NCBI GenBank assembly: GCA_963828165.1
Contig: CAWHDR010000001.1
Coordinates: 192,001 to 256,000, forward strand
From: an uncultured Chloroflexia bacterium
Lineage (GTDB): Bacteria; Chloroflexota; Limnocylindria; Limnocylindrales; CSP1-4
Length of the DNA stretch: 64,000 nucleotides
Direction of reading: 5' to 3'
Of the stretch, positions 1-64,000 are shown in pieces; positions within the stretch are counted from its first letter, which is position 1; each line of letters begins with the position of its first letter. The translations under genes and the position numbers were made by a program. The notes beneath the pieces are model-generated. The model did not search any database. It had not been told where the DNA came from and was given only the letters and a program-made list of their open reading frames with translations.

Positions 1-259
1 CGGTCAGCAGGCGGAACTCCCGCGGATGGGTGAGTCGATCCGCGCCAGGGAGGCTCGCGGTCATCTCGGCGAAAAGCTCTTCGTGCCGCTCGACGAAGGC
101 GCAGTCGTCGTAGCCCACCACGATCCACGCGTTGGCGCGCTCGTCCCAGGTCACCGAGCCCTCGGCGCGGCGGTCCTCGTAGAACGCCCACGGCTCGATG
201 TCGGCGAGGTCCTTGATGCTGGTCGCCACTCGGGACGACCGGGAGACGCCTGATCCCAT
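1..259 (-). CDS. Cytochrome P450, N-terminal part (runs off the left edge)
   Basis: Manual translation from ATG at 259 gives MGSGVSRSSRVATSIKDLADIEPWAFYEDRRAEGSVTWDERANAWIVVGYDDCAFVERHEELFAEMTASLPGADRLTHPREFRLLT. This aligns closely with the N-terminus of the complete P450 at 40691 (SLRDLRDVDPYPAYEAMRAVGPVVWDDPMGTWLVLSHDGCTFVERREDLFEEPTGTLPGA...RDFRSL). Not in the ORF track. Confidence 0.8.
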   Translation of the reverse strand, partial: MGSGVSRSSRVATSIKDLADIEPWAFYEDRRAEGSVTWDERANAWIVVGYDDCAFVERHEELFAEMTASLPGADRLTHPREFRLLT

Positions 260-280
260 GGCCACCCTATCGTTCCGGTA

Positions 281-304
281 CAATCGTTTCTGGCAAGGTT
301 ACCA
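281..304. promoter_or_regulatory. Putative tandem LacI-type operator between the divergent P450 and dadA genes
   Basis: CAATCGTTTCTGGCAAGGTTACCA: two degenerate units 12 bp apart in a 61-bp divergent intergenic region. Confidence 0.45.
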
Positions 305-320
305 CCGAGCAGGGTGTGCG

Positions 321-1571
321 ATGAAGGTTGCGGTCATCGGCGCGGGTGTCATCGGCGTCACCACCGCGTACTACCTCGCTCGAGACGGGCACGAGGTCGA
401 GGTCATCGAGCGGGCAGGCGAGCCAGCGGCGGTCGCGAGCCGGGCCACCGGTGGCCACATCGCCCCCGGTCACAGCGGCGCCTGGGCGTCACCTCGCTCG
501 CGCAGCCAGCTGATCCGATCCCTGCGCCGCCGGGACACGGCCTTCCGACTCCGCCTCGGCACAGACGGGGTGTTCCTGCGCTGGACCGCCGCTTTTATGC
601 GGAACTCGACCGAAGGCCGCTACTGGCAGAATTCGATCACCAAGGCCCGCCTGACGAGGTATAGCCGCGATAGCCTAGTGGAGCTCCGGGCGGACCTGGG
701 CATCGAGTACGACGGCGCGGCATCGGGGGCGATCTTCCTCTTCCGCTCCGAGGCCGGGTTCGCCGCTGCGCGCGCGCGAGCCGCGACGTGGGCAGCGAAC
801 GGTCTCGACCTCGACGTCCTGCGGCCCGATGACATCAGGGCCCTTGATGCGCGACTGGCAGGGGTCGCCGACCGCATGGCTGGCGCGCTGTACTCCGAGA
901 TCGACGAGGTGGGCGACACCCGGATGTTCACCCAGGCGCTCGCTGACCGGGGCCGCGGGCTGGGCGTGACCTTCCAGTTCGAAACGACCGTCCAGCGGCT
1001 CAGGTACACGGGGACACGGATCACGGAGCTGACGACGACCGGCGGCGCTGTCTCGGCCGACGCGTACGTCGTCGCCAACGGCGTCGACTGCCGCCGGCTG
1101 CTGCGACAGGTCGGCCTGCGGGCGCCCGTGTACCCACTACGCGGGTACACCGTGACCCTCAAGCAACGAGGCGATCGGGTGCCGACGATCGGCATGGTCG
1201 ACGAGGAACGCCTGGTGGCCGTCGCCAGGCTGGGCGACCGGGTGCGCCTGGGTGGTGTCGCGGAGCTCGGTCCGCGCGACACCGCGCCGGACCCGGCGGT
1301 GGCCGGCTATATGGTCGACGTGGCCAGAGACCTCTTCCCGGACGGCGCTGACTGGGATTACCCCGACACCTACGCGTGCGAGCGTCCAATGACACCCGAT
1401 GGTCCACCCATTCTGGGCAGGACGCCCCTGGAGAACCTGTTCGCGAACGTCGGTCACGGCCACATCGGCTGGACGATGGCCACCGGCTCCGCCGTCATCA
1501 TCACCGACTTGCTTGCCGGCCGGCGACCGGCCATCGACCTCACCGGGATGACCATCGACCGGTACGTTTGA
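321..1571 (+). CDS. dadA: D-amino acid dehydrogenase / FAD-dependent DAO-family oxidoreductase
   Basis: MKVAVIGAGVIG FAD-binding motif, RPMTPDG and NVGHGHIGWTMATGSA motifs typical of DadA. Start re-assigned to ATG 321. Confidence 0.8.
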   Translation: MKVAVIGAGVIGVTTAYYLARDGHEVEVIERAGEPAAVASRATGGHIAPGHSGAWASPRSRSQLIRSLRRRDTAFRLRLGTDGVFLRWTAAFMRNSTEGRYWQNSITKARLTRYSRDSLVELRADLGIEYDGAASGAIFLFRSEAGFAAARARAATWAANGLDLDVLRPDDIRALDARLAGVADRMAGALYSEIDEVGDTRMFTQALADRGRGLGVTFQFETTVQRLRYTGTRITELTTTGGAVSADAYVVANGVDCRRLLRQVGLRAPVYPLRGYTVTLKQRGDRVPTIGMVDEERLVAVARLGDRVRLGGVAELGPRDTAPDPAVAGYMVDVARDLFPDGADWDYPDTYACERPMTPDGPPILGRTPLENLFANVGHGHIGWTMATGSAVIITDLLAGRRPAIDLTGMTIDRYV

Positions 1572-1776
1572 CGCCCTTGCGACCTGGGTCGGTCAGTCGC
1601 CGCTGGTCATCGGCTCTCCCGTGGCGCGAAGACGGTCGGGCGAAGGACCGTCCGGCGCTCGCCGCCGACCAGGCGCTCGGCTCCTTCAGCACGCTGTTGC
1701 AGTAGGGTCCACGGACGGTGGCACGTGGCTTCCCGGTCGCGCCGAGGTGCGAGTCGGCGGGGTCAGCGTGACCGCC

Positions 1777-1851
1777 TTGACACCCCGCAATGTTGCGCCA
1801 TACCCTCGATCCACCGGCGTTGACGACGTTTCCAGTAACCATTCTTGCCGG
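1777..1851 (+). promoter_or_regulatory. Sigma70-type promoter plus LacI-type operator
   Basis: TTGACA(1777)-N18-TACCCT(1801), then TGACGACGTTTCCAGTAACCATTC at 1821. 27 of 31 nt identical to 3858-3888. Confidence 0.7.
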
Positions 1852-1870
1852 AGCCGACGAGGAGTGTGCA

Positions 1871-2998
1871 ATGGTCACCCACCTGGAGTGGTCGGACACC
1901 ATCGGCAAGCGCGTGCGCAGCGGCGACTGGGCGGACCAGGCGGTCTCGACAGTGGTCAAGATCGAGGAGGAGCTCCAGGCGGCCGGCGACGAATTCGGGC
2001 TGGCCGCCAACCGCCGCGAGAACGCCGCGCAGCTCGTCGACTACTTCATGGAAGAGGCCAAGGTCGTTTACGTCATCTACAAGGTGTGGACGGCGGGCTT
2101 CAAGGACTGGCTCATCGAACAGGGCGTCACCCAGGCGGATATGGACGCCGAAGTGGAGCGGCTCAAGCAGCTGATGGCCTACCCGGACGGGACGCCGCTC
2201 GACCCCGAGCCGCGCTGGGAGGCGCTGGGGCTGCGGGCCGGTCGTCTGGCCAACGGGATCCGGAGCTACGACCTCTCCGTGGCCGACGCGATGGCCGAGC
2301 TCGACGGCGTTCGCGAGGACTGGCGGATGCTCCACGACCGATCGGCCGACCTGATGGCCGGGATCCTGGCCTTCGTCGTGAAGCGGTTCGGCGAGGCCGA
2401 GCTGGAGACCTGCTACCGGGCGATCATGGAGCCCTACCTTCAGGAGCGGTACATGCCGTTCGACGTTCGCGTCACGCCGTACGAGGAGACGCTCGACCGC
2501 AACCTGTACATCAGCCTCGAGGCGATGCGCGGTCACCTCGTGGGCCCGGGCCGGCGTGGGGACATCGAGCTGATCGAGGAGGAGGATCGCTGGGTCATCC
2601 GCTTCGACCCGTGCGCGTCGGGCGGGCGTATCCTGCGTGGCGACCCCGAGGAGGGCACCGGGTCGCGGGTCCTGGCGCCGTACGAGTTCGGCGTGATCGA
2701 GGAGCCCCGTCCCTGGACCTGGGGCGAGACCGGCGTCTGCCACTACTGCGCCCACTGCAACCTGGCCCTCTCGACGATCCCCGCAGAGCGCTGGGGTCAC
2801 CCGGTCCGAACGGTCGATCCGCCCCTCTGGCGTGGCGAGGATGACCCCACGACGATGCGCAAGTGCCAGTGGAGCGTGTGGAAGTCCCTCGAGGCGATCC
2901 CCGAGCGCGAGTACGAGCGCATCGGGCGGACCAAGCCGCCGCTGCCGGTCATCCAGCCGGGGGCTGACGGGCCGACGACGGGAGGCGCCGCCCAGTGA
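1871..2998 (+). CDS. Uncharacterised His/Cys-motif (putative metal/Fe-S) protein, paralogue 1 of 3
   Basis: RBS GAGGAG then ATG 1871. Motifs EAMRGHLVGP, RFDPCASGGR, GVCHYCAHC, KCQW and GRTKP shared with the 25718 and 31703 genes. Stop overlaps the SDR start (GTGA). Confidence 0.85.
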   Translation: MVTHLEWSDTIGKRVRSGDWADQAVSTVVKIEEELQAAGDEFGLAANRRENAAQLVDYFMEEAKVVYVIYKVWTAGFKDWLIEQGVTQADMDAEVERLKQLMAYPDGTPLDPEPRWEALGLRAGRLANGIRSYDLSVADAMAELDGVREDWRMLHDRSADLMAGILAFVVKRFGEAELETCYRAIMEPYLQERYMPFDVRVTPYEETLDRNLYISLEAMRGHLVGPGRRGDIELIEEEDRWVIRFDPCASGGRILRGDPEEGTGSRVLAPYEFGVIEEPRPWTWGETGVCHYCAHCNLALSTIPAERWGHPVRTVDPPLWRGEDDPTTMRKCQWSVWKSLEAIPEREYERIGRTKPPLPVIQPGADGPTTGGAAQ

Positions 2999-3747
2999 GC
3001 GCCGAAGGGCGCCGGGCGATCGTCACGGGCGCCGGGAGCGGAATCGGCCAGGAGGTGGCCCTCCAGCTATTGGCGGCCGGTGCGCGCGTCACCGGCGTGG
3101 ACATCAACGACCGCGGGCTCGACCCGGTCCGCGAGGCGGGCGGTGAAGCGATGGTCGTGGACCTCGCGGATGTAGGTCAGCGCGCCACCGTCATCGCGTC
3201 GGCGCGCGAGGACCCGCCGAACTACCTCGTGAACGCCGCTGCGATCCTGGAAGTGATCGCGCTTGCCGACGTGGACGAGGCGACCTTCCGGCGCCACTTC
3301 ACGGTCAATGTCGAAGCGCCCTGGTTCCTGTGCCGCGACATCGGCGGCGTCCTCGTCGAAGGCGGCGCGATCGTCAACTTCTCGTCGCCGTCGGCGCGCT
3401 GGGCGTACACCCTCGAGACCGCTGTCTACGGCGCTACGAAGACCGCCGTCCAGGGCGTGACCCGTAGCTTCGCCATCGCGCTCGCACCGCGCAAGGTCAG
3501 GGTCAACGCGATCTCGCCCGGGATCACCGACACGCCGATGCAGGAGAAGGTCCTGCGCCAGGTCTCGGCCATGCGCGGGCTGTCGTACGAGGAGCTCAGC
3601 AGCAACCGCACGAAGCTCGTACCACTCGCCAGGTCCGCGCCGCCGTCGGAGATGGCCGGAGTGGTCCTCTGGCTGCTGTCCGATGCTGCGTCCTACATCA
3701 CCGGCCAGACGATCTATGTCGATGGCGGCTACATCATGTCGGCCTGA
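2995..3747 (+). CDS. SDR family oxidoreductase
   Basis: TGAGSGIG, NAA and YGATK (YxxxK) motifs. Confidence 0.9.
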   Translation: MSAEGRRAIVTGAGSGIGQEVALQLLAAGARVTGVDINDRGLDPVREAGGEAMVVDLADVGQRATVIASAREDPPNYLVNAAAILEVIALADVDEATFRRHFTVNVEAPWFLCRDIGGVLVEGGAIVNFSSPSARWAYTLETAVYGATKTAVQGVTRSFAIALAPRKVRVNAISPGITDTPMQEKVLRQVSAMRGLSYEELSSNRTKLVPLARSAPPSEMAGVVLWLLSDAASYITGQTIYVDGGYIMSA

Positions 3748-3812
3748 CCGAGGGTCAGAGGGGCTCAGGGTCGGCGGTTTGGTGCCGATCCGCCCCGTCG
3801 GTCGGACGCGAC

Positions 3813-3888
3813 TTGACACGTTCAGAGGTCGAGCCCTAGTCTCCGCTGACTCGGCCCTGACGACGTTTCCAGTAACATTTCTCGCGGG
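3813..3888 (+). promoter_or_regulatory. Sigma70-type promoter plus LacI-type operator
   Basis: TTGACA(3813)-N18-TAGTCT(3837), then TGACGACGTTTCCAGTAACATTTC at 3858. Confidence 0.7.
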
Positions 3889-3955
3889 CTTGGCCGTCAA
3901 TACTCGCGACGTTCGTCGGGCGCGGGCATCCCATCGGAAACCTGAGGAGGAACCC

Positions 3956-5023
3956 GTGCAGGAGACCCGTCTCTGGACGGCCACGAGTCGCACGCTCGCG
4001 CGCTGGTCCACCGTCGTCATCGTGGCCTTGCTGGTCGCGGCGTGTACCAATCCGCCGGCAGCCCCAACGTCCGCGGCACCCCCCGCGTCGGCGCCCGCAT
4101 CCGAGGCGCCGGCATCGTCGGCTCCGCCGGCATCCGCAGCCGCGAACAAGTACAAGATCGGCTACATCTCCCTTGGCGATTCGGTCCCGTTCGTGAAGCT
4201 CGTGTCGGACGGCATCAAGGAAGCCGCCGACGCCGCTGGCCAGGAGCTCCTGTTCTGCGACTCCGAGATCGACGCCGCCAAGGCGCTCGCGTGCGCGCAG
4301 AACCTGAAGGTCCAGGGTGCCGAGGGCGTGCTGAACTTCCAGGTCTTCCAGGACAGCTCGCCCGAGATCTGCACCGCCTATGGCAGCGTGCCGACCATCG
4401 CGATCGACATCATCCAGCCGCCGTGCCAGATCGCCTTCATGGGCGCCAACAACCGCGAGGCCGGACGACTCGGTGGCGCCGAGATGGGCAAGTACGCCAA
4501 GGAGAACTGGGACTGCGACTTCACGGCCTACGTGTCGCTCGAGTCGACGGCCGCCGGTGCCGCGAACACCGACCGCATGGGCGGCTGGCGTGACGGCTTC
4601 AAGGAGTCCTGCCCCATCCCGGCTGACAAGGAACGCGTCCTCGACGGCGCGGACCGGACCGACCCGGCCCTCGAGCAGGTGACCAACCTCCTGGGCGCCC
4701 TGCCGGGCGACCGGATCATCGTCGTCGCGATCAACGAGGACGGGATCCTCGGCGCCATCGGCGCCGCGAACACGCTCGGTCGCCAGACCGACCTCTTCTA
4801 CGGCGGCCAGGGTACCGATCCCTCCATCTGGAAGGACGTCGCCTGCAACCCGAACTACATCGCCTCGGTGGCGTACTTCCCGGAACGCTACGGGACCCTG
4901 CTCATCCCGAACATGATCAAGGCCCTCGATGGCGAGACGATCCCGAAGGAGATCTTCACCGAGCACGTCGTCGTGAACAAGGACAACATCCGGACCATCT
5001 ACCCGGAAACGCCGGCCTGTTGA
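3956..5023 (+). CDS. Sugar ABC transporter substrate-binding lipoprotein (RbsB-like, Cys-rich)
   Basis: RBS GAGGAGG plus GTG 3956. Lipobox LVAAC, PAS-rich linker, periplasmic binding protein type I features, AYFPERYG. Confidence 0.88.
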   Translation: MQETRLWTATSRTLARWSTVVIVALLVAACTNPPAAPTSAAPPASAPASEAPASSAPPASAAANKYKIGYISLGDSVPFVKLVSDGIKEAADAAGQELLFCDSEIDAAKALACAQNLKVQGAEGVLNFQVFQDSSPEICTAYGSVPTIAIDIIQPPCQIAFMGANNREAGRLGGAEMGKYAKENWDCDFTAYVSLESTAAGAANTDRMGGWRDGFKESCPIPADKERVLDGADRTDPALEQVTNLLGALPGDRIIVVAINEDGILGAIGAANTLGRQTDLFYGGQGTDPSIWKDVACNPNYIASVAYFPERYGTLLIPNMIKALDGETIPKEIFTEHVVVNKDNIRTIYPETPAC

Positions 5024-5051
5024 TGTCCCGGGTCACGATCGAGCCCGCCGC

Positions 5052-6545
5052 ATGACCTTCGCCCTCCAGGCGCGAGGCATCCGCAAGTCCTTCGGCGGCG
5101 TCGAGGTCCTCCATGGCGTGGACCTCGACGCTGTCGGCGGCTCTGTTCTGGCCCTCCTCGGCGAGAACGGCGCCGGCAAGTCCACGCTGGTCAAGATCAT
5201 CGCCGGCGACTACACGCCCGACGCGGGTGAGATCCTCGTCGATGAGACCAGCTACCCATCCCTGACGCCGATCGCGGCGCGCGATCTCGGGGTCGCGATC
5301 ATCTTCCAGGAATTCCAGGACGCCCCGACCCTGTCCGTGGCCGAGAACATCTCGCTCGGCCGGATCCCGAACAAGTTCGGGGTCGTGGATTGGAGAACCG
5401 TCAACCGACGAGCCCGCAAGATCCTCGATGCGCTCGGGGTGGACATCGACCCGGCACGCCGCGTCTCGACGCTGCGGGTCGGCGAACGCCAGATCATCGA
5501 GATCGCCCGGGCATTGTCTCGATCGGCCAGGCTCCTGATCCTGGACGAGCCGACCGCGGCCCTGTCGCATCACGAAGCCGACACGCTGTTCACGTTCATC
5601 CGCCGGCTGCGCGACCAGGGCGTCGCGATCATCTACATCACTCACCGCCTCGACGAAGTCACCGCCATCGCCGACAAGGTGCAGGTGCTGCGCGATGGCA
5701 ACGTCGCCCTCCTGGCGGACGTGGCCTCGACGGACCGGGCCGCGATGATCGAAGCCATGGTGGGTCGGCGGATCTCCGAGATCCCGCGGCCTCCGACCTT
5801 GATCCGCGAGGTCTCCGACGAACCGGTCATCCGCTGGACTGCCGCGGAGTCGGGGGACGCGTTCCACGACGTCTCGCTCGGCGTCCACCGGGGTGAGATC
5901 GTCGCGATCTACGGGAAGCTCGGGTCAGGCGCCGCCGAGGTGGGTGAGACCGCCTACGGGCTCCGACCCATCACGAGCGGCACGATGGAGCTCGAGGGCA
6001 AGGTCGCGAACATCGGTGGCCCAGCTGAAGGCGTCGCGGCCGGGGTCGGGTTCCTGCCCGCGGACCGCAAGGCCGGGGGCGGTTTCATGGTCCGTCCGGT
6101 GGCGGAGAACGTCGCAGTCGCCTCGTGGGGACGTCTCGCGACGCTGGGCCAGCTGATCACCCGCCGGGCTGAGTCGAGGGCCTATCGGCGCTGGCACGAC
6201 AAGCTGTCGATCCGCTCCCGCAACGATCCGCGTCAGGCCATGGGCACGCTCTCGGGCGGCAACCAGCAGAAGGTGCTGCTCGCCCGCTGGCTCGAGCGGA
6301 GCAGCCGCGTCCTCGTGTTGATCGAGCCGACCCGAGGGGTCGACGTCGGCGCCCGGCAGGACATCTACAAGGCGCTCCGCGTGCTGTCGGCGGATGGCGT
6401 GGCCGTCCTGATCAGCACCTCGGATTACGAGGAGGCCGTGCAGGTCGCGGACCGTGTCTACGTCATGTCAAGAGGAGCGATCGTGGGCGACCTGTCGGGC
6501 GACGCGATCACGACGACGCGGCTGCTGGCCGCTGCTGGAGGGTGA
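5052..6545 (+). CDS. Sugar ABC transporter ATP-binding protein (two-domain, RbsA-like)
   Basis: [24 protein letters not shown]. Confidence 0.93.
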   Translation: MTFALQARGIRKSFGGVEVLHGVDLDAVGGSVLALLGENGAGKSTLVKIIAGDYTPDAGEILVDETSYPSLTPIAARDLGVAIIFQEFQDAPTLSVAENISLGRIPNKFGVVDWRTVNRRARKILDALGVDIDPARRVSTLRVGERQIIEIARALSRSARLLILDEPTAALSHHEADTLFTFIRRLRDQGVAIIYITHRLDEVTAIADKVQVLRDGNVALLADVASTDRAAMIEAMVGRRISEIPRPPTLIREVSDEPVIRWTAAESGDAFHDVSLGVHRGEIVAIYGKLGSGAAEVGETAYGLRPITSGTMELEGKVANIGGPAEGVAAGVGFLPADRKAGGGFMVRPVAENVAVASWGRLATLGQLITRRAESRAYRRWHDKLSIRSRNDPRQAMGTLSGGNQQKVLLARWLERSSRVLVLIEPTRGVDVGARQDIYKALRVLSADGVAVLISTSDYEEAVQVADRVYVMSRGAIVGDLSGDAITTTRLLAAAGG

Positions 6546-7588
6546 GCCAAGTGACCGACCAGGAGCCCGCCGCGACCGTGGCCCCCGCCGCTCCCGCGAC
6601 GACGCCCGGGCGGGGCCGCGGCCTCTCGGTCCCCGAGACGGGGGCCCTGCTGGGCGTGCTCGTCATCCTGTTCCTCTACTTCTCGCTCGCGTCACCGTTC
6701 TTCCTGAACCAGGAGAACCTGGTCAACATCCTGCAGAACGTGGCGGTCGTCGGGATCATCGCCTGCCCGGCGACGTTGCTCCTCATCTCGGGGCAGTTCG
6801 ACCTGTCCGTCGGGTCCGGGGTCGGGTTCGCCGGGATGCTCATGGCCGTTACCGCCCTGGCGCCGGGTACCGGTGGGGTCGACCTGCCGTTCGCCATGAA
6901 CATGACCGTGCCGACCGCCTTCCTGGTCGCCGTCGTCGGGACCCTCTTGATCGGCGTGATCAATGCGGTCTGCGTCACCGTCATCGGCATCAACGCGCTG
7001 ATCACGACCCTGGGCACGCTGGCCATCTTCCGCGGCTTGACCAAGGTGCTCGGCGATGGCCAGACGATCCGGATCGAGAATTTCGGCCAATTGGGCGTCT
7101 TGCGGATCGCGGGCATCCCGTTGCCGGTCTACATCTTCGTCGGGGTCGTGATCATTTTCTGGCTGGCCCTGCGCTACACCGTGTACGGCCGGTCGCTGTA
7201 CGCCATCGGGGCGAGCCCGAGCGCGGCGCGCCTCGCCGGCATCCGGACGAAGCGCGTCATCGCCATCGCCTTCCTCCTCTCAGCCCTGTGTGTCGCTTTC
7301 GCGGGCCTGATCCGGCTCTCGCAGGTCGCCGGCGCGTCGGTCAACTCCGGACTCGGGATCGAGCTGTCCGTCGTGACGGCGGTGGTCCTCGGTGGAGCCA
7401 GCCTCTCGGGCGGGCGGGGCGGGATCGGCGGCACGGTCCTGGCGGTGCTCATCGTCGGCGTGCTCGCCAACGGCCTCATCCAGCTCAACGTCCCATCGTT
7501 CTGGATCGAGGTCGCCAACGGCCTGCTGCTCCTGGGAGCCGTGACCGTCGACCGCCTGCGCGTGCGACTGACGCGCGCCGACGTCTGA
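6542..7588 (+). CDS. Sugar ABC transporter permease (RbsC-like)
   Basis: FDLSVGS, YAIGASPSAARLAGI, VVLGGASLSGGRG. Hydrophobic. Confidence 0.92.
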   Translation: MSQVTDQEPAATVAPAAPATTPGRGRGLSVPETGALLGVLVILFLYFSLASPFFLNQENLVNILQNVAVVGIIACPATLLLISGQFDLSVGSGVGFAGMLMAVTALAPGTGGVDLPFAMNMTVPTAFLVAVVGTLLIGVINAVCVTVIGINALITTLGTLAIFRGLTKVLGDGQTIRIENFGQLGVLRIAGIPLPVYIFVGVVIIFWLALRYTVYGRSLYAIGASPSAARLAGIRTKRVIAIAFLLSALCVAFAGLIRLSQVAGASVNSGLGIELSVVTAVVLGGASLSGGRGGIGGTVLAVLIVGVLANGLIQLNVPSFWIEVANGLLLLGAVTVDRLRVRLTRADV

Positions 7589-7640
7589 CCGATCCAGCCG
7601 GCCGCGGAGCCGGCCAAGCCACGCGCCGAAGGAGGAGATC

Positions 7641-8534
7641 GTGACCGAGGTCGATCGCAGCATCCCGTTCATCGACACCCACCATCACCTGTGGGAGCTG
7701 GACCGCTTTCACTACGACTGGCTCACGGACCCGGGCTGGCCCGGTCATAGCGAGCTGCTCGGCGACTACAAGATGATCCGCTCGACCATCGGCGCGCCGT
7801 GGCGTCTCTTCAAGGAGTTCTACGGCGCGAATGTCATCAAGAGCGTGCACGTCGAGGCCGCGTACGCAGGGCCCGACGCGCTCGAGGAGACGGTCTGGCT
7901 GGAGACGGTCGGCAAGGAACACGGCTTCCCACATGCCCTGGTGGTCTTCTGCGACATCGAGGCGGACGGAGCCGAAGCGAAGCTGGACCAGCACCTCGCC
8001 GCGTCGGATCGCGTGCGCGGTGTGCGCATCCGTGCGCATCCGGACGATCCGGATACGGCGGCGTTCCGGAACGGCTATGCCGCCCTCGGAAAGCGCGGGC
8101 TCTCGTACGAGCTCAACGCCTCACCGGGCAAGCTGCTGTCGGGTCGCGACGTCGCGAAGGCGCACCCCGACGTCCAGGTGATCCTCGGCCACGCCGGGTT
8201 CCCGGTCCAGCGCGATGCCGAGTACTTCGGCCAGTGGAAGTCGGAGATGACGGCCCTGGGCGAGGCGGAGAACGTGGCCTGCAAGGTGTCGGGGTTCGGG
8301 ATGGCCGAGAATCACTGGACGATCGACTCCATCCGACCGTGGGTTCTTCATTGCATCGAGGCCTTCGGACCCGAACGGATCATGTTCGGCACGAACTGGC
8401 CCGTCGACATCCTCTACGCCACGTACCTCGAGCAGACAGATGCCTATCGGCGGATCCTGGCCGATGCCGGGTTCGGTCGCACTGAGCAGGAAGGGATGCT
8501 GTATCGGAACGCCGAACGCCTGTATCGGATCTGA
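7641..8534 (+). CDS. Amidohydrolase-2 family protein (sugar-lactone lactonase-like, COG3618 type)
   Basis: IDTHHHLW, VHVEA, ILGHAGFP, ACKVSG and MFGTNWP motifs, as in L-fucono/L-rhamnono-lactonase-like proteins. Confidence 0.8.
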   Translation: MTEVDRSIPFIDTHHHLWELDRFHYDWLTDPGWPGHSELLGDYKMIRSTIGAPWRLFKEFYGANVIKSVHVEAAYAGPDALEETVWLETVGKEHGFPHALVVFCDIEADGAEAKLDQHLAASDRVRGVRIRAHPDDPDTAAFRNGYAALGKRGLSYELNASPGKLLSGRDVAKAHPDVQVILGHAGFPVQRDAEYFGQWKSEMTALGEAENVACKVSGFGMAENHWTIDSIRPWVLHCIEAFGPERIMFGTNWPVDILYATYLEQTDAYRRILADAGFGRTEQEGMLYRNAERLYRI

Positions 8535-8570
8535 GTTCCCCCGCCCCAAACCTGGAGGAGAAACTACCTG

Positions 8571-9608
8571 ATGCGTCGCACCCAATCCCTCGCGATCGTG
8601 GCCGGCCTGGTCATCCTGGTCGCCGCGTGTACCAACCCACCCGCCGCCTCGGTCGCGCCGTCCAGCGCGGCGCCGGCATCGTCGGCACCCGCGTCGGAAG
8701 CCCCGTCGTCCGCCGCGCCGACGGCCATGAAGGTCGGCTACATCTCGCTCGGCGAGGCGATCCCGTTCGTCAGCCTCGTCACCAACAGCATCAAGGAGGA
8801 GGCCGACAAGGTCCCCGGTCTCGAGATCGTCGTGTGCGACTCCGAGATCGACGCGGCCAAGGCCCTTGCCTGCGCCCAGAACCTCAAGGTGCAGGAGGTC
8901 CAGGCCGTCCTGAACTTCCAGCTCTTCGAGGACAGCTCGCCCGAGGTCTGCACGGCCTACGGTGACCTGCCGACCATCGCCATCGACATCCACCAGGCGC
9001 CGTGCGAGGTGGCCTTCATGGGCGCCGATAACACCCTTGCGGGCACCCTGGCCGGCAAGGTCGTCGGCGACGCCCTCAAGGCCGAGAACGACTGCACCTA
9101 CGAGGCCGTCGTGACGCTCGATACCAAGGGTGCCGGCGCAACGACGCTCGCCCGCATGGACGGCATGATCGCCGGGTTCGAGGAGGCGTGCGGCACCATC
9201 GACCCCGCCAAGTTCAAGAGCATCGACGTCGGCGGCACGACCGACCTGGCCCTCGAGAAGTTCGGGAACCAGCTGTCCGCGATCAAGCCGGGCGGCATCA
9301 TCGCCATCCTGAGCCTGAACGACGACATGTCGCTCGGGGCCTTCGCCGCCGCCCGCACCGCGGGTCGCGAGACGGAGCTCCGCCTCGCCGGTCAGGGCGC
9401 CGATCCGACCTCCTGGAAGGAGATCGCCTGCAACCCGCAGTGGCTCGGTGACACCGCGTACTTCCCGGAGCGGTACGGCACCATCCTGGTCCCGGCCGTG
9501 GTCGACCTGCTGAGCGGGAAGACCATCGAGAAGAACCTGTTCACCAAGCACGAGGTCGTCACCAAGGACAACATCCGGACCGTGTATCCGGAAACCCCCG
9601 CCTGCTGA
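8571..9608 (+). CDS. Sugar ABC transporter substrate-binding lipoprotein (paralogue of 3956)
   Basis: Lipobox LVAAC. CDSEIDAAKALACAQNLKVQ is identical to the 3956 protein, and KDNIRT.YPETPAC is shared. Confidence 0.9.
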   Translation: MRRTQSLAIVAGLVILVAACTNPPAASVAPSSAAPASSAPASEAPSSAAPTAMKVGYISLGEAIPFVSLVTNSIKEEADKVPGLEIVVCDSEIDAAKALACAQNLKVQEVQAVLNFQLFEDSSPEVCTAYGDLPTIAIDIHQAPCEVAFMGADNTLAGTLAGKVVGDALKAENDCTYEAVVTLDTKGAGATTLARMDGMIAGFEEACGTIDPAKFKSIDVGGTTDLALEKFGNQLSAIKPGGIIAILSLNDDMSLGAFAAARTAGRETELRLAGQGADPTSWKEIACNPQWLGDTAYFPERYGTILVPAVVDLLSGKTIEKNLFTKHEVVTKDNIRTVYPETPAC

Positions 9609-9623
9609 CCTTCGCTTTCCCAC

Positions 9624-9659
9624 GCTCGGCCCCGCCCTTCCCCCAGGGTGGGGCCGAGC
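9624..9659 (+). other. GC-rich RNA hairpin downstream of the SBP gene (stabiliser or weak terminator)
   Basis: GCTCGGCCCCGCCCT-loop-AGGGTGGGGCCGAGC, 15-bp stem with one G-U pair, no U-tract. Confidence 0.5.
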
Positions 9660-9681
9660 CATTCCACCCAGGGAGACACCG

Positions 9682-10398
9682 ATGACCGAGTCGCGGGTCG
9701 CGCTCGTGACTGGTAGCGCGCGTGGCATGGGCCGCGCGATGGGCGAGGTGCTCACCGCGTCCGGCCACCGTGTGGTGGGCCTGGATCGCCTGGAGCAGGA
9801 TCCCGGGCCGCTCCATCGAACCGTCGTCGCGGACCTCGCGGATCCGTCCGTCCCGGGCAGGGTGGTCGCGGACATCCTCGCGACCGAGGGTCGCCTCGAC
9901 GTGCTCGTCCACAACGCCGCGGTGCTCGTCCATCAACACCCGCTCGCCGAGGTCACGTTCGAGGACTACGACCTCCAGACCTCGGTCAACCTGCGCGCCG
10001 TGTTCTTCCTGTCGCAGGCCGCGGCCGAGGCGATGCGCCCCAACGGTTTCGGGCGGATCATCGCGATCTCCAGCGTCGGTGCGCGGACCGGCGGGATGTC
10101 CAACTCGGCGATCTACGCCTCGACGAAGGCCGGCGTCATCAGCCTCATGAAGAACTTTGCCCGGAACTACGGCCGCCACGGGATAACGGCGAACGCCGTC
10201 GCGCCCGGCGCGGTCGAAGGGTTCATGACCGAGCACCTGACCGCGGCCGAACGTGAGACGTTCACCGGGCTCGTGCCCCTGGGCCGCTTCGCCGACCCGA
10301 TCGAAGTCGCCCATGTCGTCGACTTCCTCGCCTCGGACCGAGCGAGCTTCGTCAACGGCGCCACCATCGACGTCAATGGCGGCTGGGTCATGGCGTGA
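9682..10398 (+). CDS. SDR family oxidoreductase
   Basis: TGSARGMG, HNAA, YASTK. Confidence 0.9.
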   Translation: MTESRVALVTGSARGMGRAMGEVLTASGHRVVGLDRLEQDPGPLHRTVVADLADPSVPGRVVADILATEGRLDVLVHNAAVLVHQHPLAEVTFEDYDLQTSVNLRAVFFLSQAAAEAMRPNGFGRIIAISSVGARTGGMSNSAIYASTKAGVISLMKNFARNYGRHGITANAVAPGAVEGFMTEHLTAAERETFTGLVPLGRFADPIEVAHVVDFLASDRASFVNGATIDVNGGWVMA

Positions 10399-11466
10399 GC
10401 GACGAGCGCAAGCTCCGCCTCGGGGTCGTCGGCGCGGGGGCCTGGGCGTCCTTCGCACACATCCCGGGATTCCTTCGCCGCCCGGAGATCGAGCCGTGGG
10501 TCGTCAATCGCCGGGACCCGGAGGCGCTAGCCGCGATCCGCTCCCGATTCGGATTCGCCCACGCCACCACGGACTGGCGCGAGGTGATCGACCTTCGGCC
10601 TGACATCGTGGCGCTGACCGGCCCCGGTGCGCTTCGGGCGGAGCAGGCCAAGGCCGCACTCGAGGCGGGAATCCACGTCCTCGCCGAGAAACCATTCACC
10701 ATCGATCCGGCGGACGCCTGGGCGATCGACCGCCTTGCCCGTGACCGCGGCCTCCATGTCGTCCTCTGCTACGCCTGGAACGAGATGGGCATCACCGAGC
10801 ACGCGCGCCGGCTCATCGAGGGCCCGGACGGGATCGGCGAGGTGGAGCACGTGATGGTGGAGATGGCCACGATCGTGCGCGACCTCCTGACCGAGGGCAC
10901 CACCTACCTCGGCGATGCGGACGTGTCGCTTCCGCGTGGGGAGACCTGGTCCGACCCGGCGATCTCCGGGGGAGGCTACGGTCAGGGCCAGCTCACCCAC
11001 GCCCTCGGGTTGGTGATGCGCCTCGTCCCGGACCTCCGCGCCACGGACGTCGCGGCGTTCACGGCGGGCCCCGGCGCAGCGGTCGAGCTCCACGACGCGC
11101 TCGCCATCCGCTTCGAGGGCGGGGCGATCGGCTCGGTCGGGGGCGCGTCGCTGCCCCTCGGTTCGTTCGGCAACCAGCACCAGCTCCAGATCCGCATCAC
11201 CGGTCGGCGCGGCCAGGTGCTGCTCGACATGGCGATGTCCCGGGTCGCGCGCTCGATGGGCGGGGTCGATCTCGAGGTCGCAGCTGTCCGACGAGGACGT
11301 GCGCTGGTCGTTCGACCGCGTGACGGACCGGATGGTCGACCTGGCTCTCGGGCGCACGACCGACAACCCCTCGCCGGCATCGCTCGGGGCGCGTGTCGTC
11401 GATATCCTCGACGGCATGTATCGGAGCGCTGCCTCTGGCCGGATCGAGCCGGTCAGCCGGGGCTGA
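10395..11466 (+). CDS. Gfo/Idh/MocA family oxidoreductase (apparent +1 frameshift near 11280)
   Basis: GVVGAGAW, AEKP, WSDPAISGGGYGQGQLTH. After 11281 another frame reads QLSDEDVRW...NPSPASLGARVVDILDGMYRSAASG..., matching the C-terminus of paralogue 53151, and stops at 11466. Confidence 0.85.
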
Positions 11467-12634
11467 CCCCCGCTGGCGGCTCGGTGACGAGCGGCTGGAT
11501 CGGCATCCGCACGCCGGCCCGGACCACCTCGACGGGGGCGAGCCGCTGCCGGGCCTTGCGGACCTCGCCCGCCGAGTCGACGAGGTCGAACCGGCCCTCC
11601 TCCAGGCGCAGGATCGTGACGTCGGCCTCAGACCCGACGGCCAGCGTGCCGATCCGGTCGGACATCCCGAGGGTCGCCGCCGGCGCGGTGGTGACCATGG
11701 CGATGACGTCGTCGAGGGAGAGCCCGAGGATGAGGAACTTCGACATCGTCGTCGCGAGGTCGCGGACCGGACCGGCGATGTTGAAGCGATGGAGGTCCGT
11801 GCTGATCGAGTCCGGAGGGAAGCCGTTCGCCAGGGCCGCCTCGGCAACGCTCCAGCTGAAGCTGCCGCCGCCGTGACCGACATCGAACCGGACGCCCCGG
11901 GCGCGGGCCTCTCGGGCGGCCGCCACGACCCGCCCGTCGTCGCCCAGGATCGTGCCCGGACGCCAGCCGGTGAACGAATGCGTCACGACGTCGCCCGGAC
12001 GAAGGCGATCGACGACCTCGTCGAGCCCGAACGGCGTGCCGCCGATATGGACCATCACCGGTAACGAGGTGGCCTCCCCCGCCTCGAGCGCGCGCTCCAA
12101 CCCCGCGATCCCGTTCGATCCCGACAGCGTCTCCGACACGCGGACCTTGAACCCGACGATCAGGTCGCGGTTGGCCTCGGCGACGGCGATCGCCCGCCCC
12201 GGGTCGACGAAGCGGAGGTCGTGGAGCTCCCCGAGATGCGTGTCGATCTGGCCGGTCGCGCCGATGTTCAGGAACGCCAGGACGCGGCAGCGCGAGGGTT
12301 CCGCTGCGATCTTGCGAAACCCCGCGAACGTGTTCGCTCCGGCCGAGCCTCCATCCACGACGGTCGTCACGCCGCGACCGAGACACGCCCGATCGGCCTC
12401 GACCGAGAGGTCCGCGACACCGGGGTAGACGTGGACGTGGAGATCGATGAGACCGGGCACGACCAGCAGACCCGACGCGTCGATGACATCGGCCACGCCG
12501 GCGGGCACGACGTCCGGTCCGACTGCGGCGATCCGTCCGGACTCGATCAGGATGTCGCCGGTGTCGTGTCGACCGCTGGCCGGATCGATCACCGTGCCGC
12601 CGACGATGTGCAGCGCGTCGCTCGTCACGGGCAC
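11453..12634 (-). CDS. Amidohydrolase/deacetylase (COG3964, dihydroorotase-like)
   Basis: PGLIDLHVH, VGFKVR, MVHIG, VTHSF, FDVGHG and ISTDLH metal-binding motifs. Start approximate. Confidence 0.85.
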   Translation of the reverse strand: MPVTSDALHIVGGTVIDPASGRHDTGDILIESGRIAAVGPDVVPAGVADVIDASGLLVVPGLIDLHVHVYPGVADLSVEADRACLGRGVTTVVDGGSAGANTFAGFRKIAAEPSRCRVLAFLNIGATGQIDTHLGELHDLRFVDPGRAIAVAEANRDLIVGFKVRVSETLSGSNGIAGLERALEAGEATSLPVMVHIGGTPFGLDEVVDRLRPGDVVTHSFTGWRPGTILGDDGRVVAAAREARARGVRFDVGHGGGSFSWSVAEAALANGFPPDSISTDLHRFNIAGPVRDLATTMSKFLILGLSLDDVIAMVTTAPAATLGMSDRIGTLAVGSEADVTILRLEEGRFDLVDSAGEVRKARQRLAPVEVVRAGVRMPIQPLVTEPPAGVSPG

Positions 12635-12650
12635 ACCGTCCCAAGCCGGG

Positions 12651-13698
12651 TCATCCGGCCGCGACCGCAAGAAGCCGCGCCGGGTTGTGCACCAGCATGG
12701 CGTCGATGGCCGCCTCGTCGACGCCGAGGTCGCGCAGGAGGGGCACGATGTGTTCCAGGAGATGCGCGTAGCCCCAGCTCCCCCACCGGCGGAGGCGAGT
12801 CCGGACACCGATGTCCTGGCCGAGCACGATCCGGTCCGCGTAGCCATCGTTGACCAGCGCTGCGACGACGGTTGCCACGTCCCGGTCCGACGGTGGCCAC
12901 CGGCCCGGACCCAGCAGCGAATGGTCGAAGCCGAAGAGGTCGAACCCGAGCGTCGAGCCTCGATCGGCCAGGGCGCGCAGGCCGTCAGGCTGGTCGATGG
13001 CCGTGTTGCAGTGCCCCAGGATCACCCGCGTCGGGTCGGCTCCGGCGGCGGTCAGGGTGTCGAGGACGGACCGGCCTTCGTGCCCCCAGGGATGGAGGTG
13101 GACCGAGATCGCCAGGCCGCTGGCGGCGGCAGCGGCAGCCACCCCCTGCAGGAAGCCGGTCTCGGCGGGCTGGACCGGATCCGACGTCCCGATCTCGCCG
13201 AGGATGCCGGGCCGGATCCCCGTCTCGCCGATGCCCGCGTCCACCGTTCGGAGCAGGCGCGTCGTGATCTCGTCGACGCTCGACGTCGCGACCCACGACT
13301 CATGGACCGGGCCGAGGTACTGTCCGGTGCCGATCACCACGTGCAGTCCGGAGCGCTCGGCGATCTCGAGGACCCGCCGGGCGTCCTGGCCAAGGGACGG
13401 CGGGGTCAGCTCGACGACCGTGCCGCCACCGGCTCGGGCGAACGGGGCCAGCTCCTCGACCACGGCGTCGACATCGGTCAGGCGGTAGTTGTCCGTGTGG
13501 ACGCCCGGGTTCCAGCGGGCTTCGGCGGCAGTTCGCGGCGTCCCACCGGCCGGCGGCGGTCGTCTCGTAGCCATGGACCGCGAGAAGTGGCGTCGAATCC
13601 ATCCACAGGTGCTCGTGCATCGTCGTGATCCCGAGCTGCTTCGGGTCGACCGGCCCTCGGACCGTTCGGACCATGCCCTCCGGCCCGACCGCGCTCAT
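12651..13698 (-). CDS. Phosphotriesterase-related (PHP-type) protein (apparent frameshift near 13532)
   Basis: N-terminal RTVRGPV..LGITTMHEHL is in ORF 13300..13698. GILGEIG, SVHL, LGHCN and GQD are in ORF 12651..13574. The frames join at GCG A ACT GCC. Confidence 0.85.
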
Positions 13699-14804
13699 CG
13701 GAATTCGACCGTCTCGGTGAGCTCCGTCTCGGTGACGCCGGCCAGCGACAGGACGAGGCGGACCTCGTGCGATCCGGCCGGCACGTCATCCGGCAGGCGG
13801 ACTTCGGCCGTCTGCTGGCGGCGGATGTAGAACCCGCGCTCCGGGCCGAGCTCGGACGCCCGCACGCCAACGCCGGTCTCCCCGACCGTCGGGTTGACCA
13901 GCTCGAGCGAGGCACTCGGGATCGAGGCGCCGTCGAGCTGCAACGACAGGCCGGACAGGTAGCGCGACACGGGTCCCGGGTTGGTGAGCAGGAGGGCCGC
14001 CGTCGAGGTGGCACCGCCGGGCAACCCGGCACGACCCGCCAGCAGGAGCCGTTCCGGCCAGTAGCGCTCCACGAACGTGCGCAGGTCCGCGAACGGATCG
14101 AGCGGCTCGCCCCGCAGGACCGCGGCCGCGCGTTCGGCCAGGAGGCCCGCGGCTGCGTCGATCTGCGCCGCGCCCCGTGCCGCGTCCACGGTGAAGCGCG
14201 GGTTCGGCCCGTAGACGCCGACCCGCGTCGCGGCCGGATCGTCGGGCAACCGATCAACGTCCACGAGGTGCGGGGCAAGCGCCGCGACCCACGAGGTCTC
14301 CATCGTCGAACCGTGGTCCACCGCGACCGGCCAAGCCGTCCCGAGCCCGGTCCCGAGGGCGGCGTTCAACTCCAGGTAGCAGAGCCCCATCGCCTGCAGT
14401 CCGGAGCCATCGGCCGAGGCCTCAGCGCACACCCGCTTGATCACGTGGTTCAGGTCGAGGGGGCCGTGGCCGGTGTGGACCACCGCGAGCCGGACGCCGT
14501 ACGCGGGCAACTGGCGGAGGGTCTGGCGCAACGCCTCCTCGACCAGCCCTGGGTCGTACCGGAACGACCAGGGAAGGGCCAGGGTTCCCATCGTGAGATA
14601 CGACCACGGCAGGACGACCCCACCGATCCGCTCGGCCGCCGCCACGAGCAGGCCATGACCGGTCAGCCCGTCCGTGCCGTTGGGCAGGTGGTCGGCGTGG
14701 AATTCCAGGGCGCCAAGCGGGATCCAGGCGATCGGCGCCCGGTCGAGCGCGGCGTCGATCCCGTCCGGTCGCAGGCGCTCGAGCCGGACCTCGGGCGTGG
14801 TCAT
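13695..14804 (-). CDS. Creatininase-family amidohydrolase with an extra C-terminal beta-rich domain
   Basis: GALEFHADHLPNGTD, HTGHG and DHGSTMETS match the creatininase metal motifs, followed by a ~120-aa extension. Confidence 0.8.
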   Translation of the reverse strand: MTTPEVRLERLRPDGIDAALDRAPIAWIPLGALEFHADHLPNGTDGLTGHGLLVAAAERIGGVVLPWSYLTMGTLALPWSFRYDPGLVEEALRQTLRQLPAYGVRLAVVHTGHGPLDLNHVIKRVCAEASADGSGLQAMGLCYLELNAALGTGLGTAWPVAVDHGSTMETSWVAALAPHLVDVDRLPDDPAATRVGVYGPNPRFTVDAARGAAQIDAAAGLLAERAAAVLRGEPLDPFADLRTFVERYWPERLLLAGRAGLPGGATSTAALLLTNPGPVSRYLSGLSLQLDGASIPSASLELVNPTVGETGVGVRASELGPERGFYIRRQQTAEVRLPDDVPAGSHEVRLVLSLAGVTETELTETVEFR

Positions 14805-14818
14805 CGCAGCGTCCTCGT

Positions 14819-15529
14819 TCAGTCGATCAGGAATCCGCCGTTGATGTCCGTGACTTCGCCGGTGATGTAGCCAGCGTGCTCCGAGGCGAGGAAGGCGACG
14901 AGCGATGCGACCTCGTCGACCGTCCCGAACCGACCGACCGGGATCCGGCTGACGAGGTCACGCGTGTTCGCGATCATCGGCGTGTCGATGAGCGCCGGTG
15001 CCAGGGCGTTGGCCGTGATGCCGAACTTGGCGTATTCGTTGGCGATCGACTTCATGAGGGTCATGACCCCGGCCTTGCTCGCGGCGTACGCGGCGACACT
15101 CCGAGCCCCGCCGGCCTTGCCCGCGCTGGACCCGATCCCGACGATCCGCCCGTACCCGGCCTCGCGCATCGCCGGCAGCGCTCGCCGAGCGGCGAGGAAC
15201 GCGCCGGTCAGGTTGATCGCCATCGTGCGGTCCCAAAGCTCGCGCGTCGTCTCCTCGAACGGCACGATCGGGAAGATCCCGGCGTTGAGGACGAGCACCG
15301 AGACCGGGCCGAGCTCCGTCTCGACCCGATCGAACGCCGCGTCGATGGCGGCTTCGTCGCTGACATCGCAGGCGATCCCGAGGATCCCCGGGTGCCCCGG
15401 TGCCTCGAGGTCGAGCGCCGCCACCTTCGCGCCGTTGCCCTGCAGGACTTCGGCGATGCGCTGGCCGATGCCCCGGCCCGCCCCCGTGACGACGGCCACC
15501 CGGCCGGACAGTCCCTCGACCTGGATCAT
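14819..15529 (-). CDS. SDR family oxidoreductase (FabG-like)
   Basis: TGAGRGIG, LNAG, YAASK. Confidence 0.9.
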   Translation of the reverse strand: MIQVEGLSGRVAVVTGAGRGIGQRIAEVLQGNGAKVAALDLEAPGHPGILGIACDVSDEAAIDAAFDRVETELGPVSVLVLNAGIFPIVPFEETTRELWDRTMAINLTGAFLAARRALPAMREAGYGRIVGIGSSAGKAGGARSVAAYAASKAGVMTLMKSIANEYAKFGITANALAPALIDTPMIANTRDLVSRIPVGRFGTVDEVASLVAFLASEHAGYITGEVTDINGGFLID

Positions 15530-15566
15530 CGCTGCGCTCCTCGTGTAGCGGGCCGTGCAGGGCGGG

Positions 15567-15582
15567 CTGGTGACGTTTCCAG
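15567..15582. promoter_or_regulatory. LacI-type operator in a divergent intergenic region
   Basis: Imperfect palindrome CTGGTGACGTTTCCAG. Confidence 0.65.
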
Positions 15583-15627
15583 TGAGCCGCTAGCATAGGT
15601 CATCACGCGTCGAAGCGAGGGGCCGCA

Positions 15628-16500
15628 GTGCAGATCGGGATCGATAGCTACTCCTATCACCGGCGCTACGGCGAGGCCCGGGTCGGCGAGGCGTCCTCGT
15701 CGTTCGCGCCGTGGCCACTCGAGCCGGAACCGGTCCTGCGCCACGCCCGATCGACCGGCGCCGACATCGTCTTCCTCGAGACCTGCTACCTCCCGGACCC
15801 CGAACGGATCGACGCGGCCATGCTGGCCCCGGCCGGTCCGACACGGGTGGGCTTCTCGTGGGGTCACCCATGGCCGTCGGGCCGGTTCCACGGCCTCGAC
15901 GGCGGCCGCTACTACGGCGCGGAGCTGGAGTTGCGCCGCTGGGTCGACGCCGCGTCCCGCCTCGGCCAGGAGGTCCTGCGCATCACCGGCGGCAGCCCCG
16001 CCTCGCGCGGTGACGAACCGGCCGACGTGCTGGTCGAGCGGCTCGTGGGCCCGGTCCGTCGCGCCGTCGCCTATGCAGCCGACCACGGCGTCCGCCTGGC
16101 CATCGAGAACCACGGTGACCTCCGCGTCCGGGACATCCTGGCCCTGATCGACGCCGTGGCGGCGACCGGTGTGCTCGGCGTCTGCCTCGACAACGTCAAT
16201 CTCGTCCGGGTCGGAGACGACATGGCCGATGGCACCCGCGCCCTTGCGCCGCACACGCTGCTGGTCCAGTTGAAGGATCACGTGGCCGGCGATCCGACGA
16301 TCAGCGGCGGCCCGGTCTGCACCGCTCTCGGCGAGGGCATCGCGGACCTCGATGGGCTCATCGGGATCCTGGCCGACGCCGGGTTCGATGGTCCGGTGTG
16401 CGTCGAGCTGGCATCGCTAGGCCCGTCGGACGTCGACGAGCTCGCGTTGATCGAGCGCAGCGTGGCGTGGCTGCGAGGCCGTCTGGGGCCGGGGCGATGA
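15628..16500 (+). CDS. Sugar phosphate isomerase/epimerase (xylose-isomerase-like TIM barrel)
   Basis: LAIENHGD, CLDNVN, VQLKD, LGEG..D, VCVEL. Confidence 0.85.
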   Translation: MQIGIDSYSYHRRYGEARVGEASSSFAPWPLEPEPVLRHARSTGADIVFLETCYLPDPERIDAAMLAPAGPTRVGFSWGHPWPSGRFHGLDGGRYYGAELELRRWVDAASRLGQEVLRITGGSPASRGDEPADVLVERLVGPVRRAVAYAADHGVRLAIENHGDLRVRDILALIDAVAATGVLGVCLDNVNLVRVGDDMADGTRALAPHTLLVQLKDHVAGDPTISGGPVCTALGEGIADLDGLIGILADAGFDGPVCVELASLGPSDVDELALIERSVAWLRGRLGPGR

Positions 16501-16525
16501 GGCTCGCCGGTCGGTCGGGCCGGGA

Positions 16526-17539
16526 TCAGCGTGCGGGCGGGCACGACTCCCGCCAGATCACGTCCACCGGCAGGATCACCGTTTCGGGTGCGACGTCGAC
16601 CGCCAGCTGCCGGACGAGGATGCTCGCCGCGGCCACTCCGAGCCCGAACGCGTCCCGGGAGATGGCCGTCAGCGGCGGCCGATGGACGCGATTGATGCCG
16701 ACCTCGTCCGAGGTCACCAGCGCGATATCCGTGCCCGCTCCCAGACCCTGTTCGTGCAGCGCCCCGAGGACGCCTTCGAGCATCTGGTTGCCGCCGACAA
16801 TGAGCGCGCTGACGGCGGGCTGGACGCCGAGCAGCTGGGCCGCGGCGGCATGGCCCGCATCGGCGTCCAACTCACACTCCACGAACTCGACACGAACATT
16901 CCCGGCGATGCCCGCCGCCTCGTTGGCTCCGGCCATTCGCTCGCGCCCCGCCCGATAGCGCAGGGGCCCCGGCAGCAGACCGATCCGGCGATGGCCGAGG
17001 CCGATCAGCCGAGTCATGGCATCCCGGATGCCGGCGCGATGGTCGGAGACCACGATGCTCGTCCCGACGTCAGTCGGCATGTCGGCCTCGATGAGGACCA
17101 CCGGGACCTCGCTCTCTTTCAGGGCGGCTGCGACCGCGGGATGGTAATCCGAGGCCGAGGTCAGAAGGATCGCGTCGGCCCGTCGCGCATGGAGATATCG
17201 GAGGTGGGATGCCTCGATCAGCGGATCGTGTTCGGAGTTCATCACGATCAGCATGAGGCCCGCATCCCGGAACACGGACTCGGCGCCCGATGCGATCAGG
17301 GCCGTCATCGGGTTGGAGAGATCGTCGGTCACGAACCCGACGGCGCGACTGCGACCTTTCCTGAGGCCCTGGGCCATGAAGTTGGGCTGGTAATTCAGCC
17401 GCGCCGCGGCGGCGAGCACACGCTCTCGCAGGTCGACCGCGACAGTCGCGTTGCCCGACATGACCCGCGATACCGTGGCGATGGCGACGCCCGCCTCGCG
17501 AGCAACGTCGCGGATGCTGGGGCGAGAACCTCGCGCCAC
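16526..17539 (-). CDS. LacI family transcriptional regulator
   Basis: SIRDVAREAGVAIATVSRV HTH, YQPNFMAQGL hinge, C-terminal PPLTAI. Confidence 0.93.
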   Translation of the reverse strand: MARGSRPSIRDVAREAGVAIATVSRVMSGNATVAVDLRERVLAAAARLNYQPNFMAQGLRKGRSRAVGFVTDDLSNPMTALIASGAESVFRDAGLMLIVMNSEHDPLIEASHLRYLHARRADAILLTSASDYHPAVAAALKESEVPVVLIEADMPTDVGTSIVVSDHRAGIRDAMTRLIGLGHRRIGLLPGPLRYRAGRERMAGANEAAGIAGNVRVEFVECELDADAGHAAAAQLLGVQPAVSALIVGGNQMLEGVLGALHEQGLGAGTDIALVTSDEVGINRVHRPPLTAISRDAFGLGVAAASILVRQLAVDVAPETVILPVDVIWRESCPPAR

Positions 17540-17629
17540 CGGGGAACCTCCTGGGTACGCCACGCCGATCGGTCGGTGGCAGCAGAGAATACCTGCCACG
17601 GGCCTTGGGCCATGCCATCGCCGACCGCG

Positions 17630-17676
17630 TTGACACCGGATGGCCGCCGCTCATAGCCTGACCGGGAAACGTTTTT
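17630..17676 (+). promoter_or_regulatory. Sigma70-type promoter plus LacI-type operator
   Basis: TTGACA(17630)-N18-TAGCCT(17654), followed by GGAAACGTTTTT at 17665. Confidence 0.65.
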
Positions 17677-17706
17677 CGACCAGGAGGCCCCAGAGCGGAG
17701 GACGAG

Positions 17707-18615
17707 GTGCGGACCGTCGAGACCGTCACGGGCCCCATCGCCGCGGCGGACCTCGGCTTCACCCTGGTCCACGAACACCTGCTCATCGACATGTACGAGG
17801 TCTCGCTCAACTCCGCCGGGGTCCTGCTCGATGAAGGGGCGGCCGCGGAGGAGCTGTCCCTATTCCGCGCCGCCGGGGGCATGACCGTGGTCGACCAGAC
17901 GACGATCGGCCTCCATCCGGACTGGGAGGGGCTGCGCCGGATCTCCCTTGCGACGGGCGTGCAGGTCATCGCAGGAGCCGGGGTGTACTGGCATCGGTTC
18001 AGGCCGGCCTGGGTGGAATCCCTGACTGAGGCAGAACTTGGGGCGCGCTTCGTCACGGAGCTGGCCGAGGGCGTCGGACCGAGTGGGATCCGGGCGGGAC
18101 TGATCGGCGAGATCGCGACCGGCCACCGCGGGATCGATCCCGTGGAGGCACGCGTCCTCAGGGCCGCGGCGCTCGCCCAGCGGGAGACGGGCGCGCCGAT
18201 CGCGACCCACGCATTGTTCACTCGCATCGGACTCGATCAGCTCGACGTCCTGGAAGCTGCCGGCGCGGATCCCGCGAAGGTGCTGATCGGCCACGCTGAC
18301 ACGTGTCCCGACGAAAGCTACCACCTCGCGGTCCTCGAGCGGGGGGCGTGGCTCGGGTTCGACACGGTCGGGCAGGCGGACAAGGCGACCGACGACTGGC
18401 GGGCCGACAGGATTGCGGCCTATGCCGCCGGCGGTCACCTGGATCGGGTCCTCATCTCGTCCGACGTCTGCAAGCGACCGGCCCTCGTCCGCAACGGCGG
18501 CGGAGGGTACGCCACCGTCCTGCGCGATTTCGTCCCGCTGCTTCGCTCCCGCGGCCTCACGCAAGACGACATCACCCGACTGCTGGTGGTGAACCCACGC
18601 AGCTTCTTCGAGTAG
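17707..18615 (+). CDS. Phosphotriesterase-related (PHP-type) protein
   Basis: TVTGPI..DLGFTLVHEHL, GLIGEIA, ATHA, IGHAD, SSD. Confidence 0.88.
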   Translation: MRTVETVTGPIAAADLGFTLVHEHLLIDMYEVSLNSAGVLLDEGAAAEELSLFRAAGGMTVVDQTTIGLHPDWEGLRRISLATGVQVIAGAGVYWHRFRPAWVESLTEAELGARFVTELAEGVGPSGIRAGLIGEIATGHRGIDPVEARVLRAAALAQRETGAPIATHALFTRIGLDQLDVLEAAGADPAKVLIGHADTCPDESYHLAVLERGAWLGFDTVGQADKATDDWRADRIAAYAAGGHLDRVLISSDVCKRPALVRNGGGGYATVLRDFVPLLRSRGLTQDDITRLLVVNPRSFFE

Positions 18616-18650
18616 GGCCCCGAGCGGAGATTCCTGCGCGCTCCTCCGGG

Positions 18651-19493
18651 CTACCCTCGGACCGACCCGGACAGGAAGCTCCCGACGAGGTGACGCTGGA
18701 ACAGCGCGAACAGGATCGCGCTCGGGAGCGACACGAGCGTGGACGCAGCCATCAGCTGCGCCCACAGAGACTGCTCGATGTTCCTCCCGGTGAAGAACGC
18801 ATGGATCCCCACCGGCGCGGTAAAGCTGCTCTGGTCGCTCAAGAGGATGAACGCGAACAGGAAGTCGTTCCACGAAAGGATGAACGCGTACGCGCCCGCC
18901 GCCAGGAGCCCCGGGGTGGAGAGCGGCAGGACGATGTGACGAAGGACCTGGAGGAGGCTGGCGCCGTCGGTGTAGCCGGCTTCCTCGATCTCGACGGGGA
19001 TGACATCGTAGAAATCGCGCAGGACCCAGGTGCAGAACGGGATCGTCAGGCTGCTGTGGACCAGGACGAGCGCGGGGAGCGAGTTGACCTGCCCGAGGCC
19101 GACCAGCAGGACGAACAGCGGGACCGCGATGGTGACCGAGGGTACGGCGTAGTGGAGGATCAGCATGCCGCCCACCGTCCGGCGCCCGCGAAATCGCAGG
19201 CGTGCCAGGGCGAAGGCCGTTGGCGCCGCGATCAGGAGTGAGAGGACCATCGTGGCGGTCGCGACGCCGACACTCGTCAGCATCCAACCGACGAGGTCGG
19301 CCCGTCGCAGGGCGAGCGCATAGCTCGTGAGGTCCAACGCCACTGGAAGCGCGTCCGCAAGGTCCAGGGAAAGGAACCGGTCCGGGTTCTTGAAGGACGA
19401 GATGACGATCCACAGGAACGGAAAGATCACGACGGCCACCACAACGGCGGCGAACATCGAACGCGACCCATAGCGGATGCGCCGATGCATCAC
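18651..19493 (-). CDS. Carbohydrate ABC transporter permease (MalG-like)
   Basis: IEEAGYTDGAS EAA loop, FILSWNDFLFA. Confidence 0.9.
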   Translation of the reverse strand: MMHRRIRYGSRSMFAAVVVAVVIFPFLWIVISSFKNPDRFLSLDLADALPVALDLTSYALALRRADLVGWMLTSVGVATATMVLSLLIAAPTAFALARLRFRGRRTVGGMLILHYAVPSVTIAVPLFVLLVGLGQVNSLPALVLVHSSLTIPFCTWVLRDFYDVIPVEIEEAGYTDGASLLQVLRHIVLPLSTPGLLAAGAYAFILSWNDFLFAFILLSDQSSFTAPVGIHAFFTGRNIEQSLWAQLMAASTLVSLPSAILFALFQRHLVGSFLSGSVRG

Positions 19494-20348
19494 CGCGCCC
19501 TCGCGCTGACCCGGAACACGACCGCAAGTGCCACGACGCCGGCCAGGAATACGACGAGGCCGACAGCCGACGCACGACCCATGTCGAGCGCTCGAAATGC
19601 CTGGTTGTACAGCAACAATGGAAGGGTGGTCGTGGAGCCAGACGGCCCGCCGCCGGTCAGCAGGAAGGTGATGTCGAACAGCGCGAAGTTGTAGATCCCG
19701 GACAGGACGCCGGCCAAGGCGATGGACGGCAACAGGTGCGGGAGGACCACGTGGGTGAAGCTGGCAAACGGGCCCGCGCCGTCGACACGGGCCGCGTCGA
19801 CGATCTCGCGCGACAGGGATTGGAGCGACGCGAGGATCAGATGAAGACGAGCGGCAATCCCTTCCAGGCGTGGGCCAGCGTCACCCAGGCCGTCGCCCAG
19901 CCGCGCTCGCCCAGGAACGAGATCGGTTCCGAGAAGAAGCCGGTCGCCAGGCCGATCTGGTTGAACAGGCCGTAGTTGGTGTTGCCGAGCCAGAGGAAGC
20001 CGGTCGCTACGGCGACGGTCGGGATGGCCCACGGCATGGTGACGATCGAGCGCAGGAACGCCCGGCCGGCCAGTGGCCGGTTGAGCAGGAGCGCCAACGG
20101 CACCGCTACGAGGATCTCGAGCAATACGGATCCGACGCTGATGAGCAGGCTGTTCCAGAACGCCGGCAGGAACGCGGGACCCGTCAGCCAGGCAGGTTGG
20201 CGAGACCGAATGCGCCCGAGTCCTTCTCGATCAGGCTCTGGACGACGACCCATACGAAGGGCGCCAGGACGACCGTTGCGGTCAGGAAGACGGCCGGACC
20301 GACCAGGGCCAGCCCGGCCGCCTGGAAGTACGACCGGCTGCCGATCAC
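19490..20348 (-). CDS. Carbohydrate ABC transporter permease (MalF-like; two apparent frameshifts, near 20194 and 19840)
   Basis: Three consecutive frames: VIGSRSYFQAAGLALVGPAVFL...FGLANL / AWLTGPAFLPAFWNSL...AWKGLPLVFI / LILASLQSLSREIVDAARVDGA...TGGGP. Confidence 0.8.
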
Positions 20349-20373
20349 CCGAGCGTTGCTCCCCTTGCCGAAC

Positions 20374-21726
20374 TCAGCCCAGCGCTGCCTTGATCGTCTC
20401 GAGCGCGAACTCCATCACTTCTTCCGGGGACTGGTCGTCGGTGACGAGGCGGTCACCGATCTGCTTCTCGACATCGGTGGCGGTCAGCGCGGAGTCCTTC
20501 GCGCTCGGGCCCCAGTAGCCCGTCCCGATCACGCCCACCTTCAGGGACTCGCCACCGAGCTCGATGAATTCACGGATCGGCGCGATCCGCGGGTTGTTCA
20601 GGTAGGTGTCCGTGTAGGCGTCCTGGAGCATCGGCACCCAGCCGACCACCGTACGACCAAGGTATTCCTGGAAGTTGTCTGGCTCCAACTGGAATTCGAT
20701 CGCGAGGCGGGCGATATCGGGCGACTTCGCCTTCGTCGGGATGGTGTTTCCCTGGAAGTCCAGGGACGCTCCCTTGGCTCCCTCCTTGCGCGGATAGAGG
20801 AATCCGCCGAAGCGGGGCAGGTCTTCCGGCTTGAAGTTCGCGGCCATGCTCGTCGTCGTCAGCATGTGCGCGACCTTGCCGTCCACGTAGAGCTGGCGGG
20901 ACTCGAGGTCACTCTGGGACATGCTCCCCGGTGGCGAGTAACTGGCGAGGTCCTTGAAGAACTGCCAGGCCTGGAGCGTCTCGGGCCGATCGAGCGCGAG
21001 CTGGTCCTGCTCGTCGAAGTAGTACGCCCCGTGGGTCCACATCGCCGACTTCAGATTCCACGTGTCGGAGATGGCCTGGTTCGTGACGATGCACCCGTAG
21101 ACGTCCGGTGGGTTGTGCACCGCCGCGATGTTCTCGAGCAGCTGCTCGTGGCTCTCCGGTGCCTGCAGGCCCTTGGCTTCGTACAGGTCCTTGCGGTAGT
21201 AGATGAAGAACGGGAAACCCGTCTGGGGAACGGTGTAGGTATTGCCATCCACGGTGATGCCGTCCAGGGCCGCGGGGATGAACCGATCGCGACCGATCAT
21301 GTCGATCAGGTCGTTGACCGGCTGGGTCAGCCCATCGACGCCGTAGGTATACATGAACTGGCTGTAGGCATAGAGCATGTCCGGAACGGCGCCGGCGGCG
21401 TGCCCCGCCGTGAGCTTGGTCGTGTCGTCCCCGTACGGAACCGTCAATTGGCTGAGCGCCACGCCCGGGTACTGCCGTGCGAACTCCTGGCCCCACCACT
21501 TCTCGGCGGCGAGCGCGTCGTCGCGCGTGTCAGGCGTCCAGCTTTCAAGGGTGCCGGTGAGCGCGTCTCCGCTGCTACCAGCCGGAGGGCTCGAAGTCCC
21601 GGGGCTGGCGGGGCTGGCGGGGCTGGCGGGGCTGCATGCCGCGGCCAGCGGCGCGAGCGCCAGCGCGGCTCCGCCTGCCGCGCCTGATTGGAGTAACTGT
21701 CGCCTTGATAGGCGCGTCGCGAGCAT
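20374..21726 (-). CDS. Carbohydrate ABC transporter substrate-binding lipoprotein (CUT1, Tat signal)
   Basis: SRRQLL twin-arginine motif, LAAAC lipobox, AVPDML, IYYRKDLY. Confidence 0.88.
   Translation of the reverse strand: MLATRLSRRQLLQSGAAGGAALALAPLAAACSPASPASPASPGTSSPPAGSSGDALTGTLESWTPDTRDDALAAEKWWGQEFARQYPGVALSQLTVPYGDDTTKLTAGHAAGAVPDMLYAYSQFMYTYGVDGLTQPVNDLIDMIGRDRFIPAALDGITVDGNTYTVPQTGFPFFIYYRKDLYEAKGLQAPESHEQLLENIAAVHNPPDVYGCIVTNQAISDTWNLKSAMWTHGAYYFDEQDQLALDRPETLQAWQFFKDLASYSPPGSMSQSDLESRQLYVDGKVAHMLTTTSMAANFKPEDLPRFGGFLYPRKEGAKGASLDFQGNTIPTKAKSPDIARLAIEFQLEPDNFQEYLGRTVVGWVPMLQDAYTDTYLNNPRIAPIREFIELGGESLKVGVIGTGYWGPSAKDSALTATDVEKQIGDRLVTDDQSPEEVMEFALETIKAALG
21601..21634. repeat. 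9-bp tandem repeat (GGGGCTGGC)x3.8 encoding the SPA linker
   Basis: Read directly from the sequence. Encodes SPASPASPASP after the lipidated Cys. Confidence 0.8.
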
Positions 21727-21740
21727 CAGCAGCACCTCCT

Positions 21741-21796
21741 AGGAAACGTTTCCTCCCCGTCAGGTGAGCATAGAGACCGCGCTGCGGCAGTGTCAA
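21741..21796 (-). promoter_or_regulatory. Sigma70-type promoter plus perfect LacI-type operator
   Basis: Minus-strand TTGACA(21796-21791)-N18-TATGCT(21772-21767). Perfect 14-bp palindrome AGGAAACGTTTCCT at 21741-21754, abutting the RBS. Confidence 0.78.
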
Positions 21797-21849
21797 TACG
21801 GATGTGGCCGGTCGGGCGACCCGGCGTCGGTGGACGGGAGCGCGCCGGG

Positions 21850-22605
21850 CTATCGAGCGCCGGTGATGAACGCCACGACCTCTTCGCCGCTCGTCGCCTC
21901 GACGTTCAGGTTTGCCACGAGGACTCCCCGACGCAACACCAGCACACGCGTGCAGACAGAGAAGATGTGCTGCAGGTTGTGGGCGACGACGAGGATGGCC
22001 ATGTCCCCGCGCCCTGCCGTGTGCGTGATCATCTCCAGGACACCTGCCGATTCCTGCACACCGAGCGCGGCGGTGGGCTCGTCGAGGAGCAGCAGGTGCC
22101 GACCCCAGTAGGCGGCTTTGCTGATGGCAACCACCTGACGCTGGCCACCGGACATCTGGTCGATCGGCGCGTCGAGATCCGGGAACCGCGCCGGCAGCTG
22201 GGCCACCGCGGCCCTGGCTCGGGTCACCATCTCCTGCTTCCGCAGCAGGCCGAACCGCTCCAGCCATCCGGTCCGGACCAGCTCCCGCCCCAGGAACAGG
22301 TTCTCCGTGAGGTCGAACATCTCCACGAGGGCGAGGTCCTGGTACACGGTCTCGACGCCCGCCGCCCGCGCATCGGCCGGCGAGGCGAAATCGTGCTTCG
22401 TCCCGTCAAGGTGGATGTCGCCACTGTCCGGTCGAAGGACTCCGGCGATGCATTTGATGAGCGTCGATTTGCCGGCGCCGTTGTCGCCGACCAGCCCGAC
22501 GACCTCACCCCGGTGGATCTCGAAGCTCACGTTCTTCAGCGCCGCCACCGAGCCATAGCTCTTACTGACCCCCTCAACGGCCAGCAGGGCAGCCTGGTCC
22601 GTCAC
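21850..22605 (-). CDS. Sugar ABC transporter ATP-binding protein (single domain)
   Basis: GDNGAGKST, YQDLAL, MSGGQRQ, LLLDEPTAALG. Confidence 0.92.
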   Translation of the reverse strand: MTDQAALLAVEGVSKSYGSVAALKNVSFEIHRGEVVGLVGDNGAGKSTLIKCIAGVLRPDSGDIHLDGTKHDFASPADARAAGVETVYQDLALVEMFDLTENLFLGRELVRTGWLERFGLLRKQEMVTRARAAVAQLPARFPDLDAPIDQMSGGQRQVVAISKAAYWGRHLLLLDEPTAALGVQESAGVLEMITHTAGRGDMAILVVAHNLQHIFSVCTRVLVLRRGVLVANLNVEATSGEEVVAFITGAR

Positions 22606-23636
22606 AGCTCGAACCGGACGTCTGGCTTGCCGCGCGCGAGCCGTGCCTGGTCGAGCGCGACAGCCGTCACGAGGAGCCCTCCACGAACGACTTCCTGCCA
22701 GAACGACGTGATCCGGAGCAGCGTCAGACCGTTGTCCAGGACCGCGAGGATGAGGATGGCAAGGACCGTCCCCGCCATCGTCCCACGACCGCCGTTCAGG
22801 CTGGCGCCGCCAAGGATGATGCCGGTGATGGCGAGCAGTTCGAGACCTTGCCCGGTCGTCGGGCTGATCGCGCCGAGCTGCGACACGACGATCAGCGCGG
22901 CCAGGCCGACGCTGACCCCCGTCAGCAGGAAGCCGATGATGACATTGCGCTCGAGCCCGATCCCGGCGAGCAAAGCCGCCCGCGGATTGGCTCCCATGCC
23001 GTACATGTGGCGGCCATACCGAGTCTGACTCATGACCACCCAGAACGCGGCGAGCACGGCCAGCAGGATGAACACGCTGAATGGCACACCGATGCCGGCG
23101 ATGTCGATCCGGGTCCGCCCGAGGAAGTCGAAATCCTCGACCGGGATGTTGCGCCCCGACCCCTCGAGTTTCGCGATGCCGCGGAAGGCGGCGAGGGTCC
23201 CAAGCGTCGCGATGAGCGAGTTCACACGGAGTTTCGTGATCGCGAGCGCGTTGATGACGGCGACGAGCAGCGCGGCGCCCATGGCGGCGACGATCGCCGC
23301 GGCGAGCCCGTGACCGGCCTCCGCCACCAGCGCCAGGGTGGTCGCCGAGAATGCGACAGCAGAACCGACTGAGAGATCCACCTGCCGGGCGACCAGGAGC
23401 AGTGTCAACGGCGCCGCGATGATGCCGACCACGACCGTGTTCAGGGTCACGTTCAACAGGTTCCCGGGCGTCAGGAAGAACGGGGTCTGGATCGTGAAGA
23501 ACAGGCAGGTGGCGACGAGCGCGACGAGGCGTGCCGTCATGGGAGTCAGGATCGACCTACGAACCTGCGCCCCTTTCGCGCGGGATGGCGGTTGGCCCGC
23601 TGCGAGTCCACCTTCTGGCTGCGCGCCCTTGATCAC
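22602..23636 (-). CDS. Sugar ABC transporter permease (RbsC-like)
   Basis: VDLSVGS, ILGGASLNGGRG. Start uncertain. Confidence 0.9.
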   Translation of the reverse strand: MIKGAQPEGGLAAGQPPSRAKGAQVRRSILTPMTARLVALVATCLFFTIQTPFFLTPGNLLNVTLNTVVVGIIAAPLTLLLVARQVDLSVGSAVAFSATTLALVAEAGHGLAAAIVAAMGAALLVAVINALAITKLRVNSLIATLGTLAAFRGIAKLEGSGRNIPVEDFDFLGRTRIDIAGIGVPFSVFILLAVLAAFWVVMSQTRYGRHMYGMGANPRAALLAGIGLERNVIIGFLLTGVSVGLAALIVVSQLGAISPTTGQGLELLAITGIILGGASLNGGRGTMAGTVLAILILAVLDNGLTLLRITSFWQEVVRGGLLVTAVALDQARLARGKPDVRFEL

Positions 23637-23687
23637 CTCACGAACCGTCGCTACGGCTGAGGGACCGTTCGCTGATCCGCAACGATC

Positions 23688-24743
23688 TCAGCGGGCCGCG
23701 TAGAACTCGTCGATGTTGTCGGCGTTGATAAAGAGGTGCTCGACCAGAACCTCCGTCGCCACCGTCTCGCCCTTGGCGAGAGCGATCGCGAGGGGCATCA
23801 CCAGCTCGCCATACGTCTCTGGGAAGTAGGCCACGGATCCCACCCACTGGGGCTCGTTCCGGATCGCGTCGCGAACGCTCGGGTCGGCTCCGTGCGTCGC
23901 GACCCAGACCTGGTCCTTGCGCCCCGCCACTTCGGCGGCACCCAAGGCGGCAGAACCCATCCCGTCGCCCGACGGCGAGATCACGAGGATGGTCTTCGCC
24001 TCCGGTAAGGTCGTGAGGATGTCGGCCATCTGGCGGCGCGAGTTCTCCGGCTGGTCAGGGCCGCCCGCGAACGTGTCCACCGAGAAGTATTTGTCCCGCG
24101 GGATCGGGCCGCACACGCCCTCGAACCCCTCCACGCTTCCACCCGCCCGAGCAGCATTGATTTCGGCGATCGTCGGAAAATCGAGCGTGATGTAGGCGTC
24201 GTACTGGCATCCGAACTTCTCGGAAGCGAAATCTCCGAGCCCCTTCCCGGCGACCAATCCGGCCTCGCGGTTGTTCGCACCCACGAAGGTTTCCTGACAC
24301 GGCTCCTCCGGCGTGTCGATCGCGACCGTCGGAAGGTTGCCGTAGGCCTCGCAGACCGCTTCCGACGAGTCGGGGAAGAACTGCCAGTTGATCATCGAGT
24401 CCAGCTCCTGGGCTGCGAGTGTCCGGGCGCATGTCAACGCCTTTTCGGCCTCGAACGCGCTGTCACATTCGGAGAGCTCGACGCCAGCCTTGACCGCCTC
24501 AGCTCGGATGCCCTCGGTGACGAGGAGCACGAACGGATCGCTGTCCCCGCCGGAGATGTAGCCGATCCGATGCGTCTCGCCGGGTCCGGACGGGGTCGAT
24601 GACGATCCGGCACCGCTCGACGGGGACGCAGAGGCTCCGGCATCGGCGGTCGGCGCCGACGACGCTACCGGTGTGGAGCAGGCTGCGGCGGCGAGGACCA
24701 CGACCGCGAGAAAGGTCGGCCAGCGAACTGGCTTGCGCCGCAT
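23688..24743 (-). CDS. Sugar ABC transporter substrate-binding lipoprotein (same subfamily as 3956/8571)
   Basis: LAAAAC lipobox, IGYISGGDSDPFV, ECDS, PC..FVGANNREAG, AYFPETYG. Confidence 0.87.
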   Translation of the reverse strand: MRRKPVRWPTFLAVVVLAAAACSTPVASSAPTADAGASASPSSGAGSSSTPSGPGETHRIGYISGGDSDPFVLLVTEGIRAEAVKAGVELSECDSAFEAEKALTCARTLAAQELDSMINWQFFPDSSEAVCEAYGNLPTVAIDTPEEPCQETFVGANNREAGLVAGKGLGDFASEKFGCQYDAYITLDFPTIAEINAARAGGSVEGFEGVCGPIPRDKYFSVDTFAGGPDQPENSRRQMADILTTLPEAKTILVISPSGDGMGSAALGAAEVAGRKDQVWVATHGADPSVRDAIRNEPQWVGSVAYFPETYGELVMPLAIALAKGETVATEVLVEHLFINADNIDEFYAAR

Positions 24744-24830
24744 GTCGAATCCGGGACCGGTGTACAGCACGTTCCCTCCTCCACTCATCACGCGGCGCGC
24801 GACGTCCGATGGACGTCCAGCCGCAAGCAA

Positions 24831-24844
24831 GAAAACGATACCAG
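24831..24844. promoter_or_regulatory. Putative LacI-type operator in a divergent intergenic region
   Basis: GAAAACGATACCAG. Shares GAAAACGATA with 28761. Confidence 0.45.
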
Positions 24845-24874
24845 AGTGACCCCGCTGTCTGATAGTCTCCTGCT

Positions 24875-25648
24875 GTGTTCGAGATCGCATCGGGTCGCAA
24901 GGCGGTCATCACCGGTGGTGCTTCCGGCTTCGGTTTCGGGGTCGCGGAGCGGCTGCTGGAAGCCGGAGCATCGGTCGCGATCGCCGATGTCGATGCTGCG
25001 GCCGTCAAGGCCGCCGGGGATCGCCTGCGCGGCGCGGTGACGATCGTCATGGACGTCACGGACCGCTCTTCCGTGGTCGCCGGCATCGGTCAGGCGGCCG
25101 AAACGTTCGGTGGCCTGGACACCCTGGTCAACTGCGCCGGCGTGTTCGAATTCCGGCCGTTCGAGGAAATCTCCGAGCGAGAATGGGACTGGATCCTCGA
25201 CGTCAACCTCAAGGGGGTCTTCCTCTCTTGCCAGGTCGCGCTCCCTCATCTGCGAGCCAGCGGCCGCGGCCGGGTCGTCAACATCTCGTCCGACGCGGGC
25301 AAGAAGGGATACGCGTTGATCGCGAGCTATGTGGCCTCGAAGTTCGGGGTCGTGGGCTTGACGGAGTCCCTCGCTGCGGAGTTCGGGCAATTCGGCGTGA
25401 CCGTGAACGCGGTCTGTCCATCGACGGTAGCCGAGACCCGCATGGGCCAGAAGGTGCTCGAACAAAAGGTCGACCTGTTCAGCAAGCCACCGGAGCGGGT
25501 GCTCGCCGAAGGTGCCCAGTCCTACCCGCTCCGACGACTGGGCACGGTCGCCGACGTGGCCGACACGATCATGTTCCTGATCTCCGACAGCGCCGGTTGG
25601 ATCAGCGGCGAGTCGATCAACATCGACGGTGGGAATTTGTCGGGCTGA
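24875..25648 (+). CDS. SDR family oxidoreductase
   Basis: TGGASGFG, NCAG, YVASK. Confidence 0.9.
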   Translation: MFEIASGRKAVITGGASGFGFGVAERLLEAGASVAIADVDAAAVKAAGDRLRGAVTIVMDVTDRSSVVAGIGQAAETFGGLDTLVNCAGVFEFRPFEEISEREWDWILDVNLKGVFLSCQVALPHLRASGRGRVVNISSDAGKKGYALIASYVASKFGVVGLTESLAAEFGQFGVTVNAVCPSTVAETRMGQKVLEQKVDLFSKPPERVLAEGAQSYPLRRLGTVADVADTIMFLISDSAGWISGESINIDGGNLSG

Positions 25649-25717
25649 GAGTCAACAGCAGGCGTGCCGACGGCGAACGCCGGGGCCGAAGGACGCCCAC
25701 CAACACGGGAGGCTCGG

Positions 25718-26854
25718 ATGACGGCTGACGCATCGGGCTGGATCGAGCAGATGCTGGTCGAAGCGGTCGGCCCCGAGGGTGCCGAACCGATCGACGGCGA
25801 TCAGGTCGTCCGGTACTCCGAGACTCTCGGCCGGAGGGTGCGATCGGACGCGACCTGGGCTGAAGCCGCGGTCTCCACCTATACCAAGGCCGTGGAGGCG
25901 ATCAGGGCCGGCGACTGGGATCGTGCCGCGCAGTACGTCGACTTCTTCGTCGATGAAGCCGCCGTCATCTATGGCGTGTTCCGCGGTCTGATCCCGGACG
26001 CCATCTTGTTCCTGGAGCAGCGGGGCGTTGCCCGCCCGAAGCTCCTCGAGATCAACCGACGGCTGCTGGACCTGATCCGGTTGCCGGGCGGGCGGCCGTT
26101 CGTGGCGCGCTCGCGGTGGGCCGAGTTCCAGGCCGACGTTCGCGCCTGCGTGGTCGCGTGCGGCAATGGAGCGACTGATGACGCCCTGGCCCACCTCGCT
26201 GAAGCGAAGGAGACCTGGCGCCAGATCCAGGACCGGGACGTGGATCACCTCTACGGCCTGCTGAACGAGGCGGTGGTGTTCTGGGGAGAACCGGTTGTCG
26301 GTGAGTTCTGGGATGCCATCATCGGCCCCCTGTTCACCGCGCGGTACGAGAAGTTCGACGTCGCGCGGAACCCGTGGGAGGACTCGCTCTGGACGAACGT
26401 GTACCTCGCCTTCGAGGCCATGCGAGGGCATCTCGTCGGGCCGGATCGCGACGGCACGATGGAGTTCAGCGAGGACGCCGAGCGATACACGTGGCGGTTC
26501 GACCCGTGCGGGAGCGGGGGGAGATCGCTGCGGGGCGATCACATCGAGGGCTCGCCGCCAAGGATGGAGGCGCCGTTCGAATATGGCGTGACCGAGGACG
26601 AATACGACTTCGCCTGGAACAAGAAGGGCGTCTGCTACTACTGCGTCAATTGCTGCGTCGTGATGCAGCTCAAGCCGATCGATACGTTCGGCTACCCGGT
26701 TCGAGTCGTCGAACCGCCGACGTACCCGGATCGAGGAGACGCGAAGTGCGTCTGGCACGTGTACAAGGATCCTTCGATGGTCCCCGAGCGGTACTACACG
26801 GACGTCGGCCGGACGAAGCCCGCGACCATCGGGCAGAAGCCGGCGAGCGACTGA
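25718..26854 (+). CDS. Uncharacterised His/Cys-motif protein, paralogue 2 of 3
   Basis: EAMRGHLVGP, RFDPCGSGGR, GVCYYCVNCC, KCVW, GRTKP. RBS GGGAGG. The stop is immediately followed by the Gfo ATG. Confidence 0.85.
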   Translation: MTADASGWIEQMLVEAVGPEGAEPIDGDQVVRYSETLGRRVRSDATWAEAAVSTYTKAVEAIRAGDWDRAAQYVDFFVDEAAVIYGVFRGLIPDAILFLEQRGVARPKLLEINRRLLDLIRLPGGRPFVARSRWAEFQADVRACVVACGNGATDDALAHLAEAKETWRQIQDRDVDHLYGLLNEAVVFWGEPVVGEFWDAIIGPLFTARYEKFDVARNPWEDSLWTNVYLAFEAMRGHLVGPDRDGTMEFSEDAERYTWRFDPCGSGGRSLRGDHIEGSPPRMEAPFEYGVTEDEYDFAWNKKGVCYYCVNCCVVMQLKPIDTFGYPVRVVEPPTYPDRGDAKCVWHVYKDPSMVPERYYTDVGRTKPATIGQKPASD

Positions 26855-27931
26855 ATGCGTCGGGTGCGCGTCGGCGTCGCCGGCGTCGGCCACTGGGCGA
26901 GGACGGCCCATCTTCCGGCGGTGACGTCGCATCCCGGGGCCGAGCTCGTCGCGATCGCCGATCCCGATCGGTCGAACCTTGAACGGTCGCGTGTTCGGTA
27001 CGGGGTGGAGGCCTCCTTCGATGACCCGTTCGAGATGCTCGCGCGATGCGATCTCGACGCCGTGATCGTCGCCACGCCCCATGCCTACCACTACGGGATC
27101 GGAATGACGGCGATCGAGCGAGGCTGCCATGTCCTGATCGAGAAACCGCTCGTCCTGGACCCGGCCGACGGCAGGCGACTGATCGCGGCGGCCACCGCCC
27201 GAGGCGTGGAGATCGTGGTCGGCTACACCTGGCACTACAACCGTCAGGTGCTGCGGGCCCGGGACTGGATCGGCGGGGGTCGGCTCGGATCGATCCAGTA
27301 CGTCCAGTCGTTCTTCGGGTCAAGCCCCATCAACCTGTACCGCGGTGACCCTGAGGCGGACGTGTACGCCTATGGTGCAGGCGAATCATTCGACGGGCCC
27401 CTGAAGACGACCTACTCGGAGCCCCGGCTCGCCGGTGGCGGCCAGGGCCAGACGCAGCTCACACATAGCATCGCCTTGCTGCTGTTCATGACGGCACTCG
27501 ACCCCGAACGGGTGTCCGCGTTCATGGAGAACCACTCGACGGCCGTCGACGTCGTTGACGCCGTCTCGGTCCGCTTCCGTGGCGGAGCGCTCGGTGTCAT
27601 CGGCAGCACGGGCGCCGTGATGCCGGTGAGCCACACCGATACGCTCGAATACATCATCCATGGGTCGGAGGGACACCTTCACTTCGATGTGATGGACGGG
27701 TCGCTGCGGCTCTTTGCCCGCGACGGACAGGTCGACGAGCCCACCTTGGCCCCTGCCGACCGCTATCCCCAGTCCAGCCCGGCCCGCAACCTCATCGACG
27801 TGGCCCTAGGCGCGGACGCCAACGGTTCTCCGGCTGCGATCGGCCAACGGACCGTGGAGGTCCTCCATGCCGCATACCGGAGCGCCGAGCTGGATGGAAC
27901 GGCAATCGACGTGGAGGGATCTGCAACATGA
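26855..27931 (+). CDS. Gfo/Idh/MocA family oxidoreductase
   Basis: GVAGVGHW, VATPH, IEKP, YSEPRLAGGGQGQTQLTH. Confidence 0.9.
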   Translation: MRRVRVGVAGVGHWARTAHLPAVTSHPGAELVAIADPDRSNLERSRVRYGVEASFDDPFEMLARCDLDAVIVATPHAYHYGIGMTAIERGCHVLIEKPLVLDPADGRRLIAAATARGVEIVVGYTWHYNRQVLRARDWIGGGRLGSIQYVQSFFGSSPINLYRGDPEADVYAYGAGESFDGPLKTTYSEPRLAGGGQGQTQLTHSIALLLFMTALDPERVSAFMENHSTAVDVVDAVSVRFRGGALGVIGSTGAVMPVSHTDTLEYIIHGSEGHLHFDVMDGSLRLFARDGQVDEPTLAPADRYPQSSPARNLIDVALGADANGSPAAIGQRTVEVLHAAYRSAELDGTAIDVEGSAT

Positions 27932-28710
27932 CGAGCCTCTCTGGCGAGGGCAACGAGCCAGGAACCCGGGTCGCCATCATCACCGGGGCCGGTGGCGGGC
28001 TCGGTGGCGCCGTCGCCAGGTTGCTGGCGGAAGGGGGCGGCTATCGACTGTGCCTGGTGGACAACCGTCTGGACGCCGTTGAGGGGGTCAGAGCCGAGCT
28101 CGCCGCCTCAGGTGCCGACGTCATGGCGCTCGTCGTGGATCTCGGCGTGTCGGACGAGGCCGAGTCGGTCGTGCCGAAGACGATCGAAGCATTCGGCCGC
28201 CTCGACGTGCTCGTCAACGCCGCGGCGATCCTTCACCGGCAAGCGTACGAGGAGGTCACGCCGCGGGATTTCGACGACGTCTTCCATGTCAACACCCTGG
28301 CCCCGTTCCTCCTGTCGCGCGCGGCGATCCCGGAGATGGCTCGGCGAAACTGGGGACGCATCGTCAATGTGACCTCGACGGGCGTCTACGAGGGCGGCTT
28401 CACGATGACATCCGCGTTGTACGAATCCTCCAAGGGCGCGGTGGCCGTGCTCACGAAGATGCTCGCCCGCCATGGAGCCGAGATGGGCGTCCTCGTGAAT
28501 ACCGTCTGCCCTGGTGGGATGCGGACGGGGATGCTTCTCAACGAGACATCACCGGAGCTGGTCGCGAAGGCCGAACGAGAGATGATTCCCCTGCATCGCC
28601 TTGCCGACCCGACTGAGGTCGGCCGGATCATCGCGTGGCTGGTCAGCGACCTGAACACGTATGCGACCGGGGCCGAGTTCGATATCACCGGCGGTCTGGC
28701 GCTCCACTAG
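27928..28710 (+). CDS. SDR family oxidoreductase
   Basis: TGAGGGLG, NAA, YESSK. Confidence 0.9.
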   Translation: MTSLSGEGNEPGTRVAIITGAGGGLGGAVARLLAEGGGYRLCLVDNRLDAVEGVRAELAASGADVMALVVDLGVSDEAESVVPKTIEAFGRLDVLVNAAAILHRQAYEEVTPRDFDDVFHVNTLAPFLLSRAAIPEMARRNWGRIVNVTSTGVYEGGFTMTSALYESSKGAVAVLTKMLARHGAEMGVLVNTVCPGGMRTGMLLNETSPELVAKAEREMIPLHRLADPTEVGRIIAWLVSDLNTYATGAEFDITGGLALH

Positions 28711-28730
28711 CGCCGCGCGTCGCAAGCACG

Positions 28731-28772
28731 TTGACAGTCGAGCTGGCGAGCCAGTACGGTGAAAACGATATC
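28731..28772 (+). promoter_or_regulatory. Sigma70-type promoter plus putative operator
   Basis: TTGACA(28731)-N18-TACGGT(28755), directly followed by GAAAACGATATC. Confidence 0.6.
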
Positions 28773-28849
28773 TCAGGTGCGTTCCGACCCTTGAACCCGC
28801 GCCCTCCACTCCCTCGGTCGAGCGGGCCGGACGCCTATCGGGAGGAATC

Positions 28850-29332
28850 ATGACGACCAGCTCGCGTTTTCGCGCACTCGATCACATCGGGTACGCGGTT
28901 TCCGAGTTGGACCGGTCGATCGCGTTCTACGAGACGCTCCTTGGCGTTCCGCTCCTGATGCGCAAGACCTGGGAAGTCCCGTACGTCGGCGAGATCGTCG
29001 GCTACCCCGACCTCGTCCTCGAGGGCGCCTTCTTCCAGTTACCGAACGGTGTGATCCTGGAGTTGCTCGAGTACAAGACGCCGCCTCCGGGAGCGGTCGA
29101 CATGGAGAGCTACAACGCGGGGAATGCCCATCTCTGCCTCGTCACCGATGACATGGAGGTCGATTTCGCACGTCTGCGCGCCGCTGGTTACGACACGTTC
29201 CGGTCCGCGGCCCCGGTCGGCATCCCGTGGGGGCCGTACCGGGGCGGCCGCGCCTGCTACCTACGCGATCCGGACGGTGTCTCGATCGAGCTGCTCGAAG
29301 AGCCGTCGGGCGGGCCGGACTGGACGGCATGA
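28850..29332 (+). CDS. VOC (glyoxalase-like) family protein
   Basis: DHIGYAV, LELLEY, HLCL and YLRDPDG..IELLE give the H/E/H/E metal set. Confidence 0.88.
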   Translation: MTTSSRFRALDHIGYAVSELDRSIAFYETLLGVPLLMRKTWEVPYVGEIVGYPDLVLEGAFFQLPNGVILELLEYKTPPPGAVDMESYNAGNAHLCLVTDDMEVDFARLRAAGYDTFRSAAPVGIPWGPYRGGRACYLRDPDGVSIELLEEPSGGPDWTA

Positions 29333-29365
29333 GCCTTTGAACGGGTGCGATCGCGGGGGGCGTCG

Positions 29366-30493
29366 ATGAAGATCGCTCGTGTCGAGGCATTCCCGGTCCG
29401 CTACCCCGAGCCGAACAACGATGGGAAGGTCCGCTCGCTCACCCTGGTCCGGGTCGAGGCGGACGACGGGCAGACGGGTTGGGGTGAGGCGATCTCCGGA
29501 GCGCAGGAGGTCTCGCTCGCGGTCAAGCTGATCGCTGAGCGCCGCCTGGCCCCGCTGCTCCTCGGTCAGGACCCGCGTGATGTCGTGCGACTCTGGGGGC
29601 GCATGCGCGACGCCACGTATTGGGACGGCAACGGGGGGATCGTCACGTTTGCGATCTCGGCATTGGACATGGCCCTATGGGATCTCAAGGGGAGGATCGA
29701 GGATCGGCCGCTGGTCGAGATGCTCGGCGGACGGCAGCACGATCGCCTTCGCGCATGTGCCAGCACCATCTTTCATTCCGATGACCTGGATCTGATCGGC
29801 GACGAGTTCGCGACGTTCGCGGCGCAGGGCTACACCGCGGTCAAGGGCGGCTGGGGGCACAACCTGGACACCGCATTCGGCCGTGACATGGACCGGGACC
29901 TGCGGATCGCGCGCGCCGTTCGCACGGCCGTCGGCCCGGACGTCGACGTGATCTGCGACGTCGTGGCGCTGGCCGGCTGGACCGTCGAGCACGCCGCCCG
30001 CATGGCTCGGCAGCTCGACGAGGAGGTCGGGTTGTTCTGGCTCGAGGACCCGCTCCCGGAGCAGGACCTGGCCGGTTACCAACGGCTCCGTGAGGCGGTG
30101 AGCACGCGCATCTGTACCGGCGAGAAAGGGTGGACCGGCGACCACTTCGGCCGGCTCATCGACTCGGGAGCCCTGGACGTGATCATGATCGACCCGGGCA
30201 AGGCTGAGGGGATCACCGGGACCTGGAACGTCATCCAGGCGGCCGCTGCGGCGGGCCGTGACTGGAACGCGCATTCCTGGAGCAGTGCGCTCAACACGGC
30301 CGCATCGCTCCACCTGGCCGCGGCGTCCAGCAACGTGCTCGTGATGGAGCTCAAGCCGACGCCGTCACCGATGCAGCACGAGCTCGTTCATGACCCGATC
30401 GAACAGCAGGGCGGCTGGGTCAGCCCGCCCGACGGACCCGGCCTGGGGGTCGAGGTCGACGAGGCCGTTGTCCGCGAGTATCTGTTCAGCTGA
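29366..30493 (+). CDS. Mandelate racemase / acid-sugar dehydratase family (enolase superfamily)
   Basis: GWGEA, AISALDMALWDLKG, WLEDP, TGE, NAH, GPGLG. Confidence 0.9.
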   Translation: MKIARVEAFPVRYPEPNNDGKVRSLTLVRVEADDGQTGWGEAISGAQEVSLAVKLIAERRLAPLLLGQDPRDVVRLWGRMRDATYWDGNGGIVTFAISALDMALWDLKGRIEDRPLVEMLGGRQHDRLRACASTIFHSDDLDLIGDEFATFAAQGYTAVKGGWGHNLDTAFGRDMDRDLRIARAVRTAVGPDVDVICDVVALAGWTVEHAARMARQLDEEVGLFWLEDPLPEQDLAGYQRLREAVSTRICTGEKGWTGDHFGRLIDSGALDVIMIDPGKAEGITGTWNVIQAAAAAGRDWNAHSWSSALNTAASLHLAAASSNVLVMELKPTPSPMQHELVHDPIEQQGGWVSPPDGPGLGVEVDEAVVREYLFS

Positions 30494-30586
30494 GGCGTTC
30501 CCGGCCGTGCGTCGGAGAGAAGCCCGGGCGCCACTCGGAGGAGGAGAGCGGCGCCCGGGTTTGTGAAAACGGTGACGGTGGCGGCG

Positions 30587-31703
30587 TCAGCCGGCGCCGG
30601 GCAGACCGGCATTGATCACGGGGAGCTCGCGGGCGCCGCTGGCCTTCGACACCGAACGACGTGGGCTTGGTCCGCCCGACGCGCGTGTAGTACTCCTCCG
30701 GCACCTGGGTCGGGTCCTTGAACATCTGCCACTGGCATTTCTGCGCCTCGCCGACCGCGATGTGCTCGGCGTCATACACAGGCGGGTCGACGACCCGGAC
30801 GGGGTAGCCGAAGCGATCCATGGGCATCTCTTCCATGAGGATGATGCAGTGGGTGCAATAGAGGCAGACGCCTGGCGTGTTGTGGTTCCAGGTGTGTGGC
30901 TCCTCGGTCACCTTCCAGTCGTACGGCGGCTGCATCCGCGGCGGCGTGCCCTCGATCGAGTCGCCGCGCAGGGTGCGGCCACCCGAGCCGCATGGGTCGA
31001 AGCGGAGGACGAAGCGATCCTCCAGTTCCACCAGCTCCATATCGCCGGTTCGCTCCGGTCCGACCAGGTGGCCGCGCATCGCCTCGCAGGCGACGAGCAT
31101 GAGGATCTCGAGCGACTCGTCCCACGGGTACTTGTCGACGTCGAACTTCTCGTAGCGCCAGACGAACAGCGGCAGGAGGACGCGGTCGTACATGTCTCGG
31201 ATGGCCAATTCGCCGAGCTGCTCCTTGATGAGGGACATCAGCGCGTACGTGTGGTCGACGTCACGGTCGTGGCACTGCCGCCACGTCTCCTTCATGACAT
31301 CGAGCCGTCGTTTGGCTTCTTCCGGCTGCTCGCGGTACGTCGCCGCGGTGAAGTCCTGGACCTCGGAGAGGAAGCGGTCCCACTGCTTGCGGGGGTGCCA
31401 CGGGCTGCCGTCGGGAAGGGACGCGACGGCGATCGCCTGATCGTTGCGGGCCTTGATCACGGCCTCGTCGACGCCCTTGTCGCGGAGATAGCCGTTGAGG
31501 TCACCGATCCACTGGCGGTAGAGCGTGAAGCAGACGTTCGCCTCGTCCACGAAGTAGCTGCCCAGCTGCGCTGCCTCGTCCCAGCGGGCACCGTCGAGCG
31601 CCTCGATGATCTTGCGGTAGGTGGAGACCTTCTGGTCCTCCCACGGTCCCATCCGCACGCGGCGACCAAGCAGCTCCGTGAAGGCGATGGTCGTCTCGGT
31701 CAC
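30587..31703 (-). CDS. Uncharacterised His/Cys-motif protein, paralogue 3 of 3 (probable frameshift near 30650 in the tail)
   Basis: EAMRGHLVGP, RFDPCGSGGR, GVCLYCTHC, KCQW, GRTKP. The alternative-frame tail SKASGARELPVINAGLPGAG* resembles the LPVI tail of paralogue 1. As computed, the ORF ends at 30486. Confidence 0.83.
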
Positions 31704-31736
31704 GTCGTGGTCTCCCGCGCTTCGACTACGATGGAG

Positions 31737-31759
31737 GACGATACCGGTACCGTTTGCAG
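31737..31759. promoter_or_regulatory. Tandem LacI-type operator in a divergent intergenic region
   Basis: GACGATACCGGTACCGTTTGCAG, with central CGs 12 bp apart. Confidence 0.55.
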
Positions 31760-31815
31760 CCCGGCATCGACAACGATACCACGCCGCAACCGCCCCGCGG
31801 CCAGCCGGAGGTCGG

Positions 31816-32640
31816 ATGACCGCCCTCGTATTCGGGTTCCTCGCGGCGCTGGCGAACGCCGGTCAGGCGTTGCTCAGCAAGGATCTGACCGACCGGGCAC
31901 CCGCACGGCAGCTCATCGGCGTGTTGTACGCGGGCAATGCCCTCGTGCTGCTGCCATTTGCGCCGTTCGTGGTGTGGACGTGGTCCGCCGAGATCGTCGG
32001 CCTGCACCTGCTGTCCGTGGCCCTCATGGTGGTCACCGCGATCTGTGTCTGGGACCTCCTGGACCATGGGACGGCGTCGGCGATGACGACCGCCACGGCG
32101 ATGAGCCCGATCCCGGCCGCCCTGGCGGCGGCGCTCGTCCTTCCGGCCGAGATCCAGCCCCTTCACGTGGTCGCGGCGACGATCGTGGTCGGTGGCGTGC
32201 TGCTCGCGCTGGCCGACGCCTTCGGCGGCCTCGATCGTTGGGGGAGCGCCTGGCGGATCGTGGGTGCCGCCGCCGGCACGGGCATCCTCACCGTGGTCTC
32301 GCGGCTGCTCGGCGACCTCGATGTCGGGCTCGTCGAGACCTATGTCGTTCGGACGACGCTCGCCGCGGTCGTGTGCATCGCGCTGTTCCCGCCCCGCGAC
32401 GTGGCGCGCGGCGACGTCCCGCGGCTGCTGGTGCGCTCCGTCGTCGTGACGAGCTATTTCGTGTTCGTGATCCTCGGCGCGCAGTCGGGCAGCCCGGTCG
32501 TCGTCCAGACGCTCGTGGCGACGACGCCGCTCTTCGTGCTGGCCGTCGAGTCCGTCAGGCGCCGCGCGGCACCGCCCATTCGGGCCGTCGTCGCAGCATC
32601 GATCGTCGTCGTGGGCGTGATGCTGATCCTGGTGGCGTGA
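31816..32640 (+). CDS. EamA/DMT family membrane transporter
   Basis: About 10 hydrophobic segments in two repeated halves. RBS GGAGG. Confidence 0.75.
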   Translation: MTALVFGFLAALANAGQALLSKDLTDRAPARQLIGVLYAGNALVLLPFAPFVVWTWSAEIVGLHLLSVALMVVTAICVWDLLDHGTASAMTTATAMSPIPAALAAALVLPAEIQPLHVVAATIVVGGVLLALADAFGGLDRWGSAWRIVGAAAGTGILTVVSRLLGDLDVGLVETYVVRTTLAAVVCIALFPPRDVARGDVPRLLVRSVVVTSYFVFVILGAQSGSPVVVQTLVATTPLFVLAVESVRRRAAPPIRAVVAASIVVVGVMLILVA

Positions 32641-32688
32641 CCGATCCCGGTCGCGGGCCGGCTCGTCGCGGGATGCACCGCCGTTACC

Positions 32689-34239
32689 ATGCGACCGATG
32701 GTCACCGCCGACCGCCTCTCGACCGACGAAGGCACGTCCGGCCCGCCGCCGATCCTCGAGATCCTCGGCGTGAGCAAGCAATTCGGCTCGACACAGGCGC
32801 TCGACGACGTTTCGCTGACCCTGCACCAGGGCGAGATCCACGCCCTCCTCGGTGAGAACGGGGCCGGCAAATCGACGTTGATCAAGATCATGACCGGCGT
32901 CGAGCAACCCGACGCCGGCACGATGGCGGTCGACGGCGCGCAAGTGTCTCTCGGGAGCGCCCTCCACGCCCAGGATCTCGGGATCGCGGCGATCTACCAG
33001 GAGCCGAACATCTTCCCCGACCTGTCGGTCGCGGAGAACATCTTCATCAGCCATCGCGACCGCGGCCGCGTGCTCGACCGTCGCGGGATGCGCCGAGACG
33101 CCGACGCGATCCTCGGCCGGCTCGGCGTCCGTTTGGACACGGACGAGCCGGCCCGGGGCCTGACCCTCGCAGAGCAGCAGACGGTCGAGATCGCGAAGGC
33201 GCTGTCACTGCAGGTCCGCGTCCTGATCATGGACGAACCGACGGCTTCGCTGTCCGCCCACGAGGTCCGTCGGCTGTTCGGGATCGTCGAGTCGCTCCGG
33301 CGCGAGGGCGTCGCCGTCCTGTTCATCTCGCACCGGATGGAGGAAGTCTTCGAGATCTCCGACCGGGTGACCGTCCTGCGCGACGGCCGCTGGGTATCGA
33401 CCCGGCCACGTTCCGAGCAGACCCCGGCGATCGCGATCCGCGAGATGGTCGGCCGGACCCTGAGCGATTTCTTCCAGCGGACGCCAGCGGAGCCCGGGGA
33501 GGTCGTTCTCGAGGTCCGTGGGCTTGGGCGCGAGGGCATCTTCGGCGATGTGTCGTTCGACCTGCGCTCGGGCGAGGTCCTCGGCTTCGCCGGACTCGTC
33601 GGAGCCCGGCGAACGGATGTCGGCCTCGCCCTGTTCGGCCTCGCCCCAGCGGACACGGGGACGATCCTCCTCGACGGCAAGGAGGTCAGGATCCGCCATC
33701 CACAGGATGCGCTGCGCCTGCGCGTCGCCTACTCGACCGAGGATCGACGCGCGCTGGGTCTCGTGTTCCCCCTGTCGATCGCGGCGAACATCTCGCTCCC
33801 GACCCTCGCGCGGTACCAGGATCGACTCGGGCTGATCCGCCGATCGGCCGAGGACGCGGCCGCTGAACGCTACCGCGAACGCCTGAGGATCCGCGCCTCG
33901 TCGGTGGGGGTGCCGGTTGCCACGCTGTCGGGCGGCAACCAGCAGAAGGTCGTCCTGAGCAAGTGGCTGGACACGAATCCGCGCGTCCTGATCCTCGACG
34001 AGCCCACGCGCGGGATCGACGTCGGGTCCAAGGCCGAGGTGCACCAGATCATCGACGAGCTCGCCCAGGAGGGGATCGCGATCATCCTGATCAGCTCGGA
34101 CCTGCCGGAGGTGCTCGCGACCAGCGACCGGATCCTGGTGATGCGCGAGGGCCGGCAGATGGCGATCCTCGGCCGCGCGGAGGCGACGGCTGAGCGGGTT
34201 CTCGCGGCGGCGATGGGCCAGGCGGCGGCGAGCGACTGA
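32689..34239 (+). CDS. Sugar ABC transporter ATP-binding protein (RhaT/RbsA-like)
   Basis: [34 protein letters not shown]. Confidence 0.93.
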
Positions 34240-35294
34240 TGCGCTTGCTGCTGCGCTACGTCCGGCCCGAGCAGCTCCGTGAGCTCACGCTCGTCCTGAT
34301 CATCATCGCCGTGGCGGCCTTCTTCGCCACGCAGATCCCCGACTTCCTGTCGGCCCGGACGTTCACGCGGATCAGCACCAGCGTGGCCGTGATCGCGGTC
34401 GTCGCGGTCGGCCAGACGTTGGTCGTCCTGACCCGCAACATCGACCTGTCCGTCGGGTCGATCGTGGGCCTGGTGGCGTACTTCGCCGGCACCATGCTGT
34501 CGAACGACCCGACCATCCCCGCCCCGGTCGTCATCGCCATCTCGATCGCGATCGGCGCGGTCCTCGGCGCCGTCAACGGCCTCCTCGTCGCCTACGGCGG
34601 GGTGCCCGCGATCGTGACCACCCTCGGGACCCTCGCCTTGTACCGGGTCGCCCTCGTCGAGCTGTCCGGAGCCAGGACCGTCACCACGGACGCGTTGCCG
34701 GCATGGATGCTGGACCTCCCGCGCGTGACGCTCGTCTCGCTCGGAGCGGTCGACGTGCGCCCGCTCGTCGTCCTCGCCGTGGTCATCGCGGTGGTCTTCC
34801 AGCTGGGCCTGCGCTATCTGCCGTTCGGCCGGCGCCTGTTCGCGATCGGCTCGAATCCAGATGCCGCGAGGGTCGCCGGCTTCCCCGTCCAACGCGACAT
34901 CTTCGCGGCGTTCGTGCTCTCCGGCGCCCTCGCCGGCCTAGCCGGGTTCATGTTCCTGGCGCGGTTCGGGAACATCACCGTCACGGCCGGCCAGGGCCTC
35001 GAACTGCAGGTCGTTGCGGCCGTGGTGGTCGGCGGGGTGAACATCTTCGGCGGCGTCGGCTCGATCATCGGCGCGCTGCTCGGCGCGACACTGATCGACC
35101 TCCTGCAGCAGAGCCTGATCCGCTGGCTCGAGGTGAGCGAGTTCCTGCGCGACGCCATCCTGGGATTGCTCATCCTGTTGGCGGTCGCGTCGGACAAGGT
35201 GATCATCGGCCGGCTGCGCACGGTCTGGATCCGTGAGCGACGGCGATCGCAGGACGTCATGGAGCCCTCGGGCGAGGTCGTACCCGATGCGTGA
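34239..35294 (+). CDS. Sugar ABC transporter permease (RhaP-like)
   Basis: [31 protein letters not shown]. Confidence 0.9.
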
Positions 35295-36292
35295 ACTGGG
35301 GTCGACGCTCCGCTCCTGGGAGGGCCTCCTGCTGGGCATCCTTGTCGTGGTCGTCGCTCTCAACGCCCTCGCGGCGCCTGGCTACCTGACGATCCAGAAC
35401 CAGATCAATCTGTTCCAGCTGAGCGTCGAGAAGGCGATCGTGGTCCTCATCATGACGTTCGTCATCGTGAGCGGCGAGATCGACCTGTCGGTCGCGTCGG
35501 TCATGGGTCTGGCCGCGGTGGTGGTGGCCTGGTTGACCAGCCAGGGGGTGTCCACGGAAGCGGCGGTCCTCATCGCCCTGGGGGTCGGCGGTCTGTGCGG
35601 GCTGCTCAACGGTTTCTGGATCGCGATCGTCGGCCTGCCCTCACTGGCCGTGACCCTGGCCGGGCTGATCGGCTATCGAGGGCTGGCGCGGGTGCTGATC
35701 GAGGACCGCTCGATCGGCGGCTTCCCCGACTGGTTCGAGGACCTCGGGCAGCAGCCGTTCATCGGACCGCTCCCACTCGCGCTCATCATCTTCGCCGTGA
35801 TGGCGGTCGGCGCCGCCATCATCCTGGGGAGGTCCGGTTTCGGTCGCTACGTCTACGTGCTCGGCAGCAATATCCAGGTCGCGCGGTTCTCCGGCGTCCG
35901 CATCGCGCGCGTGCGGCTGCTCATCTTCACGATGAGCGGGCTGATCGCCGCATTGGCCGGCGTGCTCCTGGCGGCCCGTCTCGGTGCGGTCCGTGGTAGC
36001 ACGGCGGAGGGCTTCGAGCTGGACATCATCACCATGGTCCTCCTCGGTGGGGTGAGCATCTTTGGAGGGCGCGGAACGATGATCGGGGTGATCCTGGCCA
36101 TCCTGGTGATCCTCAACCTGCGCAACGGCCTGGGCCTGGCGAACGTGACGGGCAACACCCAGACCGGCGTCATCGGCGTCCTCCTGATCCTGTCGGTGCT
36201 CGTCGCCGAACCTCGTGGGAGCCGCACGCTCGCGGTTTGCCAGGGACGAGCAGTTGACGGCCACCTCCCCAGGGATGACCCAGGTCGACTAG
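35287..36292 (+). CDS. Sugar ABC transporter permease (RhaQ-like; probable extra base near 36205 in the tail)
   Basis: [28 protein letters not shown]. The corrected tail LSVLVPNLVG... ends at 36292 (36300 as computed). Confidence 0.88.
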
Positions 36293-36349
36293 CGGCGTAG
36301 GATGTCGTGGCTTCGTGGCCACAGAGGCCGGCTTTTGGAGGAGACGCTG

Positions 36350-37486
36350 ATGAAGCTTCGCGTTGCGGTCGCGCTGTTCGCCACGGTCGCGATCCTGACC
36401 GGTTGTACCTCACCCGGGGCGTCATCGACGGCCGCGCCGCCCGCCACGAGCGCACCGCCGGTCGCGAGCGAGCCGGTTACGAGTCCATCCGCCAGCGCGG
36501 CCGCGGGCGGCGACGTCATCAAGGCCACGCCCGGGGAGAGCGTCAAGATGATGCTGCTTCCGAAGTTCCTGGGCATCCTGCCGTTCGATCAAGCCAACAA
36601 GGGCGCCCAGGAGGCAGAGGGCGAGCTGCAGAACCCCGAGGCCGTCGCCTTCGTCGGACCCACCGCCGAGAACAGCGTCCAGGGCCAGATCGAATTCGTG
36701 ACCAACGCGCCGACCCAGGGCCACAAGGTCGTGATGCTCTCGAACAACGCTGGTGACCAGATCGCTCCTGCGGCGGAAGCCGCGCAGGCGGCCGGCACGA
36801 AGATCGTCACGTGGGACTCGCCGATCCCCTCGGCGGCCGGCGAGAGCCTCTTCGTCGCGCAGGTCGACTTCGACTCGATCGGCGTCGTCATGGCCGACAT
36901 GGCGCTGTCGCTGACGGGTGCGGACGGTGGCGAGTTCGCGGTGCTTTCAGCCTCGCCCGACGCCGCCAACCAGAACGCGTGGATCGCGGCCCTCGAGGAG
37001 GCCCTCAAGGACCCCAAGTACGCCGCGGTCAAGCTGGTCGACACCGTCTATGGCGACGACCAGTCGGAGAAGAGCTACAGCCAGGCACTCGCGCTGGTCG
37101 ACAAGCACCCGAACCTCGAGGTCATCATGGCCCCGACGACCGTCGGCATCGCGTCGGCCGCCAAGGCGATGCAGGACGAGGACCTGTGCGACAAGGTCAA
37201 GGTCTCGGGGCTTGGTCTTCCGAGCGAGATGGTGGCCTACACCATGAACGACTGCGCCCCGCAGTTCGCGTTGTGGAGCTTCGTCGACCTCGGCTATCTG
37301 ACCTACTACGTCTCGTACCTGCTGGCCACCGGTGCCATCCAGGGCACCGAGGGTGAGCAGTTCGAGGCCGGCCGGATGGGCGAGTACACCATCGAGAAGG
37401 ACCCGACGCGCGACGCCGGCCTGCGCGTGCTGATGGGTCCATTCACCGTCTACGACAAGACCAACGTGGAGGCCGCCGCCCAGTAG
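36350..37486 (+). CDS. rhaS: Rhamnose-type ABC transporter substrate-binding lipoprotein
   Basis: LTGC lipobox. [31 protein letters not shown] and LW..DLGYL are RhaS-family hallmarks. Confidence 0.75.
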
Positions 37487-37540
37487 GGCTCCGCGCCACC
37501 ACTCCGGATCGGGCCCGCCAGCGGCGGGCTCGATCGATTC

Positions 37541-38494
37541 CTATCCGGCCTCGAGCACGGGGCGGACCTCGGTCGCCAGGCGTTCGATGGTCTCGAGGTC
37601 GAGCGGGGCAGCGATCGACGGGCTGAAGGCGTCGACACCGATGCGCCGGTAGGCCAGCAACGCCCGGGCGACCTCGTCCGAGGTCCCGGTCCAGGCCATG
37701 TCCGTGCGGACCTGCTCCGGCCAGCCATGCAACCGCATCTGCACGTCAAAAGCCCGCCGCGCCTCGGCGGCATCCCTGCGGATCACGAGCTTGCCGCCGA
37801 TCATGTGTTCGATCGTCGCGGGCTCCCGGCCGATCGCCCGGCAGTGCTCGTGGAGGACGCTGCGCTTGTGCCGGAAGAGCTCGGCGTCGTGCATGGTGAG
37901 CCACATCTGCCAGATGTCGGCATGGCGGGCGACGATCCGCAGGCCCTTCTTTTCGCCGGCCGATCCGACGACGAACGGGACGCGCGCCGAGATGGGCAGG
38001 GGCGCGTGGCATGCCCCGCTGAACCGGTAGCGAGCCGATTCGTGATCGACTGTCCCTCCGTCGAGCAGCGCCCGGATGATGGTCAGCGCCTCGTCAAGCC
38101 AGTCGAGCCGCTCCCCGACGCTTCGCCCCGGGTCCATCCCGTGGGCCGTGACCTCCAGCTCGCGATTGCCCGCCCCGAGGCCGAGCACCAGGCGGCCGCC
38201 GCTGATGTGATCGACCGTGGCCGCCATCTTCGCGACGACGCCCGGATTGCGGAACGGGTTGGCCCCGACGAGGAGTCCGAGGCGCACCTGGCGTGTCGCG
38301 GCGGCCCAGGCGGACAGGGTCGTCCATCCCTCGAAGAATGGCTGGAATGGGTCGCCACCGGTCGAGTACAGGTGGTCGTGGCCCCACAGGTAGTCGTACC
38401 CGAGGTCGTCGACGGCCTGGGCGGCGCGGAGGGATTCGGGCCAGGTCAGCCCGTAGGTCAGCGGCTGGATGCCCAGCCTGAATCCGCTCGCCAT
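37541..38494 (-). CDS. LLM class flavin- (possibly F420-) dependent oxidoreductase
   Basis: WGHDH, EGWTTLSA.AAAT..VRLG, RNP..AKMAATVDHISGGRL.LGLGAG. Confidence 0.88.
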   Translation of the reverse strand: MASGFRLGIQPLTYGLTWPESLRAAQAVDDLGYDYLWGHDHLYSTGGDPFQPFFEGWTTLSAWAAATRQVRLGLLVGANPFRNPGVVAKMAATVDHISGGRLVLGLGAGNRELEVTAHGMDPGRSVGERLDWLDEALTIIRALLDGGTVDHESARYRFSGACHAPLPISARVPFVVGSAGEKKGLRIVARHADIWQMWLTMHDAELFRHKRSVLHEHCRAIGREPATIEHMIGGKLVIRRDAAEARRAFDVQMRLHGWPEQVRTDMAWTGTSDEVARALLAYRRIGVDAFSPSIAAPLDLETIERLATEVRPVLEAG

Positions 38495-38525
38495 GCCGCC
38501 ATCCTACCGGAGCGCCCGCCGGAGG

Positions 38526-38541
38526 CTGGTACCGATTGCAG
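38526..38541. promoter_or_regulatory. LacI-type operator in a divergent intergenic region
   Basis: CTGGTACCGATTGCAG. Its reverse complement nearly equals 58903-58918 (CTGCAATCGTTACCGA). Confidence 0.6.
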
Positions 38542-38610
38542 CCCGCCCTGCTACGATGCGATCCCGCTGCCATTCGACCCGATTCCGTCGGCCCAGGAGG
38601 TTGCCCGCAC

Positions 38611-39258
38611 ATGGATCGCGCGCTGTTCTACCTTCGCATCTTCCCGGGGACCGAAGCCGAGTACGACCGGCGGCACGCCGAGATCTGGCCGGAGCTCGTC
38701 GACGAGATCCGTGAGTCGGGGCTGCGCAACTTCTCCGGCTTCCGCCGCGGGACGGACGTCTGGTACTACACCGAGGCCGACGGCGATGTCGCCGACGCGT
38801 TCGCGGTGCACGGACCCAAGCCGGCCAACCAGCGCTGGAACCGCTACTTCCGCGATGTCATCGCCCAGATCACCGACGACAGCGGCAGCCTGCTCTGGTA
38901 CGACAAGGTCTTCGAATCCGATGGCCCGCGGCTGGATGGGACGTTCGAGCGAGGCCTGTTCGGTCTCGTGATCGATCCCGAGCGGGCGGACGACTACGAA
39001 GCGCTCCACGCGAACCCGTGGCCCGACCTCATGGAGGCGATCGAAGCGTCCGGCTTCCGCAAGTACCAGGGCTTCCGGCGCGGCGCCCACGTCGTCTACT
39101 ACGGCGAGTTCTATCCCGACATGAAGTCGGTCTTCGGGCGGATGGCCGAGCACGAGGTCAACGCGCGGTGGGGGACGGCGTTCGAGGGGATCATCACCAC
39201 GATCACCGACGCCGAGGGCAACCTCCTGACCGCGGACGAGATCTACCACCAGGACTGA
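38611..39258 (+). CDS. Tandem double-domain L-rhamnose mutarotase-like protein
   Basis: Two repeats: EYDRRHAEIWPEL..IRESGLRNFSGFRRG and DYEALHANPWPDL..IEASGFRKYQGFRRG. RBS AGGAGG. Confidence 0.82.
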   Translation: MDRALFYLRIFPGTEAEYDRRHAEIWPELVDEIRESGLRNFSGFRRGTDVWYYTEADGDVADAFAVHGPKPANQRWNRYFRDVIAQITDDSGSLLWYDKVFESDGPRLDGTFERGLFGLVIDPERADDYEALHANPWPDLMEAIEASGFRKYQGFRRGAHVVYYGEFYPDMKSVFGRMAEHEVNARWGTAFEGIITTITDAEGNLLTADEIYHQD

Positions 39259-39260
39259 CG

Positions 39261-40694
39261 ATGCCCGAGAGCGCCGCCGGCCCACGACCGCGGGTCGGGG
39301 TCGTCCACCCGTACTGGACGCTCTGGGAGCACACGGCCGGCCCGACGTTCCGGGCGGACCGGATGGACCTCGCGCGCACGGTCGCGGCGGACCTCGCCGG
39401 CACGATCGACCCGGTCGCCGTCGTCGAGATCGCCTCGGCCGAGGATGGGGCGGCCGTCGGGGGGCGGTTCGCGGACCTCGACGTCGAGGTGATGCTCGTG
39501 CTGCAGACGATGGCGGTCCCGGCAGCCTGGACCATGGCCGCGATCGATGCGCTGCCGGGCGTCCCGGTCGTCGTCTGGGCCCTCCACGAGACCGGTCTCG
39601 TCGACGGCGGATTCGACCACGGCTCCATCACGACCCAGGGGGCGACCGTCGGCGCACCGATGCTGTCCAACCTCCTGTCGCGGGCCGATCGACCGTTCGA
39701 CCTGGTGCTGGCCCGTCGCTCGGACGAGGAGGGCCTCGGGCGCGTGCGCGCTGCGCTCCGACTGGCCGGCATCGCCCGCCGCATCGCGCGGAGCCGCCTC
39801 GGGCGGATCGGCCGGCCGGTTGACGGCTACGCCCATGTCGATGTCGACGACGCCGCCCTGCGGGCAGCGACCGGCATCGAGCTCGTGGCCATCGACCCCG
39901 ACGAGGTCGTCGAGCGCTACCGAGCGGTCGCCGACGCCGACGTGAAAGCGCTCGAGGCCGACGTGCGTCGCGACTGGGCGGTCGAGGCCGACGTCGTCGA
40001 TGGCGAGTCCCTCGATCGGTCGCTGCGTGCGGCGCTCGCGCTCGAGGCCGTTGTCGACGCCCACGCGCTGGACGGCGGAGCCTTCAATTGCCACGTAGCG
40101 CAGTTCCGGTTCGGCGAACCGATCGGGATCGCGCCGTGCTGGGGACTCGGCCGGCTGACGTCCGGCGGCCGGCCGTTCACCTGCACCGGCGACATCGTCA
40201 CGGCCGTCGCGATGTTGACGACGAAGCGGCTCGGCGGGGCGGCCGTCTATCACGAGATCGAGGCGATCGACTACGCCACGGGCGAGGTCGTCATCGCGAA
40301 CTCCGGCGAGCACGATCTGGCCTGGCTGGCGGACGGTGAGCGACCCAGGCTCCAGCGCAACGGCTGGTTCTGTGGCAAGGATCCGCACTGCGGGGTGTGC
40401 GCCGCGTTCGAACCCGATCCGGGGCCGGCAACGCTGGTCGGGTTCACGCCGCATCCACGCTCGCGCGGCGGCTTCCGCTACGTCGTGGCGCGCGGCGAGC
40501 TGACCGCGCGGCGGTTCCCGGAGACGGGCACCGTCAACGGCGCATTCCGGTTCGCGGACGGACCGGTCGAAACCGCGTGGGGTCGCTGGGCGAGCGCCGG
40601 CGTGAACCACCACAGCTCCGCGTCGCCCGGCGACCTGGCCGCGGATGTCGTCGCGGTCGCCGGCCATCTGGGTATCGACGCGGTGGTCGTGTGA
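39261..40694 (+). CDS. L-fucose/L-arabinose isomerase-like protein (divergent)
   Basis: PVVVWA, G..M..N.L.R, RLGRIG, PC..LGRL, CTGD..TA.AM, PGPATL and GVNHH follow the FucI/AraA-family layout. Confidence 0.7.
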   Translation: MPESAAGPRPRVGVVHPYWTLWEHTAGPTFRADRMDLARTVAADLAGTIDPVAVVEIASAEDGAAVGGRFADLDVEVMLVLQTMAVPAAWTMAAIDALPGVPVVVWALHETGLVDGGFDHGSITTQGATVGAPMLSNLLSRADRPFDLVLARRSDEEGLGRVRAALRLAGIARRIARSRLGRIGRPVDGYAHVDVDDAALRAATGIELVAIDPDEVVERYRAVADADVKALEADVRRDWAVEADVVDGESLDRSLRAALALEAVVDAHALDGGAFNCHVAQFRFGEPIGIAPCWGLGRLTSGGRPFTCTGDIVTAVAMLTTKRLGGAAVYHEIEAIDYATGEVVIANSGEHDLAWLADGERPRLQRNGWFCGKDPHCGVCAAFEPDPGPATLVGFTPHPRSRGGFRYVVARGELTARRFPETGTVNGAFRFADGPVETAWGRWASAGVNHHSSASPGDLAADVVAVAGHLGIDAVVV

Positions 40695-42004
40695 CGACCC
40701 TCGCGCCCCGGCCGCTCGCGCCGATCTCCCTGCGCGACCTCCGGGACGTCGATCCGTATCCAGCGTACGAGGCGATGCGGGCCGTCGGCCCGGTGGTGTG
40801 GGACGACCCGATGGGAACGTGGCTCGTGCTATCGCACGACGGGTGCACCTTCGTCGAACGTCGCGAGGATTTGTTCGAGGAGCCCACGGGCACCCTGCCG
40901 GGCGCCGCCGAGATCGTCGGTCGGCGGGACTTCCGCTCGCTCGTCGGGACGGAGCACGAGGTCCTCCACCGGTCCCTCTCGCACGCGTGGCGGCCCGACC
41001 CGATCGCTCCCCTGGCCGTGGCCGCCGTGCGACCGCTCGTCGCGGACCGGCTCGCCGGGCTCGCACCGCGCGGTTCCCTCGAGCTGTTCGCGGACTTCGC
41101 CCGCCTGCTGCCGATCTCGGTCATCGCCCGCGTGCTTGGCCTGCCGGATGCCGACACCGAGACCCTCGACCGAGCCAAGGGCTGGATGGAGGCGGTCCTC
41201 GCCTGGCGGCATTCGTACGGCGAGGATCCGGGATCGCGAGCGGCAGCCGTGGAAGCGACGCGGATGCTGGAGCCGGCGCTCCTCGATACGGTCCGCGAGC
41301 GGCGAGACGACCCGCGCGACGACGCCATCAGCTTCCTCTGGACGAAGGGCCGCGAGGTGGCGGACGACTGGGGCGAGCAGGATGTGCTCGACAACGCCAA
41401 GTTCCTGTTCGAGGGCGGCTCGGAGACGACGGCATTCCTCGTCTGCAACGCGGTGCACCTGCTGCTCGGACTGCCGGCCGACACGCGGGCGTCGACGCTG
41501 GCAGATCCCGATGCGCTCTCGCGCTTCATCGAGGAGGTCCTGCGGCACACGACGATCGTCCACCTCCGGGCTCGCCGCGCGACGGCGGACGTGGAGCTGG
41601 GTGGGGTGACGATCCGGGCTGGCGAGCGCGTCATCGCGATCAACGCGGCGGCCAACCGGGATCCCGACCGCTGGGAGCGTCCGGACGTCTTCGACCCGGG
41701 GAGGCCGCGGCTGTTCGGGCATCTCGCGTTCAACGTGGGGCCGCGCCATTGCGTCGGGGCGCACCTCGCGCGGATGGAAGGGACCGAGGCGATCCTCGGG
41801 CTGTGGCGGGCGTTCCCCGACCTGGCCGGCGCGGGCGCTGGTGCGCCGCCCGCGGCGCCGATCGGGTTCGTGTCGCGGGCCTGGCGCCCGATCCATCTTG
41901 TCCACGCGCCCGTGTCCCCGGACGCGGTTCGGGAGCGGGTCCTCCTCAGTCCCGAGCGCGCTCCCAGGTCAGCCGCTGGCTACGGGTCGCCCCACCCAGG
42001 CTGA
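40691..42004 (+). CDS. Cytochrome P450
   Basis: I-helix EGGSETT, K-helix EEVLR, AANRDP, heme motif HLAFNVGPRHCVGAHLAR. GTG start overlaps the upstream TGA. Confidence 0.93.
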   Translation: MTTLAPRPLAPISLRDLRDVDPYPAYEAMRAVGPVVWDDPMGTWLVLSHDGCTFVERREDLFEEPTGTLPGAAEIVGRRDFRSLVGTEHEVLHRSLSHAWRPDPIAPLAVAAVRPLVADRLAGLAPRGSLELFADFARLLPISVIARVLGLPDADTETLDRAKGWMEAVLAWRHSYGEDPGSRAAAVEATRMLEPALLDTVRERRDDPRDDAISFLWTKGREVADDWGEQDVLDNAKFLFEGGSETTAFLVCNAVHLLLGLPADTRASTLADPDALSRFIEEVLRHTTIVHLRARRATADVELGGVTIRAGERVIAINAAANRDPDRWERPDVFDPGRPRLFGHLAFNVGPRHCVGAHLARMEGTEAILGLWRAFPDLAGAGAGAPPAAPIGFVSRAWRPIHLVHAPVSPDAVRERVLLSPERAPRSAAGYGSPHPG

Positions 42005-42389
42005 TCGGCGGGGAGCTGAGGGTGAGCTGCCGGCCCGTCTCGTCCAACTCCCAGCGGCGCCGCTGGACGGTCCCGACCCAGTTCGGGAACAGGCTCGTCT
42101 CGACCCGGTGCTCGACCGTGTCGCCGTCGACCTCGTAGGTGCCGCCGTACGCGAGGTACGTCGAGAACGCGCGGGCGCGCTCGTCATCGGTCCCGCCGGT
42201 CACGTCGTCCGAGTCGAATGGCGGGCGGTCGCCCCGGCCGAATCCGGCGAGCATCGAGCCGTCGGCGGCATAGACGAGGAGACCGTCCGGGGCGTCACCC
42301 ATGGGCAGGGATTCAGTGCCGTCGTCGGCCATTGCCGCCCAGCGCCGCAGGCGCCACGAGCCGACGAGCGGATGATCGGGGGCCGTCAC
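41946..42389 (-). CDS. Lipocalin-like domain protein
   Basis: LVGSWRL..W, PMG..P.GLLVY..DG.M, YLAYGGTY, FPNWVG..QRR, LTWER. Confidence 0.8.
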   Translation of the reverse strand: MTAPDHPLVGSWRLRRWAAMADDGTESLPMGDAPDGLLVYAADGSMLAGFGRGDRPPFDSDDVTGGTDDERARAFSTYLAYGGTYEVDGDTVEHRVETSLFPNWVGTVQRRRWELDETGRQLTLSSPPISLGGATRSQRLTWERARD

Positions 42390-43441
42390 GCAGGGGCCGT
42401 GGCGGCGGCCGGGGTCGACTCACCGGGCACGGGCGCGTCCTCACGGAGCAGGCCCTCGTGCTTGAGCTCGGCCCATAGCTCGGCGGGGATCGAGGTTTGG
42501 AACGCCTCCACGTTCCGTGCCTGCTGGGCCGGGCTGGACGCACCGGGGATCACGGACGCGACGGCGGGATGCCCAAGCGGGAATTGCAGCGCCGCCGCGG
42601 CCAGCGGGACGCCGTGACGGTCGCAGACCGCGGCGATCCGGCGTGTCCTCTCCATGACCGCAGGCGAGGCGTCGGCGTAGGCGTACCTGGCTCCCGGAAC
42701 CGGACCCTTGGCCAGGATCCCGGACGCGAACACCGCGCCGACCACGTACCCCACGCCGCGCTCCACGCCTGCCGGGAATTCGGCATCGAGCACGTCCTGG
42801 TCCAGCAGCGTGTACGGCATCGCCACGAGGAACGCGTCGATGTCCCCGATGTCCAGGAACCGCGGCATGAGCCCGAGGTCGTTGATCCCGGCACCGATCG
42901 CGCCGATCTGGCCGCTGGACCGCAGCTCCTCGAGCGCCCGCCAGCCGGACCCGGCGAGGTCGCGGAAATGGGCGTCGATGGTCGGTGCATCGAAGTACAG
43001 GTGGTCGAGGTCATGGATGAACGCGACGTCGAACCGGGTGATGCCCAGCCGCAGCCGGCTGCCCTCGACCGAGCGCATGATCCCGTCGTACGTGTAGTCG
43101 AAGACGACCTCGTTCGGCGAACCACCCAGCCACGGTGCGCCATCGAAGCCTTCGCGATCGGCCGGTCGCAGATATCGTCCGACCTTCGTCGAGAGGGCGA
43201 ACTCGCCGCGTGGATGGTCGCGCAACGCGGTCCCGGTGCGCAGCTCGGACAGGCCACGGCCGTACCAGGGCGCGGTGTCGAAGTAGCGCACGCCGGCATC
43301 CCAGGCGGCCTTGAGGGCCGCGCCGGCGTCGGCCTCGGTGACGCGCACGAACAGCTCCCCGATCGACGCACCACCGAATCCGAGCTCGGTGACCTCCACG
43401 GCCGTCCGGCCAAGGCGTCGGCGCGCCGTCACTTCCGCCAT
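42386..43441 (-). CDS. Aldo/keto reductase (D-threo-aldose/L-fucose 1-dehydrogenase-like)
   Basis: LGFGGA, RYFDTAPWYG.GLSE, STKVGR, FDYTYDG..RS.E.S, IHD. Confidence 0.87.
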   Translation of the reverse strand: MAEVTARRRLGRTAVEVTELGFGGASIGELFVRVTEADAGAALKAAWDAGVRYFDTAPWYGRGLSELRTGTALRDHPRGEFALSTKVGRYLRPADREGFDGAPWLGGSPNEVVFDYTYDGIMRSVEGSRLRLGITRFDVAFIHDLDHLYFDAPTIDAHFRDLAGSGWRALEELRSSGQIGAIGAGINDLGLMPRFLDIGDIDAFLVAMPYTLLDQDVLDAEFPAGVERGVGYVVGAVFASGILAKGPVPGARYAYADASPAVMERTRRIAAVCDRHGVPLAAAALQFPLGHPAVASVIPGASSPAQQARNVEAFQTSIPAELWAELKHEGLLREDAPVPGESTPAAATAPA

Positions 43442-44256
43442 GGCTGCGTCTCCCCTGCCTCGCCCCAGGAAGGGATCGGCGCCTGGAGCGGGTCCTCGAC
43501 CCAGCAGAAACGCCCATTGACGTCGGCACCCTCGTCGCTCGTGAGACGGAGCACGAGATCGACCGCCTTGTGCGGCGGATCGCCGCCGGTCTCCTCGACC
43601 CAGGCCGCCCATTGGCGGTACGGCTCGGCTTCGGGACCCATCACGGCGACCCGGTCGTGGATGTCCTGCCACATGTCGGTCTTGACGTCGCCCGGATGGA
43701 GGACGTTGGCTGTCACGCCGGTGCCTTCGATCTCGGCCGCGAGGTGCCGCGTGAGCTGGTTCAGCGCCACCTTGGACGTGCCGTAGGCGCTGTTGAGTGG
43801 CCCCGGCGGATGGAGCGAAGCGGCTGAGGTGATATTGACGATGCGCCCCCAGCCCGCGTCGATCATCCCGCCCACGAACGCCCGACTCGTGAGATACGGC
43901 GCGATCGCGTCGATCATCACGGTCTGGACCCAGGCGTCCGGGTCGGTGTCGCGGATCATGGCGATCGGCCCGAACACCCCGGCAGCGTTGACCAGGATCG
44001 CCGGAGCGCCTACCTCGTCGTGCACGAATGCCGCCAGGTCCGCCACGGCATTCGCGTCGCTGACGTCGGTCGGGCGGGTGATCATCCGGCCGCCTTTCGC
44101 CGCGATGAGGTCCGCGGTCTCGGCCAGCTGCGCTTCGTTCCGGGCGACACCCACGACCGGGTGGCCGCGCGACGCCAACGCGACCGCGACGCCGCGACCC
44201 AGCCCTCGCCCGGCGCCCGTGACGACCGCGACGCGGTCACGCGCTGCGTCATCCAT
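43429..44256 (-). CDS. SDR family oxidoreductase
   Basis: TGAGRGLG, NAAG, YGTSK. Start re-assigned to ATG 44256. Confidence 0.9.
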   Translation of the reverse strand: MDDAARDRVAVVTGAGRGLGRGVAVALASRGHPVVGVARNEAQLAETADLIAAKGGRMITRPTDVSDANAVADLAAFVHDEVGAPAILVNAAGVFGPIAMIRDTDPDAWVQTVMIDAIAPYLTSRAFVGGMIDAGWGRIVNITSAASLHPPGPLNSAYGTSKVALNQLTRHLAAEIEGTGVTANVLHPGDVKTDMWQDIHDRVAVMGPEAEPYRQWAAWVEETGGDPPHKAVDLVLRLTSDEGADVNGRFCWVEDPLQAPIPSWGEAGETQPWRK

Positions 44257-44279
44257 GTCGGCCTCCTGTCCCGCCTCGG

Positions 44280-44600
44280 TCAGCTCGCGTTGGTCCGCAG
44301 GTTGAACACTTCGCGGAGCTCGCTCGAATCGACGATGCCCTCCTCGTTGAACTCCATGAGCGGGTCCATGATCTCGCCCCACTTGTCGTGGATCTCGGTG
44401 TGCCACAGGCGATCCCAGGCTTCTTCGTCCCGGATCTCCGAGTACAGGAACAGGACCGGATCCGCTTCGAAGATCGTGATCTGGGCGATGCCCTGGCGTT
44501 CGATCTCGTCGACCAGCTCCTGCCAGATCCTGTCGTGGTGGGACCGGTATTCGGCCAGGCCGCCAGGCTTGAGGCGCATCGTGAAGGCGCGACGGATCAT
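44280..44600 (-). CDS. L-rhamnose mutarotase family protein
   Basis: MIRRAFTMRLKPG..EY..HD.IW.EL, W...M.PLM, LREVF. 106 aa. Confidence 0.85.
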   Translation of the reverse strand: MIRRAFTMRLKPGGLAEYRSHHDRIWQELVDEIERQGIAQITIFEADPVLFLYSEIRDEEAWDRLWHTEIHDKWGEIMDPLMEFNEEGIVDSSELREVFNLRTNAS

Positions 44601-46180
44601 GGGGCGATCTCCTCGGTGGTGGTCCGGCCGGGCGGTGCTGCGTCGGGTGATCGGCCGGTGTTGATGGCGTGGAGCAGGCCGTGGTCGTCGATCTCGCCAC
44701 CGTTCGCCTCGGCGGCCAGCCGGCCGCGGTACAGGACGAGGATGCGATCGGCCAGCCCCACGACCTCGGGTAGTTCGGTAGAGCGGAAGAGGACCGTTCG
44801 GCCGCTGTCTGCGAGGTCGCGGATGAGGCGGTAGATCTCGCGCTTGGCACCGACATCGACGCCGCGGGTGGGGTCGTCGAGCAGGAAGACCGTCGGCGAG
44901 ATCTCGAGCCACTTCCCCACGACCACCTTTTGCTGGTTGCCCCCTGACAGCCGTCCGACGATCGCCCCCGGGCCGTCCGCCTGGATCCGCAGGGCGTCCA
45001 TCTGGCGTCGAGCGGCGGCGCGCATGGCCCGACGATCCAGCCACGGGCGGCGCGACGACAACGTCCCCACGGCGACGTGGGCGATGTTCATCTCCACGCT
45101 TGACTCGAGCATGAGGCCCTGGATGCGCCGATCGGCCGGGACGAGGCTGATCCCCCGGCGGGCGGCCGCGGTCGGCGACGCCGGGGCACCACGGCCGTCA
45201 GCGAACCTGATCTCGCCCGCGGTGGCGCGGCGCGTCCCGAACAGGACGCCGAGCAGGGTGGCCACGCCGGATCCTTCGAGGCCGGCGAGTCCGATGATCT
45301 CGCCCGGTCGGGCCTCGAACGAGACATCGCGCAGCTCTGCCTCGACGGTGAGACCCTGGACGGTGAGGCTAGGCGCCGGGGCGGCGGCGTCCGGCGCAAC
45401 CACTCGCGACCCACGTGTCGGGAACAGTTCGGCCGGCGACGTGCCGACCATCGCCTCGACGATCCGGGAAATGGTCACCGAAGCTCGGTCAACGGTCGTC
45501 ACGATGGCCCCGTTGCGCATCACGGTGATCCGGTCGGCGATCTGGAACACCTCCTCGAGACGGTGCGATACGTAGATGATCGTGATGCCATCCGCGGACA
45601 ACTCACGCAGCACCGCGAACAGCCGGCTGGTCTCGCGCTCGTTGAGCGCGGAGTTGGGTTCGTCGAGGATGAGGACCCCCGGACGTTCGATCAGCACCCG
45701 GCACAGTTCGACCAGCTGACGTTCGGCGATGCCAAGGTCGCCGACGCTGGTATCCGGGTCGGCGGCAAGTCCCAGCCGCGAAAGCGCCGGTGCCGCACGA
45801 CGGCGCATCTCGGCACGGTCCACGAGACCGAACCTGGTCGGTTGCCGGTCGGGGAACAGGTTGGCCAGGATCGACCGCTCCGGAAAGAGGCTCAGCTCCT
45901 GGTAGACGATGCCGATCCCGAGCCCGCGTGCGTCCGCCGGTGAACCCAGCTGGACCGGATCGCCGGCGACGCGGACCTCGCCGTGGTCCGGGTGGACCGC
46001 GCCGGCGAGGATCTTCATCAGGGTGGATTTCCCGGCACCGTTCTCGCCGACGACGGCGTGCACGGTGCCGGGCTCGATGGCGAGATCCACGCCCGCGAGG
46101 GCCTGGATCCCGCCGTACGCCTTGCGCAGATCGGCGACGGCGATCGCGGGTGTCGACGCCGCCGTCGATCCACTGGTCAT
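44597..46180 (-). CDS. Sugar ABC transporter ATP-binding protein (RbsA-like)
   Basis: [32 protein letters not shown]. Confidence 0.93.
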   Translation of the reverse strand: MTSGSTAASTPAIAVADLRKAYGGIQALAGVDLAIEPGTVHAVVGENGAGKSTLMKILAGAVHPDHGEVRVAGDPVQLGSPADARGLGIGIVYQELSLFPERSILANLFPDRQPTRFGLVDRAEMRRRAAPALSRLGLAADPDTSVGDLGIAERQLVELCRVLIERPGVLILDEPNSALNERETSRLFAVLRELSADGITIIYVSHRLEEVFQIADRITVMRNGAIVTTVDRASVTISRIVEAMVGTSPAELFPTRGSRVVAPDAAAPAPSLTVQGLTVEAELRDVSFEARPGEIIGLAGLEGSGVATLLGVLFGTRRATAGEIRFADGRGAPASPTAAARRGISLVPADRRIQGLMLESSVEMNIAHVAVGTLSSRRPWLDRRAMRAAARRQMDALRIQADGPGAIVGRLSGGNQQKVVVGKWLEISPTVFLLDDPTRGVDVGAKREIYRLIRDLADSGRTVLFRSTELPEVVGLADRILVLYRGRLAAEANGGEIDDHGLLHAINTGRSPDAAPPGRTTTEEIAP

Positions 46181-46189
46181 GGCCCGGGC

Positions 46190-47362
46190 CTACTGCGACT
46201 CGTTGGCGATGGGCTCGACGTTATTCGCCCAGTCGGCGATCTGGCCGTCGACGAGCGGCTGGTAGTACTCGCGGGCCTTCTCCGGTGATGCCGCGATCTC
46301 CTCCAGCTCCGCGAACGTGAGCGGAGGCAGGTCGAAGGGCTCCTCCACGCTGTCCGCGGTCACGATCTCCGTGCCCGCATCCAGGAAGCCACCTGCCTTG
46401 AGGTCGACGGTGGTGGTCCCGCGGATGGTGTCGGCCAGCATCTTGATCGGCAGGTAGCCCTGCATGAATGGGGTCTGGCCCAGGCTCACGTAGGCGTTGC
46501 CGGCCTTGATCTCGGCCAGGTTTTCGGCGGTCAGGTCGTAGCCACCGGACACGAACGGGGTGCTCGCATTGGCGGCCTGCAGCTTGCCCAGGCTGGCGAT
46601 GTCCGGGGCGCACAGGCCGACGAGGGCCTTGGCGTCCTGGTTGGCGGTGAGGAGCGCCTCCCAGGCGGCATAGTTCTCGGTCGCGGTGACCTTGACGTCG
46701 AACGGCCCGAGGACCTCGATGCCCGCCGCGGCGGCCAGCGACTCCTGGACACCCTTGGCGCGATTCTCCAGCACGGGGAAGCCCGGGAAGCAGTTGCCGA
46801 CGATGACCTTGCCGGTCGTGCTCGCGCCACCGAGCTTCTCGAGGACCTTCTGGCCGAGGATGCGTCCGCTCTCGACGGACCGTTCGCCCACGTAGGGCGC
46901 GTTGACGGAGGTCACGAGCAGGTTGAACTGGACGATGGGCGTGCCCGCCGCGACGATCTCGTTGAGCCGGCTGGCCATCGACTCGCCCGGGACGGAGGTG
47001 GCGATTCCCTCCACGCCGGAGGCGACCAGGGACTCCACGAGACCGAGCTGGGTCTCCGCGCTGCCGTCCTCCGGTCCGGTTACCTGAAGCTCGACGTTGA
47101 GGTCTTCTGCGGCGGCCTCCGCGCCATCGACGATCTGCTGGATGAACGGGTTGCCCAGCACGTGGGTCACGAACCCCAACTTGATCGACTCCGGGACCGG
47201 GGTAGCGGACGGGGCCACCGATGCTGGCGCCTCGCTGGCCGGTGCCTCACTCGGTGGCGCCGCAGATGGGGCCGTGGTCGCCCCACCGCCCGTGTTGCAG
47301 GCTGCGAACAGCAGCGTGAAGGCCGCGATCAGTGCGAGCCAACGCAAATTCGTCCTTGTCAT
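46190..47362 (-). CDS. Sugar ABC transporter substrate-binding lipoprotein
   Basis: LFAAC lipobox, PAS linker, FVTH..GNPF, GYDL, GQTPFMQGY. Confidence 0.88.
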   Translation of the reverse strand: MTRTNLRWLALIAAFTLLFAACNTGGGATTAPSAAPPSEAPASEAPASVAPSATPVPESIKLGFVTHVLGNPFIQQIVDGAEAAAEDLNVELQVTGPEDGSAETQLGLVESLVASGVEGIATSVPGESMASRLNEIVAAGTPIVQFNLLVTSVNAPYVGERSVESGRILGQKVLEKLGGASTTGKVIVGNCFPGFPVLENRAKGVQESLAAAAGIEVLGPFDVKVTATENYAAWEALLTANQDAKALVGLCAPDIASLGKLQAANASTPFVSGGYDLTAENLAEIKAGNAYVSLGQTPFMQGYLPIKMLADTIRGTTTVDLKAGGFLDAGTEIVTADSVEEPFDLPPLTFAELEEIAASPEKAREYYQPLVDGQIADWANNVEPIANESQ

Positions 47363-47469
47363 CCGTTCCTCCTACTCAGATTGCCGCTCGGTCGGCCGTA
47401 TCGCTCCATGGACCGTGCTCGGTGAATCGCTCGGATCAGATGCCTCCTCTCATGCGCACGCCCCCTTCC

Positions 47470-48510
47470 TCATGAGAGGTCGACGACGTCGCGCGCCCGT
47501 CGCGCTCGCTGACGACGGACCAGCTGGTCTACCGCGACCGCGATGATGATCACGGCGCCCGTGACGAACGTGCTCCATTTGACGTCGACACCGAGGAACA
47601 GGATCCCGGTGGTGATGACCTGGATGATCAGCGCGCCGATGACGGCGCCCACGATGGTCCCGCGACCGCCCGATAGGGGCGTGCCGCCGATGATCACCGC
47701 GGCGACGACCGGCAGCAGGTAGTCACCGCCGGTGACGGGATCGATGGCTTCACGAAATCCCAGGAACATGGCGCCGGTCAGGCCGCAGACGGCGCCCATG
47801 AGCACCAGGACGAGGATCCGGGTGCGGTCCACCGGGATGCCGCTGAGCCGGGCCGCGTCGGGGTTGCTCCCCATCGCCTGGACCCGGTACCCGAACCGGG
47901 TCCGGTGAAGCAGCAGGTGCAGGAGCACGGCCAGGACGAGGAACAGCACGGCGACGATCGGGATGAGTCCGAAGACCTTCACGTCGAACAGGGCGAAGAA
48001 GGAGCTGGATTTGTCGGTCGGCACGACTGCGCGCGATTCGTTGACGACCAGGCTCAGGCCGCGGTAGGCGGACAACGTGCCAAGCGTGATGATGATCACG
48101 GGGATGCGAAGCGAAACCGCGAGGACGCCGTTGATCAGGCCGAGTCCAGCGCCGAAGGCGATTCCGATGCCCGCCGCGATCCATGGATCGACGCCTGCGA
48201 CCATCGCCTTGGCCGCGATGACCGCAGAGAAATTGAACATCCATCCGATCGACAGATCGATATCGCGGATGACCACGACGAAGACCATCGCCAGGGCCAG
48301 CATGCCGATGAACGCGGCGCCTGACAGCTGCTGGAACAGCGTCGCCGGCAGGAAGAAGTTCGGGCGCAGGACGCCGACGATGAGCACGAGCGCGACCAGT
48401 GCGACGAGCACGCCCGTCTCGTCCGGCAGGCGGCGAAGGCGACGAGCGCGGGTGGGCGCAGACGGCTCGGGGACGGGCAGCGGGTCGGTCGCGGATGTTC
48501 CTGCAGTCAC
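47470..48510 (-). CDS. Sugar ABC transporter permease (RbsC-like)
   Basis: [36 protein letters not shown] start after RBS GAGGAG. Confidence 0.9.
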   Translation of the reverse strand: MTAGTSATDPLPVPEPSAPTRARRLRRLPDETGVLVALVALVLIVGVLRPNFFLPATLFQQLSGAAFIGMLALAMVFVVVIRDIDLSIGWMFNFSAVIAAKAMVAGVDPWIAAGIGIAFGAGLGLINGVLAVSLRIPVIIITLGTLSAYRGLSLVVNESRAVVPTDKSSSFFALFDVKVFGLIPIVAVLFLVLAVLLHLLLHRTRFGYRVQAMGSNPDAARLSGIPVDRTRILVLVLMGAVCGLTGAMFLGFREAIDPVTGGDYLLPVVAAVIIGGTPLSGGRGTIVGAVIGALIIQVITTGILFLGVDVKWSTFVTGAVIIIAVAVDQLVRRQRARRARDVVDLS

Positions 48511-48593
48511 GTGTCTCCTCACTTCGCGCGTCCCCGCGAAGCCACGGACGGGTCTCAGATCGGCACGGACAACCAAGGATCCAGGCCCGGGAC

Positions 48594-48615
48594 AGAAGAT
48601 ACAGGAAACGTTTCG
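48594..48615. promoter_or_regulatory. LacI-type operator in a divergent intergenic region
   Basis: AGAAGATACAGGAAACGTTTCG, core GGAAACGTTTCG at 48604. Confidence 0.6.
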
Positions 48616-48739
48616 ATGAGATGCATCCGGACTCGACATTCTTGCCCGGGCCATGGACGATAGACGACCGACCGAGCTTCAGACTGGCCTCCCGAACGCG
48701 AACGCGATCGTGTTCCCCACCTTCCCGAAGGAGTGACGC

Positions 48740-49843
48740 ATGAGCAAGAACGGCGCCGTTCATCTGGTCGGCAGTGTCCCGCTCGAGAGCGTCGAGGACG
48801 TGTTTCGTACGTGCGCTGACGCCCTCGGAACGCGCGTCTCCTCCTATCCCGACGGGGAGGTCGGCCAACGGAAGTACTGGACCTTCTACCTTCCTACCCG
48901 AACGTATTCGGTCCACCCCGATCTGGAAGCGGTCAATGCGCCCCCAGACGGTCAGGTTCGACAGCCGACAGCGGGGGCGAGCCAGAAGGAATGGAACGAA
49001 TCGTGGTGGACCTTCAAGCTGCGGCCGGGCGTGAGCCACCTGACGTTCGAAAGCCTTCACTACGTCGAAGAAGCGACGCGATCCTACGAGATCTTTCGAA
49101 GGCTCCGCGCCGACGGCGTCATCCCGGTGGATGCCCGGTTCCAGGTGAGTTTTCCCGCCACTGGCTCGGCGGTGATGGGCTTTTTCGCGCGACCGGCGGA
49201 CTGGCCGACGGTCTATGACGCGTATCGGCGGGCGATCCGCCAAGAGGTGGCGCAGATCGTCACCTCGATCCCGCACGACGATCTGGTGATCCAATGGGAC
49301 ATCGCCAGCGAGGTCCGCGACATCCTGGCCGGCGACGCACCACTTCTGCCCTGGTCGCCGGAGACATCGCTCGAAGAGAAGTGGCAGCGCCATCTCGGTG
49401 ACATGGGCCACCTGTCCGCCGACATCCCGGAAGACGTCGTCCTTGGCTACCACTTCTGCTTCGGCACCTGGGGTGGCTGGCCGAAGTCCGTGGCGCCCGA
49501 CATGGGGGTCGCTGTCCGTCTCGCCAACGAAGCGGTCGCCCGGGCTGGACGTCGCGTCGACTACGTGCATCTGCCGGTGATGCCGGACGCCGACGATGCC
49601 TACTTCGGACCGATGCAGGGACTTGCGATCGGGAACACCTGGCCGTTCCTCGGGATCGTCCTCGACGACGGCTTGGACGCCTTCGAACGGCGTGCCCGAG
49701 CCGCGCAACGGTATGTGCCCGAATTCGGCATCGCGTCGTATTGCGGCTGGGGCCGCGAAGATCCCGCCCGAGTGCCATCGCTCCTGCGGAACCTTCGGGA
49801 GAGCGCCGAGCGCTTGACCAAGGTCTTGTCGCCCGTGTCGTGA
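48740..49843 (+). CDS. MetE/UROD-like barrel protein (cobalamin-independent methionine synthase C-domain-like, Zn motif)
   Basis: HLVGSVP, PDGE.G.R..W, IQWD, GYHFCFG (HxC), YVHLP and IASYCGWGR (third ligand Cys). Confidence 0.72.
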   Translation: MSKNGAVHLVGSVPLESVEDVFRTCADALGTRVSSYPDGEVGQRKYWTFYLPTRTYSVHPDLEAVNAPPDGQVRQPTAGASQKEWNESWWTFKLRPGVSHLTFESLHYVEEATRSYEIFRRLRADGVIPVDARFQVSFPATGSAVMGFFARPADWPTVYDAYRRAIRQEVAQIVTSIPHDDLVIQWDIASEVRDILAGDAPLLPWSPETSLEEKWQRHLGDMGHLSADIPEDVVLGYHFCFGTWGGWPKSVAPDMGVAVRLANEAVARAGRRVDYVHLPVMPDADDAYFGPMQGLAIGNTWPFLGIVLDDGLDAFERRARAAQRYVPEFGIASYCGWGREDPARVPSLLRNLRESAERLTKVLSPVS

Positions 49844-49873
49844 GCGGTCGGACGCCCGAGAGCATGCCGGCCT

Positions 49874-50896
49874 TCAGGGCAGGAGCACGCTCCTGAGGAC
49901 GCGCCCGGCTCGCAGGTCATCGAGTGCATCGTTGGCAGCATCAAGCGGACGCACTGCCTGGACCAGGTGGTCGACCGTGATCGTCCCGTCAAGATAGAGG
50001 TCGATGGCGTCGCGGATGTCGTCCGGCACAAACCCCCGCGACCCGAGGACGGCGAGCTCCCGCCAGAAGATGTCCACGGCTCGTGCCTGGAACGGATCGA
50101 CGCTCGCACCGATCAGTACGACCCGGCCGCCTGGACCGCCCATGGCGATGGCTTGCTCATCGACGGCCGCCGAGCCGACGCACTGGATGACGACATCCGG
50201 TCCGTGGCCACCTGTCAGGGCCTTCACGGCAGCGACCGGATCGCCATCGTCGGCGGCCACGGTCTCGTCCGCGCCGAGCTCACGGGCCAGCCGCAGCTTC
50301 GCCGCCGACCGTGTCACGGCGATGACTCGTGCCCCCATCGCCTTCCCGATCTGCACGGCATTGGATCCCAGGCCGCCCACACCAAGCACGACCAGGGTCT
50401 CGTCGGGCTGCAGCTTCGCGACTCGCTTGAGACCATGGAGCGGCGTGGCGACGGCGTCGGTCAGGACGGCCAACACGGGGGGCGGCACCGGGGCGCGCGG
50501 GACGATGAGTGCTTCCGGCGGGCGGAGAACGTACTCGGCGAACGCGCCATCGACGTCCACCCCCATGCGCGTCACGTGTGGGCTGATGTTCGGCCGCCCA
50601 CGGGCCGCCCACGGATCGTCGGCCGGCGTCGTGATGTAGTAGAGCGCGACCTGGTCCCCGACCGCCACGCCTTCGACCCCATCGCCGAGCGCATCCACCA
50701 CGCCGGCGGCCTCATGCCCGGGGATGACCGGCAACGAGACGGAGTCGCCGAAGCCGCCCTTCTGCAGGAACACGTCCGAGCCGCACACCCCGCACGCTTC
50801 CACCCGGACGCGAACCTCGCCGGCTCCGGGCTCCGGTATGGGCCGCGACGTCAGCCGAAGTGGCGCGCCGACCGCTGGCAGCTCCACCGCCCGCAT
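49874..50896 (-). CDS. Zn-dependent alcohol dehydrogenase (MDR) family protein
   Basis: ACGVCGSD, PGHEAAG, DAVATP, GVGGLG. Lacks the structural four-Cys Zn lobe. Confidence 0.88.
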   Translation of the reverse strand: MRAVELPAVGAPLRLTSRPIPEPGAGEVRVRVEACGVCGSDVFLQKGGFGDSVSLPVIPGHEAAGVVDALGDGVEGVAVGDQVALYYITTPADDPWAARGRPNISPHVTRMGVDVDGAFAEYVLRPPEALIVPRAPVPPPVLAVLTDAVATPLHGLKRVAKLQPDETLVVLGVGGLGSNAVQIGKAMGARVIAVTRSAAKLRLARELGADETVAADDGDPVAAVKALTGGHGPDVVIQCVGSAAVDEQAIAMGGPGGRVVLIGASVDPFQARAVDIFWRELAVLGSRGFVPDDIRDAIDLYLDGTITVDHLVQAVRPLDAANDALDDLRAGRVLRSVLLP

Positions 50897-50919
50897 CGTG
50901 GCCACCGCGATCCGGTCGC

Positions 50920-51687
50920 TCAATACATCAGGAATCCACCCGACACGTTGAGCGTCGAGCCGGTGATGTACTTGGCATGATCCGACGCGAGGAAGACGAC
51001 CGGGCCGGCCAGCTCCTCGGGCTCGGCCACGTAGCCGAGCGGCGTCTGCTTCTTCATCGATTCGTAGATCTCGGGAGCGAGGCCGGTCATGAGCATCGGC
51101 GTGTGGACCTGGCCCGGGGAGACGCAATTGACCGTGATCTGATGCGGCCCGAACGTCCGCGCGAGGCCGCGACACATCGTCGTGACGCCGCCCTTCGAAG
51201 ACGCGTAGGCGACCGAGCCACCGAAGCCGCCGGTCCACCAGCCCTGCGAGGTGAACAGGATGATCCGGCCACCCTGCTCCGCCTTGATCATCGCGTTGCC
51301 CGCGGCCCGGGCGAGGAAGAACGCCGACTTCACGTTGACGTCGTGCTGGAAGTCCCAGTCGTCCTCGGTGACCTCGTCGAGCGAGCCCCGGCGCCGGAGG
51401 ACGGCGGCGAGGTTCGCGAGGACGTACAGCCCACCGAGTTCCTTCTCCGCCCGCGCCACGAGCGCTTCGTGGCTGGCGAGATCGCTCAGGTCGGCGACCG
51501 CGGCCACGTGGCCGCTGCCGTCGAGCGAGCCGACCAGGTCGTCGAGTCGTGACTGATCCAGGTCCACGGCCATGACCTTCGCCCCTGCGCTGGCGAACCC
51601 CCTGGCCACGGCCGTCCCGATACCACCGGCGGCACCGGTCAGGATGACTCCGCGGCCCTCGAGCCCGGCGCCCACGCTCCACGTCAT
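50920..51687 (-). CDS. SDR family oxidoreductase
   Basis: TGAAGGIG, NLAA, YASSKGG. RBS GAGGAG. Confidence 0.9.
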   Translation of the reverse strand: MTWSVGAGLEGRGVILTGAAGGIGTAVARGFASAGAKVMAVDLDQSRLDDLVGSLDGSGHVAAVADLSDLASHEALVARAEKELGGLYVLANLAAVLRRRGSLDEVTEDDWDFQHDVNVKSAFFLARAAGNAMIKAEQGGRIILFTSQGWWTGGFGGSVAYASSKGGVTTMCRGLARTFGPHQITVNCVSPGQVHTPMLMTGLAPEIYESMKKQTPLGYVAEPEELAGPVVFLASDHAKYITGSTLNVSGGFLMY

Positions 51688-51736
51688 GTCGCTCCTCCTC
51701 TCCCCTGCCCCGCGCCACGCATCAGCGCCCGCGTCC

Positions 51737-52882
51737 TCACCCGCCGCCGAGCACCTTCTCGCTCCGGTATCGATCGACGACCTCCTGGCTGACGTCGATC
51801 CCGAGGCCCGGCTTCGTCGGCGGGTAGAACCAGCCATCCTTGTGCTCGATCGGCTCGGGCACGAGCTCGTGCTGCATCGGATTGCGGAGTGGCTTGACCT
51901 CGATCAGCTTGAAGGCCGGTGAGCTGAAGCTCATCGCCAGACTGGCCGCGGTGACGATGGCGGACGACCAGCAGTGGGCGTTCGCCTGGCGCCGGTAGAA
52001 CTCGATCCGTTCGACGGCGCGCTTGAAGCCGGTGATCCCCTCGGCTCGCCCGGGGTCGATGCCGACCACGTCGACCGTGCCGGTGCCGAGCACCCGCTCG
52101 AAGCCCTCCACGTTCCACTCCTTCTCGCCGTACGCGATCAGGCTCGTGGTCTTGCTGCGCAGGTTGGCGTAGCCCTCCGGATCCCACGCGCCGAGCGGTT
52201 CCTCGATCCAGTGGAGGCCGTACTCATCGAACGCCTGGACGCGCCGGACGGCCGTCATGACGTCCCATTTCACGTTCCACCCGCAGTCGATCATGATCAT
52301 CTGCTCGGGCCCAAGCCCCTCGCGCATCTTGCGGATGTACTCGACGTCCCGATCGTGCTCGTACCCGAGCCGGGCGTTGCCCCGCTTGCCGAAGCCGACC
52401 TTGAGGCCATGCATCCCGGGGGCGACCCATTCCTGGGCCTCTTCGACCATCCGGTCGATGTCCTCGTAGTGGGCATGGCTCGAGGCCACGGCCGGCAGCT
52501 TCTCGTGGACCGCGCCGCCCAGGAGCTGGACGACCGGTACCTCCAGGAGCTTGCCCTTGATATCCCAGAGCGCGATGTCGATCGCGGCGACGGCATAGCT
52601 CGCGATGCCGCCGTTGTAGCCGTACCACCACATCTGGTCACGAAGCGAGTGCCAGATCGCGATGTTGTCGAGCGGGTCCTTGCCGACCACCCGCTCCGCC
52701 ATGCCCTCGATGATCGCCTTGACCGCGAAGTTCGCCTCGGGGAACTGGGTGATGGACTCACCCCAGCCCACGACACCGTCGTCGGTCGTGATCTTGACGA
52801 GGCAGAGGTGCCGGAGCGCATCGTAGTCGTTCGGCTCCGGGTAGCTCACGGGGATGGCTTCGACCGTCTGGACCTTGCTCAC
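51737..52882 (-). CDS. Mandelate racemase / acid-sugar dehydratase family (paralogue of 29366)
   Basis: YPEPND, GWGE, AIDIALWDIKGK, WIEEP, YGEK, NAH, PMQHELV, PGLG. Confidence 0.9.
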   Translation of the reverse strand: MSKVQTVEAIPVSYPEPNDYDALRHLCLVKITTDDGVVGWGESITQFPEANFAVKAIIEGMAERVVGKDPLDNIAIWHSLRDQMWWYGYNGGIASYAVAAIDIALWDIKGKLLEVPVVQLLGGAVHEKLPAVASSHAHYEDIDRMVEEAQEWVAPGMHGLKVGFGKRGNARLGYEHDRDVEYIRKMREGLGPEQMIMIDCGWNVKWDVMTAVRRVQAFDEYGLHWIEEPLGAWDPEGYANLRSKTTSLIAYGEKEWNVEGFERVLGTGTVDVVGIDPGRAEGITGFKRAVERIEFYRRQANAHCWSSAIVTAASLAMSFSSPAFKLIEVKPLRNPMQHELVPEPIEHKDGWFYPPTKPGLGIDVSQEVVDRYRSEKVLGGG

Positions 52883-53041
52883 GAGGGACAGGCTCCTTTC
52901 GGGAGGATGGCTGGGCGATCGACCCGCCGAGCGGGCCCTCCTTGCCCGGCCGATACAGCACGGGACAGCGGCTCGGCACGCCCGAGCACCACGGTTTCGA
53001 CCGGCTGGGACAGGTTGCAGATCCAAGCGTGAATCGCGTCT

Positions 53042-53105
53042 GATATCATTTCCAGACTCGTTTCCACCCGACGGTCATCGTAGGGTCGCCCTTCTCCTGC
53101 GTCAA
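53042..53105 (-). promoter_or_regulatory. Promoter plus tandem operator
   Basis: Minus-strand TTGACG(53105-53100)-N17-TACGAT(53082-53077). ATCATTTCCAGA/CTCGTTTCCACC 12-bp direct repeat at 53045-53068. Confidence 0.55.
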
Positions 53106-53150
53106 TCCGGATCGAGGCCCTGACGGGCCCCGCGAAAGGAGTCCAGATCG

Positions 53151-54218
53151 ATGGCGAAGCTCCGCCTCGGCGTCATCGGTGCCGGGTCGTGGACGCTTGG
53201 TTCCCACTTGCCGAATCTGGCCAAGCACCGGGACGAGGTCGAGTTCGTCATCGTCAACCGGCGCAATCCGGACCTGCTCTCCAAGATCCAGTCGGAATGG
53301 GGCTTCGCCAAGTCCTCGACGGACTGGCATGACGTCATCGCCGAGAAGCCGGACATCGTCGTGATCGGGAGCCCACCCGGTTACCACTGGGAGCAGAGCA
53401 AGGCCGCGCTCGAGGCCGGTGCGCAGGTCATGTGCGAGAAGCCCTTCACGATCGACCCGGCGCATGCCTGGGACCTCGACGAGACCACCCGTCGGACGGG
53501 GAACCACCTGATCCTGTCCTACGGCTGGAACTACCGGCCGATGGTCATCGACGCGCACCGGATGATGCACGAGGATGGTGGCGTCGGCGAGATCGAGCAC
53601 GTCGCGCTGCACATGGACTCCGTGACCCGGGAGCTGCTGTCCGAGACGGGCGACTACCCCGGCGCCTCGCCCGAATCCATCCCCCAGCCGGACACGTGGT
53701 CGCGTCCCGAGACATCCGGTGGTGGCTACGGGCAGGCCCAGCTGACCCACCTGCTCGGCGTCTCGCTCTGGCTGACCGAACTGCGCGGCCAGGACGTGTT
53801 CGCATTCATGTCCGCTCCACTGGACGCCAAGGTGGAGCTCCACGACGCGGTCTCGATCCGGTACACGAATGGCGCGATCGGCACGATGAGTGGCGCGTCG
53901 AGCCACCTCGGCGGCGCGAACAACCGTCATGCCGTGGAGGTCCGCGTGGTCGGCTCGAAGGGCATGTTCCACCTCGATCTGCGCGACAACGTCCTGTGGC
54001 GCTATCGCTCGCCGGCGGACGACGTCCGCGTCCCACTCGAATCCGACGCCGGCCTGTACGACTGCACGGGACCGATCGAGGCGCTCGTGGCGGCCGGCGC
54101 CGGCCGGCCGTTCGACAACAATTCACCGGCCGAGCTCGGTGCCCGGACCGTCGAGATCCTCGAGGCCGCGTACCGCAGCGCGGGCAGTGGGGCTGCGGAG
54201 CGGGTGAAGACGCTGTGA
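53151..54218 (+). CDS. Gfo/Idh/MocA family oxidoreductase
   Basis: GVIGAGSW, CEKP, TWSRPETSGGGYGQAQLTH. Confidence 0.9.
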   Translation: MAKLRLGVIGAGSWTLGSHLPNLAKHRDEVEFVIVNRRNPDLLSKIQSEWGFAKSSTDWHDVIAEKPDIVVIGSPPGYHWEQSKAALEAGAQVMCEKPFTIDPAHAWDLDETTRRTGNHLILSYGWNYRPMVIDAHRMMHEDGGVGEIEHVALHMDSVTRELLSETGDYPGASPESIPQPDTWSRPETSGGGYGQAQLTHLLGVSLWLTELRGQDVFAFMSAPLDAKVELHDAVSIRYTNGAIGTMSGASSHLGGANNRHAVEVRVVGSKGMFHLDLRDNVLWRYRSPADDVRVPLESDAGLYDCTGPIEALVAAGAGRPFDNNSPAELGARTVEILEAAYRSAGSGAAERVKTL

Positions 54219-54266
54219 TGATCCCTCCCGCCAGGTCAACGAACCAGAACGTCATGGAGTGTCGCG

Positions 54267-55376
54267 ATGCTCGCTGAAGTCACCAGCCCGCTCAAGGGCG
54301 AATGGATGACGCCTCGACGGCGCTTCCTCTCGGCTGTCTATCGCGGCAACGTCGACAAGGTGCCGGCCTGTACGCTCAGCTCGGTCGTGACGGTCGAGAT
54401 GATGGACCTGGTCAATGCGCCCTTCCCCGAGGCGCACCTGGACGCCGAGCTCATGGCCAGGCTCGCGGCGACCGCGCACGACGTGTTCGGGATGGACACG
54501 ATCATGCCGGTCTTCCATTCCCAGCTCGAATCGGATGCGCTCGGCGGCGAGACCGAGTGGGCCGAGAAGGACAACTGGCCATCGCCGTCGCGGTTCACGA
54601 TCGAGGAGCCTGACCAGGTCAAGATCCCCGACGACTTCGTCGAGCGGCCGACCATGGCCGCGGTCACCGGCGCGATCAAGCTGCTCCGCCATCGCTACCC
54701 GGACGTCGCCATCGTCGGCAAGGTCTACGGCCCGTGGTCGGTCGGCTACCAGATGGTCGGCATCGAGAGCTTCCTGATGGACGTCATGCTCGATCCGGAC
54801 AAGATCAAGCGCTACCTGGACGCGTTCGTGCCGGCCTGCATCGCCTCCGCCCAGGCGCAGTTCGAGGCGGGTGCCGATGCCGTGATGTGGGCCGACCACA
54901 CGACCGGCGACCTGTGTCGTGCCGAGACCTACCGCGACTTCCTGCTGGAGATGCACCAGCACATCACCCAGGAGATGGGCGGGCCCGGCATCTTCCACTG
55001 CTGCGGCAAGACCATCGACCGGGTGCACCTCTTCGCCGCGGCCGGCTGGGATGTCTTCCACTTCGAGTCCCAGGTCGACGCCCGCGAGGCCCGCGAGATG
55101 GCCGGCGAGCGCATGGCGCTGATGGGCAACCTCAACAACCCGACGCTGCTCTGGCAGGGCACGCCCGAGGAGGTCTACAAGGCGTGCTGGGACCTCATGG
55201 ATGCCGGCGTCGACGGGCTCGCGCCTGAGGGCTCGGTCCCGCTCGTGACCAAGAAGGAGCCGCTGATGGCGATCGCCCACGCGGCCCGCGACTGGTCGGC
55301 ACTGCATCGTGGCGACGACGGCGTCGTCCATCGCCCCGACCCATCCACCAGCACGTATCCCGGCTACCCGGGCTAG
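54267..55376 (+). CDS. MtaA/CmuA (UROD-fold) corrinoid methyltransferase
   Basis: MTPRRRFL, FPEAHLDAELMARLA, GKVYGPW, AQFEAGAD, IFHCCG, LMGNL, GTPEEV. Confidence 0.85.
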   Translation: MLAEVTSPLKGEWMTPRRRFLSAVYRGNVDKVPACTLSSVVTVEMMDLVNAPFPEAHLDAELMARLAATAHDVFGMDTIMPVFHSQLESDALGGETEWAEKDNWPSPSRFTIEEPDQVKIPDDFVERPTMAAVTGAIKLLRHRYPDVAIVGKVYGPWSVGYQMVGIESFLMDVMLDPDKIKRYLDAFVPACIASAQAQFEAGADAVMWADHTTGDLCRAETYRDFLLEMHQHITQEMGGPGIFHCCGKTIDRVHLFAAAGWDVFHFESQVDAREAREMAGERMALMGNLNNPTLLWQGTPEEVYKACWDLMDAGVDGLAPEGSVPLVTKKEPLMAIAHAARDWSALHRGDDGVVHRPDPSTSTYPGYPG

Positions 55377-55412
55377 GCCACAAGAACCAGAGACGTAGGA
55401 GAACCACGGAGC

Positions 55413-56075
55413 ATGGCGGACCTGAAGCGACTCCAGACGGCTGTCGAGGTCGGCGACCGCGAGACCGCGGTCGAGGTGACCCAGCAGGCGATCGACGAGG
55501 AGATCCCTCCGAAGACCGTGCTCGATGCGATGACCGACGCGATGGGGGTCGTCGGTCAACGCTTCCAGGACAACGAGATCTACGTCCCCGAGATGCTGAT
55601 CAGCGCCCGGGCCATGAAAGCGGCCGTCGCGCTCCTGGAGCCGCTGCTCATCGGCTCGGGCTACAAGCCGGACAGCGTCGCCGTCATGGGCACGATCAAG
55701 GGCGATCTCCACGACATCGGCAAGAACCTCGTCGGGATGATGCTCAAGGGCGCGAACTTCGAGATCTTCGACCTGGGCACCAACGTCTCGGTCGACAAGT
55801 TCATGGCCGCCGCACGCGAGCACAAGGCGGACATCATCGGGATCAGCGCCCTGCTGACGACGACCATGGGCGGCATGCGCGGCGTGATCGAGGCCGTCCG
55901 TGCCGCGGACGACCTGCCGAACCTCCCGGTCATGGTCGGCGGCGCGGCGGTGACCAAGGAGTTCGCCGAGCAGATCGGCGCCGACGGCTGGGCGCCGGAC
56001 GCCGGCTCCGCGGTCATCCTCGCCCGGCGCCTCGTCGCCGAGGCACGCGCGGCGCGAGCCGACAACGTCGCCTGA
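55413..56075 (+). CDS. Corrinoid (B12-binding) protein
   Basis: B12 cap domain, YVPEMLISARAMK, GDLHDIGKNLV (DxHxxG), SALLTTTM, VMVGGA. Confidence 0.93.
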   Translation: MADLKRLQTAVEVGDRETAVEVTQQAIDEEIPPKTVLDAMTDAMGVVGQRFQDNEIYVPEMLISARAMKAAVALLEPLLIGSGYKPDSVAVMGTIKGDLHDIGKNLVGMMLKGANFEIFDLGTNVSVDKFMAAAREHKADIIGISALLTTTMGGMRGVIEAVRAADDLPNLPVMVGGAAVTKEFAEQIGADGWAPDAGSAVILARRLVAEARAARADNVA

Positions 56076-56083
56076 CGGGACGG

Positions 56084-57154
56084 CTAGGGCGCGGGCGACC
56101 CCACGGATGGCGCCGGCGTTGCCGCCGGCAGGCGCCCGGCCCGGAACGCATCGATGAACTCCACCCCGAAGGCGTCGACGCCGGTCAGGAGATCCGCGGC
56201 CAGTCGGTAGGACTCGGCCTCGCGGTCCGGCGCCAGCGCGCTGCGGATGTCGGCCGCGACCGGGTCGACGATCCCGCTGTCCTGGCCCGCCACCACGCAC
56301 AGGTCGAGGAAGACGTCGCTGATGAGCCGGCGCGCCGGCATCCCGAACGACACGTTGGACACGCCGCTGGTGATGTGGAGCTCCGGTCCGTAGCGGGCGC
56401 GTAGCTGGCGGACGGCCTCGAGGTAGGCGGACCCGCCATCCGGGTCGACACCGATCGGGATGACCAGCGGGTCCACGTGCAGCGCGGCGAGGTCGAGACC
56501 GTGGGCGACTGCCATCTCGATCAGCTCGACCGCGCGGACCATTCGCTCCTCGGTGCCGGTCGGCATCGTCGCCCCCGTCGAGGACAGCACGACCGGCGAG
56601 CCACGATCAGCCGCCATCCCAAGGACGTCGACTCTGTCGGCCGCTGCCGAGTTCAGCATCGGTGGAGCCCCGCCGGCCCAGCCCGGGTCCAGGAGCTCGA
56701 GCCCGACGGTCATCACCGACGAGTCGGACGAGTCGATGGAGAGTGGGACGCTCGACACCGGGCCGACCGCCCGGACGAGCCAGGCCATGGCCTCGAGGCG
56801 ACCGTCGACATCGGGTGAGACCTCGTCGACGTTGATGTCGAGATAGGCCGCGCCGCCGGCGATCTGGCGAGCTGCCATCCAGCGCACATACGCGGTGGCG
56901 ATCGCGGCATCGGGGCCGTTGGCCATCCCCTCCAGCACGGCGGCCATCACGTGCTTGACACGGCCAGACTGGAATTCGCGCGTGTCCTGGATGACCGGCG
57001 GGACCGGCAGCAGGGCCTCGCCGTCCTCGAGCGGGACCCGGACGGCCGGCTGGCCCGACGGTGTCTCGGCGATCCGGCTACCGTCGCGGCGGACGACCCG
57101 GCTCGTGTGGATGTTCTCGCCGATGATGATGAACGGCACTGGCGGGACGGACAA
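56084..57154 (-). CDS. Methyltetrahydrofolate:corrinoid methyltransferase (pterin-binding, AcsE-like)
   Basis: FIIIGENI, GAAYLDIN, PLSIDS, MLNS, VDPLVIP, SGVSNVSFGMP.R. TTG start after GGAGGA. Confidence 0.85.
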   Translation of the reverse strand: MSVPPVPFIIIGENIHTSRVVRRDGSRIAETPSGQPAVRVPLEDGEALLPVPPVIQDTREFQSGRVKHVMAAVLEGMANGPDAAIATAYVRWMAARQIAGGAAYLDINVDEVSPDVDGRLEAMAWLVRAVGPVSSVPLSIDSSDSSVMTVGLELLDPGWAGGAPPMLNSAAADRVDVLGMAADRGSPVVLSSTGATMPTGTEERMVRAVELIEMAVAHGLDLAALHVDPLVIPIGVDPDGGSAYLEAVRQLRARYGPELHITSGVSNVSFGMPARRLISDVFLDLCVVAGQDSGIVDPVAADIRSALAPDREAESYRLAADLLTGVDAFGVEFIDAFRAGRLPAATPAPSVGSPAP

Positions 57155-57188
57155 CGAGCGATCCTCCAAGTCGGTAACGGGCGCCGCG

Positions 57189-58800
57189 TCAGGCGGCGAT
57201 GGGCACGAATCGGCAGCCGTCGACGAACAATTCGAAGAAGTCGTCCTCGGTCTCCAGCTCGACGTGCTCGATCCGCCCGACGAGCGCGTCGAGAGCGTCG
57301 CGCCGGCTCCTGGACAGCAGCAGGCCGGCGGCGCCATGGAGCGCCGCGTTGCCGACGCGGACCACGCGATCGACGGGGACCGGCGCGAGCAGGCCGATCT
57401 CGATCGCGTTCTGCACGTTCACGGCGTTGGCGAACCCGCCCGCGAGATAGACCCGGTCGACCTGGTCGGCGGTCACCCCCAGGCGGCGGAGCAGGATCCG
57501 CTGGCCACAGGCGTTCGCGGCCTTGGCCTGTGCGAGCAGGCTCGCGTCCGACCGCGAGAACGTGATGCCCTGCTCAGGCGCGACGAGAAACTCGTCCAGG
57601 TCGTCACGGAACCGACCCTCTTCGTTCATCCAGCGCGCGCGCCGGAGTTCGGCCAGGACGTCGACGAGTCCCGAACCGCAGATGCCGACCGGGTCGACGT
57701 CCCCGATCGTGCCCAGCGTGAATGCCTCACCCTCGAGTTGGATCGTTTCGATGGCCCCGTCGGCGCCCGACATCCCGAAGCGCAGCAGGCCGCCCTCGAA
57801 CGCCGGGCCGGCCGGGCACGAGGCCGCCAGGAAGCGCGTCCCGTCGGTCACCACGACTTCGGTGTTCGTGCCGATGTCGATGAGCATCCGGATGCCCTGG
57901 CCCGTGGCGAACTCGACCGCGACGAGGTCGGCCGCGGTATCGCCGCCGACGTGACTGGCGATGACCGGGGCACCGACCACGCGGCCATGGGGGTTCATGA
58001 GCAACCCGACCTCGTGGCCGCGCCGCCGGACCCAGGTCGAGTCGCTCTGGCCGGCGAGCATCGCGACTTCCGTGATCGACTTGTACGGGAACTCGCCGAT
58101 CGGCCCGATGTCGATGCCGAAGAACAGGTCGCGCATCGTGCTGTTGGCGACGATGATCGCCTCGTAGACCTCGTGTCGGTCGATCCCGTGCTCCCGGTAC
58201 AGGTCGCGCAAGGCGTGGTTGAGCGCGCGGCGAACGGCCAGCCGCATCGCGCCCGGGAAATCCTTCTCGTAGGAGATGCGGGTCATCACGTCGCTGCCGC
58301 CGAAGCGCTGCGGGTTCTCGAGGGCGCCGCCCGCGACGGCTGCGCCGGTCAGCAGGTCGATGATCCGGAAGACGACCGTCGTCGTGCCGATGTCGATCGC
58401 CAGCCCGAGCACATGGTTCCGCCGGAGCCCGATGGGCTGGCCCGCATAGAACACCGCCGTGTCGTCCGCGGTGACGACGGGGTCCAGCCGGGTGGCCGGC
58501 GCTTCCATCGATTCGAGGATGCGCATCCGCCGGCGGATGATGGCGAAGTCGATGTCGGTCGTCGCGGTCTCGATCGTGGCCTGGCAGGCGAGACGGAAGC
58601 CGCCCTTCAGATACGCCTCCGGCAGCGTCCGCGGCGAGAGACCTTCGAACCCCTGGCGGACCTCGACCACGCACTCTCGGCAGCGACCGGTCCGGCGACA
58701 CGATTGCGGGCACCGCCGACGACACCTCGTCGGCGTAGTCGAACAGCGTCCGCCCGACGACAAGCGGACGGTGCTCGATCCCCTGGATGACTTCAGGCAA
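57189..58800 (-). CDS. Reductive activator of corrinoid proteins (RACo/ASKHA ATPase with N-terminal 2Fe-2S domain; frameshift near 58709)
   Basis: CRRTGRCREC...RLACQ, IDIGTT, NPQ.FG.DV..RI, DIGTNTE, AGPAFEG, GICGSG. The N-terminus (GRTLFDYADEV..VP) lies in another frame across a GGG run. Confidence 0.87.
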
Positions 58801-58890
58801 GCTGGCGGACCTCGGGTGGCACTGTCGACTGACCGGCGCCGTTTGTCGCCGGCCGTCGATCGCTGTGTGCGCGGCGACGACTATCCCACG

Positions 58891-58918
58891 CTGGTAGCGG
58901 TTCTGCAATCGTTACCGA
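58891..58918. promoter_or_regulatory. Tandem LacI-type operator upstream of RACo
   Basis: CTGGTAGCGGTTCTGCAATCGTTACCGA, CG centres 12 bp apart. Confidence 0.55.
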
Positions 58919-58971
58919 CGGGGTCGGCCCGTCTGGAGCCGGCGCGGGGCTGCGCCAGGGCTCCGCAGCGA

Positions 58972-60015
58972 TCAGCCGGCGTGTGGGACCGGGCCGCAGC
59001 TCGGGCGGGGCGTAAAGGTCGTCGGAAGCAGGACGGTGCGCGGTTCGCCCCCGCCCAGCCGCTCCAGCAGGAGCTCGGCGGCCGTGCGGCCCAGCAGCAG
59101 GGTGTCGCGCGCGACCGACGCGATCGGCGGGTCATGCAGCTCCGACAGGTCGACTTCATCGCAGGTCACCAGCGAGATGTCGGTCGGGATCTTCACGCCG
59201 TGCCGGACCAGCGCACGCACGCAGCCGGCGAGGACCTGGTTGCCGCCCGCGACGATGGCGGTCGGTCGCGGGTCCATCGTCAGCAGCTGCTCGGTCGATG
59301 CCTCGCCGTGCTCCGCGGACAACGATCCAGCCAGGGTGATGGTCTCGTCGCGGATGCCTTTGGCGGCAACGGCATCGGCCATGCCGGCGATCCGTTCGCG
59401 AACGGGCCACAGGTCGAGAGGGCCGGTGATGAGCGCGATCCGGCGGTGTCCGAGATCAAGCAGGTGCTCGACCGCGGCTCGCATCCCCGTCTTGTGATCG
59501 TTGCGCACGATGCTCGCCCGCAGATCGCCGGGGACGTCTCGGTCGATCATGATGATCGGGACGTCGACCTGGGTCAGGACGTCGAGGGTCCCCGAGCGCC
59601 GTTCGCTCGCGAGGGACAGGATCATGCCGTCGACACGCCGCGCCTGGAAGAACCGGATGTGGGCGGCGTCGAGCTCGGGGTCGTTCTCGGAATTCATCAG
59701 GAGCATCGAGTAGCCCGCCGAGCGGAGCGCGGACTCGGCACCCGACGTGATGGTGGCGATCAGCGGGTTCGAGATGTCGCCGACCACGTACCCGACGGAC
59801 AGGGTGGCGCCGCGACGCAGGCTCTGGGCCAGGAAGTCCGGCTCGTACTCCAGCTCCTGTACGGCGGCCAGGACGCGCTCGCGCATCTCGAGGCTGACAT
59901 CCGGATGCTCCGAGAGGACGCGGGAGACCGACGAGATCGCGACGTCGGCCAACTCGGCGACCTCGCGCATGCTGGCCCGCTTACGCCGGAGGTCCATCCG
60001 CCTGCCATCGTTCAT
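58972..60015 (-). CDS. LacI family transcriptional regulator
   Basis: SMREVAELADVAISSVSRV HTH, YEPDFLAQSL. Paralogous to the 16526 regulator. Confidence 0.93.
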   Translation of the reverse strand: MNDGRRMDLRRKRASMREVAELADVAISSVSRVLSEHPDVSLEMRERVLAAVQELEYEPDFLAQSLRRGATLSVGYVVGDISNPLIATITSGAESALRSAGYSMLLMNSENDPELDAAHIRFFQARRVDGMILSLASERRSGTLDVLTQVDVPIIMIDRDVPGDLRASIVRNDHKTGMRAAVEHLLDLGHRRIALITGPLDLWPVRERIAGMADAVAAKGIRDETITLAGSLSAEHGEASTEQLLTMDPRPTAIVAGGNQVLAGCVRALVRHGVKIPTDISLVTCDEVDLSELHDPPIASVARDTLLLGRTAAELLLERLGGGEPRTVLLPTTFTPRPSCGPVPHAG

Positions 60016-60072
60016 CCACGATCCCTCCCGTCGCGTCGTTGACCCGTCGCCGAGCGCGGTCGGGCGGCGGAT

Positions 60073-60214
60073 TCGTCGTTCCAGTAACGGTTTCAGCGAC
60101 GGTAGCATAGCCAGCGTTGCCGTGCTGTTCCGTTCCCGCCCCAGGGATCGCCCGTGATTGACGATTCCGCGGCCCGGATGCCACGATGTGTAAACGAAAC
60201 TGGAAACGGTACCG
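60073..60214. promoter_or_regulatory. Divergent promoter region with two operator clusters
   Basis: TCGTCGTTCCAGTAACGGTTTCAG (60073), TTGACG(60158)-N18-CACGAT(60182), and GTAAACGAAACTGGAAACGGTACCG (60190-60214). Confidence 0.6.
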
Positions 60215-60277
60215 CCCGGTCACCCCCCTTCCTCGCCCGGCCCGGCGGCCTTCTGAACCCTGGAGGCGCACACCACG

Positions 60278-61243
60278 ATGACCGCCACTTCCACCCCAGA
60301 TCGGCTCGACTGGTACCGGACGATGCTCCGGATCCGGCTCTTCGAGGAGAAGGTCCAGGAGCTGTTCATGACCGGGCAGATCCAGGGAACCACCCACCTC
60401 TGCCAGGGTCAGGAAGCCGTCTCCGTCGGCGCGATCGCGGCGATGCAGCCCGGCGACGTGCAGACCAACACGTACCGCGGCCACGGCGAGGCGCTGGCTC
60501 TTGGCATGGACCCGGAAGTGGCTTTTGCCGAACTCATGGGGCGGCGGACCGGCGGCTCCGGCGGCGTCGGCGGGTCGATGCACCTGATCGACTTCAGCAA
60601 GGGCAACATCGGCGCGAACGCCATCGTCGGGGCCGGGCTGCCGATCGCGGTCGGCGCAGCGGTCGCCTTCCAGATGCAGAAGAAGCCCAACGTCGCGCTC
60701 TCGTTCTTCGGGGACGGCGCGACGAACATCGGGACGTTTCACGAGGCCCTGAACATGGCCGCGGTCTGGACGGCCCCGGTCGTGTTCATCATCACCAACA
60801 ACCTGTACGGCGAGTACAGCCCGCTGCGGGCGACGACTCCCCTGGACGACCTGGCCCGGCGCGCCGATCCGTTCGGCATGCCCGGGATCATCGTCGACGG
60901 CCAGGACATCGACGCGGTGCACAGCGCGACGGTCGAGGCCGTCGAGCGGGCGCGCGGCGGTGAGGGGCCCAGCCTCCTCGAGATGAAGACGTATCGCTAC
61001 CGCGGCCACAGCCGGTCCGACCCCGCGAAGTACCGACCGGAGGGCGAGCTCGATCGCTGGAAGGCACGCGACCCGATCGAGCTTCTGGGCGCGCTGCTGG
61101 TGGCGGAGTCGATCATCGGACCGAACGACGCCGGCGAGATCCGGACCGAGACCCAGGCCGAGATCGATGCCGCCGCCGAGCGAGCGGCGAGTGCCCCCTT
61201 CCCCACCCTGGAGGAGACGCGACCCTATGTCTACGCTGAGTGA
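60278..61243 (+). CDS. TPP-dependent 2-oxoacid/acetoin dehydrogenase E1 alpha subunit
   Basis: GTTHL..GQEA, TYRGHG, GGSMH, FGDGA...NN TPP motif, TYRYRGHS. Confidence 0.92.
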   Translation: MTATSTPDRLDWYRTMLRIRLFEEKVQELFMTGQIQGTTHLCQGQEAVSVGAIAAMQPGDVQTNTYRGHGEALALGMDPEVAFAELMGRRTGGSGGVGGSMHLIDFSKGNIGANAIVGAGLPIAVGAAVAFQMQKKPNVALSFFGDGATNIGTFHEALNMAAVWTAPVVFIITNNLYGEYSPLRATTPLDDLARRADPFGMPGIIVDGQDIDAVHSATVEAVERARGGEGPSLLEMKTYRYRGHSRSDPAKYRPEGELDRWKARDPIELLGALLVAESIIGPNDAGEIRTETQAEIDAAAERAASAPFPTLEETRPYVYAE

Positions 61244-62243
61244 GGCGGCGCCGGCGGAGACCGGGAGCACGACCGAGCTGACCTACCGCGAGGCGATCAA
61301 CGCCGCGCTCGACGATGCGATGGCGGCGGATGACGCGGTCCTGCTCATGGGCGAGGACGTGTCCGCCGATGGCGGCGTCTTCAAGACCAACATCGGGCTG
61401 TCCGAGAAGTACGGGCTCGAGCGTGTCCGGAACACGCCGATCTGCGAGAACGGGTTCCTCGGCGTTGCCCTTGGCATGAGCCTCGTCGGGATGCGACCCG
61501 TCGTGGAGATCATGTTCGCCGACTTCCTGCCGACGGCCGGGGACGCCATCGTCAACCAGCTCCCGAAGTACCGGTACATGTCCGGTGGCCAGACATCGGT
61601 GCCGGTGACGGTCCGATCCGTCAGCGGCGCAACCGGGCGCTTCGGCACCCAGCATTCGGCGACCGGCGAGAGCTGGTTCATGCACCTGCCAGGCCTCCGG
61701 GTCGTGACCGCCTCGTCGCCCGGGTCGGCCTACAGCCTGCTCCGGGCCGCCATCGACGATCCGAACCCGACGCTGTTCTACGAGCACAAGGGCCTGTACG
61801 CGCGCAAGGGGCCGGTGGTCCGCGGCGAGATCGCGGAGATCGGGAAGGCGCAGGTCGTCCGCCCGGGCAGCGACGTCACGATCGTGACGACGCTCCTGAT
61901 GGTCGAGCGCAGCCTGGCGGCGGCCGAGCAGCTGGCGGAGGATGGCATCGACGCCGAGGTCATCGACCTGCGCTGGCTCCGTCCGCTCGATCTCCCGGCG
62001 GTCCGAGCCTCGGTCGAGAAGACCGGTCGGATCGTCGTCGCCGAAGAGCAGGTCCATGCCGCCGGCTGGGGCGCGACGATCGTGAGCGAGCTGACCATCG
62101 GCGGGGTCGAATGGGCCAGCGCGCCTCGCCGCGTGAGCTTGCCCGACGACCTGCCGATCCCATACACCCCGCCACTCGAGGACGAGGTCCTGCCGTCGAC
62201 CGAATCGATCGCCGCGGCGGCCCGGGCCAGCGTCGGGCGTTGA
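61227..62243 (+). CDS. TPP-dependent 2-oxoacid/acetoin dehydrogenase E1 beta subunit
   Basis: MGEDV, NTPICE, PVVEIMFADF, QHS, EHK, IDLR.L.PLD. Confidence 0.92.
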   Translation: MSTLSEAAPAETGSTTELTYREAINAALDDAMAADDAVLLMGEDVSADGGVFKTNIGLSEKYGLERVRNTPICENGFLGVALGMSLVGMRPVVEIMFADFLPTAGDAIVNQLPKYRYMSGGQTSVPVTVRSVSGATGRFGTQHSATGESWFMHLPGLRVVTASSPGSAYSLLRAAIDDPNPTLFYEHKGLYARKGPVVRGEIAEIGKAQVVRPGSDVTIVTTLLMVERSLAAAEQLAEDGIDAEVIDLRWLRPLDLPAVRASVEKTGRIVVAEEQVHAAGWGATIVSELTIGGVEWASAPRRVSLPDDLPIPYTPPLEDEVLPSTESIAAAARASVGR

Positions 62244-63428
62244 GCGAAGCCCCGAGCGCATCGGTCGCGCCGCGGACGCTCGACCGGAACGCGCTCATCG
62301 TCGACCGGATCGAGACCGTCGCACTTCGTGCGCCGCTCGGTCGACGGTTCTCGGGCAGCGCCTACAGCATGGACAACCGGTGCACGATCGTGACTCGGCT
62401 GCACACCCACGACGGCCTGGTGTCGGAGGTGTACACCGGCGATACCGACGTCGAGCAATCCATCATCGTCGCGATCATCCATGACGAGCTGGCGCCCCGC
62501 TTGCTGGGACGAACGGCGACCGATCCCGAGGGCGCGTGGCGAGCCATGGAACCCGCCACCAACGACATCCTGCGCGATCGGGGCCTGGCGTTGCAGGCGA
62601 TCTCGTGTGTCGATGAAGCCATCTGGGACGTCTTCGGACGGGCCATCGGCCTGCCACTGCACCGCATCTGGGGGAGCACCGGCGACACCGTCCCGATCAG
62701 CATCATCGGCGGCTATTACCACCTGTCGATCGACGAGATGGCCGAGGTCATCCAGGGCTATGTCGAGGCCGGGTTCGCGGGCATGAAATTCAAGGTGGGT
62801 GGTCGCACTCCGGCGGAGGATGCCGCCCGCGTGCGTGCGGCTCGGGGGGCGGCGGGCCCGGACTTCGCGCTGATGGTCGACGCCAACCAGGGCTACGACC
62901 GTGCGCAGGCGGTGAAGTTCGCCCAGCTCGTGTGGGACCTCGACATCCGCTGGTTCGAGGAGCCATGCCGCTGGACGAACGACGCCCGCTGGATGCGCGA
63001 TGTCCGGTACCAGACGGCCATCCCGGTGTGCGCCGGACAGAGCGAGACGACCCTCGTCGGCATCCGCGACCTCATCGTCGGCGGCGCCATCGACGTCTCC
63101 AACTTCGATGCCTCCTGGGCAGGCGGCCCCACGATCTGGCGCAAGGCAGCCGGCCTCGCTGCCGCGTTCGGGGTCGAGCTCGGACACCACGAGGAACCGC
63201 AGATCGCGTCGCACCTGCTGGCCAGCGTGCCCGAACCACACGTTCGTCGAGTGCTTCGACGAGGAGCGCGACCCGTTCTTCTGGCGCCTCACGGACATGT
63301 CGACGCGGATCCGGGACGGGGGCTACACGCTGCCGGACCGCCCCGGGTTCGGCATCGAGCTCGATATGGATTACGTACGACGCCACACCGTCGCGACGCG
63401 GTCGACCGACCGCCACAGCCTCACGTAG
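62240..63428 (+). CDS. Mandelate racemase / muconate lactonising family enzyme (frameshift near 63231)
   Basis: KFKVG, MVDANQG, WFEEP, AGQSE, GHHEE. The C-terminus PNHTFVECF...PDRPGFG is in the 63000..63428 frame. TTG start overlaps the E1-beta stop. Confidence 0.85.
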
Positions 63429-63439
63429 GAGGGACGCCG

Positions 63440-63895
63440 ATGGCGGCCGTCACCGGGTTCTTCCACGGCGGGATCACCGTCAGCGACATGGAGCGCGCCC
63501 TGGTCTTCTACCGCGATGGATTGGGCCTGGAACAGGAATTCGACCGGATCCTCGACGCGCCGTACCTGCCCGCGGTGCTGGGTCTCGAGTTCGACCACAT
63601 CCGGGCCGTCTACCTCCGGATCCCCGGCGGCGGCTTCGTGGAGCTGCTCGAGTACGTCGGCATCGAACGGATGTCCGCTGCGTCGCGACCATGCGATTAC
63701 GGGGCGGGCCACCTGTGTCTCTACGTGGACGACGTCGAGGCGATGCACGCGCGGCTGGTGAAGCTTGGGTTCGCGGCCCGCTCGGAACACGTCGTCGATA
63801 TCACGGCGGGTCCCAACCAGGGTGCGCGCAGCTGCTACATGGCCGATGCCGACGGGTATGCCGTCGAGCTGTTCCAGAAGCGCCCCGGAGGCTGA
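63440..63895 (+). CDS. VOC (glyoxalase-like) family protein
   Basis: Own RBS AGGAGG. HGGITVSD, VELLEY, GHLCL, D.DG..VELFQ. Paralogue of 28850. Confidence 0.87.
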   Translation: MAAVTGFFHGGITVSDMERALVFYRDGLGLEQEFDRILDAPYLPAVLGLEFDHIRAVYLRIPGGGFVELLEYVGIERMSAASRPCDYGAGHLCLYVDDVEAMHARLVKLGFAARSEHVVDITAGPNQGARSCYMADADGYAVELFQKRPGG

Positions 63896-63905
63896 GGAGG
63901 ACACC

Positions 63906-64000
63906 ATGCGGCGACCGATCGATACGCTCGCGAGCGGCCTCGGCCACCCGGAAGGCCCGGACATCCTGCCCGACGGACGGATCGTCATGGTCGAGACCTA
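63906..64000 (+). CDS. SMP-30/gluconolactonase family protein, N-terminus (truncated by the edge)
   Basis: RBS GAGGAGG. MRRPIDTLASGLGHPEGP..LPDG.IV.VE resembles the family's GL..PEGP start. Confidence 0.65.
   Translation, partial: MRRPIDTLASGLGHPEGPDILPDGRIVMVET

Follow-up and report, generated by a model that had tools for sequence, protein, structure and literature searches.

The locus raises the question of whether a cobalamin-dependent methyl-transfer module set among sugar-type catabolic genes demethylates a nutrient and, if so, which one. The window (the whole 64,000-nucleotide stretch that was analysed) was taken from a soil Chloroflexota genome (G000). Gene identities were assigned from Pfam and NCBIfam profile matches, and solved relatives were sought by match searches against PDB chains. 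The reading preferred here, held tentatively and at somewhat less than even probability, is a LacI-controlled, four-component cobalamin-dependent methyl-transfer system that demethylates a methylated carbohydrate-like compound. A cobalamin system would then strip methyl groups from a sugar-like nutrient.

Layout and components of the module

The plus-strand arm begins with a Gfo/Idh/MocA-family NAD(P) oxidoreductase (Gfo; 53151-54218, Pfam GFO_IDH_MocA N- and C-domains). It is followed by an MtaA/CmuA-family methyltransferase of the URO-D fold (MT1; 54267-55376) and a corrinoid (cobalamin-binding) carrier protein (55413-56075), and the three genes are probably co-transcribed. The minus-strand arm holds a pterin-binding methyl-corrinoid:tetrahydrofolate (THF) methyltransferase (MT2; 56084-57178, with 57178 as probable start) and a RACo-type ATP-dependent reductive activase (57189-58800, main open reading frame 57189-58763). 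The convergence of Gfo, MT1 and corrinoid protein on RACo and MT2, as given in the preliminary description, was borne out by both profile collections. The content of the minus arm also stood; its order is corrected to LacI, RACo, MT2, that is, with RACo upstream of the methyl-THF methyltransferase. The LacI-family repressor (minus strand) spans 58972-60108 in its longest frame, and its true start is probably near 59985, because the HTH occupies residues 46-91 of that frame.

Upstream of Gfo lies a divergent operon (49874-53026, minus strand) for an enolase-superfamily dehydratase (MR_MLE; 51737-53026), an SDR (50920-51837, longest frame) and a Zn-ADH (49874-50899). Divergent from LacI are genes for TPP-dependent E1-alpha and E1-beta and an MR_MLE-glyoxalase fusion (60278-63895, plus strand). 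A plus-strand protein with no Pfam match (48740-49843), predicted to be a MetE-like zinc TIM barrel, is a candidate extra methyltransferase, and in relative L027 its ortholog lies directly 3' of the corrinoid protein gene.

MT1, present as a single copy in G000, matched the URO-D profile (PF01208, 7e-55) and passed the mtaA_cmuA model (TIGR01463, 236.1 bits, cut-off 235.4). It scored 240.1 bits against PRK06252 (cut-off 244) and fell below the equivalog cut-offs of MtaA_Meth (214.9 bits versus 400) and MtbA (166.9 versus 600). A phmmer search against all PDB chains returned only MtaA and true UroD enzymes; the sole close solved relative was methanogen MtaA (7.8e-46), and no characterised ortholog emerged from these searches. 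MtaA itself transfers methyl groups to a thiol, that of CoM, and is not an ether-cleaving enzyme. The MT1-MtaA alignment spans the whole barrel and retains the His-x-Cys motif (His244, Cys246), with an extra Cys after the His (HCCG). The third Cys of MtaA (PGCG) aligns with Gly322 of MT1 (PEGS), and the zinc-site pattern His-x-Cys...Cys of the soluble CoM methyltransferases MtaA, MtbA and MtsA is thus incomplete in MT1, taking the zinc-binding residues of MtaA to be these. The metal motif of the MT1 clade is shifted as a whole (HCCG with EG, versus HICG with EC): EG stands in place of EC in 64 of the 65 clade sequences from the loci, and EC is kept in 11 of 12 anaerobe homologs.

The corrinoid protein carries the B12-binding_2 and B12-binding domains (PF02607, PF02310) and matched 1y80 of Moorella best (7.9e-46), with 4jgi also matched. 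Its translation contains DLHDIG, which we take to be an instance of the DxHxxG pattern of corrinoid proteins, and D98, H100 and G103 are invariant in the alignment (A4). MT2 was assigned from Pterin_bind (PF00809) and from the methyl-THF:corrinoid methyltransferase model PRK07535 (8.5e-49). Gfo reached no NCBIfam equivalog cut-off (best iolG, 58.7 bits versus 355); the solved chains closest to it, every one at a weak E-value, are dehydrogenases acting on sugar or cyclitol rings.

RACo was recognised by Raco_middle and RACo_C_ter (Pfam), by an AcsV-type model (4.6e-79) and by 3zyy (1.4e-64). The middle and ASKHA domains expected of such an activase are present, and the N-terminal [2Fe-2S] ferredoxin part (58800 down to ~58708) is out of frame with the remainder in this assembly. 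The break, at ~58708-58712, is a one-base frameshift at which the window DNA reads CCC where the reading of relatives implies CC; the break is either genuine or an artefact of assembly. In relatives L001, L002, L004 and L022 the protein is a single open frame of 536-571 aa. It is very unlikely that the frameshift is real and the module decaying in G000, in which case the system would be dead unless a second RACo substituted. The parting of the ferredoxin domain by one extra base would fit such decay, as would a Cys-rich gene (30486-31703) whose C-terminus also looks out of frame. Against it, the break falls in a short C run, and single-base indels are a common error in genomes assembled into very long contigs. 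Moreover, RACo outside the ferredoxin part shares 96% identity with L002 across 506 residues, all other module genes are open, and G000 has a second RACo (723 aa) at C1:1.02 Mb, where a separate MttB-type cluster is also found.

Operator-like sites and distribution of the cassette

Four related 26-nt operator-like sites were located. O1 (53041-53066, plus strand; weight-matrix score 36.1) lies within the 124 bp that separate the MR_MLE dehydratase from Gfo, O2 (58892-58917, minus) in the spacer between the LacI end and the RACo start, and O3 (60082-60107, plus) and O4 (60189-60214, minus) in the LacI/E1-alpha divergent region. In a position-weight scan the four scored 30.7-36.5, and the highest score reached in 10 shuffles was 16.4; the scan is circular for these sites, as the matrix was built from them. 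Independent support came from close relatives, in which the four sites hold the same positions in 10 out of 10 scanned, also where the non-coding DNA around them is only 74-85% identical. The O1 26-mer is identical and in the same place in nine of these and has two changes in the tenth. The earlier claim of operators before both arms was thereby upheld, with O1 before Gfo and O2 before RACo. Like sites were also found before RACo in L022, directly before an orphan MT1 in L024, and before a CoA-transferase 9 kb past the window end. A related half-site is nearly confined to the island (six of eight genome-wide copies within C1:185.9-264.8 kb). From these conserved LacI-type sites, the module is predicted to be co-regulated with the neighbouring sugar-type catabolic genes.

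Among related genomes, the core cassette recurs in Chloroflexota and in sponge Acidimicrobiia; the Gfo link belongs to one derived Chloroflexota subclade. In 18 of 21 close loci Gfo immediately precedes MT1, and the seven of 36 genus members that carry MT1 are also the ones, and the only ones, with the Gfo and MR_MLE orthologs. On the MT1 tree, Gfo is absent from each of the seven Chloroflexota-group rows branching off ahead of the Gfo-linked set, and the linkage is therefore derived and clade-specific. The E1-alpha, E1-beta and MR_MLE-glyoxalase genes adjoin the module in L022 and lie near the orphan MT1 in L024. The basal Chloroflexota relatives L022 and L026 have a methylene-THF reductase between MT2 and RACo, with FolD close by in L026 as well, and DUF1638 stands between corrinoid protein and MT2 in eight Chloroflexota-group loci.

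In Acidimicrobiia the cassette was found in three unlike contexts. A Zn-ADH is its neighbour in 10 of 37 loci, part of which also have a PTE-type hydrolase, an SDR, an isomerase-like protein and an unassigned Cys-rich protein. The best G000 homologs of all five neighbours (52-66% identity) are inside the window, and these loci occupy at least three separate places on the MT1 tree. In about 15 loci the partners of the cassette are an M24/creatinase-like protein and amidohydrolases; in about eight they are an FAD oxidoreductase, NhaA and a two-domain rhodanese whose gene lies divergently upstream of MT1. In Desulfosporosinus, a homolog 50% identical to MT1 is accompanied by an MFS transporter, MT2 and a corrinoid protein. 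Nothing beyond the four-gene core is common to all contexts.

Methyl donor and direction of transfer

In the mechanism proposed, MT1, MtaA-like and probably zinc-bearing, would transfer a methyl group from a small methylated catabolite to the Co(I) corrinoid protein, from which MT2 would pass it on to THF. RACo would return oxidised Co(II) to Co(I), drawing on ATP and on an electron supplied by its [2Fe-2S] cluster. The best guess from genomic context makes the donor a methylated sugar or cyclitol; an O-methyl sugar, sugar acid or cyclitol is most likely. Its import and further breakdown would fall to CUT2-type ABC transporters, dehydrogenases, lactonases and dehydratases encoded nearby, and Gfo would handle either the substrate or the product. 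The preliminary description had proposed an O2-independent demethylase for a methylated sugar or cyclitol yielding CH3-THF. It is supported in part: the complete gene set and the predicted co-regulation agree with it; the nearest solved relative of MT1, the derived Gfo link and the varied Acidimicrobiia contexts lend it no support. G000 encodes a haem-copper oxidase, and the host is predicted to respire oxygen. CobD/CbiB was not found in G000 (genome 88% complete), so cobalamin may have to be imported.

The same description likened the module to acetogen demethylases. It does contain the complete set of MT1, corrinoid protein, THF methyltransferase and RACo, and shares the logic of MT I, corrinoid protein, MT II to THF and activase with the aryl O-demethylases of Desulfitobacterium hafniense (Dhaf4610-4612), Acetobacterium dehalogenans (Odm/Vdm) and Moorella (Mtv). 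The nearest solved chain to MT2 is the MT II of the D. hafniense O-demethylase (4o0q/4o1e, 2.2e-28). Unlike these systems, it has an MT1 whose one close solved relative is MtaA, a host predicted to respire oxygen and two convergent arms under LacI-type sites, and no aromatic-degradation genes were seen in the window. The aryl O-demethylase MT I clade comprises OdmB, VdmB, MtvB and MtoB, with CdmB nearby. The MtaA-type lineage stands apart from OdmB and VdmB in the available text of a preprint (PMC10418091), with ~17% identity for that preprint's own query protein, and the available part of PMC13222342 likewise separates the two MT1 lineages. MtaA of Methanosarcina (PDB 4ay7/4ay8), MtbA, MtsA and MtpA share the TIGR01463 family with MT1, and differ in serving CoM chemistry where the module's other partner is a THF methyltransferase. 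Kountz and Balskus's mlp gene clusters of type 1 are described in the available text as having two to three MtaA-like paralogs, a corrinoid protein and RACo, no THF methyltransferase, and obligately anaerobic hosts (PMC10418091); the module has one MT1 copy and an MT2, in a genome with a haem-copper oxidase.

A precedent from aerobes is MtgBCD(E) with RamA and DUF1638 of Ruegeria pomeroyi and Phaeobacter inhibens (an aerobic glycine betaine demethylase and split methionine synthase). According to the part of that work available, it shares a corrinoid protein, a pterin-binding methyltransferase and a RamA/RACo-type activase with the module, and DUF1638 and an MTHFR paralog with the loci of relatives; its substrate-side enzyme is of the MttB family or a homocysteine-binding domain, whereas here it is MtaA-like. 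The MttB-type cluster of G000 at C1:1.02 Mb is of the Mtg kind. Cobalamin-dependent demethylation feeding THF is known to work in aerobes, and Ruegeria has an analogous MetF2 (PMC12478193, available text). By analogy with MetF2, we infer that the methylene-THF reductase of L022 and L026 and the FolD of L026 favour a catabolic direction.

The donor could instead be an S-methyl compound (methylmercaptopropionate, methanethiol, dimethylsulfide, or a methylthio-sugar or methylthio-acid), with MT1 acting like methanogen MtsA or MtpA and the methyl group going to THF. This is unlikely. In its favour, MT1 belongs to the MtaA/CmuA family, with MtaA as the sole solved protein close to it, and those members of the MtaA lineage that are known to act on the substrate side use thioethers. 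The rhodanese beside MT1 in Acidimicrobiia points in the same direction, as does the Desulfosporosinus locus, whose layout resembles, as we take it, that of mtpCAP, and sponge hosts are rich in DMSP-derived compounds. Thioether use by MtpA is described in the available part of 10.1101/548461. Opposed to an S-methyl donor are the clade's loss of a C-terminal Cys, at the alignment position of the third zinc ligand in thiol-type enzymes, and the wiring of the window clade's module to LacI sites and sugar-type genes, with no sulfur-handling gene seen in the window. A context-independent scavenger of a small C1 donor (methyl halide, methanol), its place in the sugar island being inherited baggage, is quite improbable. 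The constancy of the four-gene core alone would suit it, as would the MtaA/CmuA name of the family model, the restriction of basal Chloroflexota loci to THF-side partners (MTHFR, FolD, DUF1638) and the coming and going of the whole island, P450 included, as one block at genus level; URO-D-fold MT1 enzymes can be halomethane-specific (PMC13222342, available text). The operator-like sites kept before both arms argue otherwise, as does the orphan MT1 of L024 with a site of its own. No match to a cmuA-bearing plasmid was obtained at E <= 1e-5 in a plasmid collection that may not include one, and no MtaB-type methanol activator was seen within the window.

Reverse flow, from CH3-THF over the corrinoid protein and MT1 to an acceptor, would make the module a MetH taken apart, producing methionine or a methyl-thioether or -ether. 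The four parts do map to the four MetH modules, and the available texts of 10.1101/192971 and PMC12478193 describe, for aerobes, split methionine synthases that come with DUF1638 and a RamA-like activase and have a bidirectional pterin module; DUF1638 in the Chloroflexota-group loci would fit. Full-length MetH was found in none of five Acidimicrobiia genomes searched, where PF02574 occurs only in frames of 311-379 aa. All five, however, have a second corrinoid protein beside a second pterin-binding protein and a stand-alone homocysteine-binding domain, which this separate pair could serve, and G000 itself encodes a full-length MetH that includes an activation domain. The module is therefore probably not simply a methionine synthase. 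It is moreover accessory within the genus and lies behind a LacI-type repressor among import and breakdown genes, and reverse flow is highly improbable.

Cyclitol and P450 genes

The cyclitol link of the preliminary description found no specific support: nothing in the window points to cyclitols in particular, and iol genes are on another contig, C5 (IolD and IolB, with IolE-like matches there below cut-off). With these off-window, the iolG score of Gfo far below its cut-off and no Rieske oxygenase seen within the window, the locus does not resemble a rhizopine/inositol (moc/iol) locus, where a MocA/IolG-type dehydrogenase would be accompanied by IolE, IolD and IolB or by MocC, MocD and MocE.

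One P450 is encoded inside the window (40697-42004) and a second straddles the window start. The P450 demethylase of 6-O-methyl-D-galactose in marine Flavobacteriia is oxygen-dependent, releases formaldehyde and uses no cobalamin; it is the sole sugar O-demethylation found in print (PMC6292453, available text), and lies in sugar-use loci with a Zn-ADH nearby (PMC10033563, available text). Among the best 60 solved matches listed for the window P450, none was named a sugar demethylase. The P450s had been placed in one regulon with the module. Only a half-site was seen upstream of the P450 operon; co-occurrence at genus level did hold (six of seven carriers, none of 29 non-carriers). As it extends to a P450 13-28 kb from the module, this co-occurrence shows inheritance of a whole accessory island and not specific coupling through a shared regulon.

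The corrinoid module and its operator-like sites

Genes in the window (~69% G+C) were picked by third-position G+C and named using Pfam and NCBIfam. The plus arm of the module consists of a Gfo/Idh/MocA oxidoreductase (Gfo, 53151-54218), the URO-D-fold methyltransferase MT1 (54267-55376; PF01208, 7e-55; TIGR01463 mtaA_cmuA, 236.1 bits against a cut-off of 235.4) and a corrinoid protein with B12-binding_2 and B12-binding domains and DLHDIG in its translation (55413-56075). The minus arm holds the pterin-binding methyltransferase MT2 (56084-57178) and a RACo-type activase (57189 to ~58800), with a LacI-family regulator on the same strand (58972-60108). The ends of the two arms are separated by a gap of 8 bp. 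Nearest solved chains were MtaA for MT1 (4ay7, 7.8e-46), Moorella 1y80 for the corrinoid protein (7.9e-46), MT II of the D. hafniense O-demethylase for MT2 (4o0q, 2.2e-28) and 3zyy for RACo (1.4e-64). Since gene calls and solved relatives were obtained for every component, the B12 module of the preliminary description is confirmed in all four parts; its minus-arm order was corrected, RACo lying upstream of MT2. The corrinoid methyl-transfer module is real, complete and conserved, and MT1 is present as one copy in the window's genome (G000).

The [2Fe-2S] N-terminus of RACo is out of frame with the remainder of the protein. Using intact RACo from relatives in tblastn, residues 1-31 were placed at 58800-58708 in one frame, and the sequence from residue 31 at 58709-57192 in the other. 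When the DNA was read by eye, CCC was seen at the break, against the CC implied by the relatives' reading; this may be an assembly error. Of the words of 57900-59300, any one public sequencing run contained 14% at most, and no RNA run was listed.

Four related 26-mers match the pattern GGTAnCGnTTnCAGnnnCGnTAC. They are located at 53041 in the spacer between Gfo and the divergent MR_MLE dehydratase operon, at 58892 between LacI and RACo, and at 60082 and 60189 in the LacI/E1-alpha spacer. A weight matrix built from these sites scored 30.7-36.5 on them and 16.4 or less in 10 shuffles, a circular test; independent support comes from site conservation. Like sites occupy matching places in 10/10 close relatives scanned, and are kept even though the DNA upstream of RACo is only 74-85% identical. 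The more distant locus L022 has one ahead of RACo, locus L024 has one immediately ahead of its orphan MT1, and another precedes the CoA-transferase gene 9 kb beyond the window's end. Judged by their placing and conservation, these putative operators stand ahead of both arms, as had been proposed.

The half-site GGTAnCGnTTnCAG occurs eight times in the whole genome, with six copies inside C1:185.9-264.8 kb on the window's own contig. One is at 31746, upstream of an uncharacterised Cys-rich gene, and one at 38528, upstream of an operon of mutarotase, isomerase-like protein and P450. Since the latter is a half-site only, a wider island regulon taking in the P450 is a tentative proposal. A weaker operator-like site (279-304, minus strand, score 21.5) lies between the P450 that crosses the window start and a DAO-family oxidoreductase.

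The MT1 clade and gene order in relatives

Relatives of MT1 number in the hundreds (1063 of 8000 scored candidates at E <= 0.001), with labels that are all hypothetical or MtaA-like. MtaA is its only close solved relative. On alignment of the two, His-x-Cys is retained (HCCG in MT1, HICG in MtaA), and the Cys in MtaA's PGCG falls opposite Gly in MT1's PEGS; these aligned positions are presumably those of the zinc-binding residues of MtaA. MT1 shows neither the zinc-site pattern nor the equivalog scores of CoM methyltransferases. The motifs were screened in 121 sequences, namely MT1 and its 120 best database hits: 89 had HCCG with EG, 17 had H-x-CG with EC, and one or both motifs were not found in 15. 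HCCG with EG was seen in 19/20 close Chloroflexota loci, 8/8 other Chloroflexota-group loci and 37/37 Acidimicrobiia loci; HICG with EC was seen in 11/12 anaerobe homologs. A quick maximum-likelihood tree of 78 rows placed an HCCG/EG clade (66 rows, SH-aLRT 100) apart from the anaerobe rows and divided it into a Chloroflexota-type group (29 rows, 98) and Acidimicrobiia (37 rows, 98). Locus L019, within the former group, carries an Acidobacteriota label in its record. Whatever the substrate, the clade is large, uncharacterised and marked by a distinctive metal-site change.

Gfo is immediately upstream of MT1 in 18/21 close loci; of the others, L013 and L017 end too near MT1 for Gfo to be scored and the assembly of L059 is broken. 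Seventeen of these 21 also carry RACo and MT2, and the remaining four stop at a contig end. Gfo is lacking in the Chloroflexota-group loci that branch earlier; there, MT1, the corrinoid protein and DUF1638 share one strand and face MT2, in some cases MTHFR, and RACo on the opposite one. MTHFR was found in two loci (L022 and L026, with FolD nearby in L026), and three loci (L023-L025) have MT1 alone. From the position of the Gfo-less loci on the MT1 tree, the Gfo-MT1 linkage is a derived state.

The gene order in the 37 Acidimicrobiia loci is MT1, corrinoid protein, a ~110-aa protein, RACo and MT2, with RACo and MT2 in 34 and contig ends in the others. The ~110-aa protein (L061:11978-12319) has no Pfam match and lies between the corrinoid protein and RACo genes in 37/37 loci; it was found in 0/43 other loci, including all Chloroflexota-group loci, and not in G000. 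Its place after the corrinoid protein gene is taken by DUF1638 in eight Chloroflexota-group loci (L004, L018, L019, L020, L022, L026, L028 and L069). Three kinds of neighbourhood were distinguished among Acidimicrobiia. Kind A (~15 loci) has an M24/creatinase-like protein, amidohydrolases and a nucleotidase; kind B has an isomerase-like protein, a Cys-rich protein, a Zn-ADH (10/37 loci), a PTE-type hydrolase, an SDR and a cupin; kind C (~8 loci) has a rhodanese, an FAD oxidoreductase and NhaA.

Methyl donor and direction of transfer

The records of the closest loci are titled Chloroflexota, Candidatus Limnocylindria or Limnocylindrales, and come from soil. G000 comprises 6 contigs totalling 3.3 Mb and encodes a haem-copper oxidase; CobD/CbiB was not found in this 88% complete genome. 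It also encodes full-length MetH and a protein in which a homocysteine methyltransferase domain is fused to MTHFR. About 4 kb from these two is a second complete corrinoid system, of MttB type (C1:1,021,000-1,028,000; locus L081, 11134-18754), comprising an MttB-family protein, a RACo of 723 aa, MT2, a corrinoid protein and a divergent IclR.

The best-supported guess, to be held tentatively, is that the donor is a methylated sugar, sugar acid or cyclitol. The window encodes several CUT2-type monosaccharide ABC systems, SDRs, Gfo paralogs, lactonase-type hydrolases and enolase-superfamily dehydratases. All five kind-B neighbours have their best G000 homologs within it: the isomerase-like protein (39285-40691, 53% identity), the Cys-rich protein (30651-31703, 66%; paralogs at 25808 and 1877), the PTE (12651-13574, 52%), the Zn-ADH (52%) and the SDR (55%). 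Kind-B loci occupy at least three places on the MT1 tree. E1-alpha, E1-beta, the MR_MLE-glyoxalase fusion (MR_MLE2) and a CoA-transferase accompany the module in L022, L024 and the window's genome. Within the genus, the same 7/36 genomes carry MT1, Gfo and MR_MLE; P450 is in 6/7 of these and 0/29 others, and E1-alpha in 6/7 and two others. Here the island acts as a single accessory unit, so Gfo is not singled out by co-occurrence. In G000 the iol genes are on another contig.

This behaviour as one unit and the place of the iol genes count against the sugar link, as do the neighbourhoods of kinds A and C, which are not sugar-like; the donor may instead be a thioether or a small C1 compound. A tblastn search of a plasmid collection with MT1 gave only weak URO-D-type matches in 7 records, all below 60% identity, the cmuA plasmid possibly lying outside the collection. 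The type 1 mlp cluster was weighed as the family of the module and rejected. Methyl transfer may also run in reverse. In the portions of the sources available, split methionine synthases with a RamA-like activase and DUF1638 are described in aerobic bacteria, as is a dual glycine betaine demethylase/methionine synthase system with a bidirectional pterin module (10.1101/192971; PMC12478193), and this direction therefore had to be weighed. Five Acidimicrobiia genomes were searched (G455-G459, those of loci L031, L040, L049, L061 and L035). PF02574 was found in 5/5, only in frames of 311-379 aa, as a stand-alone homocysteine-binding domain; full-length MetH was found in none and MetE was missing in 3/5. 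A second corrinoid protein adjoins a second pterin-binding protein in 5/5. By analogy, this pair and the homocysteine domain resemble a Phaeobacter-type split methionine synthase. With such an enzyme available separately, the module would be an additional system; methionine synthesis as its main role is weakened by this second pair and by MetH in G000. The in-cluster MTHFR of L022 and L026 is in keeping with oxidation of the methyl group following demethylation.

Plant, algal and microbial material commonly contains sugars and cyclitols that carry methyl ethers. Such groups obstruct ordinary sugar pathways, and the sugar O-demethylating P450 requires oxygen, according to the part of the source available (PMC6292453). 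In the literature as far as it was accessible, no cobalamin-dependent sugar demethylase was found, the sole sugar O-demethylating enzyme found being the P450 for 6-O-methyl-galactose. The module works along the same lines as aryl O-demethylases and Mtg systems, and the MtaA-type lineage stands apart from the former in the accessible text of two sources (PMC10418091; PMC13222342). It is set apart from known systems by an MtaA-like MT1 with a relocated Cys, an aerobic host and LacI wiring into a sugar-type island. Extending the demethylation reading to the whole HCCG/EG clade, as cobalamin-dependent aliphatic methyl-ether demethylases in oxygen-respiring soil Chloroflexota and sponge Acidimicrobiia, gives a possible reading, though one less likely than not. 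The substrates would then be O-methyl sugars, sugar acids and O-methyl inositols such as pinitol. The clade's rebuilt metal site would serve as a Lewis acid towards the ether oxygen, with the methyl group conserved as CH3-THF and not lost as formaldehyde. If true, this would be a second, oxygen-independent sugar demethylation route beside P450, by which the folate pool retains the methyl carbon. B12-dependent carbon turnover would also be extended to aerobic soil Chloroflexota, which are abundant, and to sponge symbionts, and a new ether-cleaving biocatalyst would be gained. The defined repressor and operator set is a handle for testing the clade here.

Other genes of the island

The window contains a single complete P450 (40697-42004), with a paralog straddling the window start. 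This P450 ends an apparent plus-strand operon (38536-42004) in which a double RhaM-type mutarotase is followed by an isomerase-like protein of ~470 aa and then, 3 bp past the isomerase-like gene, by the P450; the L040 homolog of the isomerase-like protein has a weak Arabinose_Iso_C match. A P450 within a sugar-type operon recalls, by analogy, the known sugar O-demethylating P450, to which it showed no particular resemblance. Against the PDB, this P450 gave generic P450 matches, with no named sugar demethylase among the best 60 listed, and the Zn-ADH gave generic alcohol dehydrogenases only.

Three paralogs (30486-31703, minus; 25664-26854, plus; 1790-2998, plus) belong to the uncharacterised Cys-rich family of ~371 aa, which has a helical N-domain and invariant C238, C280, C283, C286 and C323 (alignment numbering). 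The family also adjoins the B12 cassette in sponge Acidimicrobiia. In the Atlas, 30651-31703 matched only unnamed clusters. Its predicted structure (mean pLDDT 87.5) gave no Foldseek match at E <= 0.001 and no PDB fold match, and in a wide VIA-align search returned only four-helix-bundle rows (Z ~8, noise level for helical models). The last ~55 residues of the 30486-31703 frame (30486-30650, minus) are Arg/Pro-rich and unlike the 371-aa homologs, which suggests a second single-base indel in the assembly.

The protein at 48740-49843 (plus) has no Pfam or NCBIfam match and a predicted fold like the MetE C-terminal zinc barrel (pLDDT 93.8). Sequence-profile searching of the PDB gave no match, the hhalign probability against the MT1 family was 6%, and 12 loci of distant homologs in other Chloroflexota had no corrinoid genes. 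H238-x-C240 is invariant and C335 nearly invariant. In locus L027 its ortholog lies directly 3' of the corrinoid protein gene, and the protein may serve the system as a second methyltransferase.
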